DNA of 60,238 bases, filler included, from Myxococcota bacterium (GCA_049322255.1; 6 parts of 6 records of this genome joined end to end with filler, not necessarily neighbours in it); one strand, 5' to 3'. Positions 1-60,238 are shown, counted from the whole stretch's first letter. Translations and numbers: made by a program. The notes: generated by a model not told the origin, from the letters alone.

Positions 1-804
1 GTCATTGATTCCCCAGCACTTGAGTCCACCGAACTCGGTGATGGCGCACGTATGGCGGCTTCCGGCCTCCACGAAACGAACACCAGCATCCAGTCCAGGC
101 ACAGGTCGAGGAACTGCAGCTCCGTCTCCCCAGCAGCGAACAGCTCCACCCAGCACGATGGCGCAGGTGTGAAATTCTCCCGATGTGATGGCAACCGCTG
201 GTTCCGTCAGCTGGGTCTCAACAGGCACTGAACTCCCGGTCGTGCTTCCATTTCCCAGTTGACCTTCATCGTTTCGTCCCCAGCATTTGACCGCACCATT
301 ATTCAAGATCGCGCACACATGGGTCCCTCCGGCCGCAATCGCTGCCGCCGTGCAACAACCCGCGTCGCAACGAAAGTAGGAGGGTTGGCAAGTGTAGCTA
401 CAAGCCCCCGCGTCAACGTCGCAGCTCACCGTTCCGCGCTCGACCACCTTGCAGGGCGCGCAGGAAGTTCCGCAACTGTCCACGCTGTCGTCGGGCAGGC
501 AGGTAGCTCCACACGTGTGGTACCCAGGCGTGCAGACGCACGTTCCGGCGTCGCACGTTCCGCCTCCGCATTCAGAGCTCGTCGAGCACGCGGCGTGACC
601 GGCGTCGAAACCAGCGTCGCCGACGCCACCATCCACACCGCTATCCAGAATCGGTCCGACGCAGACGCGACGCCGGAGATCGCAGTAGGACGCTCGAGGG
701 CATTCGCCGTCTGAATCGCAGTACGGCACCGACCGCTCGCACGCGCCGCCAACGGCGAACGCGGTCAGCATGACCAACACCAGCCCTCCCCTCTCGCGCC
801 CCAT
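1..804 (-). CDS. Cys-rich lipoprotein with RCC1-like repeats (runs off window edge; absent from ORF track)
   Basis: Manual translation from ATG 804: MGRERGGLVLVMLTAFAVGGAC (lipobox-like), Cys-rich region, then AAGGTHVCAILNNGAVKCWGRNDEGQLGNG and SGEFHTCAIVLGGAVRCWGD RCC1-type repeats. Confidence 0.85.
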   Translation of the reverse strand, partial: MGRERGGLVLVMLTAFAVGGACERSVPYCDSDGECPRASYCDLRRRVCVGPILDSGVDGGVGDAGFDAGHAACSTSSECGGGTCDAGTCVCTPGYHTCGATCLPDDSVDSCGTSCAPCKVVERGTVSCDVDAGACSYTCQPSYFRCDAGCCTAAAIAAGGTHVCAILNNGAVKCWGRNDEGQLGNGSTTGSSVPVETQLTEPAVAITSGEFHTCAIVLGGAVRCWGDGAAVPRPVPGLDAGVRFVEAGSRHTCAITEFGGLKCWGIND

Positions 805-916
805 CTCGACTCCTCGCGTTTTGTAAGAGCGTACTCAAACGCACCGTCCTCTCGCACCTACGGTGACGGCTTTCGGGCCCGTGTGGTGTAGTGGGCGCCT
901 CACGTAGGGAGAACCG

Positions 917-1102
917 GTGGCCAAGAAGACCAGCAACGAGAAAGTGACTGATCTCACCACTCGGATCCTCCAAAAGATTCACGGCGAGCTCGCAGCAATT
1001 CGTCGGCAGACCAAAGCGGTTCCACAAATCGGCAAAGACGTCGCCGAGATGGCCAGCCGCTTCGGTCTTCGTCGAGTCGAAGAGCTGCTCGGGCGTCAAT
1101 AG
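917..1102 (+). CDS. small hypothetical protein (61 aa)
   Basis: GGGAG RBS before GTG; helical amphipathic sequence; fills the gap between two minus-strand genes. Confidence 0.5.
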   Translation: MAKKTSNEKVTDLTTRILQKIHGELAAIRRQTKAVPQIGKDVAEMASRFGLRRVEELLGRQ

Positions 1103-1123
1103 GCTTTTCTCGTCGGGGAAGCC

Positions 1124-4100
1124 TTACGCACTCTTCACCGGCTTTTTCCATGTAGGCGCGAGCATCGCCGCCATGCGCTCGGGGCGAGCGATGTCTTGTC
1201 CACGCATCCACCCGTCGGCCGCCTCGATGAGCGCACGCCCCTCGTCCCCTCCGAGCAACTCGCCCGCCTGCCGTTTGGCCGCCGCGGCGAAGAGCGGCAT
1301 CTGCTGCGCTTCGAAGAGCCGCTCGGCCTGGCGGAAGCGCTCATGGTCGCCGGCCGCGCCGGCCTGAAGACACAACGCGATGGGGGCGGCATAGTCGATG
1401 CGCTCTCGATGGATGCGGTGAGCAATCCGAAGCGCCTCGTCCACTTTCCCCGCCGCCAGCGCCAACCGAGCTCGCAGGTGCCAAGCCTCGATGCGCACGT
1501 TCTGAATGCGCAAGAGGAGCGCGCGCTCCAGCGCACCCCACTCCGCCTCCATGTGGGCCAGCGCACCCGCCGCCTCGTTGGCGTACAGACCGATCATCCC
1601 CTGCGACAAAAGGCCCCAGTAGTGCTGGAAGTGAAAGCCCTGCTTCGACCACCGGCCCATCACCTCGCGCACTTCGCGTCGCGCACCCTCCACGTCGTCG
1701 GCGGCGAGCAAGGCGACGTTGGCCAGACCGCTGCGCAGACTGGTCGCCGAGTAGAGATCGCCGCGCTCCTGCGCCTCGGCAACCATCGCCGGTAACTTTC
1801 GCCGCAAGGCGCCGATCTCTCCCAGGTAGAAGAGCGACCACACCGAAAAGAGCCGCGCGTTCACCGCCTCCCAGGTGAGCCCGGAGCCCACATCGTGAAA
1901 TATCCGCTCGGCCCGCTCGGCGTGCGCCTGTGCCTCGCGCCAGCGGCCGACCAGGAACTCGGTGAGCCCCGCGCAGAAGGACACCAGCCCGAGCAGCCGC
2001 GCGTCTCCTACTTTGGCGGCCAATTTCTCAGCGGCGGCGATGAGCCGTGCCGCACGCGCGCTCGCCTTGCTGCCCCCCGTGGCGACGAAGGCGGCCTCGG
2101 CCGCGAGTGCGCGCGCCACCCGCAGCGGCTCTCCCGCCGAGAGCGCGAGGAGCAGGTGCCTGGTCTGAAAGCTGGCCGCGCGAATGGTGTCCACCATCGA
2201 CAACCCGGCAGCTACCGACCAGCACACGTCGATGCGGGTGAGCTCCTCGGCGGACACCTGGCTCTCGTCGCGCTCGCGAAAGCCAATGCCCCGCAAGGCG
2301 AGGTGCGCCCGCCGCCACAGAAGCGCTCCCAGCGCCCGGCGTGGTGTGGGCGCGAGCGTCATCCCCACCTCGCTAAGCACCGCGCGCAGCGCGATCAGCC
2401 CCTCATCGACGTGCCCGCTGCGCAACAGCTGCTCCGTTGCTCGCCGCCGAAGCTCGAGCACCTCCGCCGCCCGCAGCACACCTGGGCTGTTCTTCACCGC
2501 CTGTTCGTAGGCCTGCGCCGCCTCGAAGCCGCGCCCCGCATGGGCCAGCGCATCGCCCAGCGCTACCCGCAACGGCTGCCGTCCTGTGTTGGCGTCAGGC
2601 CACAGCTCGAGGGCCTGGCGGTAGAGCTTGGCGGCACGATCGAAGGCCAACGCCTCGGTCGCGCGCGCTGCCGCCGACGCCGCGTGCTGCGCCGCTCGCT
2701 CGGACAGCCCCGCCGCCTCGAAGTGAAACGCGAGCGCTTCGGAATCGGCCCATCCGCTCGCCTCGAGGGCGCGCGCGATGCGCAGATGGCAATCGGCCTG
2801 CTCCGGCGCCGAGAGCCGCTGCACCACCGACTCGCGGATGCGATCGTGGTAGGTCTCGACCGTCTCCACCGCGCCGGTGGTGGCGGTGCGCACCCACTGC
2901 GCCGCCCGTAAGGAAGCGAAGGCCGCCACGTCACCGGTCGCCAACTCGGCAGCGCGGGCCGCCACCGTGGAAGGAATCGGCCTGCCTGCCACCGCCACCA
3001 CCTCGAGCAGGCGCTGCGCCGGCGAGGGCAGACGCAACGCGCGTGCGCGAACCACTGCGTCCAGGCTCACCTCCGCTCCGCTCTCCCACTCTCCCGCGTG
3101 GATGGAGCGCACCAAGGCGTCGATGAAGAAGGGGCTCCCGCCGGACTCGCGCACCAGGGCGGGCAGGCGCTCTTGTGCGCGTACTTCTCCTCCCAAAAGC
3201 CCCTCAGCCAGCTCCCGCGCCTCGTCGGCCTCCAGCGCCTCCACCATCAGCTCGCGCAGCTCGATGCCCGTTCCCGGATCGGGCAAGAGCTCGGTGAGCG
3301 TCTGCGCGGCGTCGCGCCCTCCGCGGTAGCACAAAAGAAGCATGAGCGGCGGCGCATCGGGCGGGTGTAACAACTCCGCCAAGAGCGCAGCGCTGTCCAC
3401 ATCGCCCCACTGGGCATCGTCGATGAACAGCACCAGCGGCGCTCGATCGGCCATGCGTCCGGCGAGCTCGCGCAGCGCGGCAAATGCACGGCGGCGAAGC
3501 TCTTGCGGGTCGGCCCATTCTTTCGCACGCAACGGAGCATCGGCCACCGCTCCGATGCGCCGCAGCACCGGAAAGATGCGCGCCAGCGCCTGCACGTCGC
3601 GCGGCAGGAGCGCCTCCGCCTTCTCCCGCCCTGCCCGGGTGAGGTAGCGGGTCAACCCGTCGATCAGACTGTCGAGCGCCTTGTAGGGCATCGACTCTCG
3701 CTCGTAGCAGCGCCCCGAGAGAACCACCGCGTCGGAGCCACGCAACTCCTCGAGGAACCGCCGGGCGAGCGCCGTTTTACCCATGCCCGACTCACCGTAG
3801 AGGAGCGCCACCGACGCTTTTCCTGCACGTGCTGCCTCATATGTTTCGCGCAGCACGCGAAGGTGCTTCTCGCGCCCGACGAACGGCGCTGGCGACCGCC
3901 GTTCCGCGCGTTCCTCCACGATCGGCGTCACTCCCACTCGGCGCAAGATGTCCGCCGCGGAGGGCCGGCGCTCGGGCGCGCGACGCAAGAGCTCGACGCA
4001 CAACGCGTTCAGATCGGCCGGCGCCTCGGGGTTCAGAGAAATCGGCGGTGGCGAGTCCACCCGCTGCTTGTCCAGCAATACTTGAAGCGGGCTGCCGGCG

Positions 4101-4834
4101 AACGGCACCCGGCCGGTGAGCGCCTCGTAAAGCATCACCCCCACCGCGTACCAGTCGGCGGCCGAAGTCGCTTCGCCCACGTTGGCTTGCTCGGGAGCCA
4201 TGTACGCCGCGGTGCCGACAATCGCCTGGCCGGTGCTGGTCTGCCCTTCGCCCTCGGTCTCGGTCACCAGGCCGAAGTCGAGCACCACCACCCGGCCCTG
4301 CGGCGTGACGAGCACGTTGGACGGCTTCAGATCACGGTGCAGCTTGCCCGCGACGTGAAGAGCGGCGACCGCCTCGCACAGCTGACCGAGCGCGCTGCGC
4401 AGGCGTGCGAGATCGAGCTGGCGCCCCTCACCCCTGCCCTCTGCGAGCTGGCGCCCCTCACCCCTGCCCTCTCCCAGTGGGAGAGGGGGTTCCGTGTCGG
4501 CCGAGGAGATTCGCGCGGCGCCGGGGCGAACATGAGCCAGGAAATCGACCCCCTGCACCAGCTCCATGGTGAAAAACCAGGTGTCGTCGTGGCAGACCAG
4601 CTCGTGCAGCATGGCCAAACCCGGATGGCTGACACCGGCGAGCGCGCGGAACTCGTGCTTGAGGCGGTAGATGTTCGCCCCGTCGACACGCCGGAGCGTC
4701 TTGAGCGCCACGCGGGTGTTGCGCTGGCGATCGAGCGCCTCGTAGACGACGCCCATGCCGCCCGCACCCAACCGGCGCACGACGGCGTAACGCTCCGTCC
4801 CCGAGAACTCGTCGGCGTTCGACAAAGGCGTCAA
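1124..4834 (-). CDS. Hanks-type Ser/Thr protein kinase fused to AAA_16/STAND-like NTPase and helical C-terminus
   Basis: LGAGGMGVVY, VALK, HRDLKPSN, DFG, APE kinase motifs; Walker A GESGMGKT and Walker B LFIDD; probable TTG start at 4834 overlapping the upstream stop (TTGA). Confidence 0.93.
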   Translation of the reverse strand: MTPLSNADEFSGTERYAVVRRLGAGGMGVVYEALDRQRNTRVALKTLRRVDGANIYRLKHEFRALAGVSHPGLAMLHELVCHDDTWFFTMELVQGVDFLAHVRPGAARISSADTEPPLPLGEGRGEGRQLAEGRGEGRQLDLARLRSALGQLCEAVAALHVAGKLHRDLKPSNVLVTPQGRVVVLDFGLVTETEGEGQTSTGQAIVGTAAYMAPEQANVGEATSAADWYAVGVMLYEALTGRVPFAGSPLQVLLDKQRVDSPPPISLNPEAPADLNALCVELLRRAPERRPSAADILRRVGVTPIVEERAERRSPAPFVGREKHLRVLRETYEAARAGKASVALLYGESGMGKTALARRFLEELRGSDAVVLSGRCYERESMPYKALDSLIDGLTRYLTRAGREKAEALLPRDVQALARIFPVLRRIGAVADAPLRAKEWADPQELRRRAFAALRELAGRMADRAPLVLFIDDAQWGDVDSAALLAELLHPPDAPPLMLLLCYRGGRDAAQTLTELLPDPGTGIELRELMVEALEADEARELAEGLLGGEVRAQERLPALVRESGGSPFFIDALVRSIHAGEWESGAEVSLDAVVRARALRLPSPAQRLLEVVAVAGRPIPSTVAARAAELATGDVAAFASLRAAQWVRTATTGAVETVETYHDRIRESVVQRLSAPEQADCHLRIARALEASGWADSEALAFHFEAAGLSERAAQHAASAAARATEALAFDRAAKLYRQALELWPDANTGRQPLRVALGDALAHAGRGFEAAQAYEQAVKNSPGVLRAAEVLELRRRATEQLLRSGHVDEGLIALRAVLSEVGMTLAPTPRRALGALLWRRAHLALRGIGFRERDESQVSAEELTRIDVCWSVAAGLSMVDTIRAASFQTRHLLLALSAGEPLRVARALAAEAAFVATGGSKASARAARLIAAAEKLAAKVGDARLLGLVSFCAGLTEFLVGRWREAQAHAERAERIFHDVGSGLTWEAVNARLFSVWSLFYLGEIGALRRKLPAMVAEAQERGDLYSATSLRSGLANVALLAADDVEGARREVREVMGRWSKQGFHFQHYWGLLSQGMIGLYANEAAGALAHMEAEWGALERALLLRIQNVRIEAWHLRARLALAAGKVDEALRIAHRIHRERIDYAAPIALCLQAGAAGDHERFRQAERLFEAQQMPLFAAAAKRQAGELLGGDEGRALIEAADGWMRGQDIARPERMAAMLAPTWKKPVKSA
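4414..4487 (-). repeat. REP-like palindrome plus 30-bp tandem duplication inside the kinase domain
   Basis: CCCTCTCCC-AGT-GGGAGAGGG hairpin at 4467-4487; 29-nt direct repeat 4414-4442/4444-4472; encodes PLPLGEGRGEGRQLAEGRGEGRQL. Confidence 0.85.
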
Positions 4835-6546
4835 GACTTGGGCTTGCGTGGGCGGGTGAGGCCGTAGCTCTGAACGCGCGAGACCAGCGTGCGCCGGGAG
4901 ATGCCCAGAAGCTTCGCCGCCTGGGTCTGGTTGCCTCCGCACTTGTCCAGAGCGTCGAGGATGGCCTTCTTCTCCGCCGCATCGCGTTCACTGCGTAGAC
5001 CCACGGCAGTCGGCTCGACGGCCGGCGGCGGGGAAACCACCGGTGCTCCGCCGCTCGGTCGGGAGCCGCCCAGACCGAGGTGCTCGGGCCGAACGACGCC
5101 CTCGGTGCACAGGAGGACCGCACGTTCCATCACGTTGCGCAGCTCGCGGATGTTTCCTGGCCAAGGGTAGCGGCGCAGCGCTTCCAGCGCCTCGACCGAG
5201 AGCGAAGGGGGGGCGCCCAACCCGTCCTTCTTCGCCGCCTCGGAAAGAAACCCCAGCGCCAGCTCTTCGATTTCTCCCACCCGCTCTCGTAAGGGGGGAA
5301 TGACCAAGCTGATGCCGTTGATGCGGTAATAGAGGTCTTGGCGGAAGGCGCCCCGCGCCACTTCGGCTTCGAGGTCGCGGTTGGTGGAGAAGACGAAGCG
5401 CGCGTCGATGGCTTCCGGCTTGAGCGCGCCCACCCGCATCACCTGCCGCTCCTCGAGCACCCGCAAGAGCTTGGCTTGCAGCGACGCGGGCAGCTCGCCT
5501 ACCTCGTCGAGCAGCACCGTGCCTCCGCGCGCCGTCTCCAAAAGGCCCTGCTTGGTCTTCACCGCACCGGTGAAGGCGCCCTTCTCGTGCCCGAAGAGCT
5601 CGGACTCGAGCAGCGTCTCGGCGAGGGCGGCGCAGTTGAGCCGCAAGAAGGGCTTGTCGGCGCGGTGGGAGCGGCGGTGCAGCTCGGCGGAGAGCACCTC
5701 CTTGCCCACCCCCGTCTCGCCGAGGACGAGCACGTTGATGTTGCTGGGAGCGATGCGCTCGACGAGCTGGTGAAGGTGCGACATCGCATCGTCGCGAACG
5801 ACGAACGGCGTCCGTCCCGGCCGCGTGTGCAGGCTCGATGCGGCGCCGAGGAGCGCTTCGGCCGAGTCGCCGTCGGTGGGGAAGATCGCCTTGCCGCTGC
5901 GCACCTGGGCGCCGGCAGCCTCCAGCGCAGCCACCACCGTCTCTACTCGCCGCGCCGCCTCCGTCTCGCTTTCCGCAGGCAAGAGCAATTCGTACTCACC
6001 CGGGCCGTAGCTGGCGGCCAAGTCCTCCCCATCGGTCGCTTGTGCGAGGGCCTTCTGGACCTCTGCCGCACCCACGCCGGCTGCATGAAGGCGCACGAGA
6101 GCAAAGGGCCGCGCGCGCGCCCCGCACAGCTCGGCCAGCCGCTCGCTGAAGCGCTGGTGCGGTGCGAGCCTCCACTCGCCCACCGCGGCGGGCACCTCTG
6201 GCTGCACGAAGACGAGCGTCGAGCCCAGCTCGGCGACCTCTCCCACCACCAGCTCGGCCTTTTCCCCTACGGCCAGCTTGCGGTCGCGCACCCGAACGCC
6301 GTTGGCCGACTCGAGGTCCTCGATGCGTGGCACCGGGCCGACGAGCACCCGGGCGTGGCGCCGGGACATCGAGCGGTCCTCCACCCGAATGTCGGCGTCC
6401 TCGCCCCGGCCAATGACCAGCGCGGCGCCGTCGGCGAGCGAGTGGGTCGAGTGGTACCCCTCGGCCACCACCACCAGCCGCAAGCACACCGCCCGCGTGG
6501 CGGGTCGGTCGGCGAGGCGAATCGTCTCCAAGTCGGAGGAGCTCAC
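4831..6546 (-). CDS. FHA-domain sigma54-dependent activator (FHA, degenerate GGDEF-like linker, AAA+, Fis HTH)
   Basis: FHA IGR..SRRHA..DLESANG; GETGVGKE, GAFTGA, WPGNIREL; C-terminal GNQTQAAKLLGISRRTL. Confidence 0.95.
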   Translation of the reverse strand: MSSSDLETIRLADRPATRAVCLRLVVVAEGYHSTHSLADGAALVIGRGEDADIRVEDRSMSRRHARVLVGPVPRIEDLESANGVRVRDRKLAVGEKAELVVGEVAELGSTLVFVQPEVPAAVGEWRLAPHQRFSERLAELCGARARPFALVRLHAAGVGAAEVQKALAQATDGEDLAASYGPGEYELLLPAESETEAARRVETVVAALEAAGAQVRSGKAIFPTDGDSAEALLGAASSLHTRPGRTPFVVRDDAMSHLHQLVERIAPSNINVLVLGETGVGKEVLSAELHRRSHRADKPFLRLNCAALAETLLESELFGHEKGAFTGAVKTKQGLLETARGGTVLLDEVGELPASLQAKLLRVLEERQVMRVGALKPEAIDARFVFSTNRDLEAEVARGAFRQDLYYRINGISLVIPPLRERVGEIEELALGFLSEAAKKDGLGAPPSLSVEALEALRRYPWPGNIRELRNVMERAVLLCTEGVVRPEHLGLGGSRPSGGAPVVSPPPAVEPTAVGLRSERDAAEKKAILDALDKCGGNQTQAAKLLGISRRTLVSRVQSYGLTRPRKPKS

Positions 6547-6616
6547 GCTGCCCCGAGTCGTACCCTACTTCTGGACGCGAGGCATCTGGGTCGAGCTGAC
6601 GACCTAAGGCGGTGGG

Positions 6617-7399
6617 TCAGCCTGCGGCGCTCGTTCGCCAGGTCACGCGTTCCTGCAGCTCGTTCACCACCTGATTCACCGTGCGCCCGGAGGTGTTGCA
6701 CACGTGCTCGGCGCGTGCGTAGAGCGGCTCGCGCTCCTTGAGCCGGCGGCGGAGCTCGGCCATCGCCTGTGGACGGTTGCGCATGGGGCGCAAATCTCCC
6801 TGCTTCACCACCCGCGTCCAGTGCTCCTCGGGGGTGGCCTTGAGCCAGACGGTGTGCGCGCGCGCCACGAGCAGCTTCATCGCCTCCGGGGAGGTCACCA
6901 AGCCGCCCCCCGTGGCCAAGACGCCCACGTCATGCTCGGCGAAAAACCGCCGCAGCGCGGTCAGCTCCACCTCGCGAAAGTACCCTTCGCCGTGAATGGC
7001 GAAGATTTCCGACAAACCCATCCCTGCCTGCGTCTCCACGAGGCGGTCGAGCTCGAAGAACGGCACCGCCAACCGCTCGGCGAGGGCCTTGCCCACCGTG
7101 CTCTTGCCCGCGCCCCGCAAGCCCAAGAGCGCCATCACCCGGGAGCGAGCTTCGCCGCCGTCGGCATGCGCGAACAACGCGGCCAGCGATGTCCCCAGCG
7201 CCGAGGCGAGCTCCGCCAGGTTGACCACCGAGATGTTCGCCCGTCCCGCCTCGAGCTCACAGACGAAGCGTTCAGAGAGCCTGCTGGCCTGCGCCAACGC
7301 GCGCAAGGTGAGCCCTCGCTGTTGCCGCAGCGCCCTCATCTCTCGTCCCAGCTCGACGAGCAATGGCGAGGGCCTCGCGGGCTTGGAGTTTCTCTTCAT
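6617..7399 (-). CDS. boxR: BoxR/BzdR-family regulator (XRE HTH plus shikimate-kinase-like domain)
   Basis: HTH_3 (LRALAQASRLSERFVCELEAGRANISV) plus GLRGAGKST P-loop; divergent from boxCB; probable ATG at 7399. Confidence 0.9.
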   Translation of the reverse strand: MKRNSKPARPSPLLVELGREMRALRQQRGLTLRALAQASRLSERFVCELEAGRANISVVNLAELASALGTSLAALFAHADGGEARSRVMALLGLRGAGKSTVGKALAERLAVPFFELDRLVETQAGMGLSEIFAIHGEGYFREVELTALRRFFAEHDVGVLATGGGLVTSPEAMKLLVARAHTVWLKATPEEHWTRVVKQGDLRPMRNRPQAMAELRRRLKEREPLYARAEHVCNTSGRTVNQVVNELQERVTWRTSAAG

Positions 7400-7429
7400 G
7401 AGCCTTTTGCAAGATAGCGGCAATCGCAT

Positions 7430-7467
7430 ATGAATCATACTTCCTATTTGTAAGCACTATGTTGCTT
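7430..7467. promoter_or_regulatory. two candidate BoxR operator sites
   Basis: AAGCA-N6-TGCTT perfect inverted repeat (7452-7467) and ATGAA-N6-TTCCT (7430-7445), 22 bp apart in the AT-rich boxR-boxC spacer; resembles the TGCA-N6-TGCA-type BzdR/BoxR boxes. Confidence 0.6.
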
Positions 7468-7501
7468 GCGCTTTGCCGGCGGAGGCGGGTAGATCGGCCC
7501 C

Positions 7502-9163
7502 ATGGCTCACCCGAACCTGAACGAGACCGTCCCCTCCTTCGAGACGCACCCCAGCCGCTATCGGCACTGGAAGCTGTCCTTCGCGGGCGAGGTGGCCACG
7601 CTGTCGATGGACGTGGTGGAGGAAGGGGGACTTCGGCCCGACTACACCTTGAAGCTCAACAGCTACGACCTGGGGGTGGACATCGAGCTGGCCGACGCCA
7701 TCACACGGCTACGCTTCGAACACCCCGAGGTGCGGGTGCTGGTGTTGACCTCGCTCAAGGAGCGCATCTTCTGTGCGGGTGCCAACATCTTCATGCTGGG
7801 CAGCTCGTCGCACCCCTTCAAGGTGAACTTCTGCAAGTACACCAACGAAACGCGGCTCGGACTAGAGGACGCCTCGACGTGCTCGGGCCTTCGGTCGATC
7901 GCCGCGCTCAACGGCACCGCCTCGGGGGGCGGGTACGAGTTGGCGCTGGCCTGTGACGAAATCTTCCTCATCGACGACGGGAGCTCGGCGGTGTCGCTCC
8001 CCGAGGTGCCGCTCTTGGGGGTGCTCCCGGGCACCGGCGGCCTCACCCGGGTGGTGGACAAGCGAAAAGTGCGGCGCGACCAGGCCGACTTCTTCTCCAC
8101 CGTGGCCGAGGGCATCAAAGGCAGGCGGGCGGTGGAGTGGCGGCTGGTGGACCAGGTGGTGCCCAAGAGCAAGTTCGAGCAGGTGGTGGCCGAACGGGCC
8201 AAGGCGCTGGCGGAGAAGAGCGACCGGCCCAAGGGAGCCAAGGGAATCGAGCTCACCCCGCTGTCGCCGAAGGTGAGCAGCGGCGCCCTCGAGTACCGCT
8301 TCGTCAGCGTGAAGCTCAACCCGACGCTGCGGCTGGCGGAGCTGACGGTGCGTGGCCCTACCGAAGGCCCTCCCGCCGATGGAGAAGGGGTGGCGGCGAG
8401 GGGCTCCGACGCGTGGGGGATTCGCGCCTTCCGCGAGCTCGACGATGCGCTCTTGCGGCTGCGCATCAACCACCTCGACGTGGGCACCATCGTTCTTCGC
8501 ACCTTGGGTGACCCAACGCAGGTCTTGGCGTGGGACCGGTTCATCGAGCAAAACGCTACGCATTGGCTGGTGCGGGAGACGTTGCACTTGCAGAAGCGGG
8601 TGCTCAAGCGGCTCGATCTCACCGCGAAGACGCTCTTTTGCTTCATCGAGCCGGAGGGGTGTTTCGCAGGCGTGCTCGCCGAGCTCGCGCTGGCCGCAGA
8701 CCGAAGCTACATGCTCGACGACCCCGAGCGGCCCACGCAGATTCAGCTGGGGCCGCTCAACGCCGGGCTGCTCCCCATGTCCAACGGGTTGTCCCGCCTG
8801 CAGACGCGCCTGCTCGCCACCCCGCACAAGGAAAAAGAAGTCCTCGCCCACCAGGGACCTTTCTTAGCGAAGGAGGCACTCGCCGCCGGACTGGTGACCT
8901 TCACCCCCGACGAGCTCGATTGGGACGACGAGATTCGGGTAGCGCTGGAGGAACGGGCCTCGCTTTCTCCCGACGCGCTCACCGGCATGGAAGCCAACCT
9001 GCGCTTCGCCGGCCCGGAGACGATGGAGACGAAAATCTTCGGCCGCCTCACCGCCTGGCAGAACTGGATCTTCCAGCGCCCCAACGCGGTGGGAGAGCGC
9101 GGCGCCCTCACTCTCTACGGTCAGGCCGGCGTCCGGCCCACCTTCGACATGCGGAGGACTTGA
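7502..9163 (+). CDS. boxC: 2,3-epoxybenzoyl-CoA dihydrolase
   Basis: 553-aa double crotonase fold; LKLNSYDLGVDIELADA, NFCKYTNETR, GRLTAWQNWIFQRPNAVG. Confidence 0.95.
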   Translation: MAHPNLNETVPSFETHPSRYRHWKLSFAGEVATLSMDVVEEGGLRPDYTLKLNSYDLGVDIELADAITRLRFEHPEVRVLVLTSLKERIFCAGANIFMLGSSSHPFKVNFCKYTNETRLGLEDASTCSGLRSIAALNGTASGGGYELALACDEIFLIDDGSSAVSLPEVPLLGVLPGTGGLTRVVDKRKVRRDQADFFSTVAEGIKGRRAVEWRLVDQVVPKSKFEQVVAERAKALAEKSDRPKGAKGIELTPLSPKVSSGALEYRFVSVKLNPTLRLAELTVRGPTEGPPADGEGVAARGSDAWGIRAFRELDDALLRLRINHLDVGTIVLRTLGDPTQVLAWDRFIEQNATHWLVRETLHLQKRVLKRLDLTAKTLFCFIEPEGCFAGVLAELALAADRSYMLDDPERPTQIQLGPLNAGLLPMSNGLSRLQTRLLATPHKEKEVLAHQGPFLAKEALAAGLVTFTPDELDWDDEIRVALEERASLSPDALTGMEANLRFAGPETMETKIFGRLTAWQNWIFQRPNAVGERGALTLYGQAGVRPTFDMRRT

Positions 9164-9166
9164 AAA

Positions 9167-10585
9167 ATGGCTCACATCAGCGACGAGAAGATTCCCAACA
9201 ACGTCCACCTCGCCGAGGACAAGAAGCTTCAGCGCGCCCTCGAGCAGTGGCAGCCCAACTTCCGCCAGTGGTGGATGGAGATGGGCCCGGAAGGCTACCA
9301 GGCCAAGGACGTCTATCTGCGCACCGCGATCAGCGTGGACACCGACGGCTGGGCGCACTTCGACTACGTGAAGATGCCCGACTACCGGTGGGGCATCTTT
9401 CTCACCGAGCCGACGAAGGACCGCACCATCGGCTTCGGCGACGTTTTCGGTCAGCCGGTGTGGCAGGACGTACCGGGAGAGCACCGCAACGCACTGCGCC
9501 GCCTCATCGTCACCCAGGGCGACACCGAGCCTGCTTCGGTGGAGCAGCAACGCATGCTCGGCCACAGCTGCCCCTCGCTCTATGACTTGCGCAACCTCTT
9601 TCAGGTGAACGTGGAGGAGGGGCGTCACCTGTGGGCGATGGTGTATTTGCTCCACCGCTACTTCGGGCGCGACGGTCGCGAGGAGGCCGAGGAGCTGCTC
9701 CAGCGCCGCAGCGGCGACCAGGACCGCCCCCGCATCTTGGGCGCGTTCAACGAGCCGATCGAAGACTGGCTGTCCTTCTACATGTTCACCATGTTCACCG
9801 ACCGCGACGGGAAGTATCAGCTGCTCGCGCTCGCCGAGAGCGGGTTCGACCCGCTCTCGCGCACCACCCGCTTCATGCTCACCGAAGAGGCGCACCACAT
9901 GTTCGTGGGCGAAACCGGCGTGCAAAGGGTGGTGCAGCGCACCGCTGAGCTCATGAAGCAAGCCAACGGCGGCGAGGCGCGCCAGATGGGCGGCATCGAC
10001 CTACCCATCATTCAGAAGTATCTGAACCTCTGGTACTCGCTCTCGCTCGACCTCTTCGGCTCGGAGATCTCCACCAACGCAGCTTCCTTCTTCGCCGCGG
10101 GCCTCAAGGGGCGCGCCAAGGAGGAGAAGTTCGAGGACCACGTGGCCCTCGAAGGCACCTACGGCATGGAGGTGCCGCAGGGAAGTGGGCTGGCCCACCA
10201 AGACGTACCCATGCGCTCGGCGATGAACGAGGTCTTGCGCGACGGCTACGTGGAGGACTGTCAACGCGGCGTCGACCGTTGGAACAAGGTGCTCGCCGAG
10301 GCGGGGATTGATTTTCGCTTCCGGTTACCTTCGCGCCGCTTCCATCGGCAACAAGGCGTCTACGCAGGGCACTGCTTCGACCCTGACGGCAAGCTCTTGA
10401 CGCAGGAGGAGTGGAACCGCCGCCGCGACGAGCTCCTTCCCTCGGAGGCGGACAAGGCCTACGTGAAGAGCCTACAGGCGAAGGCGGTGACCAAGCCGGG
10501 GGAGATGGCGAACTGGATTGCGCCTCCGCCCCGGGGCATCAACGGCCAGCCGCTCGACTTCGTCTACGTGCGCACCGAGGCGTGA
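9167..10585 (+). CDS. boxB: benzoyl-CoA 2,3-epoxidase di-iron subunit
   Basis: QGDTEPASVEQQ, VEEGRH, TEEAHH di-iron motifs; YVKMPDYRWGIF. Confidence 0.96.
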   Translation: MAHISDEKIPNNVHLAEDKKLQRALEQWQPNFRQWWMEMGPEGYQAKDVYLRTAISVDTDGWAHFDYVKMPDYRWGIFLTEPTKDRTIGFGDVFGQPVWQDVPGEHRNALRRLIVTQGDTEPASVEQQRMLGHSCPSLYDLRNLFQVNVEEGRHLWAMVYLLHRYFGRDGREEAEELLQRRSGDQDRPRILGAFNEPIEDWLSFYMFTMFTDRDGKYQLLALAESGFDPLSRTTRFMLTEEAHHMFVGETGVQRVVQRTAELMKQANGGEARQMGGIDLPIIQKYLNLWYSLSLDLFGSEISTNAASFFAAGLKGRAKEEKFEDHVALEGTYGMEVPQGSGLAHQDVPMRSAMNEVLRDGYVEDCQRGVDRWNKVLAEAGIDFRFRLPSRRFHRQQGVYAGHCFDPDGKLLTQEEWNRRRDELLPSEADKAYVKSLQAKAVTKPGEMANWIAPPPRGINGQPLDFVYVRTEA

Positions 10586-10638
10586 GCTTCAAGGCGTCTG
10601 TGAACGCTGCGCTCCGCGCGTCCGCCGCATCCGCTCCA

Positions 10639-10738
10639 NNNNNNNNNNNNNNNNNNNNNNNNNNNNNNNNNNNNNNNNNNNNTTAATTAATTAANNNNNN
10701 NNNNNNNNNNNNNNNNNNNNNNNNNNNNNNNNNNNNNN
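10639..10738. other. artificial contig linker
   Basis: N44-TTAATTAATTAA-N44 (stops in all six frames). Confidence 0.99.
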
Positions 10739-10838
10739 CTAGGAGCCGTGCCGAACGCCGTTACGCTGGGGTGCGGCAAGCGGGCGTTTGGTCCGAGCCC
10801 CCTGGCTTGAGCTGGTCCTGCAACGAATCGGCTAGAGG

Positions 10839-11171
10839 GTGAGAGGTCGGTGGAGGCTGGCTATCCAACCTGGAGACCTGCCCTGGGCTCCAGCGGCGAG
10901 GCCATTTGTTTTAGACACATTGACAGCGGCATTTTTTGAGCATTTTTTTGTTAATGATAGCGAATCTATAGCAAAAGTCCCCGCTGCCCTCACCCAGGGT
11001 CGCCGAATTTTCGGACTCCGCGGTGGCGCTTGCGTCCACTGCCTTGCCTACCGAAATCCTCGTCGTTCCGGGCGACCGGTTCATCGTCGCGACCGCGGCG
11101 GGGACGGGCTCACCATCGTCACCCCAGATCCGAAGATTGCCGCCTACCATTCCGCCGCTGTCCTGTGGTGA
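10839..11171 (+). pseudogene. frameshifted or decayed PIN-domain (VapC-like) toxin remnant
   Basis: SAVALASTALP...PGDRFIVATA in one frame continues as GLTIVTPDPKIAAY..VLW* in another (shift near 11100); typical VapC C-terminal motifs. Confidence 0.6.
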
Positions 11172-11190
11172 CCGACGGTCGTGCCTTCGG

Positions 11191-11486
11191 TCACACCGGC
11201 ACGCGCTCTCCGCGCAGCCCGCGGATGGGCAACTCTCGTTCGATGAGTTCATCGAGCGACTCAGGCGCCCAAGGAGACCGGTGCTCGACTCGCCCTCGAT
11301 CGCCAGGCCAGCCTCACGGTGCCCACCCTTGCGAATGAGCCGGGGGCGATCGAACAAACGTCGGAGCAGCGGCCCCAAGGACTCGTCGAACAACCTCACT
11401 TCGCCCTCGGTGTGGTCGGTAAAGATGGTCGCGACTCGGCGGTCGAGGCGGAACACGTCGATGCGCACCAGCGGTGGAGCGCTCAC
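11191..11486 (-). pseudogene. small hypothetical gene with an apparent 1-nt frameshift
   Basis: MSAPPLVRIDVFRLDRR...LAIEGE then, after a shift near 11290, VEHRSPWAPESLDELIERELPIRGLRGERVPV* with GC3-biased codons. Confidence 0.4.
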
Positions 11487-11656
11487 TTGGGAAACTTGCC
11501 GCCGAAGAGCGGCGGCAACGCCTGGCGAAGACGCCCAACGGGCTGCCCCTGGTGGTGCCCATCCTCGGCGTGAAAGGCTCTTACTGAGTGCATCGCGGAC
11601 CGGAGTGCTACGCTTGGCGCGCGAGTCCCAGCAGCATCCGTTTCGGGAGGAGCCCC

Positions 11657-13933
11657 ATGCGCAGAGTCGTCGTCGTCGCCTTTGCCTTGTCCTTCGCGGT
11701 GGGGCTCACCATCGCCTCCTGCAGCTCCCCCTCCACCCCGGCCGACTGCGGCACCCTGGGCAAGCCCTGCTGCAGCGGCGACTCCTGTGCCAGCGGCACC
11801 GTCTGTGGCGGCGGGGTGTGTCAGGCCTTCAGCTGCGGCGCTCCCGGCCAAGCGTGCTGTGGCAGCGACGCCTGCACCGTGGGCGCCTCCTGCGTCAGCG
11901 GTGCCTGCCAAGCGCAGGTGTGCGGTGCCATCGGCCAGCCCTGTTGCACCAACGATGCCTGCGTCGCGGGCGCCTCCTGCCTCGGCGGCCTGTGCCAAGG
12001 AGCGACCTGCGGCGGCCCCGGGCAACCTTGCTGCGCCGCCAACTCCTGCGGCGGTGGCGGGTGCTGCGTGGGGGGAAGCTGCGTCGCCAATGGCGCGGAC
12101 TGCGGCGGCGGCGCCGGCACTTGCTCCGGGAGCAGCTGCGGCAGCTGCGGTGGAGAGGGTCAGGCGTGCTGCTCCGGAAGTAGCTGCACCGCCGGTGGCA
12201 CCGCTTGCATCGCCGGCACCTGCCAGTCGTGCGGTGGGGCGAACGAGGCATGCTGCGCCGGCAACAGCTGCACCGCGGCGGGCACCGGCTGCCAAAACGG
12301 CACCTGTCAGCCCTGTGGAGGCGCGGGACAGCCTTGCTGCCCCGGCAACCAGTGCGCCATGGCCGGAACGGCGTGCGTGGGTGGAACTTGCCAAAGCTGC
12401 GGTGGGGGTGGACAGGCCTGCTGCCCGGGCCGAGCCTGCGGCAGCGGCATGGTGTGCACCGGTGGTGGGGCGGGCATCTGCGCAGTGTGTGGCCAGGCGG
12501 GCCAGCCTTGTTGTGGCGCCAATCAGTGCAACGGTGGCTGCTGCGTGCTGGGGCAGTGCCTCGCCGAGGGCACCAGCTGCGGCGCGCTGGGGGGAACCTG
12601 TGCAGGCGGCAGCTGCGCCGACGGCGGCTGCGGCGGACCCGGCGAGTCGTGTTGCCTGGGCACGCAGTGCACCACCTCCAACCAGGGGTGCGATGCGCTC
12701 AACGGCGTCTGCCAGACCTGCGGCGGGCTGGGGCAGCCGTGCTGCTTGGGCACGGCGACCAGCTGCGCGACGCCCGACTTGGGGTGCAACGGCCAGCTTT
12801 GCCAGAAGTGCGGCGGCCCTGGCGAGCCTTGCTGCGCGGGTGCGTGTGCAGCGGGCAGCGCTTGCGTCGGCGCCTACTGCCTGGCGTGCGGCCTGCCGGG
12901 GCAGCCGTGCTGTGCCGGCAACACCTGCGGCGGCGGCTGCTGCGACACCGCCAACCCGGGCTGGCCGTTGTGCCGTACCGTGGGAGGCCTGTGCACGCGG
13001 GGCGACTTGTGCCAGTCGACCCTCTCTTGCGCCGGCTGCGGCGGGCGGGACCAGCCCTGCTGCACCGGCAACACCTGCACCGGGTCGCAGCTTGCCTGCA
13101 ACAGCACCTCCTGTGTGCCCTGCGGGTTGCCGGGCCAGCCGGTGTGCCCCACCGGCTCTCCGTGCCGCATCGGGGCCTGCGCCGACCCGGTGAGGGGCAC
13201 CTGCGTGGCCAGCGGGAAGAACGGTGCGGACGGCCGCGTGTGCCAGCAGGGCACCTTCGTCGCCTGCGGTGGTCCCGGCCAGCCGTGTTGCGCCGACAGC
13301 ACTTGCGCCGCCGGCTGCTGCGCCGGCCACACCTGCGTCGGCTTCGACGCCGGCTGCGGGGGCGCGGTGGGTGGCAGCCAGCCGCTGGGTGTCTGCACCT
13401 CGCCCTCCTCCTCCTGCGGCAACTGTGGCGGCCAGGGCCAGACTTGTTGCCAAAGTAACCAGACGTACGCGCGCGACTTCTGCACTGCCTCGGGGTTGGC
13501 GTGCAGCATCTCAGGCTCGTGCCAAAGTTGCGGCAGCGCCGGCCAGCCGTGCTGCACCGGCAACCTCTGCGGCAATGGGGGGTGCTGCGTGGAGGGCACC
13601 TGCGTGGGCAACGGCGGGCAGTGCGGCTCCGGCCGCGGCATCTGCAACGGCGGCGGCTGCGAGGACGGCGGCTGCGGCCTCTTGGGCCAGCAGCGGTGCA
13701 CCTTCATCGATTGCACGGGGCCGTTCACCGTCGACTACGGCGGTCAGTGCGTGGGCTGCGGCGGCATCGGCCAGCGCTGCTGCGACCTCGACGGCTCCGA
13801 CGGCACCTGCGGTCTGGGAGCGGTGTGCTACGCGTACACCTGCGAGGCCTGCGGCGCCAGCGGGCAGAGGTGCTGCGAGGGCCGCTTCTGCAACGGCGGA
13901 GCAGCGTGCAACAGCTCCAACCGCTGCCCCTAG
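11657..13933 (+). CDS. Cys/Gly-rich repeat lipoprotein (~21 CGxxGQxCC units)
   Basis: GGAGG RBS, ATG 11657, signal peptide with lipobox IASC, then tandem Cys repeats of about 30 aa. Confidence 0.9.
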   Translation: MRRVVVVAFALSFAVGLTIASCSSPSTPADCGTLGKPCCSGDSCASGTVCGGGVCQAFSCGAPGQACCGSDACTVGASCVSGACQAQVCGAIGQPCCTNDACVAGASCLGGLCQGATCGGPGQPCCAANSCGGGGCCVGGSCVANGADCGGGAGTCSGSSCGSCGGEGQACCSGSSCTAGGTACIAGTCQSCGGANEACCAGNSCTAAGTGCQNGTCQPCGGAGQPCCPGNQCAMAGTACVGGTCQSCGGGGQACCPGRACGSGMVCTGGGAGICAVCGQAGQPCCGANQCNGGCCVLGQCLAEGTSCGALGGTCAGGSCADGGCGGPGESCCLGTQCTTSNQGCDALNGVCQTCGGLGQPCCLGTATSCATPDLGCNGQLCQKCGGPGEPCCAGACAAGSACVGAYCLACGLPGQPCCAGNTCGGGCCDTANPGWPLCRTVGGLCTRGDLCQSTLSCAGCGGRDQPCCTGNTCTGSQLACNSTSCVPCGLPGQPVCPTGSPCRIGACADPVRGTCVASGKNGADGRVCQQGTFVACGGPGQPCCADSTCAAGCCAGHTCVGFDAGCGGAVGGSQPLGVCTSPSSSCGNCGGQGQTCCQSNQTYARDFCTASGLACSISGSCQSCGSAGQPCCTGNLCGNGGCCVEGTCVGNGGQCGSGRGICNGGGCEDGGCGLLGQQRCTFIDCTGPFTVDYGGQCVGCGGIGQRCCDLDGSDGTCGLGAVCYAYTCEACGASGQRCCEGRFCNGGAACNSSNRCP

Positions 13934-15420
13934 TGACGCATGGCCAAAGCGGGGCTTTCGGCAGGGGGAGGTGTGCGGCGGGCCTTCACCGCGAGTAGCT
14001 CGCGCAGCTCGGAGACTTCGAGCGGCTTGACCCGGTGCTCGTCGAAGCCGGCGGCGAGCGCTTGGGCGCGGTCCTGCGGTTGCCCGTAGCCGGTGAGGGC
14101 GACCAGGAAGGTGCGCCGATGCCCGGCGCCCTCGGCGCGGCGAATGCGGCGCACGACTTCGTAGCCGTCGAGCTCGGGGAGGCCAATGTCTACCAGCGCC
14201 ACGTCCGGCGGGCGCCCCAGCGCATGCTCCACCGCGGAGCGCCCGTCGGCCACGGCATGAACTCGATGTCCCCACAGCTCAAGCAGCTCGCGCAGAAACT
14301 CGCGCGCGTCGGGATGGTCTTCGGCGATGAGGATGGTGAGCGGCTCCGCCTCGGTGGCGGTCGAGGAGGGCGCCGACGGCGGCGAAGCCAAAGGGGAGCG
14401 CGAGAGGGGCAAGCGCACCGCGAGCTCGGTGCCTTGTCCAGGCCCCTCGCTGTGGGCGTGCACCGTTCCCCCGTGCAGCTCCACCAGCTTGCGCACCAGC
14501 GCAAGCCCCAGCCCCAAGCCGCCCTGGGCGCGGTCGAGCGCGGGGTCCAGTTGGACGAACATCTCGAACACCTGGGACAACTGCTCGGGACGAATGCCTA
14601 CCCCCGAGTCCCTCACTTTGAGCACTGCCTCCTCGCCCTCGCGCCCCACCGTCACCTCGATGCGCCCGCCCGGAGGAGTGAACTTGGCCGCGTTGACCAG
14701 AAGGTTGGTCACCACTTGCTCCAGGCGCGCGGGGTCGGCTTCGAGCTGCAAGCCCTCGCCGGCGTAGCGCACCGCGAGCTCGTGGGCGCGCGTTTCGCAC
14801 AGAGAGCTCACTGTCTGCAGCGCTTGCTCCACCACCGCGCGCAGCGTCACCTGGGTGCGTCGCAGCTCGATGGTCCCCCGTGTGACACGGGAGATGTCGA
14901 GCAGGTCGTCGACCAGCCGGGCCATGTTCCGCACTTGCCGCTCCACCGCGGCCCGTGCCCGTTCCAGCGAAGGGTCGGCGGCGCAACGGTGGCGCATGAC
15001 TTCGAGCGCGGTGAAGATGGGCGCCAGCGGGCTTCGCAGCTCGTGCCCGAGCATCGCCAAGAGCTCGTCCTTGCAGCGCTCGTTCGTCCGGGCGGCGGTG
15101 ACATCGCGCAGCACCGTCAGGTGACGGTGAGGCGCCACGTTGACGGTGGCGCTGTACTCGATGTCACACACCAAGCCGTTGGGTCGGAGCAGGCGAAACT
15201 CTCCTCGCTGGCTGCCGTGGGCGAGGAAAGCTTCCCAGTTTCGGCCGGTCGCCTCACAGTCACCGCCGAAGTCGCGCACGTTCTTGCCAATCAGTTGGTC
15301 ACGAGGAACACCGAAGAGGGCTGTCGCCGCTTCGTTGGCGTCGACGTAAGTGCCCTCGTCATCGGCCAACACCATCGCGTCCAAGGACAGGCGGAAAAAG
15401 GACTGGAAATCGCTGCTCAC
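13930..15420 (-). CDS. PAS-domain hybrid sensor histidine kinase/response regulator
   Basis: PAS, LGHELRSPL H-box, NLLVNAAKF, DSGVG, GGLGLGL, receiver EDH..LVDIGLP. Confidence 0.95.
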   Translation of the reverse strand: MSSDFQSFFRLSLDAMVLADDEGTYVDANEAATALFGVPRDQLIGKNVRDFGGDCEATGRNWEAFLAHGSQRGEFRLLRPNGLVCDIEYSATVNVAPHRHLTVLRDVTAARTNERCKDELLAMLGHELRSPLAPIFTALEVMRHRCAADPSLERARAAVERQVRNMARLVDDLLDISRVTRGTIELRRTQVTLRAVVEQALQTVSSLCETRAHELAVRYAGEGLQLEADPARLEQVVTNLLVNAAKFTPPGGRIEVTVGREGEEAVLKVRDSGVGIRPEQLSQVFEMFVQLDPALDRAQGGLGLGLALVRKLVELHGGTVHAHSEGPGQGTELAVRLPLSRSPLASPPSAPSSTATEAEPLTILIAEDHPDAREFLRELLELWGHRVHAVADGRSAVEHALGRPPDVALVDIGLPELDGYEVVRRIRRAEGAGHRRTFLVALTGYGQPQDRAQALAAGFDEHRVKPLEVSELRELLAVKARRTPPPAESPALAMRH

Positions 15421-15524
15421 GGGGTTTTCCTAAATCCCGCGCAGTTTGGCTCAGTGTCGAACGAACCCCCAAGCCCGAAGGCCATGCATCCGTTCACTGA
15501 CCAACCGAAGTCGGGCTCGCTCCT

Positions 15525-16190
15525 TCAATGGTGCAGCGGGGCTGGGGTTTCCAGCTCGGCGTTCTCGGCCACGTGGCCCAGCGCCAAATCGAGCGTGCGC
15601 GCTCTGCGGTAGCGCAGCTCCACGTCGTCCCAGTTCCACAGCCGCCAGAGGGCATCGAAGTACTTCGTCTTCTCGAACTGGTACTGCAGGTAGTAGGCGT
15701 GCTCCCAAGCGTCGAGCGCCAACAGAGGCACGCTGCTTTGGGTGGATTCCGATTGATGGTCGTGAATCTGCGTGGTGCCCAGGCGGTGGATGAGGGGGTC
15801 CCACACCAGCGCCGCCCAGCCCGAGCCGGTGAGGCTCATCGCCGTGGCCAGAAGCTGTTTTTTGAAGCTGTCGAACGAGCCGAAGTCGCGGTCGATGGCC
15901 AAGGCCAGCTCGCCGCTGGGCCGGCCTCCGCCATCGGGCGAGAGGTTCTGCCAGTAGAGGCTGTGCAGCAGGTGACCGGAGACGTTGAACGCCAGCTGGT
16001 GCGACAGCTCCGCCACGCGGGAAAAGTCGTCGGTGCGCCGCGCCTCGAGGAGGGTGTCGATGGCTTGGTTGGCTTTCTCCACGTACAGGCGGTGGTGGCG
16101 GTCGTGGTGCAGCTCGACGAGCTTCCCCGAGAGGTGGGGCTCGAGGGCGCCGTAGTCATAGGGGAGGTCGGGCAGAACGTAACGGGACAC
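15525..16190 (-). CDS. sodA: Fe/Mn superoxide dismutase
   Basis: LPDLPYDYGALEP, LHHDRHH, GHLLHSLYW, DAWEHAYY; AAGGAG RBS before GTG 16190. Confidence 0.95.
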   Translation of the reverse strand: MSRYVLPDLPYDYGALEPHLSGKLVELHHDRHHRLYVEKANQAIDTLLEARRTDDFSRVAELSHQLAFNVSGHLLHSLYWQNLSPDGGGRPSGELALAIDRDFGSFDSFKKQLLATAMSLTGSGWAALVWDPLIHRLGTTQIHDHQSESTQSSVPLLALDAWEHAYYLQYQFEKTKYFDALWRLWNWDDVELRYRRARTLDLALGHVAENAELETPAPLHH

Positions 16191-16344
16191 CGGGTGGCTC
16201 CTTTCGTCGTGCAACCCTCAAGCTGGGGCCGTTGGACGCGTCGCGGCACCAAAGGCGCGCGTGCCGGGCGCTCGTCCGCTCGGTTGCGGCTTGTCCGCGT
16301 AGGTGGCGCGGCCGACTTTCTTGGCAAGGGAAGGAGAGGTGTCG

Positions 16345-16875
16345 ATGAACGGCGCACAGGTAGACCGGGTGAGAGGGGCGGGGGCGGGCGCAATCGGCGG
16401 CTTGGTGGGAGGGGTGGTGCTGTGGGCCTTCTTGCTCTTTGCCACGGCCCTCCGGGGACAGGACGTGTGGATGGTCTTCAAGGGCGCCGCGACGCCTCTG
16501 TTGGGAGAGCGGGCTGGAGAGCCGGGCTTCGACTTCTTGGCCGTGTTCCTGGGCGCCGGGGTGCACTTTCTGGTGTCGGTGGGGTGGGGCGCGCTCTTTG
16601 GAATCTTCTTCGCCGGGCTCACACGGGGGGCGACCCTGGCGGCGGGGGTGCTGTGGGGCGTGGTGGTGTGGCTGGTGATGTTCTACGTGGTGCTGCCCCT
16701 CGTGGGCATGGGGCAGGTATCGCGCCAAGTGCCCATCGGGTTCGCCGTCCTGGAGCACGTGCTCTTCGGGGTGGTGGTGGCCCTGGTGTTCGTGCCCTTT
16801 CAGCGCACCTTGCGCCGCCAGGTGCCGCCGCGGCCACCGCTGCCTCGCCCCGAGGAGCGGCCGGTCACTCCGTAG
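16345..16875 (+). CDS. four-TM membrane protein of unknown function
   Basis: four hydrophobic helices, two with His (GVHF, EHVLFG); GGAGAGG RBS before ATG 16345. Confidence 0.8.
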   Translation: MNGAQVDRVRGAGAGAIGGLVGGVVLWAFLLFATALRGQDVWMVFKGAATPLLGERAGEPGFDFLAVFLGAGVHFLVSVGWGALFGIFFAGLTRGATLAAGVLWGVVVWLVMFYVVLPLVGMGQVSRQVPIGFAVLEHVLFGVVVALVFVPFQRTLRRQVPPRPPLPRPEERPVTP

Positions 16876-18724
16876 GCTTGGGGTGGCGCAGGGGCTCGAA
16901 GTACCCCAAGTTCTCCCGCAAGGTTTGGCCCCAGAGCTTGCGCTTCTTGGAGTACTCCTCGATCAGCTCGGGCGGCAGGTGGTTCTCCGGGCCGAACACC
17001 GGAATGGGCTTGCCGTCTTTGAGCACCGCCTCACCGTTGGCGTCCTTCTCGATGCGGTATTCGAGGAAGCCGTTGGAGACGGCGGCGCGGTCTTTCTCCA
17101 GCTCGCCCAGCAAGTCCTCCGCCAACTCCCTTGACTTCACCACCGCGCCCACCTCGCTGTTCACGTAGCCCGACAGAAGGTCGAGGTTGTAGGTCGTCAC
17201 CAGGGCCTGGTCGTCGTCGATGACCGCGCTCTTGCCATGGAGCTTTCGCTCGCCGGTGGCCACGAAGATTCGCGCGGTGGGGCAGCGGGCCAGAATCGTC
17301 TGCCAGTCCTCGAGGAAGAAGGCCTGCGTCACCGCGCTGTCGGTGGAGAGCGGGCTGTTGGTGAGAATCGTTATCTCCACCCCGCGCTGGCTCGCCTTCT
17401 CCAGCGAGGCGAGCATCGACTCCGTCAGCACCACGTAGGGGTTTTGGATGATGATGCGCTTGGATGCTGCGTCGGTCAGCGCCGCCAGCGCTGGGGCGAT
17501 GCCGTTGACGCGCGTGCCCGCCGCCGACGTCTGGTCGAGGATTTTGGCCTCGGTGGCGCGCTCGGGCAGCCGGCTGGCCTGGTAGCGGGCGTGGCTGCCC
17601 CGCGCCTCCAGCTGCTCTACCAGCTGCGCGGCCAGCTCGGTCAGCTTTTGCTGCTCGCGGGCGTTGGGCGCGCGGCGGCGTGACGGGGGCACCAGGGCGA
17701 GGCCTTCATCCACCAGCTCGGCGGCAAGCTTCGCGCGCGCCGCCGGGTCTGCCCGCAGCTGCGCCTTTTGGGCTTCGCTGAAGGCGGGCGCCTTGAGCCA
17801 CACGTCCATCATCTTCGCGGTGGCCAACAGCTCCAGGTCTCGCTTCGCCCAGTTGCCCAGCCGGTCTTCGTGCACCGGCCGGGCGACGTTGCCTTGTTTC
17901 AGCTCGTCGTTCAGCGCTGCGGTGAGGCCCTTGGCGGGGCCGGCGCCCTCCAGCGCCACGTCCATGTCGCGCCAGGCGTGTGGCCGGTCGTGCGGGTCGG
18001 CGAAGTAGTCGATGCCGATGTTACGGCCGCCAGTGAGGCTGCGCTGCCCGTCCACCACCAACAGCTTGTCGTGGTTGGAGGCGAGCAGGGAGTAGTCGCC
18101 GCGAAAGACTTTCGCCGGCCGCTGCCAGAGGGGGTGGAAGACGTAGGCCTTTGCCCCGTGGTGGACCAACTCTTGGAGGTAGTCTTTGCCGCGCAAGGGC
18201 ATCTTGAAGCCGCGTTGGCCGAAGGTGTCGGCCATGGCGTCGGTCATCACCCGCACCTGGACACCCGAGAGCTGTTTTTCGAGCAGCGTGCCCAAAAAAG
18301 CGTGGCCGAAGACGTCTTTCTCCAGGCTGAAGTACACCGCGTCGATGGAGGTGGTGGCCTGGCTCACCATGTCCCAGCGCGCGTTCCACGCGTCCAGGTT
18401 GTCGGAGAGCAGGCGCGCGCCCGCGGGGCCGCCCCCCTGGGTGGGCAGCGCGTCGAACACCGCCGACAGGCTCTGCGCGGAGGGAGAGGCAGCGGAGGGC
18501 TCTGCGCGTGCGGGCGGCGGCACGTCGGTGGACAGGTGCACCTGACGCGGTGTCGCTCGGGCGGGCTCGAAACCCACCGGAGGCAGGAAAGACGCCGGCG
18601 CCGCACGTTTCTTCGGCGTCCACGCGGCCTTCGCCTCTGGTGAGGACGTGGTGGGTGCCGACCTCGATGCATCCGCGCGAGGGGCGCCACTTTTTGGCTT
18701 TTTTCCAACCGGTCCCACAGCCAT
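16865..18724 (-). CDS. phospholipase D family protein (cardiolipin synthase ClsC-like)
   Basis: two HKD motifs: NHDKLLVVD..GGRN and KLHGKSAVID. Confidence 0.9.
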   Translation of the reverse strand: MAVGPVGKKPKSGAPRADASRSAPTTSSPEAKAAWTPKKRAAPASFLPPVGFEPARATPRQVHLSTDVPPPARAEPSAASPSAQSLSAVFDALPTQGGGPAGARLLSDNLDAWNARWDMVSQATTSIDAVYFSLEKDVFGHAFLGTLLEKQLSGVQVRVMTDAMADTFGQRGFKMPLRGKDYLQELVHHGAKAYVFHPLWQRPAKVFRGDYSLLASNHDKLLVVDGQRSLTGGRNIGIDYFADPHDRPHAWRDMDVALEGAGPAKGLTAALNDELKQGNVARPVHEDRLGNWAKRDLELLATAKMMDVWLKAPAFSEAQKAQLRADPAARAKLAAELVDEGLALVPPSRRRAPNAREQQKLTELAAQLVEQLEARGSHARYQASRLPERATEAKILDQTSAAGTRVNGIAPALAALTDAASKRIIIQNPYVVLTESMLASLEKASQRGVEITILTNSPLSTDSAVTQAFFLEDWQTILARCPTARIFVATGERKLHGKSAVIDDDQALVTTYNLDLLSGYVNSEVGAVVKSRELAEDLLGELEKDRAAVSNGFLEYRIEKDANGEAVLKDGKPIPVFGPENHLPPELIEEYSKKRKLWGQTLRENLGYFEPLRHPKPTE

Positions 18725-18739
18725 CGGACAAAAACTACC

Positions 18740-20218
18740 TCATCCTCGAGACGCGTCCCAGGCGGGCGCGAGGTAGCGGCGGCCGTCCGCCGTCTTGGGT
18801 GTGATGGCATCGTCGGAAAACACCTTGCGGTCCCACAATTGGCAAGTCACCACCTCGTGGGCTTGGTCCAGCCCCTCGCAGTAGCTGGTGAAGAGGCAAC
18901 GACGCACTTCTTCTCCCCGCCCCAGGCGTATCTTCCTGAACCAGTCGGGGTCGGCGAGCGTCTGGCGCGCCGAAGCGATGATGTCCGCCTGGCCGGCCCG
19001 GAGCGCCTCTTCCGCCTGCCAGAAGCTGGCGATGCCCCCGCAGGCCACCACCGGAGTCGGGAAGCCCGCCTCCACCAGCGCACGTTTGACGCGGGCGGTA
19101 TCGGCGAGGTTTCGCCCGAACGGCCCGGGTGGAGCGATGCGGGGCGTGGGCATGCACTCGTGACCGGAGGGCCCGGTATACGGGTAGGCCGCCCAGCCCA
19201 CTTTGGGCTGTTTGGCGTCCTCGAACTTTCCTCCGCGAGAAAGCGAGAGGTAGTCCATGCCCGCGCGCGCCAGCTCGACGCCGAAGTAGGCAGCGTCGTC
19301 CACCCGGCTGCCACCCTCGATGATTTCGTCGGTGAGGAAGCGGCAACCCAGCGCGGCGCGCGTCCCCACCGCTTCGCGGGCGGCGCGGAAGACTTCCAGC
19401 GGCAGACGCCCCCGGTTTTCCCGCGGGCCTCCGTAGCCGTCGTCGCGGGTGTTCTTCGCCGAAAGAAAGCTCGCCATCGTGTACGCGTGGGCAAAGTGCA
19501 GCTCCACGCCGTCGAAGCCTGCCTGCACACAGCGGTTGGCGGCGTCGGCAAAGAGCTTCGGCAACACCGTTGGCAGCTCGCGGATGTGGGGGAGGTGGGT
19601 GTCGGTCACCCGCTCGCGGTAGCCGTAGCGCAACGACTCCAAGTCGCGGGTCGAAAGAACCTTCTCCACAGCCGCCTCGTCGAGAGACACCAGCCGCTCG
19701 CGCACGGTAGCTTCGCCGACGTCGGTCCACTCGGATTCGCCCAGGTGCGCCGCCAGCCGCTCGCGCAAGGCCGTGTCCACCGTGAGGAAGCGGGAGAAGA
19801 ACTTCTCCTTCGTTGGGCGGCGGCGAATGGGGAGAAAGTCGATGATTTGAATGAAGAGCCGGGTGCGGCCGCCGCTGGCCCGCCGGACCGTCTCCACCAG
19901 CTGGGCAAGCCCGGGGCGGTAACGGTCGTGGCCCACGCGCAAGAGCGGCCCACTGGGGATGTCGCGAATGCCGGTCGCCTCCACCACCAGGACGCCCGGC
20001 TCGCCGCGGGCGAAGCGCTCGTACCAGGCGAGCACCTGAGGGGTGACGAAGCCGTCGTCGGTGGCGCGCCAGGGGACCATCGCCGGCACCCAGGTGCGCT
20101 CGCGGATTTGCAGCGGGCCGACGCGCACCGGAGAAAACCAGCGCGAGCTTTCCGCCTCCTCGCGGGTCGGCCAGCGCGGCACGGGTAAGAGTTTCTCGCG
20201 GCGGCGGTCGACGCACAT
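18740..20218 (-). CDS. NADH:flavin oxidoreductase (old yellow enzyme family)
   Basis: AGFDGVELHFAHAY, NTRDDGYGG, ARQTLADPDW. Confidence 0.9.
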   Translation of the reverse strand: MCVDRRREKLLPVPRWPTREEAESSRWFSPVRVGPLQIRERTWVPAMVPWRATDDGFVTPQVLAWYERFARGEPGVLVVEATGIRDIPSGPLLRVGHDRYRPGLAQLVETVRRASGGRTRLFIQIIDFLPIRRRPTKEKFFSRFLTVDTALRERLAAHLGESEWTDVGEATVRERLVSLDEAAVEKVLSTRDLESLRYGYRERVTDTHLPHIRELPTVLPKLFADAANRCVQAGFDGVELHFAHAYTMASFLSAKNTRDDGYGGPRENRGRLPLEVFRAAREAVGTRAALGCRFLTDEIIEGGSRVDDAAYFGVELARAGMDYLSLSRGGKFEDAKQPKVGWAAYPYTGPSGHECMPTPRIAPPGPFGRNLADTARVKRALVEAGFPTPVVACGGIASFWQAEEALRAGQADIIASARQTLADPDWFRKIRLGRGEEVRRCLFTSYCEGLDQAHEVVTCQLWDRKVFSDDAITPKTADGRRYLAPAWDASRG

Positions 20219-20269
20219 GTCGCCGACGTACGGGAAAGCCGGCGTGCCGTCCAGCAGAGCGGGGATGTC

Positions 20270-20692
20270 TCAGCTCTCAGGCGAGATGAGGCGGCGACAC
20301 AGGCCATGCACGAACCCCAGCTGCTCGGCGGCGCGCTCCGCGTCAGGCTGTCCGAAGAGCTGCTCGGCGGGTATGCCTTGACGCTCGTCGCCATAGAAAG
20401 AGATGCCGCGGTCGCCTGCCAGCTCGGAGGAGATGGAAGCGAGATGGTCGACTTCGGCCGCGAACCATTCGGGGAAACGGTCCCGTATGCGGCGCAGGGG
20501 CTCGGCGACGTCATGCGTGCGCGTCACCTCCAGCCCGACGTGCCGAAGCGCCGCTTTGAGGAGGAGCTCCACGCACTCCTGTGCTTCGCGCACCGTGACC
20601 GCCCAGTGCCCTTCGCTCTTCGCCAGCTGAACGAGCTTCAGCCGCGCTTCGGCCTGTGCCAGGTAGTGTCGCGCCATTCCCTCGGCAGTCAC
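20270..20692 (-). CDS. HEPN domain protein (MNT-HEPN pair)
   Basis: AQECVELLLKAAL..RTHDV...RGISFYGD; GTG start overlaps the MNT stop (GTGA). Confidence 0.85.
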   Translation of the reverse strand: MTAEGMARHYLAQAEARLKLVQLAKSEGHWAVTVREAQECVELLLKAALRHVGLEVTRTHDVAEPLRRIRDRFPEWFAAEVDHLASISSELAGDRGISFYGDERQGIPAEQLFGQPDAERAAEQLGFVHGLCRRLISPES

Positions 20693-21069
20693 AGCTCGAT
20701 CCGATCCCCGGGCTCGTAGTCGGGCTTCAAGTCCCAATACCAGGAGCCGTCGGGCAAAAAGACGCGGCGCGACCCCAGCGACCTCATGCGCTCCCGGAGG
20801 CCCTCGAGGACGGAAGCGAAGAAGCCGCCGCGGTCGAACAGAAGGACGGCGTCCTCGGTCATGTCCAAATAGAGCGGCGAGCGATAAAGCGCTTCCTGTT
20901 CGTTTTTGAGAACGACGCTCATCTCGGCGGAGTGTCCAAGTTCGCGCAGACGGCGCAACTCGGGCGCGGCGTCCGCGGTCGCCTGGTCGAAGCGCGCTCG
21001 GCGCTCAAACTGCGGACGGGGAAGGTCTCGGCACACCACCAGAAGGTCGATGTCCGAGTCTTTGGTGGC
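20689..21069 (-). CDS. minimal nucleotidyltransferase (MNT), 5' truncated by contig end
   Basis: ATKDSDIDLLVV DxD motif; SPLYLDM..DAVLLFDR; WYWDLKPD tail. Confidence 0.85.
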   Translation of the reverse strand, partial: ATKDSDIDLLVVCRDLPRPQFERRARFDQATADAAPELRRLRELGHSAEMSVVLKNEQEALYRSPLYLDMTEDAVLLFDRGGFFASVLEGLRERMRSLGSRRVFLPDGSWYWDLKPDYEPGDRIEL

Positions 21070-21169
21070 NNNNNNNNNNNNNNNNNNNNNNNNNNNNNNN
21101 NNNNNNNNNNNNNTTAATTAATTAANNNNNNNNNNNNNNNNNNNNNNNNNNNNNNNNNNNNNNNNNNNN
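21070..21169. other. artificial contig linker
   Basis: N44-TTAATTAATTAA-N44. Confidence 0.99.
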
Positions 21170-21643
21170 ACCGGAACGGCCATCGGCACCTGGCGGAATG
21201 GCACCACCATTCAGGCTCGGCGCTTCGATTTCGCTGCTCGCAGCACCGCCGGCCCGTTCACCATCGGGACGTCCAGTACCTCCGCCATCCCTTCGATTGC
21301 CATGAACGCGAGCGGTCAGGCGGTCATCCTCTGGAGCGATGGAAACCAGATGCTGGCCAATCATTACGTCGCCGGGAGCTGGGGTGGGGCACAGACCGTG
21401 AACGCGTCCGCGGGCGACACGACCGACCGCTCGGTCGTCCTCGATGCCAGCGGGAACGCGGTGGCAGTCTGGAGCTTCACCGGCTACGTCTACGCCAGCC
21501 AGTACCTGGCCGGCACCGGCTGGGGGAGCCGGCAAACGCTCTCCACCAACGGTACACGCCCCACCATCGCCATCGACGGCACCGGCGCCGCCGTCGCCCT
21601 TTGGACCGACGGAAACTCGATGTGGGCGAGCTGGTTCGAGTAG
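21170..21643 (+). CDS. C-terminal fragment of a beta-propeller-like repeat protein
   Basis: frame open from contig start; repeats IAMNASGQAVILW, VLDASGNAVAVW, IAIDGTGAAVALW. Confidence 0.75.
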   Translation, partial: TGTAIGTWRNGTTIQARRFDFAARSTAGPFTIGTSSTSAIPSIAMNASGQAVILWSDGNQMLANHYVAGSWGGAQTVNASAGDTTDRSVVLDASGNAVAVWSFTGYVYASQYLAGTGWGSRQTLSTNGTRPTIAIDGTGAAVALWTDGNSMWASWFE

Positions 21644-21680
21644 GATCCGCGCCCTCTCGCTTTTCCGAAGGGGGCAACAC

Positions 21681-22424
21681 ATGCGATTCGGCATTCTGGC
21701 GATGGCGGTTGCAGTCCTGGTGGCGTGCGGAGACCCGGCGCCGCCGCTCCCTCCCAAAGACTCGATGACCGTCGACTTCAGCGCCATGGACAACAGCGGC
21801 GCGCTCATCGACCCCAACGCCAAGACCCACTGGACTCAGGCCGCGGTGCGGGTGGGCATTCTCAACTTGTGGATTGGCTTGGGCCTCACCCCTGAGGTCG
21901 CCGTCTTCCACGCGGCGTTCTCCCAGAAGCCCAAGGCGACCAAGGAGGGCTGGGAGTGGTCCTACTCGGTGAAGAACCTCCAGGTGGACGCGACCGCCAC
22001 CCTCAGCGCGAAGATGGACGGCAAGGCCTCGGTCTGGGAGATGCGCGTCAATGGCAAGGTGGGCAATGAGCAGCTGACGAACTTCCTCTGGTACGACGGC
22101 CGCTACGAGGTCTCCACCGGCCACTGGCAGATCTACAACCAGGCCGGCAAGCTGGTGCGCATCGACTGGACGGTGAACAGCCCCACCGACAAGCAGCTCA
22201 AGTTCACCAACAACACCGGCACCGCCGACGACGGAGCCTTCGTCGACTACAAGCTCTTGGCTGACGCCGCGAGCGTCTCCTATGACTTGAAGCAGAACAA
22301 GCAGGCCGACATCGCCTGGAGCGTCTCCACCAAGGTCGGCTCCATCACCGCCGCCGATTACACCGGCCACGAGAACCAAAAGGCCTGCTGGAACGCGCAG
22401 CTCTTCGACGCGGCCTGTCCGTAA
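21681..22424 (+). CDS. hypothetical lipoprotein
   Basis: MRFGILAMAVAVLVAC lipobox; beta-rich mature domain. Confidence 0.8.
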   Translation: MRFGILAMAVAVLVACGDPAPPLPPKDSMTVDFSAMDNSGALIDPNAKTHWTQAAVRVGILNLWIGLGLTPEVAVFHAAFSQKPKATKEGWEWSYSVKNLQVDATATLSAKMDGKASVWEMRVNGKVGNEQLTNFLWYDGRYEVSTGHWQIYNQAGKLVRIDWTVNSPTDKQLKFTNNTGTADDGAFVDYKLLADAASVSYDLKQNKQADIAWSVSTKVGSITAADYTGHENQKACWNAQLFDAACP

Positions 22425-22494
22425 AAGTCCGGCACGGTCGGCACCAGCGGGTTAGCTGATCCGCCGCGCTCCTTGCGCTAGGGTCGCTTTCCCC

Positions 22495-24468
22495 ATGGTG
22501 CCGAACCGACAGCCGATGACGCTCACCCAGAAGGTTTTGGCCCATCACGCGGTGGGCCTCACCCGGCCCTGGGTGCAGGCGGGCGACATCCTCCAGATTC
22601 GCGTCGACTGGACGATCGCCAGCGAGCTCGCCTGGAACGGGATGGAGCGGACCTACCAGGCGCTCGGCCGTCCAAAAATCCACGACGCGGGCCGCTTCTT
22701 TCTTGCCGTCGACCACACCGTCGATCCGGTCACCCTGGCCAAGGACCCGCGGGCGCAGAAGCTCACCCAGCTCTCCCGCGACTTCGCCCAGGAAGCCGGC
22801 CTGCGCCACTTCTACGACGCCAACGTCACCATCCTCCACACCAAGTTCTACCGAGACCTGGTGCAGCCAGGGCAGGTGGTGCTGGGGGCCGACTCGCACA
22901 CCTCCTCGCACGGAGGCTTAGGCGCGTTCTCCATTGGCTTGGGCGGGGCGGACATCACCGCCGCGATGGTGCTCGGCCAGTCGTGGATCGAGGTCCCCGA
23001 AGCCATCGCCGTCGATTACCTGGGCGAGCTGCCTTTTGGCATCGGCGGCAAGGACGTCATCCTAAAGACGCTGGGCGACTTAGGACGCAACACCGTGGCG
23101 ATGGAGCGCACCGTCGAGTACCGCGGCGAGGCGACCCGCCACTGGTCGACCGACATGCGCTTCACCATCGCCAACATGACCGCTGAGTTCGGGGGGCTCA
23201 ACGGCATCTTCGAGGCCGACGAGGTGGTGGCCGATTGGCTCGCCCACCGCCGCTCCGAGAACGAGGGAGCGCTCTATTTCCGAGCCGACGACGACGCTCC
23301 CTACGTGGCGCGCTACCCCATTCGCCTCGACCGTCTGGGGCCGCTGGTCGCCAAGCCCTTCTCTCCCGACAACGTGATGGAGGTGGAGAAGGCGATGGGG
23401 ATGAAGCTCGACGGCTGCTTCATCGGCGCCTGCACCACCACCGAGGAAGAGCTGGTGCTCGCCGCCCTCGTCCTCGAGCAAGCCTTCAAAGACCGCCCCG
23501 CGCGGCCGGCCTCGCCCAAGCTTTTGGTGGTGCCGGGCGACCTCTCCATCCAGGAGCGCCTGCGGCAGGGCGACCTGTGGCGTCACTACGAGAAGGCGGG
23601 CTTTCGCATCGGGCCGCCGGGCTGCTCGATGTGTCTGGGGGTGGCCTCGGAGAAGGCGCTCCCGGGAGAAACCTGGCTCTCTTCGCAGAACCGCAACTAC
23701 GAGAATCGCATGGGTGAAGGCAGCCTCGCCTATCTCGCCTCGGGCGCCACCGTGGCCGCCTCCGCCGCGGAGATGAAAGTCGCCGACCCGCGGCCGCTCT
23801 TGGCGAACATCGACCGCGCCCGCTACGAGAAGCTGCTCTTCCGCGATACCCACCGGCCGCTTCCCTCCATCACCTCCAGCGAGCCTAAGGTCGAAGTCGC
23901 CTTCGCTGCGTCGGCGAAAGCCGACGGCGGCGAAGCTGCCTCCCAGGTGCTTCACGGCCGGGTGCAGGCTTTCGCAGACCACGTCGACACCGACGCCATC
24001 ATCCCCGGCCAGTTTTGTCACCTGACCCAGCTTCCGGCGCTGGGCGAGAAGTGTTTCCACTTCGTGCGTCCCGAGTTCGCCGCGCGCGCCAAGGGAGGGC
24101 AGAACATCGTCGTCGCCGGCGAAGGGTGGGGCTCGGGCAGCTCGCGCGAACAGGCGGTGTGGGCCCTCATGGGGGCGGGTGTCGTGGCGGTGGTGGCCAA
24201 GAGCTACGCCTTCATCCACAAGCGCAACCTCGTCAACGAGGCGCTCCCGTACTTGGTGGTGACCGACCCCGCCTTCTACGCACTCGCTCGGGAGAACGAG
24301 GAGCTCTCCATCGACCTGGGCGCGGGCATGGTGACTCACCTAGCGTCGGGAAAGACTTTCAAGGCCGAGCGCCCAAGCCCCATCGTGCAGGCGCTGCAGC
24401 GTGAGGGCGGGCTGGTGCCGGCGATCAAGCGTCACGGCAAGGCCGTGTTTCAGGCGCTGTCGGCATGA
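22495..24468 (+). CDS. aconitase-family dehydratase, fused LeuC+LeuD (isopropylmalate isomerase/homoaconitase-like)
   Basis: GADSHT, GACTT and PGCSMC [4Fe-4S] ligands, NRNYENRMG; C-terminal swivel DTDAIIP..GSGSSREQA. Confidence 0.9.
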   Translation: MVPNRQPMTLTQKVLAHHAVGLTRPWVQAGDILQIRVDWTIASELAWNGMERTYQALGRPKIHDAGRFFLAVDHTVDPVTLAKDPRAQKLTQLSRDFAQEAGLRHFYDANVTILHTKFYRDLVQPGQVVLGADSHTSSHGGLGAFSIGLGGADITAAMVLGQSWIEVPEAIAVDYLGELPFGIGGKDVILKTLGDLGRNTVAMERTVEYRGEATRHWSTDMRFTIANMTAEFGGLNGIFEADEVVADWLAHRRSENEGALYFRADDDAPYVARYPIRLDRLGPLVAKPFSPDNVMEVEKAMGMKLDGCFIGACTTTEEELVLAALVLEQAFKDRPARPASPKLLVVPGDLSIQERLRQGDLWRHYEKAGFRIGPPGCSMCLGVASEKALPGETWLSSQNRNYENRMGEGSLAYLASGATVAASAAEMKVADPRPLLANIDRARYEKLLFRDTHRPLPSITSSEPKVEVAFAASAKADGGEAASQVLHGRVQAFADHVDTDAIIPGQFCHLTQLPALGEKCFHFVRPEFAARAKGGQNIVVAGEGWGSGSSREQAVWALMGAGVVAVVAKSYAFIHKRNLVNEALPYLVVTDPAFYALARENEELSIDLGAGMVTHLASGKTFKAERPSPIVQALQREGGLVPAIKRHGKAVFQALSA

Positions 24469-24478
24469 AGAGGCCCAC

Positions 24479-25123
24479 GTGGTGAACGTGCTCGACCTCT
24501 TCATCGGCCTCGTGGGGCTGGCGCTGGCCGGGTTCGTTCTCCAGAAGAACCTCTGGCGGGCCCTGCTCTGCGTGGCGCCGCACAGCATGCGCATCGAGCC
24601 CGACGCACCCGCCGATGCGATGAGAGTGCCCGGAGAACTTTCGCGGCTGGAGGCCGACGTGAAGGCGCTGGGCTTTGTCCCCATCGGCAGCCGCCTCGAG
24701 CGTCCCCGCTTGACCAAAGAGCTGGTCAGCTACGACTTCGCTCACGTGGAAGATAAAGTCTTCGTCACCCTCTATCTGGGGCGCGACCGCCGGCCGCGGC
24801 TCTACTTTTTGAGCCACACCGATCGCGACGCCTTCGTCATCACCGCCAACTACCGCCGCCCGGCGCGCGAGGTGCCCGGCCGTTATTTTTGTGGAGCCTT
24901 GGAGGACGCCTCCACCGAGCGTGTCTTCAAGGCTCATCAGCGCCGCGTGGCGTCGTTCGGAAGCCCGGTGGGCCGCTTCGACCAAGAGGGCAGGCTGGCG
25001 GCCGCGCGTGCGTGGTTTGGCGGCCCCGGCAAGGTAGAGGTGCGGTTGCAGAACCTGCACGGGCTGTTGTGGAGCGTGGGCACCCTTGGCATGGTGGCCG
25101 CGGCGTTGTTCGGCAAGCGATAG
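24479..25123 (+). CDS. hypothetical membrane protein
   Basis: N- and C-terminal TM segments; fills the operon gap. Confidence 0.7.
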   Translation: MVNVLDLFIGLVGLALAGFVLQKNLWRALLCVAPHSMRIEPDAPADAMRVPGELSRLEADVKALGFVPIGSRLERPRLTKELVSYDFAHVEDKVFVTLYLGRDRRPRLYFLSHTDRDAFVITANYRRPAREVPGRYFCGALEDASTERVFKAHQRRVASFGSPVGRFDQEGRLAAARAWFGGPGKVEVRLQNLHGLLWSVGTLGMVAAALFGKR

Positions 25124-25131
25124 GAGGAGCG

Positions 25132-26328
25132 ATGAAGACGGTGTCTCAGCATGAGGAGATTTGGTTTCTCTCCGGCAAACGCACCCCGTTCGGGACCTTC
25201 GGCGGCACCCTCAAAGACTGGACCGCCACCGACCTCGCAGTGGAATCGGCGAAGGCGGCGCTCGCCCAGGCCAAGGTGTCGCCGGAGGACATTCAGCACG
25301 TCGTCTACGGCAACGTCATTCAGACCTCCGCCGACGCCATCTACCTGCCGCGCCACGTGGGGCTTCGCAGCGGAGTGCCGGTGCCGGTGCCCGCGCTGGG
25401 CGTCAACCGCTTGTGCGGCTCGGGTTTTCAGGCCTTCGTCACCGCCGCAGAGCTGATGCTCACCGGGCAGGCGAGCGTGGTGCTGGCCGGCGGCACGGAA
25501 TCGATGAGCCAGGCGCCGCACGTCATCCGCGGGGCGCGCTGGGGCCTTCCATTGGGCAAGGGCGGCCTGGAGGATTCGTTGTGGAGCGCGCTCACCGACA
25601 GCTACACCGGGGCGGCGATGGCCCTCACCGCCGAGAACCTCGCCGAGCAGTACAAGCTCTCCCAGGACCAAGTCGACGAGTATTCGCTCCTCTCCCAGAA
25701 GCGCTTCGCCGCTGCCCAGGAGGCTGGCCGCTTGAAAAGCGAGATGGCGCCCGTCGAGCTCAAGTCGAAGAAGGGCAACACCTTCTTCGAGAAGGACGAG
25801 CACAACCGCCCCGACACCACCTTGGAGGGCCTCAAGAAGCTGCCCAAAGTCTTCAAGAAGGATGGAGTGGTGCACGCGGGCGCCGCCTCGGGCATCTGCG
25901 ACGGCGCGGCGAGCGCGGTGCTCGCCACCCGCACCTGGGCGGAGAAGAAGGGGCTGGCTCCCTTGGGCAAGCTCCTCCACTGGGCGGTGAGCGGGTGCGA
26001 CCCGAAAATCATGGGCATCGGTCCGGTGCCGGCGATTCGCCAGCTGCTTCAGCGCTCGCAGTTGCGTCTCGCCGACGTCGACTTGTTCGAGGTCAACGAG
26101 GCCTTCGCGCCCCAGTATCTCGCGGTGGAGAAGGAGCTGGGTTTGCCGCGCGAGAAGACCAACGTCGACGGAGGAGCCATCGCCGTAGGTCACCCGCTGG
26201 GCGCCTCGGGGGCCCGCCTCACCATCCACCTGCTCTACGAGCTTTCTCGCCGCGGTCTCAAGTACGGCATCGGCTCGGCGTGCATCGGTGGGGGACAGGG
26301 CATCGCCGTGCTCGTGGAGGCGGTGTAG
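25132..26328 (+). CDS. acetyl-CoA C-acetyltransferase (thiolase)
   Basis: NRLCGSG, NEAFA, GHPLGASG, CIGGGQG; GGAGG RBS before ATG 25132. Confidence 0.96.
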   Translation: MKTVSQHEEIWFLSGKRTPFGTFGGTLKDWTATDLAVESAKAALAQAKVSPEDIQHVVYGNVIQTSADAIYLPRHVGLRSGVPVPVPALGVNRLCGSGFQAFVTAAELMLTGQASVVLAGGTESMSQAPHVIRGARWGLPLGKGGLEDSLWSALTDSYTGAAMALTAENLAEQYKLSQDQVDEYSLLSQKRFAAAQEAGRLKSEMAPVELKSKKGNTFFEKDEHNRPDTTLEGLKKLPKVFKKDGVVHAGAASGICDGAASAVLATRTWAEKKGLAPLGKLLHWAVSGCDPKIMGIGPVPAIRQLLQRSQLRLADVDLFEVNEAFAPQYLAVEKELGLPREKTNVDGGAIAVGHPLGASGARLTIHLLYELSRRGLKYGIGSACIGGGQGIAVLVEAV

Positions 26329-26400
26329 GGCTTTCGAACGCCTTGACGGCGCGCTCTCCTCCCACTAACCACTGAACCTCACTCCTGACGGACGACCCCG

Positions 26401-26625
26401 ATGACCGAACCGATTGACCCCAAGGTGGCGCGCGAGCGGGCCAAGCAGATCGCCGAGCAGCGGCGTGCCGAGCGGAAAAGCCGCAAGCGCAAGTGCGCGC
26501 TGTGTGGGGTCGAGGAGTCGGAGAAGACCCCCTTCGTCGCTCACCCCGACGGCATCGGTCCCACCTGCCGCGACCAGACCGTGTGCCCGCACTACGCGGC
26601 GATGAAGCAACAGCAGCGCGGATGA
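26401..26625 (+). CDS. small basic putative Zn-binding protein (74 aa)
   Basis: CALC...H...C.....CPH; stop overlaps the next start (ATGA). Confidence 0.75.
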   Translation: MTEPIDPKVARERAKQIAEQRRAERKSRKRKCALCGVEESEKTPFVAHPDGIGPTCRDQTVCPHYAAMKQQQRG

Positions 26626-27914
26626 AGCGGCCGCCTTCGGCGCCCGCTCGCGACGAAGGCGCCATCATTCACGACTGGAACGCGCTTCGGCCCTCGCCCC
26701 GGCCGGAGCATCCCTTCGACTTCAACGACGAAACCTTACGCGACGGGGTGCAGTCGCCCTCGGTGGTCGACCCCAGCGTGGAGGACAAGAAAGAGCTCCT
26801 CGAGCTGATGCACGACGTCGGCGTTCGCACCGCGGACATCGGGCTGCCCGGCGCCGGCAAGCGCGCCTTCGACGACGTGGTGGCGCTCGCCAAGCACATT
26901 CAGAAGAAGAAGCTCTCCATCGCCCCCAACTGTGCGGCCCGCACCGTGCTCGCCGACATCGCTCCGGTGGCCGAGGCCGCCCAGCGCGCCGGGCAGCCCA
27001 TCGCCGTCTACACCTTCATCGGCTCCTCGCCGATTCGCCAGTGGGCGGAGGAGTGGTCGCTGGAGCTCATCCGCAAGATGTCGGCCGACGCCATCTCCTT
27101 CGCGGTGAAGCAGGGCCTGAAGGTCGCCTACGTCACCGAGGACACCACCCGCTCCTCCCCTTTGGCGCTGGAGGTGCTCTTTCGGAGCGCGATCGACCAC
27201 GGGGCGAGCCGGTTGGTGCTGTGCGACACGGTGGGCCACGCGACTCCTTTAGGGGTGCGCGCCCTGGTGGAGTGGACGCGCTCGCTCATCGCCTCCACCG
27301 GCGCCGAGGTGAAGATCGACTGGCACGGGCACAACGACCGGGGCTTGGCGGTGGTGAACGCCATCGCCGCCCTCGAGGCGGGCGCGCACCGCCTGCACGC
27401 CTGTGGGCTGGGAGTGGGGGAGCGGGTGGGCAACACCTCGATGGATTTGCTCTTGCTCAACTTGAAGCTGATGGGGTGGATCGACCAGGACCTCTCGGCG
27501 CTGGTGCCCTATGTGAAGAAGGTCTCGGAGGCGACCCAAGTCGCCATTCCGGTGAACTATCCGCTCTCGGGGGCCGACGCCTTTCGCACTGCCACCGGGG
27601 TGCACGCGGCGGCGATCATCAAGGCGAAGAAGAAGGGCGACGACTGGTTGGCCGACCGGGTGTACTCCGGCGTGCCCGCCGGCGAATTCGGTAAAGCGCA
27701 GGAAATCGAAGTCGGCCACATGAGCGGGATGAGCAACGTCCGCTTCTGGCTCGAGCAGCGAAAGCTCTCCGTTTCCGACGAGGTGCAAAGGGCGATTCTG
27801 GCCAAGGCCAAGGGCTGCGCCTGGACGCTCACCGAGCAGGAGATTCTCGAGGTCATTCGCCCGAAGAAGAAGCCGAAAAAGCCCGCGCCCCGCCGCAAGG
27901 CCGCGCGCGGTTAG
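26622..27914 (+). CDS. LeuA-family DRE-TIM metallolyase (2-isopropylmalate/homocitrate synthase-like) without regulatory domain
   Basis: DETLRDGVQS, CDTVG, HGHNDRG, GERVGN, GVHAAAI; ~430 aa. Confidence 0.9.
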   Translation: MKRPPSAPARDEGAIIHDWNALRPSPRPEHPFDFNDETLRDGVQSPSVVDPSVEDKKELLELMHDVGVRTADIGLPGAGKRAFDDVVALAKHIQKKKLSIAPNCAARTVLADIAPVAEAAQRAGQPIAVYTFIGSSPIRQWAEEWSLELIRKMSADAISFAVKQGLKVAYVTEDTTRSSPLALEVLFRSAIDHGASRLVLCDTVGHATPLGVRALVEWTRSLIASTGAEVKIDWHGHNDRGLAVVNAIAALEAGAHRLHACGLGVGERVGNTSMDLLLLNLKLMGWIDQDLSALVPYVKKVSEATQVAIPVNYPLSGADAFRTATGVHAAAIIKAKKKGDDWLADRVYSGVPAGEFGKAQEIEVGHMSGMSNVRFWLEQRKLSVSDEVQRAILAKAKGCAWTLTEQEILEVIRPKKKPKKPAPRRKAARG

Positions 27915-27962
27915 GTTGCCTCGGGGTTCGGTTTACGACTAAAGACCAAGGCCCACGGAGGG

Positions 27963-28163
27963 ATGGGTATGGGAGCGACGAACTTCACCGGCATCAAGGT
28001 GTTCTCCACCACGTTGGCCCGCGACCGCGAGCAGATGGGGGAGAACATCACCAAGTGGATCAAAGACAACCCCGGCTTGGAGATCGTCGACCGGGTGGTG
28101 ACGCAGTCCTCCGACAAGGAGTTTCACTGCCTGACCATCACCCTCTTTTACCGCCCGAAGTGA
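27963..28163 (+). CDS. small hypothetical protein (66 aa)
   Basis: GGAGG RBS; strongly biased codons; KVFSTTLARDRE..VTQSSDKEFHCLTITLFY. Confidence 0.8.
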   Translation: MGMGATNFTGIKVFSTTLARDREQMGENITKWIKDNPGLEIVDRVVTQSSDKEFHCLTITLFYRPK

Positions 28164-28201
28164 AGCGCGCCGGGAACACCGGCCTTACACTTCGGTTGCC
28201 A

Positions 28202-28918
28202 ATGCGGCGCATGCAGATTCCAGGGTTTCCCGCGGTGCAATCGACGGCGGCGAAGTTGGCGATAGGGCTCATCGCCGGCTCGGTGCTCTTCGCGCTCACC
28301 CGCGGCTCGTTCGGAGCCTTGCTGGTGCTCACTCCCGAGCTGGCTCTGCGCCACTTCATGCTCTGGCAGCCCCTCACCTACACCTTCATCGAGACCTCTC
28401 CTTTGGGGGTCATCTTCGGGGCGCTCATCATCTGGTCGATTGGCGGCGCCCTGGAGATGTCCTGGGGAGCGCGGCGCATGCTCTTCTTCGCCGTGGGGGT
28501 GACGGTCCTCGCCGGGGTGCTCACCGCGCTCGTGGGGCTTTTCTCGCCGGTGATCGCCGGCCTGCCCTTCGGAGGGGGCACGGTGATGGTCACCGCCCTC
28601 TGGGTGGGTTACGGGCTGTCCTTCGGCACCCGGCAGACCAACTTCTGGGGCTTGCCCGTCACCGGCCACGTGTTCGCCCTCATCGGCGTCGGCTTCGTGT
28701 TCTTGAACGGCGCCTTCGGCAGCTGGCTCGTCGTCATTCCCGACGCCCTGGGCATTCTGCTCACCGCCTACTACGTGAAGATGGGCAGCCCGCGCGTCTT
28801 GTGGCTGCGCTTTACGTCCTGGCGGCTGCAGCGGCAGCTCAAAGCCCGGTCTTCGCACCTCAAGGTGATCGGGGGCGACCGCAACATGCGCAGCGATTCG
28901 GACCGTTACCTGCACTAA
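28202..28918 (+). CDS. rhomboid-like intramembrane protein (DUF1751-like)
   Basis: LWQPLTYTF, IGGALEMSWG, multiple TMs; no clear catalytic GxSG. Confidence 0.75.
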   Translation: MRRMQIPGFPAVQSTAAKLAIGLIAGSVLFALTRGSFGALLVLTPELALRHFMLWQPLTYTFIETSPLGVIFGALIIWSIGGALEMSWGARRMLFFAVGVTVLAGVLTALVGLFSPVIAGLPFGGGTVMVTALWVGYGLSFGTRQTNFWGLPVTGHVFALIGVGFVFLNGAFGSWLVVIPDALGILLTAYYVKMGSPRVLWLRFTSWRLQRQLKARSSHLKVIGGDRNMRSDSDRYLH

Positions 28919-28935
28919 AAGCCGGCGAACGCTGG

Positions 28936-28960
28936 GCTATCCGGGCCCCACGCTGCGCAC
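28936..28960 (-). repeat. orphan duplicate of the 3' end (VRSVGPG*) of the gene ending at 29805
   Basis: 25-nt direct repeat with 29804-29828; 2 mismatches, both synonymous. Confidence 0.85.
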
Positions 28961-28969
28961 AGGGCCGGG

Positions 28970-28999
28970 TTGTTCTTCCTCATCGTGTCGCCCTATCGT
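28970..28999 (+). promoter_or_regulatory. candidate sigma70 promoter for a leaderless NTase transcript
   Basis: TTGTTC-N18-TATCGT ending 6 nt before ATG 29006; no SD. Confidence 0.4.
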
Positions 29000-29005
29000 C
29001 GAGTG

Positions 29006-29602
29006 ATGGAGCTGCGGGACGAGTTGCGGGCCCTTTGCGGCGCGGGTGACGTGCGGGAGCATTTGGTAGAGGTGGCCGCGATCCTCGCCGAGGCGTTGCG
29101 CGCGGTTGGCATCGACCCGATCCTCGTTGGCGGCGGCGCCGCGCAGTTCCACACGGCGGGCGGATACGTCAGCGGTGATATCGACCTGGTCGCCGCGGGA
29201 AACCCGCAGCAGGCACTCGAGCGCCTCGGCTTCGAGCGAAAAGGGCGCTACTACGTTCACCCGGAATTTGGGCTCTGGGTGGAGTTCCCGTCGGGCCAGC
29301 TGGACCCCGGTGAGTCGAGCGTTGCCGTCAATGTGCGCGGCCGCAAGCTGTTGGTCATCTCGGCGCCCGACCTGCTGCTCGACCGCCTGAACGGCCTCAA
29401 GTGGGGCGGCGCGGAGGTCGATGGCGTCACCGCGCTGCTCATGTTGAGGCTACATCCTGGAATCGATGACAAAGAGGTTCGTCGCCGTGCGGCCGAGCAA
29501 CGGGTGCTGGATGCGCTGAATGGGCTGGTGGAAGAAATCGACAGCGGCGATGGGCCAGACGTCATCGTCCAACGCGTGCGACAGAGACTGAGGAAACCAT
29601 GA
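29006..29602 (+). CDS. nucleotidyltransferase-superfamily protein (DUF6036-like), putative TA component
   Basis: PILVGGGAAQFHTAGGYVSGDIDLV motif; APDLLLDRL. Confidence 0.75.
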   Translation: MELRDELRALCGAGDVREHLVEVAAILAEALRAVGIDPILVGGGAAQFHTAGGYVSGDIDLVAAGNPQQALERLGFERKGRYYVHPEFGLWVEFPSGQLDPGESSVAVNVRGRKLLVISAPDLLLDRLNGLKWGGAEVDGVTALLMLRLHPGIDDKEVRRRAAEQRVLDALNGLVEEIDSGDGPDVIVQRVRQRLRKP

Positions 29603-29808
29603 AGGAGATTGACTACGACACCTACCAGCGCCTGCTGCGAGAGCGTCGCGCCTCGCTGGGAGAGCGGTGGCAGCGCATCGACCCATCTGGGATGACGCAC
29701 AAGCCACGCCCCCCGGAGAAGCGGCAGTGGCTCCTCGAGCACGACCTGTTGACGACGCCCAAAGAAGCCCCCGGCCCTTGGAAGCCGAAGTACCGACAGG
29801 GGAGCTAG
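29599..29808 (+). CDS. small hypothetical protein (69 aa) coupled to the NTase
   Basis: ATGA overlap with NTase stop; GAGG RBS. Confidence 0.65.
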   Translation: MKEIDYDTYQRLLRERRASLGERWQRIDPSGMTHKPRPPEKRQWLLEHDLLTTPKEAPGPWKPKYRQGS

Positions 29809-31390
29809 CCCGGCCCCACGCTGCGCACGCTGGCGCGGTAGACGAAGATGCGCGCGGTGTTGGTGCGGTTGTCCGCGGGGACCATGAAGAAACCGGGCAG
29901 GTCGTCGTGCACGTCGTTGGAGAACCCGGCCACCTGGCGGCCGTCGTTGAAGGTGACGCGAACCTTTTCGCCGTTGGTGGGGCTGGGCTGCTTGCCCGGT
30001 GGGAGCATGAAGAACACCGCCTTCATTCGCTGAATGGGAATGTTCTCGGGCGCGTGACCGGCCTGAAGCTCGAGGGCGATGGTGGCGTCGAGCAAGTCGA
30101 CGTCGCGAATCACTCCGCGCTTCACCTGTCCCTCGATGGTGTGAACGATGACCCGATGCTCGCCCGCAACATACGCCGAGGCGAGCGCGCCCGGTTGTCC
30201 GAAGGCCGACGTCGGCTTGCCGCCACCCAAGGGGGGCGCCAGTGGAGCCATATTGACCGGGGCAGGAGCGGGAGGCGGCGGAGCCTCAGGTTCGGCTTCA
30301 TCGACGAGGTCGATTTCCTCCTCTGGCTCTTCAGCAGGCGACATTGCCACCGGCGTACCGACGGCGATCGGTTCGGGCGTGACGACGACGTTCGGTTTCA
30401 GCTCAGGCGAGACGATGACGCTCGGCTCCGGATCGGGCGGGTTCCAATCGGTCGTGATGTCCACGTCGAAGGAGGGGGGGGAAGGAGCGGGTGCCTCGGG
30501 GACGACAGGAGCTGGCACGAAGCTGGCGCCGGCGGAGCGTACCTGGGGGGAGTCGATGAAGTCGGCGGCGCTGGCCAGTGGCACTTGCTCCTCGCCGAGT
30601 GGAAGCGATTCCTCTGAAAGCTCGGTGGCCGAAGTGTTGGCGATCGCCGCCAGAGACCCGGACTGCACCTCGGGCATCGGTTCCTCGAGAGAGACGTCGA
30701 TGGCTGTTTTGGCAGTAGGGCTGGGTTGACGCTCGTACTGGACGAAGTCGGACGCACTGGCGAGCGGCGGGGTGTCGTCGGGGCTCCCAGAGAGGGAATC
30801 CTCCTCGCGATCGGAATCGAGGAGATCGATGACTGGGGAATCGTCAACGTCGACCGAGGGTGCCTCGTTGGCCGGTGGCGGCGACGGCTGAACGGCAGGG
30901 GTCGGGTCAAAGACCGGGGCCGCGGAGAAACCCAACGGCTCGGAGGCAGCCTCCATAGAAGGCAACTCGAAGGCGCCATGCGCGGCGAAGGGATCGGGAG
31001 CGGCGTCAACTTCCGGTGCCGGTGTCAGCACGGAAGGTGGGGGCGCAGACGCGATGCGTGGCTCCTGTAGCGGTACATAGAATCTCGCGGTTACCTCGGG
31101 AGGAGGCTCCGGGGACGTGGGCTCCGGCTCGGGTGCGACGAAGGCGTTCGGCTCTGGCTCGGGCGCGACGAAGGCGCTCGGTTCAGGCTCCGGTGCGACG
31201 ACGCTCGGCTCCGGTGCGACGACGCTCGGCTCCGGTGCGACGGCGCTCGGCTCCGGCGCGACGAAGGCGCTCGGCTCCGGTGCGACGAAGCTCGGCTCCG
31301 GTGCGACGACGCTCGGCTCCGGTGCGACGGCGCTCGGCTCCGGTGCGACGAAGGCGCTTGGCTCAGGCTCCGGCGCGACAAACGCGCTCG
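29805..31390 (-). CDS. large acidic Pro/Glu-rich protein with conserved C-terminal domain (DUF6982/FrgA-like), 5' truncated
   Basis: frame open to contig end through VAPEP repeats; C-terminal EHRVIVHTIEGQVKRG..KAVFF..VTFNDGRQVAG..GFFMVPAD. Confidence 0.75.
31120..31390 (-). repeat. coding minisatellite, 11 VAPEP units of 21/24/30 bp
   Basis: recurrent GGCTCCGGTGCGAC core on the + strand; contig ends inside the array. Confidence 0.9.
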
Positions 31391-31490
31391 NNNNNNNNNN
31401 NNNNNNNNNNNNNNNNNNNNNNNNNNNNNNNNNNTTAATTAATTAANNNNNNNNNNNNNNNNNNNNNNNNNNNNNNNNNNNNNNNNNNNN
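31391..31490. other. artificial contig linker
   Basis: N44-TTAATTAATTAA-N44. Confidence 0.99.
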
Positions 31491-31614
31491 ACGCGCGCCT
31501 TGAACGCCGGGTCGTACCGCTTCGAGTTCTTCTTCCCCATGGGACAGCTCCTTCATCATGGAGCTGCCTCGAAACGCAAAGATCGGGGTGGTCCGAAAAA
31601 CGGGGTCCACTTCA
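31491..31614 (-). mobile_element. left end of an IS3-family insertion sequence (IRL and start of orfA)
   Basis: 5'-TGAAGTGGACCCCGTTTTTCGGACCA IRL; AAGGAG RBS and ATG 31540 giving MGKKNSKRYDPAFKAR (HTH_Tnp_1-like). Confidence 0.85.
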
Positions 31615-32840
31615 ACCGACTGATCCGTCGGGTCAGCGGTCCAGGCGGGGCTGGCCGAAAGGCCGGTCGAACCGCCCAGATAGAGATAGGCTCGTCCCTC
31701 AGAGGATGCGGCTCCGTTCCATGCAGACGCGCACACGAAGACATCGGCGTAACCATCGCCGTTGACATCTCCGGCGGCGCCCACACTCGAGCCGAACAGA
31801 GCGGCGATCTGATCCGCCGGGTCGGCGGTCCACGAGGGGTTTGGAACCAGACCCGCAGCGCTGCCGAAATAGACGTAGGCGCGTCCTTCGCCAGCAGACG
31901 TTCCGTTCCACCAGGAGGCGCCGACGATGACGTCACCGAACCCATCTCCGTCGATGTCGCCTGCGCTCGCTGCGGAAGCGCCGAAGGCAGCCCCCGTTTG
32001 GTCGGTCGGGTCTGCCGTCCAACTCGGGCTGGTGGACAGCCCCGTCGGTCCACCCAAATACAAATAGGCACGTCCCTCACCGGTGGCTGTACCGGTCCAC
32101 GAAATGGCGCCGACGATGACATCGCCATACCCGTCTGCGTTGACATCGCCAGCGCTCGCTACTGAAAACCCGAAGCCGGCTCCCAATTGATCTGTCGGGT
32201 CGGCTACCCAGGAAGGCGTGACGGTCAGGCCCGCCGGTCCACCCAAATACAAATAAACGCGTCCCTCGTTGGCGGCTTCGCCGTCCCAGTTGGGGCTGCC
32301 GACGATCAAATCGGCATACCCGTCCGCGTTGACATCGCCCGCGCTCGCCGAAGAAAACCCGAAGCCGGCGGAGGCCTGATCGGCCGGATCGGCCGTCCAA
32401 GAAGAGGTCGTGCTCAGGCCCGCCGGCCCCCCATAGTACAGATACACCCGCCCTTCGGTGACAGTGCCGTCGCTCCAGTTGGGGGCTCCCACCACCACGT
32501 CCCCATACCCATCGCCGTTCACGTCACCGGCGCCCGTCACTGTCCAACCAAACCGCGTGTTGGCCTGGTCGGTTGGGTCCGCTGTCCACAGCGGAGCTCC
32601 AGCCAAGCCCGCAGCGCTCCCCAGGAACAGAAAGGCACGCCCCTCTCCAGTGGCCTCGCCGCTCCAATTCCAGGCACCGACTACGACGTCGCCGAAACCA
32701 TCACCGTCGACGTCGCCCGCGCTCGCTACGCTGGAGCCAAAGAGAGCGTCCATCTGGTCGGTCGGGTCGGCGGTCCAAGACTCGGTCGTCAGGAGCGGCC
32801 CCAAAACGACAGACACGCCTATCGCCAGCGCCAACCTCAC
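31615..32840 (-). pseudogene. FG-GAP/integrin-alpha beta-propeller protein interrupted by IS3
   Basis: six 63-aa repeats WTADPTDQ..FG..AGDVNGDG.GD..VGA..EGRAYLY; the seventh is cut at WTADPTDQSV by the IS end. Confidence 0.85.
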
Positions 32841-35317
32841 ACGCGGATTTCGGGCTTCTCCCCGCTCGGTGCCACCGGACCACCGTCAGGGGTGCCTCCC
32901 GCGGTGGGAGCGCCCTTGAACGGGTTCTGCTCCAGCGCGTTGAGCAAGACCTCGTCCATGCGGCTGGCGAAGATGAACTCCAGCTCCTTCTTCGCCTGCT
33001 CGGGTACATCGATGAGGTCCTTCTTGTTGCGCTCGGGGAGGATGACCCGCTTGATGCCGGCACGGTGCGCTGCCAACACTTTCTCCTTGATACCGCCTAC
33101 CGGCAACACCAGCCCGCGCAAGGTGGCTTCGCCGGTCATCGCGGTGTCACTACGCACGCGAATGCCGGTCATCAACGAAGTGAGCGCGGTGAGAATGGTC
33201 ACGCCCGCGCTGGGCCCGTCCTTGGGAATGGAACCGGCGGGGAAGTGCAAGTGCACGTCGGTCTTCTCGAGGAAGTTGGGGTTGATGCCCAACACCTCAC
33301 TCTTGGCGCGCAGGTAGGAGAGCGCCGCCTGGGCCGACTCTTTCATCACGTCACCCAGCTGGCCGGTGAGCGTCATGCCTCCCTTACCCACCATCTTGGT
33401 GCACTCGATGAAGAGCAGGTCGCCGCCGGCTGCGGTCCACGCCAACCCGGTGGCCACCCCGGGCACTTCGGTGCGCTCAGCCACCTCGGAGTAGAACCGC
33501 TCCGGTCCGAGAATTTCGCTGACCCGCTCGGCGGAGATGGTCTGCTTCTCGGTCTTTCCCGAAGCCACCTCCACGGCCACCGCGCGGCAGACGTCGGCGA
33601 TGCGCCGCTCGAGGTTACGCACCCCGGCCTCCCGCGTGTAGCTGACGAGAATGGTGTGGAGCGCCTTGTCCTCGAGAACGATGTGGTCGGCCGTGAGCCC
33701 GTGCTCTTTGAGCTGCTTGGGAATGAGGTGGATCTTGGCGATCTGCTCCTTCTCGTCGAAGGTGTAGCCGGACAGCTCGATGATCTCCATGCGGTCCTTG
33801 AGCGGACCAGGAATGGGGTCGAGCATGTTGGCAGTGGCAATGAACATGACCTTCGACAGATCGAACGGCACGTCGAGGTAGTGGTCGGAGAAGGAGTTGT
33901 TCTGCTCAGGGTCGAGAACCTCGAGCAGCGCCGCCGAAGGGTCGCCACGGAAGTCGGCCCCCAGCTTGTCGATTTCGTCGAGCATCATCACCGGGTTCTT
34001 GGTGCTCGCCTTCTTCATGCTCTGAATGAAGCGGCCGGGGAGGGCGCCCACGTAGGTGCGCCGGTGCCCGCGAATCTCCGCCTCGTCGCGCACCCCACCC
34101 AAGGACAGGCGCACGAACTTGCGGCCCACCGCCTTGGCGATCGACTGACCCAGCGAGGTCTTACCGACGCCCGGTGGACCCACCAGACACAAGATGGGCC
34201 CTTTCATGTCGTTCTTGAGCTTGCGCACCGCCAGGTACTCGAGAATGCGCTTTTTCACCTTCTGAATGCCGAAGTGGTCGGCGTCGAGAATCTTCCGCGC
34301 GTTCTCGATGTCCAGGTTGTCGTCGCTTTGCTTGCTCCAGGGCAGGTCGGCGATCCAGTCGAGGTAGGTGCGGGCGACGGTGTACTCGCTGGACGCGGCG
34401 GGAATGGTTTTGAGCCGGTTGAGCTCCTTTTGAGCGACCTTCTCCACGTCGGGGGGCAGGCCGGCCTTCTTCAGCCGCTCCTGCAGCTCGTCGAGCTCTT
34501 CTTCCTCCTCTCCCATCTCGCCCAGCTCTTCCTTGATCGCCTTGAGCTGCTGGCGCAGGTAGTACTCCCGCTGGGTCTTCGACATCTCGCCTTTGACCGC
34601 GGAGTCGATCTTGTTCGAGAGCTTGAGGATCTCGCGCTTGCGGTTGAGCAGCTCGAGCACCAGCTTCATCCGCGCCTTCAAGTCTACTGTCTCCAGCACC
34701 GCCTGTTTTTCCTCGATCGGCACGTCGACGTTGGCAGCGATGAGGTCTGCCAAGTGGCCGGGATGGGTGATCGACTCCACGAGCTCCGTGGCGGCGGCCG
34801 GCAGCTCGGGCATCAGCTCGATCACCTCACGGGCGAGCTTCTTTAGATTGATGCCCAGCGCCTCCACCTCCACGTTCTCAGCGGCGGTCTTGTCCTCCAC
34901 CGGCTCGATGCGGGCTTTGAGGTAGGGCGCTTCTTGCACCAGGTCGACCACCCGGAAGCGGGCCAACCCCTGCACCACCAGCGAGTAGTTGTCCTCTCCC
35001 ATCTTGAGCAGCTTCACGATGCGGGCCACGGTGCCCATCGAGTAGAGGTCGGCTGACCCGGGGTCTTCCTCCTCCGCCTTGCGCTGGGTGACCACGCCGA
35101 TCACCTGGTCATCGCGCACCGCGTCCTTGATCAGCGCGATGGTCTTTTGCCTGCCCACCGCCAGCGGGAGCACGCCCCCCGGGAAGAACACCGAGTTCCG
35201 CAAGGGGAGAATGGGCAACACCTGAGGGATGTCGTCCTTGTTGATGAGCCCAGGAGGCGACATCGGGGCTGCCATCGGCTGGGCCGCGCCGCCACCTTTC
35301 TTCTTTTCGTCGGACAT
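32837..35317 (-). CDS. lon: ATP-dependent Lon protease (LonD/BsgA type)
   Basis: LON N-domain, GPPGVGKT, PKDGPSAG, GGIKEK; N-terminus MSDEKKKG..PPGLINKDDIPQVLPILPLRNS matches my recollection of M. xanthus LonD. Confidence 0.97.
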   Translation of the reverse strand: MSDEKKKGGGAAQPMAAPMSPPGLINKDDIPQVLPILPLRNSVFFPGGVLPLAVGRQKTIALIKDAVRDDQVIGVVTQRKAEEEDPGSADLYSMGTVARIVKLLKMGEDNYSLVVQGLARFRVVDLVQEAPYLKARIEPVEDKTAAENVEVEALGINLKKLAREVIELMPELPAAATELVESITHPGHLADLIAANVDVPIEEKQAVLETVDLKARMKLVLELLNRKREILKLSNKIDSAVKGEMSKTQREYYLRQQLKAIKEELGEMGEEEEELDELQERLKKAGLPPDVEKVAQKELNRLKTIPAASSEYTVARTYLDWIADLPWSKQSDDNLDIENARKILDADHFGIQKVKKRILEYLAVRKLKNDMKGPILCLVGPPGVGKTSLGQSIAKAVGRKFVRLSLGGVRDEAEIRGHRRTYVGALPGRFIQSMKKASTKNPVMMLDEIDKLGADFRGDPSAALLEVLDPEQNNSFSDHYLDVPFDLSKVMFIATANMLDPIPGPLKDRMEIIELSGYTFDEKEQIAKIHLIPKQLKEHGLTADHIVLEDKALHTILVSYTREAGVRNLERRIADVCRAVAVEVASGKTEKQTISAERVSEILGPERFYSEVAERTEVPGVATGLAWTAAGGDLLFIECTKMVGKGGMTLTGQLGDVMKESAQAALSYLRAKSEVLGINPNFLEKTDVHLHFPAGSIPKDGPSAGVTILTALTSLMTGIRVRSDTAMTGEATLRGLVLPVGGIKEKVLAAHRAGIKRVILPERNKKDLIDVPEQAKKELEFIFASRMDEVLLNALEQNPFKGAPTAGGTPDGGPVAPSGEKPEIRV

Positions 35318-35441
35318 GTGAGTTCGCTCCTGGGGTAAACGACTTCTAGTGCTTGTAGTTCAGCACCCTTAGCGCCGCAATGAAAACTGGGCCGAGCGAG
35401 CAACCTCCCCTGGCGAACACAAGCTCGCCCCCGAGCAAAGG

Positions 35442-35466
35442 CTGGGGCATGCTTACCCCCGTCAAG
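35442..35466 (-). promoter_or_regulatory. possible heat-shock (sigma32-like) promoter upstream of lon
   Basis: CTTGAC-N13-CCCCAG on the minus strand. Confidence 0.25.
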
Positions 35467-35493
35467 GCCGCTTGAAAGCTTTAGGAGAAGTCC

Positions 35494-36729
35494 ATGGCTC
35501 GGTTCACTCGCGCCCTCGCGGGAGTCATCGCCGTGCTCGCCCTCGCCCGGTGTGGCGCCTGCACCTCCCCCGTCGACGACCCGACGTCGAAGGTCCCCGG
35601 TCAATGCCAGGCGGAGCAGCCGCTCCTCGAGCCCCAGAAGCTCGACATCCTCTTCGTGATCGACAACTCCGGCTCGATGAAGGAGGAACAAGAGGGAGTG
35701 GCCCGCGAGCTCACCGCCTTCGTCGACGAGGTCAAGCGCGGTGGTGGTGTGGCGCAGGACTTTCATGTCGGCGTCATCACCACTTCGGTGTACCAGCACA
35801 CGTTGGTCAACAGCGTGCGTGGCTACCGGGAATACCCTGGCCAGGCAGGCAAGCTGCAGCCGGTGCCCGATGCGTCTTCCGACGGCGGTGTTCTTTTGGG
35901 CACGGGCACCGAACGCATGCTGTCGGGCACCGACCCCCAGCTGGTGGAGAAGTTCGCCCGGCTGGTGCAGGTGGGCACAACCGGCTCAGGCCAGGAGACC
36001 CCCTTCGAAGCTGCGAGGTTGGCGCTGACCGCCGATCACCTGATCAAAATGCCGATCGAAGAGGGTGGTAACGGCGGCTTCTTGCGCGACCGCGCACGGC
36101 TCCTGGTGGTGGTAGTGACCGACGAGGACGACTGCAGCGAAACTGCGCGCCCACCGGTGGTCACCGTGGGCTCCGATCCGAGGCGGGATTACTGCACCGA
36201 GCAGACCAATTCGCTCACTCCGCTGTTGGAGTACCACCAGATTTTCAGCACGCTGAAAGACGGCACCGGTGCCACCCGCGAAATCGTGTGGGCGACGATC
36301 GGCCCGGTGGGCGTTTCGAGCAAGCAAGTGCAGAGCGTGGTGGTGGACAACCACGTCGCCAACGTCGACTGCCCCACGAGCTACCAGCCAGGCTTCCGCC
36401 AACGGCAGCTGGCCGAGATGTTCAACGACTCGCTGGCGAACCTCGATTCAATTTGCAAGCCCTCCTACCGGGAAACGCTGGTGGCGATCGCCGGGCTGGC
36501 CAACATCAGCCAGACGCTGGAGGTGCGCAACGTGCCCGCGCCTGAGCTTTTGCAGCTCGAAATCATCCGCTTCGACGACAGCTCGGAGCTGTGCACCTTG
36601 TCCAATGGTGGGCTGACCGCCTACGACGAGCCGACCGCTGACCAGCCCGGGCGCATTCACTTCGGCAACCAGTGCCGCCGCCGCATCGACGACAAAGAAG
36701 TACGCATCAAGCTGATTTGCGCGGGATGA
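35494..36729 (+). CDS. VWA-domain (lipo)protein, myxobacterial type
   Basis: DILFVIDNSGSM MIDAS motif, VVTDEDDCS; N-terminal signal with Cys. Confidence 0.88.
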   Translation: MARFTRALAGVIAVLALARCGACTSPVDDPTSKVPGQCQAEQPLLEPQKLDILFVIDNSGSMKEEQEGVARELTAFVDEVKRGGGVAQDFHVGVITTSVYQHTLVNSVRGYREYPGQAGKLQPVPDASSDGGVLLGTGTERMLSGTDPQLVEKFARLVQVGTTGSGQETPFEAARLALTADHLIKMPIEEGGNGGFLRDRARLLVVVVTDEDDCSETARPPVVTVGSDPRRDYCTEQTNSLTPLLEYHQIFSTLKDGTGATREIVWATIGPVGVSSKQVQSVVVDNHVANVDCPTSYQPGFRQRQLAEMFNDSLANLDSICKPSYRETLVAIAGLANISQTLEVRNVPAPELLQLEIIRFDDSSELCTLSNGGLTAYDEPTADQPGRIHFGNQCRRRIDDKEVRIKLICAG

Positions 36730-36735
36730 GAGGAG

Positions 36736-36780
36736 CCCCTCTTCCCCTGGGAGAGGCTTGGAGCGAAGGGCAGGGAGGGA
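36736..36780 (+). repeat. degenerate REP-like palindrome
   Basis: CCCCTCTTCCCCTGGGAGAGG...AGGGCAGGGAGGG just after the VWA stop. Confidence 0.5.
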
Positions 36781-36813
36781 ACCCTCGCGCCCGCTGGTGC
36801 GTCTTTCGCGCAC

Positions 36814-37431
36814 GTGACTCTTCTGGCTCTTCGTGCCCTGGCCGTCGTCCTCCTCTTGTCGTGGCCCTGCTTCGCGTTGCCACCCGCGGTGGCGCGGAAG
36901 ATGGTCTTGGCCGCTCGTTCGGTGCTGGGCACGCCATACCAGTTTGGTGGCCGTCTGCGCCCCGGTGCCACCGGCATCGACTGCCAGGGGGTGGTGTTCT
37001 TCGCCGCCGAGGCGATCGGCCGGTGCGGCTGGAAGTCCTTCGCGGTGAACCCCACCGAGACGGTTTTGCGCAGAGAGCTGGGCGTACCTGTGAAAGGTCT
37101 GGCCCCAGTGCGCTCCGACCAATTGGACATCGGCAAGCTGCAGATGGGAGACGTGCTCATGCTTGTCGCGCCCGACCGAAATCCGCTCGAAGGCCCCATC
37201 GGGCAACTCGACGGCGGCGACGTCTGGGTCTGGCACGTGGGAGTGTATTCGGGAAACGGCAAGTGGATCGTCGGAGACCACTTTGCCGGCCGGGCGATTG
37301 AGACGCATCTCGCCGCCTACCTCACCGAGCACGCCCGCACCTATCGCGGTGTCTTCGTCACCCGCATGGAGAAGGGCCCTGCGCCCGCGCGCTGCCGCCG
37401 TCACCCGCCAATGGGAGAGCCACCGCGTTGA
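36814..37431 (+). CDS. secreted NlpC/P60-like cysteine hydrolase
   Basis: LGTPYQFGG, GIDCQG, WHVGVY; signal peptide. Confidence 0.85.
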   Translation: MTLLALRALAVVLLLSWPCFALPPAVARKMVLAARSVLGTPYQFGGRLRPGATGIDCQGVVFFAAEAIGRCGWKSFAVNPTETVLRRELGVPVKGLAPVRSDQLDIGKLQMGDVLMLVAPDRNPLEGPIGQLDGGDVWVWHVGVYSGNGKWIVGDHFAGRAIETHLAAYLTEHARTYRGVFVTRMEKGPAPARCRRHPPMGEPPR

Positions 37432-37491
37432 CGTGGCACCAGGTCGGCCGCTCGTCTTGCGAGGCATAGATCGCGGTGCTACATCGCCGCC

Positions 37492-39303
<1,812 letters not shown>

Positions 39304-39356
39304 ACGCCGAGGAGACGACGGAGGCGCCGCGCATCGGCATCGGTCGCGAGGAGCCC

Positions 39357-39461
39357 GTGGGTCCCAGCCCGCTCCTGGCTGCCGCGCTCGCCGTGCTGGT
39401 CGCGGTGGCGGTGTTCGCCTTCATCTGGAAACTGCGCAAGACCTTCGGGATGCAGGAGTAG
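39357..39461 (+). CDS. possible 34-aa single-TM protein (start uncertain)
   Basis: LLAAALAVLVAVAVFAFIW followed by KLRK; stop abuts the next ATG. Confidence 0.4.
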   Translation: MGPSPLLAAALAVLVAVAVFAFIWKLRKTFGMQE

Positions 39462-40190
39462 ATGGCTTTCTTCGGTGAGCTGTACCTGCGCAGCACCTTG
39501 CCGTTCCTTTCGCCCGAAGTGACCGCGCGCGAGGTGGCGTACCTCGCCTCGGTCTTCGATCGGCTGGAGGGAGACGGTCCAATCGCCGATGTCGGGTGTG
39601 GTCACGGCCGGCATGCAGGACGGTTGGGGTCGGTGCTTCGCCGCCGTCGAAGTGTCTTGGGCTTCGATTCCGACGCGCTCTCGCTGGCCGAGCGGGAAAG
39701 GGACTTTTCGGCTGTACGGGCGGATTTCTTTCGCTTACCGCTCGCCGCTCGTTCGCTCGCCGGGGCCTACGCCTGGTACTCGACCTTGTTCGTATTCGAA
39801 GATTCGGCGCAGCTTCCCCTCTTTCGCGAATTGGCGCGCTGCGTGCGTCCGGGCGGAATGTTGATCTTTCAGACTGTGCCCTACGACCGGGTGGCAAGAG
39901 AGCCGATCGCCTCCTATGACGGAGAGCTTCCCGGCGGAGTTCACCTCATCGAGCGCAGCACCTTCGACCCCCGAAGCGGCCGCGACAACGGCTACCGCGA
40001 GCTGTCGCTGCCCGATGGTCGCGTTCTTTCCGGCCACTTCTTCATCCGCTACTATCCGCTGTCCCAGCACTCCCGCCTGCTGGAGGAGGCCGGTTTCCGC
40101 GTCCAATGGGTGCACGGCGGGGTGGACGGGGCGCCGTTAACAACCTCATCGGCCGACCTCATCATCGGAGCGGAACGCGTCAATGGTTGA
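39462..40190 (+). CDS. class I SAM-dependent methyltransferase
   Basis: [11 protein letters not shown] motif I; VRPGG. Confidence 0.9.
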
Positions 40191-40587
40191 GAGCAAGCTA
40201 CGAATCCTGGTGGCCAAGCCCGGGCTCGACGGGCACGACCGCGGGGCGAAGATTATCGCCCGCGCCCTGCGTGACGCCGGCATGGAGGTCATCTACACCG
40301 GGCTGCACCAAACGCCCGAGATGATCGTCAACGCCGCGATTCAAGAAGACGTCGATGCGATCGGCATGTCGATCATGAGCGGCGCCCACATGACGCTCTT
40401 CCCGGCGGTGATCGAGCTTCTGCGAACACAGAAGGCCGGCGACATCCAGGTGTTCGGGGGCGGTATCATTCCCGATGGAGACATTCCCAAGCTCAAAGAG
40501 CTGGGCGTCTCGGAAATCTTCACTCCCGGCAGCTCGACCCAGGACATCGTCCGCTGGATTCGGGCCAATATTCCGGCTCGGGCGTGA
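40183..40587 (+). CDS. cobalamin-binding small subunit of the acyl-CoA mutase
   Basis: [12 protein letters not shown] (DxHxxG), SIMSGAH, GGGIIP. Confidence 0.95.
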
Positions 40588-41531
40588 GCTCCTGGCTCTC
40601 GAAGATTCCGGCACGGGTCGAGGTGTATGAGGTCGGCCCACGCGACGGGCTACAGAACGAGCTACGCACGCTGCCCACGACCGACAAGGTGCGGTTGGTT
40701 CATGCCCTGGTCGCCGCAGGGCTTCGGCGCATCGAGGTCACCTCGTTCGTCTCGCCCAAATGGATTCCGCAGCTGGCGGACGCCGAAAAGGTGCTGGCGG
40801 AGCTGAAGGCGCCCCAGGGAGTGGTGTTCTCCGCGTTGGTCCCGAACCTCAAGGGCCTCGAGCGCGCTCAGACCGCGGGCCTGCCGGAGGCGGCGGTCTT
40901 TCTCTCTGCCACCGAGAGCCACTCGAAAAGGAACATCAACAAGAGTGTCGCCGAGGCGATCGACACCGCGCGCGAAGTTGCGAACGCGGCGAAGAATATC
41001 GGGATGAGGGTACGCGGATACCTCTCTTGCGTGTGGGGTTGCCCCTACGAGGGCGCGGTGAGCGTGGAGCGCGTCTTGGAGATTTGCCGCGAGCTCGCCG
41101 AGGCGGGCCTCCATCAACTCTCCCTGGGCGATACGATTGGGGTGGGTACCCCGGGACAGACGGAGCGAATTCTTTCCGCCCTCCTAGAGCACCTTCCGAT
41201 CGAAAAACTCGCCCTGCACTTGCACGACACGCGCGGTACGGCGCTGGCCAACGCGCTGGTGGGGTTGTCGATGGGCATCACCACCTTCGACGCCAGCGTG
41301 GGCGGGTTGGGGGGCTGCCCGTACGCGCCAGGGGCGGCAGGGAACTTGGCCACTGAAGACTTGGTCTACATGCTCCACGGCCTGGGTGTGCAGACCGGCG
41401 TCGACCTCGACAAGCTGGTCGAGGCGGGCGCTCTCGCCCAGGAACTGATTGGGCGAAAGCTCTCGGGCAAGTATTTGCAGGCGGCGCTGGGCGAGCGAGA
41501 CAAGAAGCCCCACGGCCGCGCCCAGACTTGA
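40584..41531 (+). CDS. hydroxymethylglutaryl-CoA lyase
   Basis: [38 protein letters not shown]. Confidence 0.95.
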
Positions 41532-41666
41532 GCGCCCAGCTCCTAGAGAGCTGACCCGGTTAGGTCGAGTGAGGCGAGGGCCCGAAGGTTGACGAGGGCG
41601 GCATGTCGTCGTTGGTCGAAGAGGTTCTTCCGGATGCCGCGGTAACGGGCTCGCTTCCCTGAGCGG

Positions 41667-41766
41667 NNNNNNNNNNNNNNNNNNNNNNNNNNNNNNNNNN
41701 NNNNNNNNNNTTAATTAATTAANNNNNNNNNNNNNNNNNNNNNNNNNNNNNNNNNNNNNNNNNNNN
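41667..41766. other. artificial contig linker
   Basis: N44-TTAATTAATTAA-N44. Confidence 0.99.
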
Positions 41767-43407
41767 TTCGAAGACGTCATCGCCGCCGGCGCCCTCTACC
41801 GCCCCGGCCCGCTCGACTCGGGCATGGTCGACGTGTTCATCAACAGAAAGCACGGGCGCGAGAAGGTGAGCTACCCGCACCCGGCGCTCGAGCCGGTGCT
41901 CAAAGACACCTACGGGGTCATCGTCTACCAAGAGCAGGTGATGCAGATCTCGCAAATCCTCGGCGGCTATTCGCTGGGGCGCGCCGACCTCTTGCGCCGC
42001 GCGATGGGCAAGAAGAAGGCCGAGGTGATGCAAAAGGAGCGGGCTGGCTTCCTCGAGGGCTGTCAGAAGAACGGGGTCGACCCCAAGGTGGCGGGAGAGA
42101 TTTTCGACCTGATGGAGAAATTCGCCGAGTACGGCTTCAACAAGTCGCACTCCGCCGCCTACGGGCTCATCACCCTACAGACCGCGTGGCTCAAGGCGCA
42201 CCACCCGGTGGAGTTCATGGCCGCGCTGCTCACCTCCGAGAAGGACAACACCGACAAGGTGGTGGCTTACATCAGTCAGGCGCGCGCGACGGGCCACGAG
42301 GTGTTGCCGCCGGACGTCAACCTCTCCGACCTCGCCTTCGGTGCGGTCGAGGGGAAGATTCGTTTCGGCCTGGGCGCCATCAAGGGCGTGGGCGAGGCGG
42401 CCATCGAGGCGATCATGGAGGCTCGGGTCAGCGGGCCGTTCAAGGACCTGTTCGATTTCTGCGAGCGGGTGGACTCGCGGCGAGTGAACAAGAAGGTGGT
42501 GGAGGCGCTGGTGAAGGCGGGCGCGTTCGACTTCGAGAAACGCCCCCGGCGGCAGCTGTTCGAGACCATCGAGCGGGCGATGGAGCGGGGCGCGTCCTCG
42601 CAGCGGGACAAGGCGGTGGGGCAATCGTCGCTGTTCGGTCTGCTTTCCGACCAGAGCGCTCCCACCTTGAAGAACGAGTACGCCGCCTCAGCGGAGTGGA
42701 ACGAGAAGGAACGGCTCTCCTTCGAGAAAGAGGCGATCGGCTTCTACGTCTCCGGCCACCCGCTGCACCAGTACGAGAAGGAGCTGCGCCGCTACGCGAG
42801 GCCGGCGAGCTTCGTGCAGCGAGCGCGCCGCGACGAGAAGGTGACGGTGGCGGGCATCGTGGGGGCCTTGCGCGAGCGACCCACCAAGACCGGCAAGCGC
42901 ATGGCGTGGGTGACGCTGGAGGACCTCTCCGGCTCGGTGGAGGTGGTGTGCTTCCCCGGGCGTGAGGGCGGCCGCTCGGTGATGGGTAAGGACGGCAAGT
43001 GGACCCGCGGCGGTCCCAAGCCGGGCTTCGAGACGTGGGAGACTCTGCTCAAGAGCGACGACCCCATCCTGGTGACGGGGACGGTGCAGGTGAACACCCG
43101 CGACGACGAGAACCCGGTGGCCGAGCTCATCGCCGAGGACATTCAGTCGCTGCGCGAGGTGCGCGAGAAGCGCGTCAGACGCCTGGAGCTACGTCTGCTC
43201 GCCGAGATGGTCACCGAAGAGCGGCTTTCGCAGCTGCTCGAGCTCTCCAAGAAGTACGAGGGCGCCACCCCGATTGCGGTGTCCATCGTGCTACCGGGAG
43301 AGGCGGAGGCGATCATCGGGAACACCGCCCTCAAGGTGGCGGTGAGCGACGAATTGCTCGAGGCCGTCGACCGGCTCTTCGGAGCTAAGGTCGCCGAGCT
43401 GAGTTGA
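41767..43407 (+). CDS. dnaE: DNA polymerase III alpha subunit, C-terminal part (5' truncated)
   Basis: ALYRPGP, YQEQVM, YGFNKSH, GLGAIKGVG, OB fold. Confidence 0.97.
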   Translation, partial: FEDVIAAGALYRPGPLDSGMVDVFINRKHGREKVSYPHPALEPVLKDTYGVIVYQEQVMQISQILGGYSLGRADLLRRAMGKKKAEVMQKERAGFLEGCQKNGVDPKVAGEIFDLMEKFAEYGFNKSHSAAYGLITLQTAWLKAHHPVEFMAALLTSEKDNTDKVVAYISQARATGHEVLPPDVNLSDLAFGAVEGKIRFGLGAIKGVGEAAIEAIMEARVSGPFKDLFDFCERVDSRRVNKKVVEALVKAGAFDFEKRPRRQLFETIERAMERGASSQRDKAVGQSSLFGLLSDQSAPTLKNEYAASAEWNEKERLSFEKEAIGFYVSGHPLHQYEKELRRYARPASFVQRARRDEKVTVAGIVGALRERPTKTGKRMAWVTLEDLSGSVEVVCFPGREGGRSVMGKDGKWTRGGPKPGFETWETLLKSDDPILVTGTVQVNTRDDENPVAELIAEDIQSLREVREKRVRRLELRLLAEMVTEERLSQLLELSKKYEGATPIAVSIVLPGEAEAIIGNTALKVAVSDELLEAVDRLFGAKVAELS

Positions 43408-43447
43408 TGCTCCCTCGGCCGTGCCCAGGGCGAGCAAACGTGTCGCG
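43357..43447 (+). repeat. direct repeat copy 1 (dnaE last 16 codons, stop and 40 nt downstream)
   Basis: 91 nt, 85/91 identical to 44992-45082. Confidence 0.95.
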
Positions 43448-43626
43448 TCGTGCCAGGGCGATCGCATCCCAAGGCGACCAACCGCAAGAAGCCCGGCCAG
43501 GTGGGCGACTACAACGGCTCCAGCAAAGGCACGGTGGCGGTGGCCTGTCCCCAGCCTGCTGGCCGGCTCTTTCGCCTCGGTCCTTTGATTGCGCTCGGTG
43601 CTATTCTTCTTTCAGGAGGTTTTGCC

Positions 43627-43878
43627 GTGGCGACCTTGAGCATCGAGCTTCCGGAGACGGTTCTACTGGCGACAGGCCAGTCTCGTGATGAGTTCCTTAC
43701 CGAAGCTCGCTTCCTACTCGCACTGAAGCTCTTCGAGCTCGGACGAATCTCCTCCGGAAAGGCCGCCGAGATCTGCGGCATGGGCCGAGTCGAGTTCCTC
43801 TTCGCCGCGGGTCGCCATGGCGTACCAGTTGCCGATCTCGACGAGTACGAGGAGCTGGCCCCCTCACATGGGCGCTGA
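43627..43878 (+). CDS. UPF0175-family antitoxin
   Basis: ALKLFELGRISSGKAAEICGMGRVEF; AGGAGGT RBS before GTG 43627. Confidence 0.88.
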   Translation: MATLSIELPETVLLATGQSRDEFLTEARFLLALKLFELGRISSGKAAEICGMGRVEFLFAAGRHGVPVADLDEYEELAPSHGR

Positions 43879-44368
43879 ACGCACGCTGGTCGTCGTTGAT
43901 TCAGGCCCGGTCATCGCGCTCGCTGGTGCTGATTGCCTGGACCTCCTTCGCTCGTTGTACGACCGGATAGTCATGCCGACAGTCGTGCGGGATGAAATTG
44001 CCGCGCCGCCAACTGGCCGACCAGGGGCTGCAGCGGTCCTAGGCGCGGACTGGATAGAGCACCTTCCTCCTCTTGGCCTGCCCGACCCATTCATCGCTGG
44101 AGCGCTCGACTACGGTGAGGCGGCTGTCATCGCGCTTGCGCGCACGCTCCCGGGTGCCGAGGTCTTGATCGACGAACGTCGAGGACGCCGTGTGGCCAAG
44201 ACGGCATATGGCCTGGCCGTTGTCGGAACAGTGGGCGTGCTGCTCCGCGGAAAGCAAAGCGGCCTTCTTCAGGAAATCGACCCCGCGATCCGCCGCATTC
44301 TGCAGAACGGCTACTACCTGTCGGAGCGGCTCGTGAGCGAGGCGCTGCGAATTGCCGGGGAGCGCTGA
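43868..44368 (+). CDS. DUF3368/PIN-domain toxin
   Basis: VVDSGPVI, LDYGEAAVIALA, LIDERRGRRVA, GTVGVL. Confidence 0.9.
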   Translation: MGAERTLVVVDSGPVIALAGADCLDLLRSLYDRIVMPTVVRDEIAAPPTGRPGAAAVLGADWIEHLPPLGLPDPFIAGALDYGEAAVIALARTLPGAEVLIDERRGRRVAKTAYGLAVVGTVGVLLRGKQSGLLQEIDPAIRRILQNGYYLSERLVSEALRIAGER

Positions 44369-44441
44369 TGAGGATGCTCGCTTCCGCCTCGAGCCTCGTC
44401 ACACGGCCGCGCTGGTCTTACCGCTTCCTACTAGGTGAGGG

Positions 44442-44945
44442 ATGATCCCCCTCCTGTTCGTGGCGTGGGTGTCGATGGGTCAGGCGAGCCCGCCGTCCTT
44501 GTTGCCCGGGCCATCGTTCGAGATTCCGTCGATCGAGGGGCAGGCCGACCTCGACCGCCGCATCGACGCACTGAACCTGCGAATCCGGCGCATCGACATC
44601 CACTGGCCGCGGCCGACGCTGATCATGGCAGGCGCTGGAGGTGTGGGCCTGTACGTATGGACGATCATGGCGCTCGATGAGGGCACGCGGCCCAGCGGTG
44701 GGCTGGACGGGGGTGTCTGGGGCTTCGAATCGCTCACGCTGTTGTCGGTATCGGCCACGCTATTGCTCGGCGGTATGGGCAGTGGCCACTACTTCGCCTC
44801 GAACGCGCGCATCGAGCGCGACGAGCTGATCAGGCAACGCGACGAGCTCGAGCGGTTGCGCCAGGCAGGATCACTCGCCTTCGCCTTCACCCCGACACTC
44901 TCCCGGAAGGAGAGGGAGTGGCTCAAGCGCCCAGCTGCGCCTTGA
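44442..44945 (+). CDS. hypothetical membrane protein
   Basis: signal-like N-terminus, two TM segments, coiled coil. Confidence 0.6.
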   Translation: MIPLLFVAWVSMGQASPPSLLPGPSFEIPSIEGQADLDRRIDALNLRIRRIDIHWPRPTLIMAGAGGVGLYVWTIMALDEGTRPSGGLDGGVWGFESLTLLSVSATLLLGGMGSGHYFASNARIERDELIRQRDELERLRQAGSLAFAFTPTLSRKEREWLKRPAAP

Positions 44946-44991
44946 CCAACGCGTCGGGCGGCAGGCTCGCGCGGGCATCGGCATCTCTCAT

Positions 44992-45082
44992 CTCGAGGCC
45001 GTCGACCGGCTCTTCGGAGCCAAGGTGGCCGAGCTGGGTTGACGCTCCCTCGGCTGGGCCCAGGGCGAGCAAACGTGTCGCG
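44992..45082 (+). repeat. direct repeat copy 2 (orphan dnaE 3' end, LEAVDRLFGAKVAELG*)
   Basis: 91 nt, 6 mismatches against 43357-43447. Confidence 0.95.
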
Positions 45083-45099
45083 CCCGAACATCCTGTGCG

Positions 45100-46014
45100 A
45101 TGCTTGGGCCCGTGCCACGGGTGATTCTCCTGTGCGGCCTTTTGGGGGCAGGCCTCGCCACCGGCGACGACCGCGCCCAACGAGCGCGCGACGAGCTCGA
45201 GCGGCAGCTGCGCCAGATGATGGGCGACATTCCCCCGCCCAAGGTGGACATCTTCTTCGAGGGCCTCGACGACCCGCAGTTTCGCCTGGTGGAGGCGGAA
45301 TTCACGCTCGACGGCGCTCCGCTCGCCGCGCCCTCGCCCGACCAGCTCGACGCCGAAGGGCTGCATAAGCTGTTCTCGGGAGAGCTCAAGCCCGGAGAGC
45401 ACACCCTGGTGAGCCAGGTCGTCTTCACCGACAAGTCGTCGGTCGTCTTCAGCTACACCCCCGGCTACAAGTGGAAGGTGGGGCGTGCGGTGAAGTTCCT
45501 CGCTCAGCGTGGGCTGGAGGTGAAGGTGGTGGCCGTTCCCGAGCTGCTCTCTCGCGTCAAGGACCCCAAGGAGCGCTTCACCTTGAAGCACCAGGTGGAC
45601 GCGAAGATGGTCGCCAAGCTGGAAGACGGAACGCTGGCGCCCCCGGGGGAGAAGAAGGCCGAACCGCCCGATGCCGGGGTCGCAGAGACGGTCGCTCAGC
45701 AGGAGAAGAAGCCCCAGGCCGAAGAGGCGGAGGACACTCAGCCGGCGCCTGCCGAGGAAAAGAAGCGCAAGCCGAAGAAGGTGGCCGCGGCGATGGGCGC
45801 CTCCGAGGTGAAGCCGGCGGTGGCGCTCGCGCCGGTCGAGCCGGAGGCGCCGACTGTCGAAGCGGTCCCCGAGCACATCGACGCCGGCGAAGCTGTGGCG
45901 GTAGCGACGGAGGAAAAGCCGGCTCCGGAAGCGGACTTTCCGTGGCTCTTGGTCGTCGGCGTGGGCACCGTCGTCGCCGGAGTGGTGTTGGTGCTTCTCA
46001 GCCGCCGGCGCTGA
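45100..46014 (+). CDS. exported protein with Pro/Ala/Glu linker and C-terminal membrane anchor
   Basis: signal peptide; FPWLLVVGVGTVVAGVVLVLLSRRR tail. Confidence 0.75.
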   Translation: MLGPVPRVILLCGLLGAGLATGDDRAQRARDELERQLRQMMGDIPPPKVDIFFEGLDDPQFRLVEAEFTLDGAPLAAPSPDQLDAEGLHKLFSGELKPGEHTLVSQVVFTDKSSVVFSYTPGYKWKVGRAVKFLAQRGLEVKVVAVPELLSRVKDPKERFTLKHQVDAKMVAKLEDGTLAPPGEKKAEPPDAGVAETVAQQEKKPQAEEAEDTQPAPAEEKKRKPKKVAAAMGASEVKPAVALAPVEPEAPTVEAVPEHIDAGEAVAVATEEKPAPEADFPWLLVVGVGTVVAGVVLVLLSRRR

Positions 46015-46020
46015 AGCTTT

Positions 46021-48501
46021 TCAGTCTTCCACCCGGACCGAGTGGATATCCCATATCTCTTTCGCGTATTCGCGAATGGTGCGGTCGGAGGAGAAGCGCC
46101 CCATGTGGGCCACGTTGAGAATTGCCTTTTTCGTCCACCCGTCGGGGTCGCGGTAGGCGGCGGCGACTTCTTCTTGAGCGCGCAGGTAGGCGTCGAAGTC
46201 GGCCAGCACCATGTAGCGGTCTTCTTCGAGGAGAGAGTCGATGAGCGGCCGGAAGAGGCCCTTGTCCTCGGGAGAGAAGAAGCCGGAGGCGACCAAGTCG
46301 AGCACCTCCCTGAGCACCGGATTCGACTCGTAGTGGTCGCGAGGACGGTAACCGGCGCGCTTTTTTTCCATCACCTGGTCCGCGGTGAGCCCGAAGAGGA
46401 AGAAGTTCTCGGCCCCCACCGCCTCGCGAATCTCGATGTTCGCTCCGTCGAGGGTGCCCAAGGTGAGCGCTCCGTTGAGCGCGAACTTCATGTTCCCGGT
46501 GCCGGAGGCCTCCCAGCCGGCGGTGGAGATCTGCTCGCTCACGTCCGCCGCGGGGATGATGCGCTCGGCCAACGACACCCGGTAGTTGGGGAGGAAGACG
46601 ACCTGGAGGCCGGTCTCCTTGGACTCTTGGTTGATCACCTCGGCGATGCCGTTGATGAGGCGAATGACGAGCTTGGCCCGCTGGTAGCCCGGGGCGCTCT
46701 TGGCGCCGAAGAGGAAAGCGCGCGGATGAATGACGGCGGAGGGGTCGCGGCGGGCCTTCATCCACAGCGCCACGATGTGCAGCGCGTTGAGCAGCTGCCG
46801 CTTGTATTCGTGCAGGCGCTTCACCTGCACGTCGAAGATGGCGTCGGGGTTGAGGCTCACCCAGAGCAGGTCGCGCACGTGGGCGGCGAGCGCTTCTTTG
46901 TTGGCGCGCTTCACCTGGCGAAACTCCCGGGCGAAGTCCTTGTCCGCGGCGAGCGGGGCGAGCTTTTCGAGCTGGTCGAGGTTGGTGATCCACCCCTCGC
47001 CGATGCGCGCGCTGACCAGCTTGGAGAGCCCTGGGTTGCACAACAAAAGCCACCGTCGCGGCGTCACCCCGTTGGTCTTGTTGTTGAAGCGCTCGGGGAA
47101 CATCTCGGCGAAGTCGGGCATGACGTCGCGCTGCAGAAGCTTGGTGTGCAGCTCGGCTACTCCGTTGACGCTGTGCGAGCCGATCACCGCGAGGTGCGCC
47201 ATCCGCACCTGCTTGTCGCGGCCTTCCTCGACGAGGCTCATGCGCGCCTGCCGCTCCTCGTCGAAGGGGTAGCGGATTTGCACCTGCCGGAGAAAGCGCT
47301 GGTTGATTTCGTAGATGACTTGCAGGTGTCGCGGCAGCAGCCGCTCGAAGAGCGACACCGGCCACTTCTCGAGCGCTTCGGCGAGCAAGGTGTGGTTGGT
47401 GTACCCCATCACCGCCACCGTCATCGTCCAGGCCTCGTCCCAGGGCACGTTCTTCTCGTCCACCAAGACGCGCATCAGCTCGGCGATGGCGATCGCCGGG
47501 TGGGTGTCGTTGAGCTGGATGGCGACCTTCTTGGGAAAGCTGACGAAGTCGGCGTGCGACTTGAGGTAGCGCCGCATGATGTCGGCGATGGAGCAGGCAA
47601 CGAAGAAATACTCCTGCTTGAGGCGCAGCTCCTTCCCCGCTTGGTTCTGGTCGTTGGGGTAGAGGACCTTGGAGATGACCTCGGAGTCGTTCTTCTCCAC
47701 CACCGAGCGCTCGTAGTCGCCGTCGTTGAACAGCTGCAGGTCGAAGTCGGCCGAGGCGCGCGCCTGCCACAGGCGCAAGGTGTTCACCGTACGGGCTCCG
47801 TACCCGGCGATGGGGGTGTCGTAGGGAACACCCAAGACCGTCTTGCCTCCTACCCAGCGCGCCACCCGCCGCCCGTCGGCCGCCTGGTGATGCTCCACTT
47901 CTCCGAAGAAGCGTACCGGGACGATTTTCTCCGGGCGGACGATTTCCCAGGGGCTGCCGAACTTGAGCCACTCGTCGGCCCGCTCCACCTGGTAACCGTT
48001 GATGATGTCCTGAGTGAAGATGCCGAACTCGTAGCGAATGCCGTAGCCGAAGCCGGGCAGGTCGAGGGTGGCCATGGAGTCGAGGAAGCACGCCGCCAGC
48101 CTTCCCAGTCCGCCGTTGCCCAGCCCCGCATCGGGCTCCATCTCCAGGAGCGCGTCGAAGTCGGCGCCCGCGTCTTTCAGCGCTTCGCGGGCGACCTCCA
48201 AGAGGCCCATGTTCACCAGGTTGTTGCCCAGCGCGCGCCCGAGCAGGTACTCGGCCGAGAGGTAGTAGGCGCGCTTGACGTCCTGCGCGTAGAAGCTGCG
48301 CTGGGTCTTCACCCAACGCTTGGCCAAATGGTCGCGGGCGGTCATCGCCAAGGCTACGAAGCGGTCGTAGGGCGTGGCGGTGTCGGCGTTCTTTCCCCGC
48401 GAGTACTCGATGTGGTTGATGAAGGTGCGGCGAATCGACGCCGGGTCGCTCCCCTCGTGGACCACGGCGGGGGGAGCGATCTTGAGCACGGTCTGGGCCA
48501 T
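46021..48501 (-). CDS. glgP: glycogen/alpha-glucan phosphorylase
   Basis: LGNGGLGRLAACF, QLNDTHP, KRLHEYKRQ, EASGTGNMK (PLP lysine). Confidence 0.97.
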   Translation of the reverse strand: MAQTVLKIAPPAVVHEGSDPASIRRTFINHIEYSRGKNADTATPYDRFVALAMTARDHLAKRWVKTQRSFYAQDVKRAYYLSAEYLLGRALGNNLVNMGLLEVAREALKDAGADFDALLEMEPDAGLGNGGLGRLAACFLDSMATLDLPGFGYGIRYEFGIFTQDIINGYQVERADEWLKFGSPWEIVRPEKIVPVRFFGEVEHHQAADGRRVARWVGGKTVLGVPYDTPIAGYGARTVNTLRLWQARASADFDLQLFNDGDYERSVVEKNDSEVISKVLYPNDQNQAGKELRLKQEYFFVACSIADIMRRYLKSHADFVSFPKKVAIQLNDTHPAIAIAELMRVLVDEKNVPWDEAWTMTVAVMGYTNHTLLAEALEKWPVSLFERLLPRHLQVIYEINQRFLRQVQIRYPFDEERQARMSLVEEGRDKQVRMAHLAVIGSHSVNGVAELHTKLLQRDVMPDFAEMFPERFNNKTNGVTPRRWLLLCNPGLSKLVSARIGEGWITNLDQLEKLAPLAADKDFAREFRQVKRANKEALAAHVRDLLWVSLNPDAIFDVQVKRLHEYKRQLLNALHIVALWMKARRDPSAVIHPRAFLFGAKSAPGYQRAKLVIRLINGIAEVINQESKETGLQVVFLPNYRVSLAERIIPAADVSEQISTAGWEASGTGNMKFALNGALTLGTLDGANIEIREAVGAENFFLFGLTADQVMEKKRAGYRPRDHYESNPVLREVLDLVASGFFSPEDKGLFRPLIDSLLEEDRYMVLADFDAYLRAQEEVAAAYRDPDGWTKKAILNVAHMGRFSSDRTIREYAKEIWDIHSVRVED

Positions 48502-48548
48502 GGAAGGCTGAATTAGATCAACTCGCTCCGAAATGCGCGCTCCGAACA

Positions 48549-48583
48549 CCCTCTCCCTCTGGGAGAGGGCAGGGGGTGAGGGG
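48549..48583 (+). repeat. REP-like palindrome (intergenic)
   Basis: CCCTCTCCC-TCT-GGGAGAGGG-CAGGGGGTGAGGGG. Confidence 0.85.
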
Positions 48584-48597
48584 CGTCAATTCGGCAA

Positions 48598-49746
48598 CTA
48601 CTCGCCAGCCACCTGAGCGACCTGGGGAGCGTCGAACTGGGCGACGTAAGGAGCGATTTCTTCGGCGAAATCGGCCTTCAGCTCCCTGGGGAGCGGCTCG
48701 GCGCGGGGGAAGTTCTGGCTGAGCGGGTTGACCCAGCCGCCGCCGCGCCGAAGCCCGAAGTGCAGGTGGGGGCCGGTGGACAGGCCGGTGTTGCCCGAAT
48801 AGGCGATGACCTGTTTTTGCGCCACCCGCGCGCCCGGCCTCACCCCGGCGCCGAGCTTCGACAGGTGGAGGTAGCAGGTCTCCATCGAATTCGCATGGCG
48901 CACGCACACCGTGTTGCCTCCGCCCCGGTCGTAGCCCGCCTTGGTCACCGTACCGTCGGCCACCGCCCACACCGGGGTTCCCACCGGAGTGCCGTAGTCG
49001 ACCCCGTTGTGAGAGCGCACGTACTTGAGCACCGGGTGGAAGCGGCTGCCAAAGCGCGAGGTGACGTGGGCGTATTTGAGCGGGCTTTTGAGGAAGGTCT
49101 TGCGGGCTGAGGCGCCATCTTCGAGGAAGTAGCTCATTGAGCCGTTGGGCAGCTCGTAGCGGAAGACGCGCTTTTTGCCCACGGTGAGCCCCTCGTAGCT
49201 CGCGGCGAGCACTTCTCCGTAGCGGAGCACGCGGCCTTTGGAGACGAACTTCTCCACGATGGCGCGGGCCTGGTCGCCCTTCTGCACGTCCCGGTAGAAG
49301 TCGATGTCCCAGGCGAAGACGTCGGCCAGAGCCATGGCGATGTTGGGGTCTTCGCCGCGGGCGATCGCCGCTTCGTAGAGCGAGGACTGCACCTCCAGCT
49401 GTACCAGCTCGACTTTTTTCTCCACCTCGATGGAACGCTTGCTGCCCACCAGCCGGTCGCCGTCACGGCGCACCTGCCATTCCTCGAGGCCGTTCTTGCG
49501 GTAGTCGAAGAAGTCGAGCACACGGTCGCGCAGCACCACCCGGAATTGGTCGCCCGGTCGCGAACGGCGAAACTCGAACACCCCTTCGAGCGCGCTGATG
49601 ATTCCCTCCACCGTGCGATCATCGAGGCCGGCGTCATAGAGCGCTTTCGCCACCGTCTGCCCGCTCTGGATGCGCCGGTTGAGCACCAGCACCTCGGCGG
49701 AGGCGGAAGAGACGCACAGGAAAGCAAGGAGGAAAAGGGCGCGCAT
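48598..49746 (-). CDS. M23 peptidoglycan DD-endopeptidase (MepM-like)
   Basis: HNGVD, YLHLS, STGPHLHF; signal peptide. Confidence 0.92.
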   Translation of the reverse strand: MRALFLLAFLCVSSASAEVLVLNRRIQSGQTVAKALYDAGLDDRTVEGIISALEGVFEFRRSRPGDQFRVVLRDRVLDFFDYRKNGLEEWQVRRDGDRLVGSKRSIEVEKKVELVQLEVQSSLYEAAIARGEDPNIAMALADVFAWDIDFYRDVQKGDQARAIVEKFVSKGRVLRYGEVLAASYEGLTVGKKRVFRYELPNGSMSYFLEDGASARKTFLKSPLKYAHVTSRFGSRFHPVLKYVRSHNGVDYGTPVGTPVWAVADGTVTKAGYDRGGGNTVCVRHANSMETCYLHLSKLGAGVRPGARVAQKQVIAYSGNTGLSTGPHLHFGLRRGGGWVNPLSQNFPRAEPLPRELKADFAEEIAPYVAQFDAPQVAQVAGE

Positions 49747-49813
49747 CGCGGTGAAATTGTAGAGGATCGGGAGCGAATCGCCAGTCCTCGGGTTTCGTCA
49801 GATGCGGGGGCGC

Positions 49814-50389
49814 CTACGGGGAGCGCTCGAGAGCACGAGCGACAGCCTCGCGCAGCTTGTGATCCTTGACCTTTCTGGTGCCCGCGTCATCGACGGTGAG
49901 CTCCACGCCTTCGAGTTTTTCTACCACCGCTCCTGTTCCATCGAGGACGTAGGTGGTCGGTAGCCCACGATGCGGGAAGCGATCGTGCAGGGCACGGTTT
50001 CCGAAGAAGATGTACTGGTCGAACGAGGCGCCTGCCCCTTGAAGCCACTTTTGGTTGCGGCTTTTCCAGTTGCCAAGGTCCTGGAGTGAGGCGCTCGAGG
50101 CTTCCTGCTCATAGACGGCCCGAAGCACCACCCGCCCGGGGTGCTCCTCAGCGAGCCGAACCAAGGCGGGAAGCTCCTTCATGCAGGGCGTGCACCAGAT
50201 TGCCCAGAAGCTCAAAAGGACGACTCGGCCCTTGAGCGAATCGAGAGGCTCGTCGGCGTCAGCGAGGTGCGCGCGAAGCATCGGTCGAGCCGCAGAACAA
50301 GAAGAAAGCAGGGCACCCAGTGCCAAAAGGTGCAGGATACACTTCGTAGGTTTGTTTCGAGCAGACCATGCTGGACTCCTCGGATGCAC
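49814..50389 (-). CDS. TlpA-family thioredoxin-like lipoprotein (start uncertain)
   Basis: KGRVVLLSFWAIWCTPCMKELP, GLPTTYVLD; lipobox LSSC. Confidence 0.8.
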   Translation of the reverse strand: MHPRSPAWSARNKPTKCILHLLALGALLSSCSAARPMLRAHLADADEPLDSLKGRVVLLSFWAIWCTPCMKELPALVRLAEEHPGRVVLRAVYEQEASSASLQDLGNWKSRNQKWLQGAGASFDQYIFFGNRALHDRFPHRGLPTTYVLDGTGAVVEKLEGVELTVDDAGTRKVKDHKLREAVARALERSP

Positions 50390-51073
50390 GTCCTGCTGAT
50401 GGGCCTTGGCGAGTTGCTCCTCGGTGGCGCGGCGGTGCTGCTCTGGCTCCGTCACCACCTGCGGGTGTCCGCGGACCGCTGGGCCCGACGGCAACGCCGC
50501 TGGCGCAAACGCTTTGACACCGTTCGCGCCCGCCTCACCGGACGGCGGGCATTTCCCCGTTGGCGCAGGTGGCGCGGCGGCCACAACCGCACGCCCACCG
50601 AAGTCGAGGAGAGGGTGTGCCGCCTGGCCGTCGAAAGGAAGGACCTCGGCCTGCGCGGGTTGAGCGTCCTCTTCGCCCGCGTCGAGGGTGTGGTGCTGGG
50701 CGTCACCACCGTTCGTGCCATCCTCATCCGCAGGAGGACACTGCTGGCGGAGTTGGAGGAGTCGCGGAAGAAGAGGCGGCGAATCCGTGTCACTAGGCCA
50801 AACGTCCTATGGGGCGTCGACTTGACCCTGGTTTGGCTCTGGGGCGTGGTGCCGGTGTGGCTCTTCGGCGTCGTCGACTACTACGGGAGCCGGCTGCTTC
50901 TCCTCGAGCCGGTGGCGCGCTCGGCCTTCGTTGTGGCCCGAACGCTGGAGGGACTCTTCGCGGCGCACGGTGCGCCTGAGGCGGTGCTCTCCGACAACGG
51001 CGGGGAGTTCCGCGCCGAGGTGGTGGAGGAGGTGTTGCGCCGCTTCGGCGTTCGCCGCCGTTTCATCCGGCCC
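50384..51073 (+). mobile_element. DDE integrase-core (rve) transposase, IS481/IS3-like, 3' truncated
   Basis: HNRTP..VE..V HTH, RPNVLWGVDLT, VVDYYGSR, LSDNGGEF. Confidence 0.8.
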
Positions 51074-51173
51074 NNNNNNNNNNNNNNNNNNNNNNNNNNN
51101 NNNNNNNNNNNNNNNNNTTAATTAATTAANNNNNNNNNNNNNNNNNNNNNNNNNNNNNNNNNNNNNNNNNNNN
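51074..51173. other. artificial contig linker
   Basis: N44-TTAATTAATTAA-N44. Confidence 0.99.
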
Positions 51174-51175
51174 AG

Positions 51176-52759
51176 CTACTGCGGCCGGAATTCGAAGGAC
51201 ACCGGCTGGTTGCGCGCGAACACCTCGGAGAAGCGCGGGCGCGGCTCCTTGCCGAAGTAAATCTCGGCGATTCCTCCACAGGGGCTCTTGACGTCGATCG
51301 AGCGAGCACCCACTGGCACCACCAAGAGGTCTCCGTTGCGCGCCTGAATCGGCCCCGGGAGAATCTCCGCCACGCACGCCGAGCTCATGTTGATGCGCAC
51401 GTACAACCTGCCCTCCTCGCGGGAGATGATGGGCGCGTAGGACTGCGGCGGCACGAAGGCGTCGTAGCGCGCAGCTGGCGCCACCACCGAGCCACTCGGC
51501 AGCGCCGCAGGCACGCTCACCACCTGGGCCGAGCTCGCAGGAGGAGCTTGGGGCACGCCTGCATCGGGAGGACGGTAATAGGTGAGCCCTCCCACCGTGA
51601 CGAGGTTGCTCGAGCTTGTGGGAGCCAACCCTTTGGGCGCGGGCGCAGGCGCCACCACCACGGCAGGTGCAGTCACCGAAGGAGGAGGCTTCTCGTCCAG
51701 TGGAGCGGGCGGCGGGAGCGGCCGGGTCGACAGCCGCTGAGTCGCCGCGCGGGCATCGCGCGCTTGGTCGAAGCAGCGCTGGGGCACTCCCGCGCCCTCG
51801 TCGGACATCTCCAGCTTGTTGAGCTCGACCTCCGAGAGCGTGGGCATCGCCTCGCACAGCTTGGTCGAGCGCTGTTTCCACCCGACGTAGGCGTCGAGGT
51901 AGCAGTGGGCGCATTGTGTGTTCGCGGCGTCCTCCGCCTGAAGGAGCGCCAGCCCGGCCTCACCGCCCTCCTTCGTCTCCAGCGCGCGATGGATGGCGCC
52001 GGGGTTGACGCGCGGGCAGTTGCAACCCTTCGCCTCCTTCGAGGCAAGAAAGCTCTTTTTGAAATCCGCATCAGCCTCCTGCGCGGCGGTGCGCTCGGCG
52101 AGTTCCTTCCACTTCTGCGGCAGCGGCTTCGCCGCCGTCGGCGTGCTCGGAGGCTCGACAGGCCTGGGTGCCTCGGTGCCGAAATCCACCCGGGTGCCCT
52201 TGCGCCGGGCCTCGGCGACGAGGTTTTGGCACACGAGCCCTCGAGCGTAGAGCCAGCTGCGGTAGTCCCCGTACTCCGACTGAATCTGGGCGTGTAGGCG
52301 GGAGCGCTCCATCCACGCCTGGGCCTGCGCGAACAGCTCGCTGCGCGCGCGGGCGTGACAGTTGGCCTCTTCCGAGGGGCGATCGCGAATTCCGGCGCGT
52401 TTGGGCGAGTAGCGCGCCTCGAGGTAAGGCTGCTCGAGGTCCCCCAGCGCCTCGGTGGCCAGCGCCCGCACCGCTGCGCTCTTCTTCACCAACTCGAGCG
52501 CCTTTTCACAGGCGACGATGGCTCGGCCGCAATCGGGGCTGGGACCCTCGCGGGCGCTCTTGCGCCAACCGGCGTTGAACTTCCCCTCGCCGTCGAAGCA
52601 CCAAGTGGCCACCGAGTCGAGCGCCATCGAAAGGCTGCCGTCCTCCGTGGACAGCTGCTTGAGGGCCCTCACGTCGCGCAGCTTCGGCTGCGCGCACTCC
52701 GGGGGCAGCGCGGCGCCAGCATGCACGGCGGAGAGGACCAGAAACGACGCCACCGTCAT
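51176..52759 (-). CDS. secreted Cys-containing hypothetical protein
   Basis: signal peptide from ATG 52759, many Cys, Pro-rich linker, C-terminal beta domain. Confidence 0.75.
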   Translation of the reverse strand: MTVASFLVLSAVHAGAALPPECAQPKLRDVRALKQLSTEDGSLSMALDSVATWCFDGEGKFNAGWRKSAREGPSPDCGRAIVACEKALELVKKSAAVRALATEALGDLEQPYLEARYSPKRAGIRDRPSEEANCHARARSELFAQAQAWMERSRLHAQIQSEYGDYRSWLYARGLVCQNLVAEARRKGTRVDFGTEAPRPVEPPSTPTAAKPLPQKWKELAERTAAQEADADFKKSFLASKEAKGCNCPRVNPGAIHRALETKEGGEAGLALLQAEDAANTQCAHCYLDAYVGWKQRSTKLCEAMPTLSEVELNKLEMSDEGAGVPQRCFDQARDARAATQRLSTRPLPPPAPLDEKPPPSVTAPAVVVAPAPAPKGLAPTSSSNLVTVGGLTYYRPPDAGVPQAPPASSAQVVSVPAALPSGSVVAPAARYDAFVPPQSYAPIISREEGRLYVRINMSSACVAEILPGPIQARNGDLLVVPVGARSIDVKSPCGGIAEIYFGKEPRPRFSEVFARNQPVSFEFRPQ

Positions 52760-52760
52760 G

Positions 52761-53903
52761 CTAGGCCTTCTCCAACGCGACAGAGAGGTCATCGACCAGG
52801 TCTTGCCCGTCCTCGATCCCCACCGAGAGGCGAATGAGGCCGTCTAAGATGCCCAGCTTCTCGCGGTTCTCCTTGGGTACCGAGGCGTGGGTCATGATCG
52901 CCGGGTGCTCGATGAGCGACTCCACCCCGCCGAGCGACTCGGCGCAGGCGAACACCTTCACCTGCTTCAAGAACCTGCGCGCCGCCTCCAGCCCGCCGGC
53001 GATTTCGAAAGTCATCATCCCCCCGAAGCCCTTCATCTGCTTCATGGCCAGCTGGTGCTGCGGGTGGCTGGGCAGGCCCGGGTAAGTGACCTTCTTCGCC
53101 TTGGGGTGCGCGGCGAGGAACTGGGCGACGCGGGCGGCGTTCTCGGCGTGCCGCTGCATGCGCACGTGCAACGTCTTCACCCCGCGCAGGACGAGGAAGC
53201 TGTCCATCGGAGAAGGCACCCCACCCACCGCGTTCTGCAAGAAATAGATGCGGTCGGCGAGCGAGCGGTCGGAGGTGCAGACGAAGCCGCCCACGCAATC
53301 ACTGTGGCCGTTGAGATATTTGGTGGTCGAATGCACCACGATGTCGATGCCGTGTTCGAGCGGGCGCTGAAAGTACGGTGTCATGAAGGTGTTGTCGCAA
53401 ATGGAGAGCAAGCCCTTCTTCTTCGCCACCTCCGCGATGTGGGAAAGGTCGATCAGCTTGAGCATCGGGTTGGTGGGGGTCTCCACCCACACCGCCTTGG
53501 TTTTGGGGGTGATGGCTGCCTCGAGCGCTCCCGGCTTCGAGAGGTCGACGAAGGAGAAGGCGAGCCCTTGTCGGCGGAAGACCTTGTCGAAGAGGCGAAA
53601 GGTGCCTCCGTACACGTCGTCGGAGCAGACGAGGTGGTCTTCCGCATCGAACAGGTGCATCAACGCGTCGGCGGCGGCGCAGCCCGAGGCGAAGGCGGCG
53701 CCGAACTTCGCGCCCTCCAGCGTGGCCAGACAGCCCTCGAGCGCGGAGCGGGTCGGGTTCTTGGTACGCGAATACTCGTACCCCTTGTGCTCTCCGGGGC
53801 CGGCCTGCACATAGGTCGAGGTCATGTACACCGGCGTCATGATGGCGCCGGTCGTGGGGTCCGGCTCCTGGCCGGCGTGGATGGCGAGGGTGTCGAAGCG
53901 CAT
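52761..53903 (-). CDS. cystathionine gamma-lyase/synthase (Cys/Met PLP family)
   Basis: YEYSRTKNPTR, DDVYGGT, ETPTNP, HSTTKYLNGHSD, ESLGGVESL. Confidence 0.95.
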   Translation of the reverse strand: MRFDTLAIHAGQEPDPTTGAIMTPVYMTSTYVQAGPGEHKGYEYSRTKNPTRSALEGCLATLEGAKFGAAFASGCAAADALMHLFDAEDHLVCSDDVYGGTFRLFDKVFRRQGLAFSFVDLSKPGALEAAITPKTKAVWVETPTNPMLKLIDLSHIAEVAKKKGLLSICDNTFMTPYFQRPLEHGIDIVVHSTTKYLNGHSDCVGGFVCTSDRSLADRIYFLQNAVGGVPSPMDSFLVLRGVKTLHVRMQRHAENAARVAQFLAAHPKAKKVTYPGLPSHPQHQLAMKQMKGFGGMMTFEIAGGLEAARRFLKQVKVFACAESLGGVESLIEHPAIMTHASVPKENREKLGILDGLIRLSVGIEDGQDLVDDLSVALEKA

Positions 53904-53921
53904 AGGAGCGCACTCTAAGAC

Positions 53922-54911
53922 ATGGACGAGCCAAAGGTGATGTTCGAGAACAGGCTGCGAAAAAACGCCCGCCACCGGCACAAGTGGGCGCGTCGCAGCG
54001 GGCTTTCCGCCTACCGCTTGTACGACCGCGATCTCCCCGAGTACCCGTTCGCCATCGACTGGTACGACGGCCGAGTGCACCTCGTCGAGTACCCGAGGCG
54101 CAAGGCACTGCGTACGGGAGATGCCGTTTTGCTCCGAAGCGAGGTGCTGCAGGCCGTGCAGGCGGTGCTCGATGTGCCCCCGGAGCGCATCTACACCAAG
54201 ACGCATCTTCCCCAGCCGTGGGGCCGCACGCAGTACGAACGGCAGGCCGAAGGCAGCGAGCGCTTCGTGGTCGAGGAGCAGGGGCAGAAGTTCTGGGTCA
54301 ACTTAGGCGACTACCTGGACACCGGACTCTTCCTCGACCACCGCCTCACCCGCGCGCGCGTTCGCGCCGAGGCGAACGGCCGGCGTTTCTTGAACCTCTT
54401 CGCCTACACCGGCTCGTTCAGCGTCTATGCCGCCGCCGGAGGTGCGCGCTCGACCACCACGGTCGATCTCTCCAACACCTACTGTGCGTGGGCCGAGAAC
54501 AACCTCGCGCTCAACGGCGTCGGCGGCGCGCACCACCGGGTGGTACGGGCCGACGTACGCGCGTGGCTTCGACAAGCCGCCGCGAGGCGCGAGCGCTTCG
54601 ACCTCGTGGTGCTCGACCCGCCCTCGTTCTCCACCTCGAAGAAGATGACCGGCACGTTCGACGTGCAGCGCGACCACCCGCAGCTCATCGCCGACACCCT
54701 CGCGCTCCTGGTGGCGGGCGGGGTGCTCTACTTCTCCACCAACTTCCAGGGTTTCCACCTCGACGAGCGCGCCGTGGCGGGGCTTTCGGTCGAGGAGCTG
54801 ACCCCGCGAAGCATCCCCGAGGACTTTCGCCCCGGTATCCACCGCTGCTGGCGCCTCGTCCTCCCTCTCCCCGTGGGAGAGGGTAAGGGTGAGGGAACGC
54901 CTGCTTGCTGA
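53922..54911 (+). CDS. stand-alone RlmK-like 23S rRNA methyltransferase (C-terminal half of RlmKL)
   Basis: FENRLRKN, YRLYDRDLPEY, YLDTGLFLDHR, FLNLFAYTG, DPPSFSTSKKM. Confidence 0.85.
   Translation: MDEPKVMFENRLRKNARHRHKWARRSGLSAYRLYDRDLPEYPFAIDWYDGRVHLVEYPRRKALRTGDAVLLRSEVLQAVQAVLDVPPERIYTKTHLPQPWGRTQYERQAEGSERFVVEEQGQKFWVNLGDYLDTGLFLDHRLTRARVRAEANGRRFLNLFAYTGSFSVYAAAGGARSTTTVDLSNTYCAWAENNLALNGVGGAHHRVVRADVRAWLRQAAARRERFDLVVLDPPSFSTSKKMTGTFDVQRDHPQLIADTLALLVAGGVLYFSTNFQGFHLDERAVAGLSVEELTPRSIPEDFRPGIHRCWRLVLPLPVGEGKGEGTPAC
54863..54895 (+). repeat. REP-like palindrome forming the C-terminal codons of the RlmK-like gene
   Basis: CCCTCTCCC-CGT-GGGAGAGGG-TAAGGGTGAGGG, read as PLPVGEGKGEG. Confidence 0.85.
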
Positions 54912-54939
54912 TCCTTCCCTCCATTCTCAACTTCACTCG

Positions 54940-55326
54940 GTGCGAAGGCTTTTGCCAGGGGCACTGGCGCTGGCGTTGATGGCTTGCGGGGTGAGGGCCC
55001 TCGAACCCATGCCGGAGCGACGCGCCCGCGCGCGTTCGGTGGAGCTGAAGGGCCACATCGAAACGCTGGGCGGAGGAGCTCTCATCATTCGCGATGAGAC
55101 TGGACGAACACTCACGTTGCAGTTGGATGTGGCGACCCGCACGGTACGCGACCAACAGATCGTCGCGCTCGCGGAGCTCGCCGAAGGCATGGGGGTGCGG
55201 GTCGTCTACGTTCCCCTCGAAGATCGCTCGGTGGCGCGGGTCATCGAGCTCACTCGCCCAGCAACTTCACCACCAGCCAGTAGAGCAGCACCAACACCGC
55301 CGCCCCTCCCAACAGCAGCTTGGTGA
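54940..55326 (+). CDS. hypothetical lipoprotein (OB-fold-like)
   Basis: VRRLLPGALALALMAC lipobox; LAEGMGVRVVY; overlaps the convergent gene by 77 nt. Confidence 0.55.
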   Translation: MRRLLPGALALALMACGVRALEPMPERRARARSVELKGHIETLGGGALIIRDETGRTLTLQLDVATRTVRDQQIVALAELAEGMGVRVVYVPLEDRSVARVIELTRPATSPPASRAAPTPPPLPTAAW

Positions 55327-55759
55327 CGGGCTTCATCTCTCCCGGCAGAGGTCCCGCGAAGCTCGCGTCCACCGCCTCGGAAACGCCCGCGTACTCGCCT
55401 GCGTAGCGCGCGGTGCGCAAGTACTGGTCCGCCACCAAACCCTCGTCGTCGGCGCCGATGCCCTTACACAGCTGCGGATCGAAAAGCTGAACCTTGGCCT
55501 GGGCGGCGAGCGCTGCCCCCTCCACCACCACCTCGCGCACCAGCTCCAGCCGGTGCGACAGCGGAAGGCGCAGCTCCGTGCCCAGCCGACGGCCGCCCTC
55601 CACCAACGGCCGCACTTCGACCTCGCCGTTCTCGAGCTTCCAAATCCGAACACCATCTGGCCGCTCGGCCACGCCGCGGGCGCTAAGCAGAGCGTCGACC
55701 GGCTCGGAGTCGAAAGGAACGGCAGCGTCGGCGGATTGAAAGAGGAGCTCGTACTTCAT
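55250..55759 (-). CDS. hypothetical protein with C-terminal TM helix
   Basis: 169-aa ORF with biased codons; LLLGGAAVLVLLYWLVV. Confidence 0.75.
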   Translation of the reverse strand: MKYELLFQSADAAVPFDSEPVDALLSARGVAERPDGVRIWKLENGEVEVRPLVEGGRRLGTELRLPLSHRLELVREVVVEGAALAAQAKVQLFDPQLCKGIGADDEGLVADQYLRTARYAGEYAGVSEAVDASFAGPLPGEMKPVTKLLLGGAAVLVLLYWLVVKLLGE

Positions 55760-55794
55760 GGTGAAGGGGGAATGGACGCAGTATATGCCTCGTC

Positions 55795-56643
55795 ATGCCG
55801 CTCGACCTCGGCCGGTTTCAGCTCCACGAGATCAACGACGGCACCTTTGCCCTCGACGGCGGCGCGATGTTCGGCATCGTGCCCCGGCCTCTGTGGGAGA
55901 AGAAGCACCCCGCCGATGCGCGCAACCGAGTCACCCTCGCGCTGCGCAGCCTGCTCATCGTCGACGGCAACCGTCGCGTGCTGGTGGACGACGGCATCGG
56001 CAAGAAATGGGACGAGAAACACCAAGACCTCTACGGCATCGACCACGCCCGTGTCGATCTCGACCGCGAGCTCGCCCGCGCCGGTGTGACTCGCGAGCAG
56101 ATCACCGACGTGATTCTCACCCATCTGCACTTCGACCACTGTGGAGGCACCACCCGCGAGGAAAGCGGCGCGCTCGCCCTCTCCTTCCCCAATGCCACCT
56201 ATCACCTGCAGCGGCGTCACTGGGCCTGGGCGCATCACCCGACCGAGAAAGACACCGGTTCCTTTCGCGCCGAAAGCTTCGCCCTTCTCGAGGAGAGCCG
56301 GCGGCTGCACCTGCTCGAGGGCCAGACCGAGCTCTATCCGGGGGTGCAGATCCTCGTCTCCGAGGGGCATACCGTGGGCATGCAATTGGTTCGAGTGAGC
56401 GACGCCGAGCGCTCCCTCGTCTACTGCGCCGACTTAGTCCCCACGGCGGCTCACCTGCGCACGAGCTGGGTGATGGCGTACGACCTCTACCCGCTCACCA
56501 CCATCGAGGAGAAGAAGATGCTCCTCGCCCAGGCGGTGGAGGACCACTCCATCCTTTTCTTCGAGCACGACCCCCACGTCGCCGCCTGCATGGTGAAGGA
56601 AGAGCGCGGGCAGGTGGTGGTCGACCAGGTGGTTCGGTTTTGA
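55795..56643 (+). CDS. MBL-fold metallo-hydrolase (YtnP-like)
   Basis: LDGGAMFGIVP, THLHFDHCGG, GHT, FEHDP. Confidence 0.92.
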   Translation: MPLDLGRFQLHEINDGTFALDGGAMFGIVPRPLWEKKHPADARNRVTLALRSLLIVDGNRRVLVDDGIGKKWDEKHQDLYGIDHARVDLDRELARAGVTREQITDVILTHLHFDHCGGTTREESGALALSFPNATYHLQRRHWAWAHHPTEKDTGSFRAESFALLEESRRLHLLEGQTELYPGVQILVSEGHTVGMQLVRVSDAERSLVYCADLVPTAAHLRTSWVMAYDLYPLTTIEEKKMLLAQAVEDHSILFFEHDPHVAACMVKEERGQVVVDQVVRF

Positions 56644-57806
56644 CTCAGGCCACGGTCAAGCTCACCAAGCGTGGCGCCGAGCGCTGGCGGCGTGGGCACC
56701 CGTGGATCTACCGCGCCGACTTGGAGGGAGAGCCACCACTCGCAGGCGGCGAAGCGGTGCGAGTGGTCGATCACCGCGGGTGGCTTTTGGGCCAGTCCTT
56801 CTACTCGAAGACCTCGAAGATCGCCTTACGCTGGCTGGCGTCCGACGATCGGCCGATCGACGCCGGGCTCTTCAAGGAGCGCATTGCCGCCGCCGACGTG
56901 CTCCGCCGTCGCACGCTTCCCGGCGAGACCACTTACCGGGTAGTGCACGGCGAGGCCGATCTGCTCCCCGGTCTGGTGGTCGACCGCTACGGCGACTACC
57001 TCTCGGTGCAGTTCCTGGTGAAGGGCACCGACGACCGTAAGGAGCTCTTCGCCGATTTGCTGGTCGAGCACTTCGGCGCCAAAGGCGTGGTCAACCGCTC
57101 CGACGTGGGCGTCCGCGCGCTGGAGGGCCTGCCGCAAGAGAAAGGAGTGATGCGTGGCGAAGTACCTTCGACCGTGAGCTACCGGGAGGGCGAGGTGGTG
57201 CTGCGCGCCGATCTGCTCGGAGGGCAGAAGACCGGCGCCTTTCTCGACCAACGGGAGAACCACGTGATGAGCGCTTCTTACGCCTCGGGCGAGGCGCTCG
57301 ACTGTTTCGCCTACGCCGGTGGCTTTGCTCTACAGCTGGCGACCCGGGCGCAGAAGGTGACCGCGGTGGAGATCTCCGACGCCGCCGCAGCGGTGCTCAG
57401 GGCCAACGCCGACGTCAACCGCCTCGCCAACGTCGAGGTGGTGACCGCCAACGCCTTCGACTTCCTGCGCGACGCGGTGGACGAGGGCCGCGCCTTCGAC
57501 ACCATCGTGCTCGACCCGCCCTCCTTCGCGAAGAGCAAGGCCGCGCTCGAGGCAGCGCTGCGCGGCTACAAGGAAATAAATCTTAGAGCGATGCAGCTGT
57601 TGCGGCCGGGCGGCTTCCTCATCACCGCCAGCTGCACCTACCACGTGAGCGAAGAGCGCTTCGAGGAGATGCTCGACTCCGCCGCCGCCGACGCCAAACG
57701 GCGGGTGCAGATCATCGAGAAGCGTGGAGCGGGCCGCGACCACCCGGTGCTGCTCGGCCTGCGCGAGACCCGCTACCTCAAGTGCTTCGTGCTGCGGGCG
57801 ATCTGA
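56640..57806 (+). CDS. RlmI-like PUA-domain rRNA m5C methyltransferase
   Basis: GHPWIY, HGEADLLPGLVVDRY, GQKTGAFLDQREN, LDPPSF, ETRYLK; TTGA overlap start. Confidence 0.9.
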   Translation: MTQATVKLTKRGAERWRRGHPWIYRADLEGEPPLAGGEAVRVVDHRGWLLGQSFYSKTSKIALRWLASDDRPIDAGLFKERIAAADVLRRRTLPGETTYRVVHGEADLLPGLVVDRYGDYLSVQFLVKGTDDRKELFADLLVEHFGAKGVVNRSDVGVRALEGLPQEKGVMRGEVPSTVSYREGEVVLRADLLGGQKTGAFLDQRENHVMSASYASGEALDCFAYAGGFALQLATRAQKVTAVEISDAAAAVLRANADVNRLANVEVVTANAFDFLRDAVDEGRAFDTIVLDPPSFAKSKAALEAALRGYKEINLRAMQLLRPGGFLITASCTYHVSEERFEEMLDSAAADAKRRVQIIEKRGAGRDHPVLLGLRETRYLKCFVLRAI

Positions 57807-57818
57807 AAAAAGCCTTGG

Positions 57819-58358
57819 TCAGCTCTTTCCGTGGAAGCTCTTGATCTGCTCTTGCAGCGCCTCTGCGCGGAAAAAGAGGAACTGGGCGTCGCCGAACGAG
57901 ATCGCATCTCCGTCGGCCAGGTAGGACTCCCGGGCGGGCAGCCGGCGGGCGTTGAGGAAGGTGCCGTTGCGCGAGTCGAGGTCGATCAGAGCGCACTGCT
58001 GTGACTCTTGCTTCCACTTGAGCATCGCGTGGCGGCTGGAAACCGACGGCTCGTGAATCACCACGTCACAATCGTCGGCGCGGCCCACCACCAGCTCGCC
58101 CTTCTTCTCAAGTGTGTTCAAAGGCAGCACCAAAAGATTCTCGAAGGCCTGGAGCATGGAGAGAATCTCCTGCGGCAAGCGCAGCTCGTGCGCCATCGCC
58201 ACGGTGTCTCCCCGGCGAAGGAGCTTGGCGAGCTCTTGGTACACCGTGCCGGTGGGCCGCTGCACCAGAACGAACGCTCCCAGCTGGGCACAAAACTGCT
58301 GGGGCGTCTGGGTGCGCGCGGCCTCCCGCAGGTCCTTGACATGTAGAAGGCGGCTCAC
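57819..58358 (-). CDS. FHA domain protein
   Basis: VGRADDCDV..SVSSRHA..DLDSRNGTFLN; GTG start overlaps the upstream stop. Confidence 0.88.
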   Translation of the reverse strand: MSRLLHVKDLREAARTQTPQQFCAQLGAFVLVQRPTGTVYQELAKLLRRGDTVAMAHELRLPQEILSMLQAFENLLVLPLNTLEKKGELVVGRADDCDVVIHEPSVSSRHAMLKWKQESQQCALIDLDSRNGTFLNARRLPARESYLADGDAISFGDAQFLFFRAEALQEQIKSFHGKS

Positions 58359-59311
58359 GCCCGCGCCCCCGGCTGCCGCACCTCGGCGCCGCTGCGCAAG
58401 GCGAGGTACACCCCGGCCAAGAGAAGCTGCCCCAGCCCCAGCGCCGGCAAGATGCCGATGCAGCAGGCGATGAGTCCAACCAAGATGATGAGCGCCGCGA
58501 GCAGCGCCACCCCGAAAATGGTTAGTCTTTGTCCCTTGGCGATCGCGTAGCAGTTCTTGATCGACTCGAAAGGGCGCACACCGTCGACGAAGACGATCTC
58601 CATGGTCGCGAAGTACAGCGGAACGGCGAAGTAGACAATCGGGACGAGCGCGACCAAGGACCCCAGGACCAACACCTGGATGACCCGACCACCTTCGAAC
58701 AGCTCCTCGTTCAGCGGAGCTCCGCTCACCAGCGCTCCTACACCGATGAGCAGCACGAAGTACGCCACCACCGGCACGCCGAAGAGAAGGAGCAGCCACA
58801 GCTTCTGCACGACGTACTTGCCAATCTTCGGTACCTGGGTGGACAGGCGTGAGAGGTCTGCCTTCTGGCCCTGCAACACGTCGAAGACGATGCGCAACAT
58901 CCCCATCTCCGCCATGCCCTGCAGCACCATGGCAATGACCTGACCGATCACCGCTGTGGCCACCGCTGCGACCACCCCCGAGTCTTTGAACGGCAGTTGC
59001 AGGATCGAGGAGATGACTCCTCCGACTCCGCTCACCGCGAAGAGAACGAGCGCAGCCACGCTGAGCATCAGCCACTCGCGCTTGAAGAGCTCCCAGCAGT
59101 AGTCCCACAGCGCGTTGAAGCTCCAATTGGCGCGAGCGAACGGAAACACGCCCGCACCGGCCAGCTCGCGGCAGCGCAGGCAGGTGGGCGAGCTGCCAGC
59201 CTGGCCACACTCCATACACATGAAGTTGCCGCAGCGCTCACACGTCCCCATCGCCTGTCGATCGGGGTGTAGCGCGCACATCGGGCGACTGCCGGTCGAT
59301 GGTTCAGCCAT
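58355..59311 (-). CDS. membrane protein with N-terminal B-box-like zinc finger
   Basis: CALHP..CERCGNFMCMEC..CLRC followed by 5-6 TM helices. Confidence 0.82.
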   Translation of the reverse strand: MAEPSTGSRPMCALHPDRQAMGTCERCGNFMCMECGQAGSSPTCLRCRELAGAGVFPFARANWSFNALWDYCWELFKREWLMLSVAALVLFAVSGVGGVISSILQLPFKDSGVVAAVATAVIGQVIAMVLQGMAEMGMLRIVFDVLQGQKADLSRLSTQVPKIGKYVVQKLWLLLLFGVPVVAYFVLLIGVGALVSGAPLNEELFEGGRVIQVLVLGSLVALVPIVYFAVPLYFATMEIVFVDGVRPFESIKNCYAIAKGQRLTIFGVALLAALIILVGLIACCIGILPALGLGQLLLAGVYLALRSGAEVRQPGARA

Positions 59312-59465
59312 GGTGATGAGCCCCTCCTCGGGCGAGACGCTAGACGCCCGGCGCGGAGCACGTCCATGACGTTCGGTGGGCGGGAAGGCGAGCCAGCGCC
59401 GCTTCGCGTGGCCGTGGCCATGGCCGCTTCCATGTCACAGGGTGAAGACAAAAGGAGCCTGCCTC

Positions 59466-59876
59466 ATGTCTACCCCCGCCGTACAGAGCTACATGACACC
59501 TTGCCCCGTCACCATCCAACGTGGCAGCTCCTTGAGCCAGGCCGATGCCTTGATGCGACAGCACCGCATTCGCCACTTGCCGGTGGTGGACGGCCAGGTG
59601 CTCGTGGGCCTGCTCTCCCAGCGAGACATTCAACTCTTGAGCAACCTGCGCGGCCTCTACGGCGACGACATCACCGTCGAAGAGACGATGTCCACCGCAC
59701 CGCTGCAAGTGGCGTCCGACACCTCGGTGGAAGCGGCAGCCCAGCTCATGTGGGAGCGCAAGTTCGGCTCGGTCATCGTGGCCGACCGGGGAAAAATCGT
59801 CGGCCTGTTCACCACCACCGACGCTCTGCGCGCGCTCATCGAGCTTCTGGCCCGCGCGCGTCACAAGCCTGTCTGA
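59466..59876 (+). CDS. CBS-domain pair protein
   Basis: MRQHRIRHLPVVD..GLLSQRD; GSVIV..GLFTTTD; AAGGAG RBS. Confidence 0.9.
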   Translation: MSTPAVQSYMTPCPVTIQRGSSLSQADALMRQHRIRHLPVVDGQVLVGLLSQRDIQLLSNLRGLYGDDITVEETMSTAPLQVASDTSVEAAAQLMWERKFGSVIVADRGKIVGLFTTTDALRALIELLARARHKPV

Positions 59877-59880
59877 CCGC

Positions 59881-59924
59881 AAAAAAACAACGAGCCCGAA
59901 GGAACGCTCCGGGCCCTTTGCTTT
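59881..59924. terminator. possible bidirectional intrinsic terminator
   Basis: A-run, GCCCG..CGGGC hairpin and T-rich tail between convergent genes. Confidence 0.45.
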
Positions 59925-59942
59925 CAATCGACGCGAAATCGT

Positions 59943-60238
59943 TTACAGCACCAAGGCGTGAGGGTTGGCGCCGAAGGGCTCGGTAGGCGTCTTGAGCACC
60001 TTGCCCAGGTAGGCCCAGAAGGGGGCCACCGCCGGGCTGCCGGTGGGCAGGGTGACGTTGGCCGCCACCCGCCCAGTGGTTCCCACCCGTACGTATTTGC
60101 CGATGACTGTCGCGCTGAGCGACGAGGCGTGGTCGGAGCCGGGCAAGCTGCGCGCGAAGTCTCCCAGAATCGCCACCACCACGTTGCGGTTGGGGTCGGC
60201 CACCATGCGGTTGATGAAGGTGCGCAGCGACGGGAGGA
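59943..60238 (-). CDS. C-terminal fragment, DUF1501-like protein
   Basis: VVAILGDFARS....DH motif; frame open to window end. Confidence 0.55.
   Translation of the reverse strand, partial: LPSLRTFINRMVADPNRNVVVAILGDFARSLPGSDHASSLSATVIGKYVRVGTTGRVAANVTLPTGSPAVAPFWAYLGKVLKTPTEPFGANPHALVL

Follow-up and report, generated by a model that had tools for sequence, protein, structure and literature searches.

Protein genes can have their 3′ ends rebuilt by integrative elements, among them phage 21 and e14 at icd; an evolved attP gives these elements edges at the stop codon. For restriction-modification genes, insertion with long target duplication was reportedly described by Nobusato et al. in 2000. 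Furuta, Abe and Kobayashi (2010) described restriction-modification inserts between direct repeats of 25–423 bp (PMC2853133). Their criteria are an insert under 20 kb and a duplication longer than 30 bp, although Table 3 nonetheless holds cases of 25 and 29 bp; one copy of the repeat can match the empty site better, and restriction breaks are proposed as the cause. In E. coli, linear incoming DNA gave a duplication-diagnostic PCR product in 56 of 60 recombinants, with duplications of 109–950 bp in the 14 that were sequenced, and the authors' account is one of trimming, re-circularisation and a single crossover (PMC3240628). Our literature search took in few subscription journals. Among the papers it listed, PMC2654758 and PMC3874152 included, it gave none that describes toxin-antitoxin (TA) modules with long target duplications, and the review passages covered credit carrier-free movement to restriction-modification systems only.

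The question addressed here is by what path chromosomal TA modules come to lie between core genes when no carrier element brings them. The source is an uncultured myxobacterium (Myxococcota bacterium, GCA_049322255.1), and the window, meaning the whole stretch of DNA analyzed, comprises 60,238 nt from six records joined with filler. The original prediction knew of no named system that matched its two loci; the architecture does have a name, as insertion with long target duplication shares the same anatomy, including repeats over starts or stops (PMC2853133). As in the inserts of that report, a small addictive module lies between variable direct host repeats with no mobility gene, the repeats often fall over a start or stop, and the copies may differ. 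Both inserts in the window and those at the 15 loci found genome-wide span less than 20 kb between direct host repeats, no integrase, transposase, or resolvase lies in or beside the insert, and the repeat is not a multi-copy element; the duplication exceeds 30 bp at locus B (91 nt) but not at locus A (25 nt). Unlike the published cases, the cargo consists of RNase- or nucleotidyltransferase-type TA modules with some ordinary genes, a single genome has 15 such loci or more, and only family-level gene order stands in place of a same-species empty site. Because the cargo is not restriction-modification, the cassettes are a variant of the described class and not a member of it. What is new is a cargo unable to cut DNA, the number of cases within a single genome, the nested arrays, and the pieces of other core genes that cassettes contain.

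Other systems resemble the cassettes in part. The E. coli products likewise place an insert between two partial gene copies of variable length, but they come from conjugation experiments in the laboratory that used an engineered substrate and yielded 4e-9 per recipient; the relevant part of that report does not give the route as a natural path for TA modules, and the repeats here are often shorter (PMC3240628). At T6SS, rhs, and cdi loci, too, a module enters at a conserved gene, the old 3′ end is displaced downstream, and repeated events yield orphan arrays (PMC5361080). Those loci swap variable toxin tips within one gene family, whereas here the ends regained by many unrelated housekeeping genes are nearly identical to the old ones and the cargo forms an operon of its own. 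As with phage 21 and e14 at icd, the replacement tail ends at the stop and the original tail is displaced downstream; in contrast to them, there is no integrase, att motif, or constant site.

Results

As originally proposed, the two loci, which belong to different contigs (C131 and C134), do share one architecture, and the host genes stay whole. The observed order is gene end, cargo, second gene end, and native neighbor, and neither cassette is present at the same site in relatives. At locus A, positions 28936–28960 and 29804–29828 are identical at 23/25 nt. On the minus strand, this repeat comprises the final seven codons of a DUF6982 gene, its stop, and 1 nt more, and both differences are synonymous. 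The host gene (29805–31031, minus strand; Pfam PF22478, E 1e-27) was matched in 22 of 24 family genomes and probably continues at its 5′ side past the contig end; its in-use end is at 29804–29828 (minus strand). The orphan end (28936–28960, minus strand) has its stop 18 nt from that of a rhomboid-family gene (28199–28918, plus strand; PF01694/PF08551). This is the native convergent neighbor, as judged by family-level gene order: among 27 loci in relatives, 6 have it ≤150 nt from the DUF6982 stop.

The insert at locus A carries two genes. The first (29006–29602, plus strand; 198 aa) is a predicted DUF2204/DUF6036-type nucleotidyltransferase with a MenT-like fold: the GG..D-x-D motif is invariant, the Atlas score to DUF2204/DUF6036 clusters is 0.96, and the predicted structure (pLDDT 93.5, with only 45 for a single-sequence model) matched MenT3 in Foldseek (E 7e-4, TM 0.51). 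Its GC3 is 0.79, against about 0.9 in host genes. The second (29599–29808, plus strand; 69 aa, no family) overlaps the first by 4 nt and travels with it; in genome G020, the pair sits upstream of a radA-like gene, at 73.5% DNA identity over 793 nt and without repeats. Neither protein matched Pfam or NCBIfam, no genuine match turned up among solved structures in a profile search, and one homologue of the first gene matches DUF2204 below the cut-off. Set against AbiEii/MenT modules, the nucleotidyltransferase fold and GG..DxD motif are present, with no Pfam AbiEii match and no recognized antitoxin gene, and the pair may work like an AbiEii/MenT nucleotidyltransferase TA module, in which case its TA role would follow from this likeness. 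A genome scan with cargo A for close relatives returned nothing useful.

At locus B, positions 43357–43447 and 44992–45082 are identical at 85/91 nt. The original reading of the repeats as gene ends holds at locus A; at locus B, the repeat is more than a gene tail, comprising the 51-nt end of dnaE and 40 nt beyond the stop. The host gene encodes DNA polymerase III alpha, with its 3′ part at 41767–43407 (plus strand; Pfam PF17657, PF14579, and PF01336). The in-use copy (43357–43447, plus strand) holds the last 16 codons, the stop, and 40 nt, and encodes a protein ending in ELS; the orphan copy with its 40 nt (44992–45082, plus strand) ends in ELG, with the terminal Gly of most family members. 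Immediately inside the insert lies a scrap of an Fe-S (CCG-domain) oxidoreductase (43453–43551, plus strand), a near-C-terminal piece matching an intact copy on contig C68 (83% over 84 nt, E 8e-18; 73% over 33 aa). A predicted UPF0175 antitoxin follows (43627–43878, plus strand; PF03683, E 2e-20; GC3 0.70), then a predicted DUF3368 (COG2405) PIN-like toxin (43868–44368, plus strand; PF11848, E 8e-13; GC3 0.68) that is present in 4 of 150 family genomes. The two are adjacent on one strand, the arrangement of the COG2405/UPF0175 type II pair described in PMC5499597, where the family is itself only predicted as TA. A 167-aa ORF (44442–44945, plus strand) has no Pfam or NCBIfam match. Beyond the orphan is a 304-aa gene of no family (45100–46014, plus strand), assigned as the native downstream neighbor from gene order in relatives: a homologue directly follows dnaE in 7 of 29 relatives' loci (family-level gene order). 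No sigma-70 promoter or intrinsic terminator was found at locus B. A 7904-nt contig from a public run spans the locus with 0 differences, which argues against assembler error, though the run is probably the source sample and so not independent.

We sought a stop-anchored, gene-end repeat downstream of every gene end in the genome, with the same filter applied upstream as a control. Palindromic REP-like repeats and tandem paralogues were left out. The locus of another genome, G064, on which no claim rests, was excluded from the repeat test. Downstream, 16/3919 gene ends passed, against 0/3842 upstream, so downstream repeats exceed chance; the 16 repeat-flanked cassettes occupy 15 loci in this one genome, and the predicted genome-wide recurrence was thereby borne out. 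Cassettes at the 15 loci measure 0.5–2.5 kb (843 nt and 1544 nt for the window inserts), and contig C74 has one insert of 8 kb. Separately, perfect 127-nt repeats spanning 100-N gaps (at least nine) were assembly artefacts and were excluded, and several apparent mid-gene repeats were really tails split by a contig end or a deletion.

The repeats are 18 to at least 790 nt long, and some are 99–100% identical over 57–790 nt. As first argued from the two unrelated repeats of 25 and 91 nt, nothing points to a single integrase: no integrase or common site was found, no repeat sequence is common to the loci (best cross-locus score 25), and no junction motif or att-like sequence is shared, the top 6-mer occurring in 5/19 junctions, as in random DNA. 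The right edge of the repeat falls −7 to +3 nt from the stop in 12/20 loci, and one perfect 57-nt repeat ends on the stop. Part of this preference reflects tight packing of native genes, because the native gap after the stop is ≤32 nt in 11/20 loci. The supposition that the footprint is specific to 3′ ends is not borne out: repeats elsewhere cover gene starts, whole intergenic regions, and one tRNA-like 3′ end, copies of which flank a TA pair on contig C127. Some sites were hit more than once, giving nested arrays, and displaced copies at several loci show substitutions, indels, and deletions. The footprints in this genome, at least 15, are of different ages.

Divergence between copies varied by locus. 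At the OPT locus, the copy ahead of a MazF cassette has an ending found neither in the displaced orphan nor in the full-length gene; it differs from the full-length gene by 13 synonymous and 3 non-synonymous changes. At both rnhA and OPT the new stop is supplied a few nucleotides early. In the comparison of in-use copies with orphans, AT-ending synonymous codons are equally common, at 21 and 18, respectively. The cytochrome c locus shows the reverse of dnaE, with family residues retained in the in-use copy and the orphan decayed. Pooled pN/pS between copies was 0.34–0.42 (95% range 0.23–0.55), which overlaps the value of about 0.5 that would be expected of an in-place duplicate with a decaying orphan. 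The homology-driven tail replacement first put forward is therefore favored by dnaE and OPT and opposed by cytochrome c, with an intermediate pooled test, and we keep it as an inference. Core-gene scraps at 82–83% identity occur inside cassettes: the Fe-S piece at dnaE and, beside the orphan in an AbrB-PIN cassette on contig C50, a copy of the head (53938–54021) of a SAM-dependent methyltransferase gene (53922–54911, plus strand; 82% over 84 nt, E 3e-15). An ABC-transporter C-terminal scrap lies downstream of the OPT gene.

Pfam TA families occur in 10/16 cassettes against a 4–6% baseline, so the expected TA enrichment was present; 4/16 hold other cargo or none, and the cassettes are thus not TA-specific. 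The genome has roughly 100 TA-family genes, most of them between genes without repeats. Only 7/77 TA loci here and 2/78 in relatives have such repeats (p 0.10, or 0.03 for 7/77 vs 1/78), which speaks against the suggestion of a general route of TA spread. Gene-tail cases were found in four other genera, two of the four with TA cargo. No cassette contains an integrase, serine recombinase, or DDE transposase. Genome-wide, there are four tyrosine-recombinase matches and one resolvase, none inside a cassette, and no large serine recombinase; no integrase piece and no restriction or DNA-methylase family was found among the cargo ORFs scanned, and no integrase gene lies beside a repeat (att-like) copy. 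Some 700 nt past the C54 orphan there is a weak DDE match, and contig C116 has one IS91-like transposase with a tyrosine recombinase. At the DNA level, no cassette has another copy in the genome above 70% over its length. Ku, LigD, ComEC, and DprA have one match each in the genome; genes for Ku, ComEC, and DprA are widespread, and their presence shows no activity.

The genomes searched included none of the same genus, and neither they nor the runs searched yielded a same-species empty site, donor, or circle. Metagenome scans found nothing with the dnaE end and two distant loci only with the PIN protein. Among the 15 joints listed for three runs, out of 176, none was an empty-site or circle joint; because contigs drop rare variants, this does not argue for absence. 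Runs X2 and X3 contained distant organisms only. In relatives, the methyltransferase does not adjoin cytochrome c (29 loci) and the Fe-S gene does not adjoin dnaE (29 loci), so the gene order predicted for a donor was not found.

Discussion

We favor, with moderate confidence, insertion with long, variable target duplication by host enzymes and without an element-encoded recombinase, in which a trimmed donor circle enters by one crossover in the gene tail. A related donor would already have a TA module beside a conserved gene, as do most TA-family genes here, which sit between genes without repeats. A linear donor piece would enter with gene end, module, and flank, consistent with the ComEC and DprA genes; its ends would be trimmed at random and joined as a circle, for which Ku and LigD genes are present; and the circle would integrate via one crossover in the common gene end, these last two steps having the E. 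coli precedent. One repeat edge would then be the end of donor–recipient likeness, often the stop codon, and the other the trimmed end. The displaced copy would decay and the site could be hit again to give arrays, as seen at several loci. Finally, the repeats would allow loss by recombination, which addictive or otherwise selected cargo would resist, and this may account for the TA excess.

Support for the donor circle comes from repeats that vary in length without a common sequence or junction motif, right edges clustered at the stop, the cut-off core-gene scraps, the mostly synonymous divergence at OPT, the even split of AT-ending codons between copies, and the presence of all four repair and uptake genes. 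Most published long-target-duplication cases are also in naturally competent species (PMC2853133). The circle is weakened by the lack of any donor, circle, or same-species empty site seen, by the overlap of pooled pN/pS with the in-place expectation, by the family residues kept in the in-use cytochrome c copy, and by the absence of the predicted donor gene order. Several repeats measure 18–30 nt, no longer than the figure of roughly 30 bp cited for RecA, and would require later erosion; the Ku, ComEC, and DprA genes are widespread and say nothing of activity, and gene packing explains part of the stop preference.

A possible but less probable account is illegitimate insertion in place, in which a break or stalled fork takes up foreign DNA by copying or ligation and replication then restarts further upstream, so that the target is duplicated. 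Donor homology would be unnecessary, and selection would retain only events that leave both neighbors whole. This would accommodate the near-perfect long repeats, those spanning starts and whole intergenic regions, the early new stops at rnhA and OPT, a pN/pS range reaching 0.55, and cargo A at an unrelated site in G020. The right edge should, however, scatter past the stop, which it does not in 12/20 loci, and neither the allele-like synonymous divergence at OPT nor the even split of AT-ending codons is expected. Decayed islands or prophages, many different integrase-bearing elements with a replacement gene end reduced to a TA pair and both att copies, are already weakened and look unlikely. 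Stop-codon edges of the kind an evolved attP gives, the TA pair between tRNA-like ends on C127, and the island-sized C74 insert fit them, but the few recombinases lie outside the cassettes, no integrase piece was found among the cargo ORFs scanned, repeats of 99–100% identity leave little time for loss of a whole island, and 15 or more independent decays would be needed.

We consider homology-facilitated illegitimate recombination, in which part of a linear donor strand pairs with the gene end as an anchor and the free end is joined a little upstream of where the anchor stops, improbable. It, too, would place an edge where homology ceases and leave scraps of donor flank, ComEC and DprA genes are present, and it has been put forward to explain the orphan arrays of T6SS and rhs loci (PMC5361080). 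Its products, as summarized in PMC3240628, usually carry deletions of about the insert size and not duplications, whereas the joints here show duplication with no recipient deletion and the native neighbors kept. A dedicated trans-acting enzyme that recognizes stop codons or transcript ends and places TA cassettes there through long staggered cuts could explain the stop preference and the rate above relatives, and the C116 transposase and recombinase would fit it, but it is highly improbable given the lack of a common terminal motif, the unrelated cargo families and non-TA cargo, and the inconstant repeat length.

Returning to host-enzyme insertion, these data suggest that the modules are spread by the DNA repair and recombination of the cell itself and not by a mobile element. 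As the cargo cannot cut DNA, the cassettes suggest that what causes insertion with long target duplication is host repair and recombination and not a cargo enzyme. The comparative pattern is linked to a route measured in E. coli and hence is directly testable, and the stop-anchored scan is a simple finder of recent gene gains in a single genome. More tentatively, the cassettes may have a recombinase-free transmission cycle, in which host enzymes of uptake, end-joining, and recombination make an integrating circle of any donor fragment that includes a gene end, the duplicated end allows excision of the cassette as a circle able to re-enter the same gene in naive relatives, and addiction blocks loss. 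If true, such a cycle would supply the release-and-reinvasion step hypothesized without evidence for restriction-modification genes and would account for this lineage's TA load.

Duplicated gene ends flank small cassettes at two loci

The window joins six contigs of one assembly with N spacers. For the source genome (G000; 4.85 Mb in 196 contigs, 99.6% complete), none of the genomes searched belonged to its genus; gene content and a homologue labelled Myxococcales suggest that it is a member of Myxococcaceae. Both window loci were confirmed to carry a duplicated gene tail around a small cargo. At locus A, a minus-strand DUF6982 gene end is present twice, at 28936-28960 and at 29804-29828, with 23/25 nt identical, and between the two copies lie plus-strand genes of 198 aa and 69 aa (cargo A). 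At locus B, 43357-43447 recurs at 44992-45082 (85/91 nt); the repeat comprises the final 51 nt of dnaE with a further 40 nt and encloses UPF0175, DUF3368, and a 167-aa ORF. This locus is spanned with 0 differences by a contig of a public run that is probably the source sample.

UPF0175 with DUF3368 is described as a predicted PIN-type toxin-antitoxin (TA) pair (PMC5499597). Cargo A had no Pfam match. It carries an invariant GG..DxD motif, its Atlas neighbours fall in DUF2204/DUF6036 clusters, and a confident structure model best matched a fungal nucleotidyltransferase-like protein and the MenT3 toxin. Cargo A is thus putatively TA-like. At 5 of 24 loci of other genera (L261, L263, L266, L270, and L275), remote relatives of cargo A were also flanked by direct repeats, with no integrase evident within the 3.4 kb examined; two of these repeats presumably resemble tRNA 3' ends.

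Other repeats occur in the window. Cys-rich coding repeats, a 21-24-nt Pro/Glu-rich tandem array that precedes the DUF6982 gene, and six 189-nt units are found at 11734-13891, 31105-31390, and 31616-32721. Palindromic REP-like repeats (48537-48575 and 54851-54889) are abundant across the genome and sometimes provide a stop codon. A second dispersed repeat of ~22-30 nt (52126-52155 and many contigs) has dozens of copies, often within called genes or at gene ends.

Gene-tail duplications recur across the genome with TA-enriched cargo

We called 4293 genes with our own dicodon model, which missed some atypical genes, and looked 3' of each stop codon for a second copy of that gene's end, with REP-like repeats, paralogues, and N-gap artefacts excluded from the counts. 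Copies were found for 16/3919 gene ends, representing 15 loci (one convergent pair was counted twice), against 0/3842 in an upstream control. Inner anchors, 30-150 nt inside genes, gave 3-8 matches, with 2-4 per offset from other loci. An independent stricter run gave 14/3643 gene ends versus 5 and 4 for inner anchors.

These 15 loci comprise 16 cassettes, 10 of them with Pfam TA families: Phd-PIN at lysA; MNT-HepT at an aldo-keto reductase gene and a response regulator gene; AbiEii on contig C1; Phd-ParE on C44 and at a trmB-like methyltransferase gene; VapB-PIN at a phosphoribosyltransferase gene and an RNase H gene; MazE-type-PIN at a cytochrome c gene; and UPF0175-DUF3368 at dnaE. The remaining six are cargo A, a 75-aa gene without a family match, three cassettes with other genes, and one without a recognised gene. 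The baseline for a TA match near gene ends was 4.0% (124/3125) within 1.5 kb and 6.0% (179/2981) within 2.5 kb; families of this baseline list were present at 9/15 loci. The arrangement that the original prediction drew from two loci is general within G000, and its cargo is TA-enriched, as proposed. Genome-wide, we counted 52 PIN, 24 Phd, 27 nucleotidyltransferase, 12 HepT, and 9 ParE matches. This TA load is very high for 4.85 Mb, and the PIN count was equalled only by G020 among 80 relatives.

A reverse test found a flanking repeat within 1.2 kb at 7/77 TA loci versus 0/238 host genes (p = 4e-5), after 7 of 84 listed TA loci (short flanks) and 22 of 260 sampled host genes were dropped; roughly nine in ten TA loci therefore have no such repeat. 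Self-comparison also placed TA-family or AAA_14 cargo between repeats away from gene tails: on C135 the repeat spans an intergenic region and the start of the following gene, on C54 a gene start, on C20, C53, and C156 non-coding DNA, and on C127 a tRNA-like 3' end. The 3' tail is the commonest repeat form, not the sole one.

Several further duplications were observed. At L052 (C54:20649-22268), a 197-nt stretch, made up of a gene start and the region upstream of it, is duplicated around a DUF433 gene, and the duplicated head continues in frame into a foreign ORF. Single AAA_14-DUF4143 genes recur as gene-end cargo (C133:13145-14371, C103:116436-117617, C20:28379-29545, and C47:4550-5734); three of the four lie between direct repeats, behaving like TA modules. 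Larger repeats enclose ~8 kb of accessory genes (C74:10016-19763; 808 nt, 99%) and two response regulator-like genes (C22:11588-13986; 758 nt, 93%). Gene tails are also copied at 87-96% on other contigs: C47:3390-4541/C62:17294-17391 (rodA, with an AAA_14-DUF4143 gene downstream), C48:14994-16400/C103:59508-59558 (with a VapBC pair downstream), and C19:32470-34179/C150:1849-1997. These three may have arisen as insertions that rearrangement then split.

Comparison with relatives

In 7/29 relatives' loci, dnaE is followed directly by a homologue of the gene that lies beyond the orphan, the displaced second tail copy, and cargo B was beside dnaE in 0/29 within the flank examined (mostly 1.5 kb). 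The rhomboid gene that adjoins the locus A orphan lies ≤150 nt from the DUF6982 stop in 6/27 relatives' loci with enough flank, and cargo A was at the DUF6982 end in 0/29. A cargo A homologue in G020 (73.5% identity over 793 nt) has no flanking repeat and sits upstream of a gene that we take to be radA-like. GC3 was 0.68-0.84 for TA-type cargo genes versus 0.86-0.91 for host genes. As judged from sequence comparison, the cassettes are insertions.

Extended to relatives, as proposed, the comparison showed the pattern to be present across the family. Flanking repeats were found at 2/78 TA loci of other genera (86 available, 8 dropped for short flanks): in G075, a DUF4349 gene tail is repeated around MNT-HepT, and in G066, the pair around a PIN module is tRNA-like; 0/300 mismatched-pair controls reached the score of these repeats. 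A tail scan of 60 regions (1.14 Mb, 807 gene ends), picked around TA genes of eight TA-rich relatives, gave 5 matches, two of them paralogues, against 1 and 0 orphans for inner anchors. Here, a VapBC pair in G008 is enclosed by a 56-nt pmbA tail whose end coincides with the stop, and gene tails surround single non-TA genes in G068 and G051. A higher frequency in G000 than in relatives was of borderline significance (p 0.03-0.10).

Repeat boundaries and divergence

The right repeat edge fell -7 to +3 nt from the stop in 12/20 loci, a clustering due in part to short native gaps, and the left edge ranged from -4 to about -790. Truncated pieces of other core genes (82-83% identity) lie inside cassettes: part of an Fe-S gene directly follows the first copy at dnaE, and the head of a methyltransferase gene stands a short way ahead of the cytochrome c orphan. 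Sites were reused: the response regulator gene has two cassettes, and an OPT gene and a channel-like gene on C24/C96 have two orphans each.

At dnaE, the usual terminal Gly is in the orphan and Ser in the in-use copy; cytochrome c shows the reverse. The OPT copy before a MazF cassette ends KG, and the orphan behind the cassette and the full-length gene end RGDSPGT. That first copy has an internal deletion and 13 synonymous versus 3 non-synonymous differences, 2 of the 16 in a poorly aligned stretch. The case depends on a putative link between contigs C163 and C1, and strain mixing in the assembly may be an alternative source of it. Pooled over 28 G000 pairs, pN/pS was 0.34-0.40, intermediate between the values expected of a pair of functional alleles and of a duplicate in decay.

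Possible routes of insertion

The best fit, which we hold at about an even chance, is trimmed linear donor DNA, circularised and inserted by a single crossover in a gene end. A linear chromosome piece from a relative would be trimmed and closed into a circle, which would integrate via one crossover in the shared gene end. On this route, repeats should vary in length and have one edge where homology stops, leftover pieces of donor flank should occur, and hybrid copies and site reuse would be expected. The route was observed in E. coli, where duplications of this kind were 10x commoner than homology-facilitated illegitimate events (PMC3240628). Ku, LigD, ComEC, and DprA each have one match in G000. 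What we observe is the insertion product and how it decays, the absence of a recombinase, and these four host genes; we infer every reaction step and the role of addiction.

Illegitimate insertion in place is a less likely alternative. That the cassettes are decayed islands is unlikely: the 4 tyrosine-recombinase matches, the single resolvase, and the one weak DDE match of G000 all lie outside the cassettes, and the genome has no large serine recombinase. An IS91-like transposase adjoins a tyrosine recombinase at C116:4884-6299, with no link to any cassette. One-anchor illegitimate recombination is still harder to credit. The original prediction saw no obvious sequence shared by the two repeats and argued against a single site-specific integrase; across the genome, no motif is common to the junctions and the repeats are mutually unrelated. 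A dedicated enzyme of a new kind is highly improbable.

Relationship to known systems

Insertion with long target duplication of restriction-modification genes was reportedly also treated by Nobusato et al. in 2000. Furuta, Abe and Kobayashi describe such cases with variable repeats and no mobility gene, often over a start or stop site and mainly in competent species, and suggest DNA breakage by the cargo as the cause and a virus-like cycle, its release step being without evidence (PMC2853133). The 2013 review, in the portion consulted, names this route for restriction-modification systems only (PMC3874152), and the literature searched yielded no account of this footprint for TA modules. For TA modules, a recombinase-free cycle of excision and re-entry is conceivable, if doubtful. 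The cassettes of G000 are a variant of insertion with long target duplication, not a new element class, and carry TA-enriched cargo in contrast to the restriction-modification genes of the described cases.
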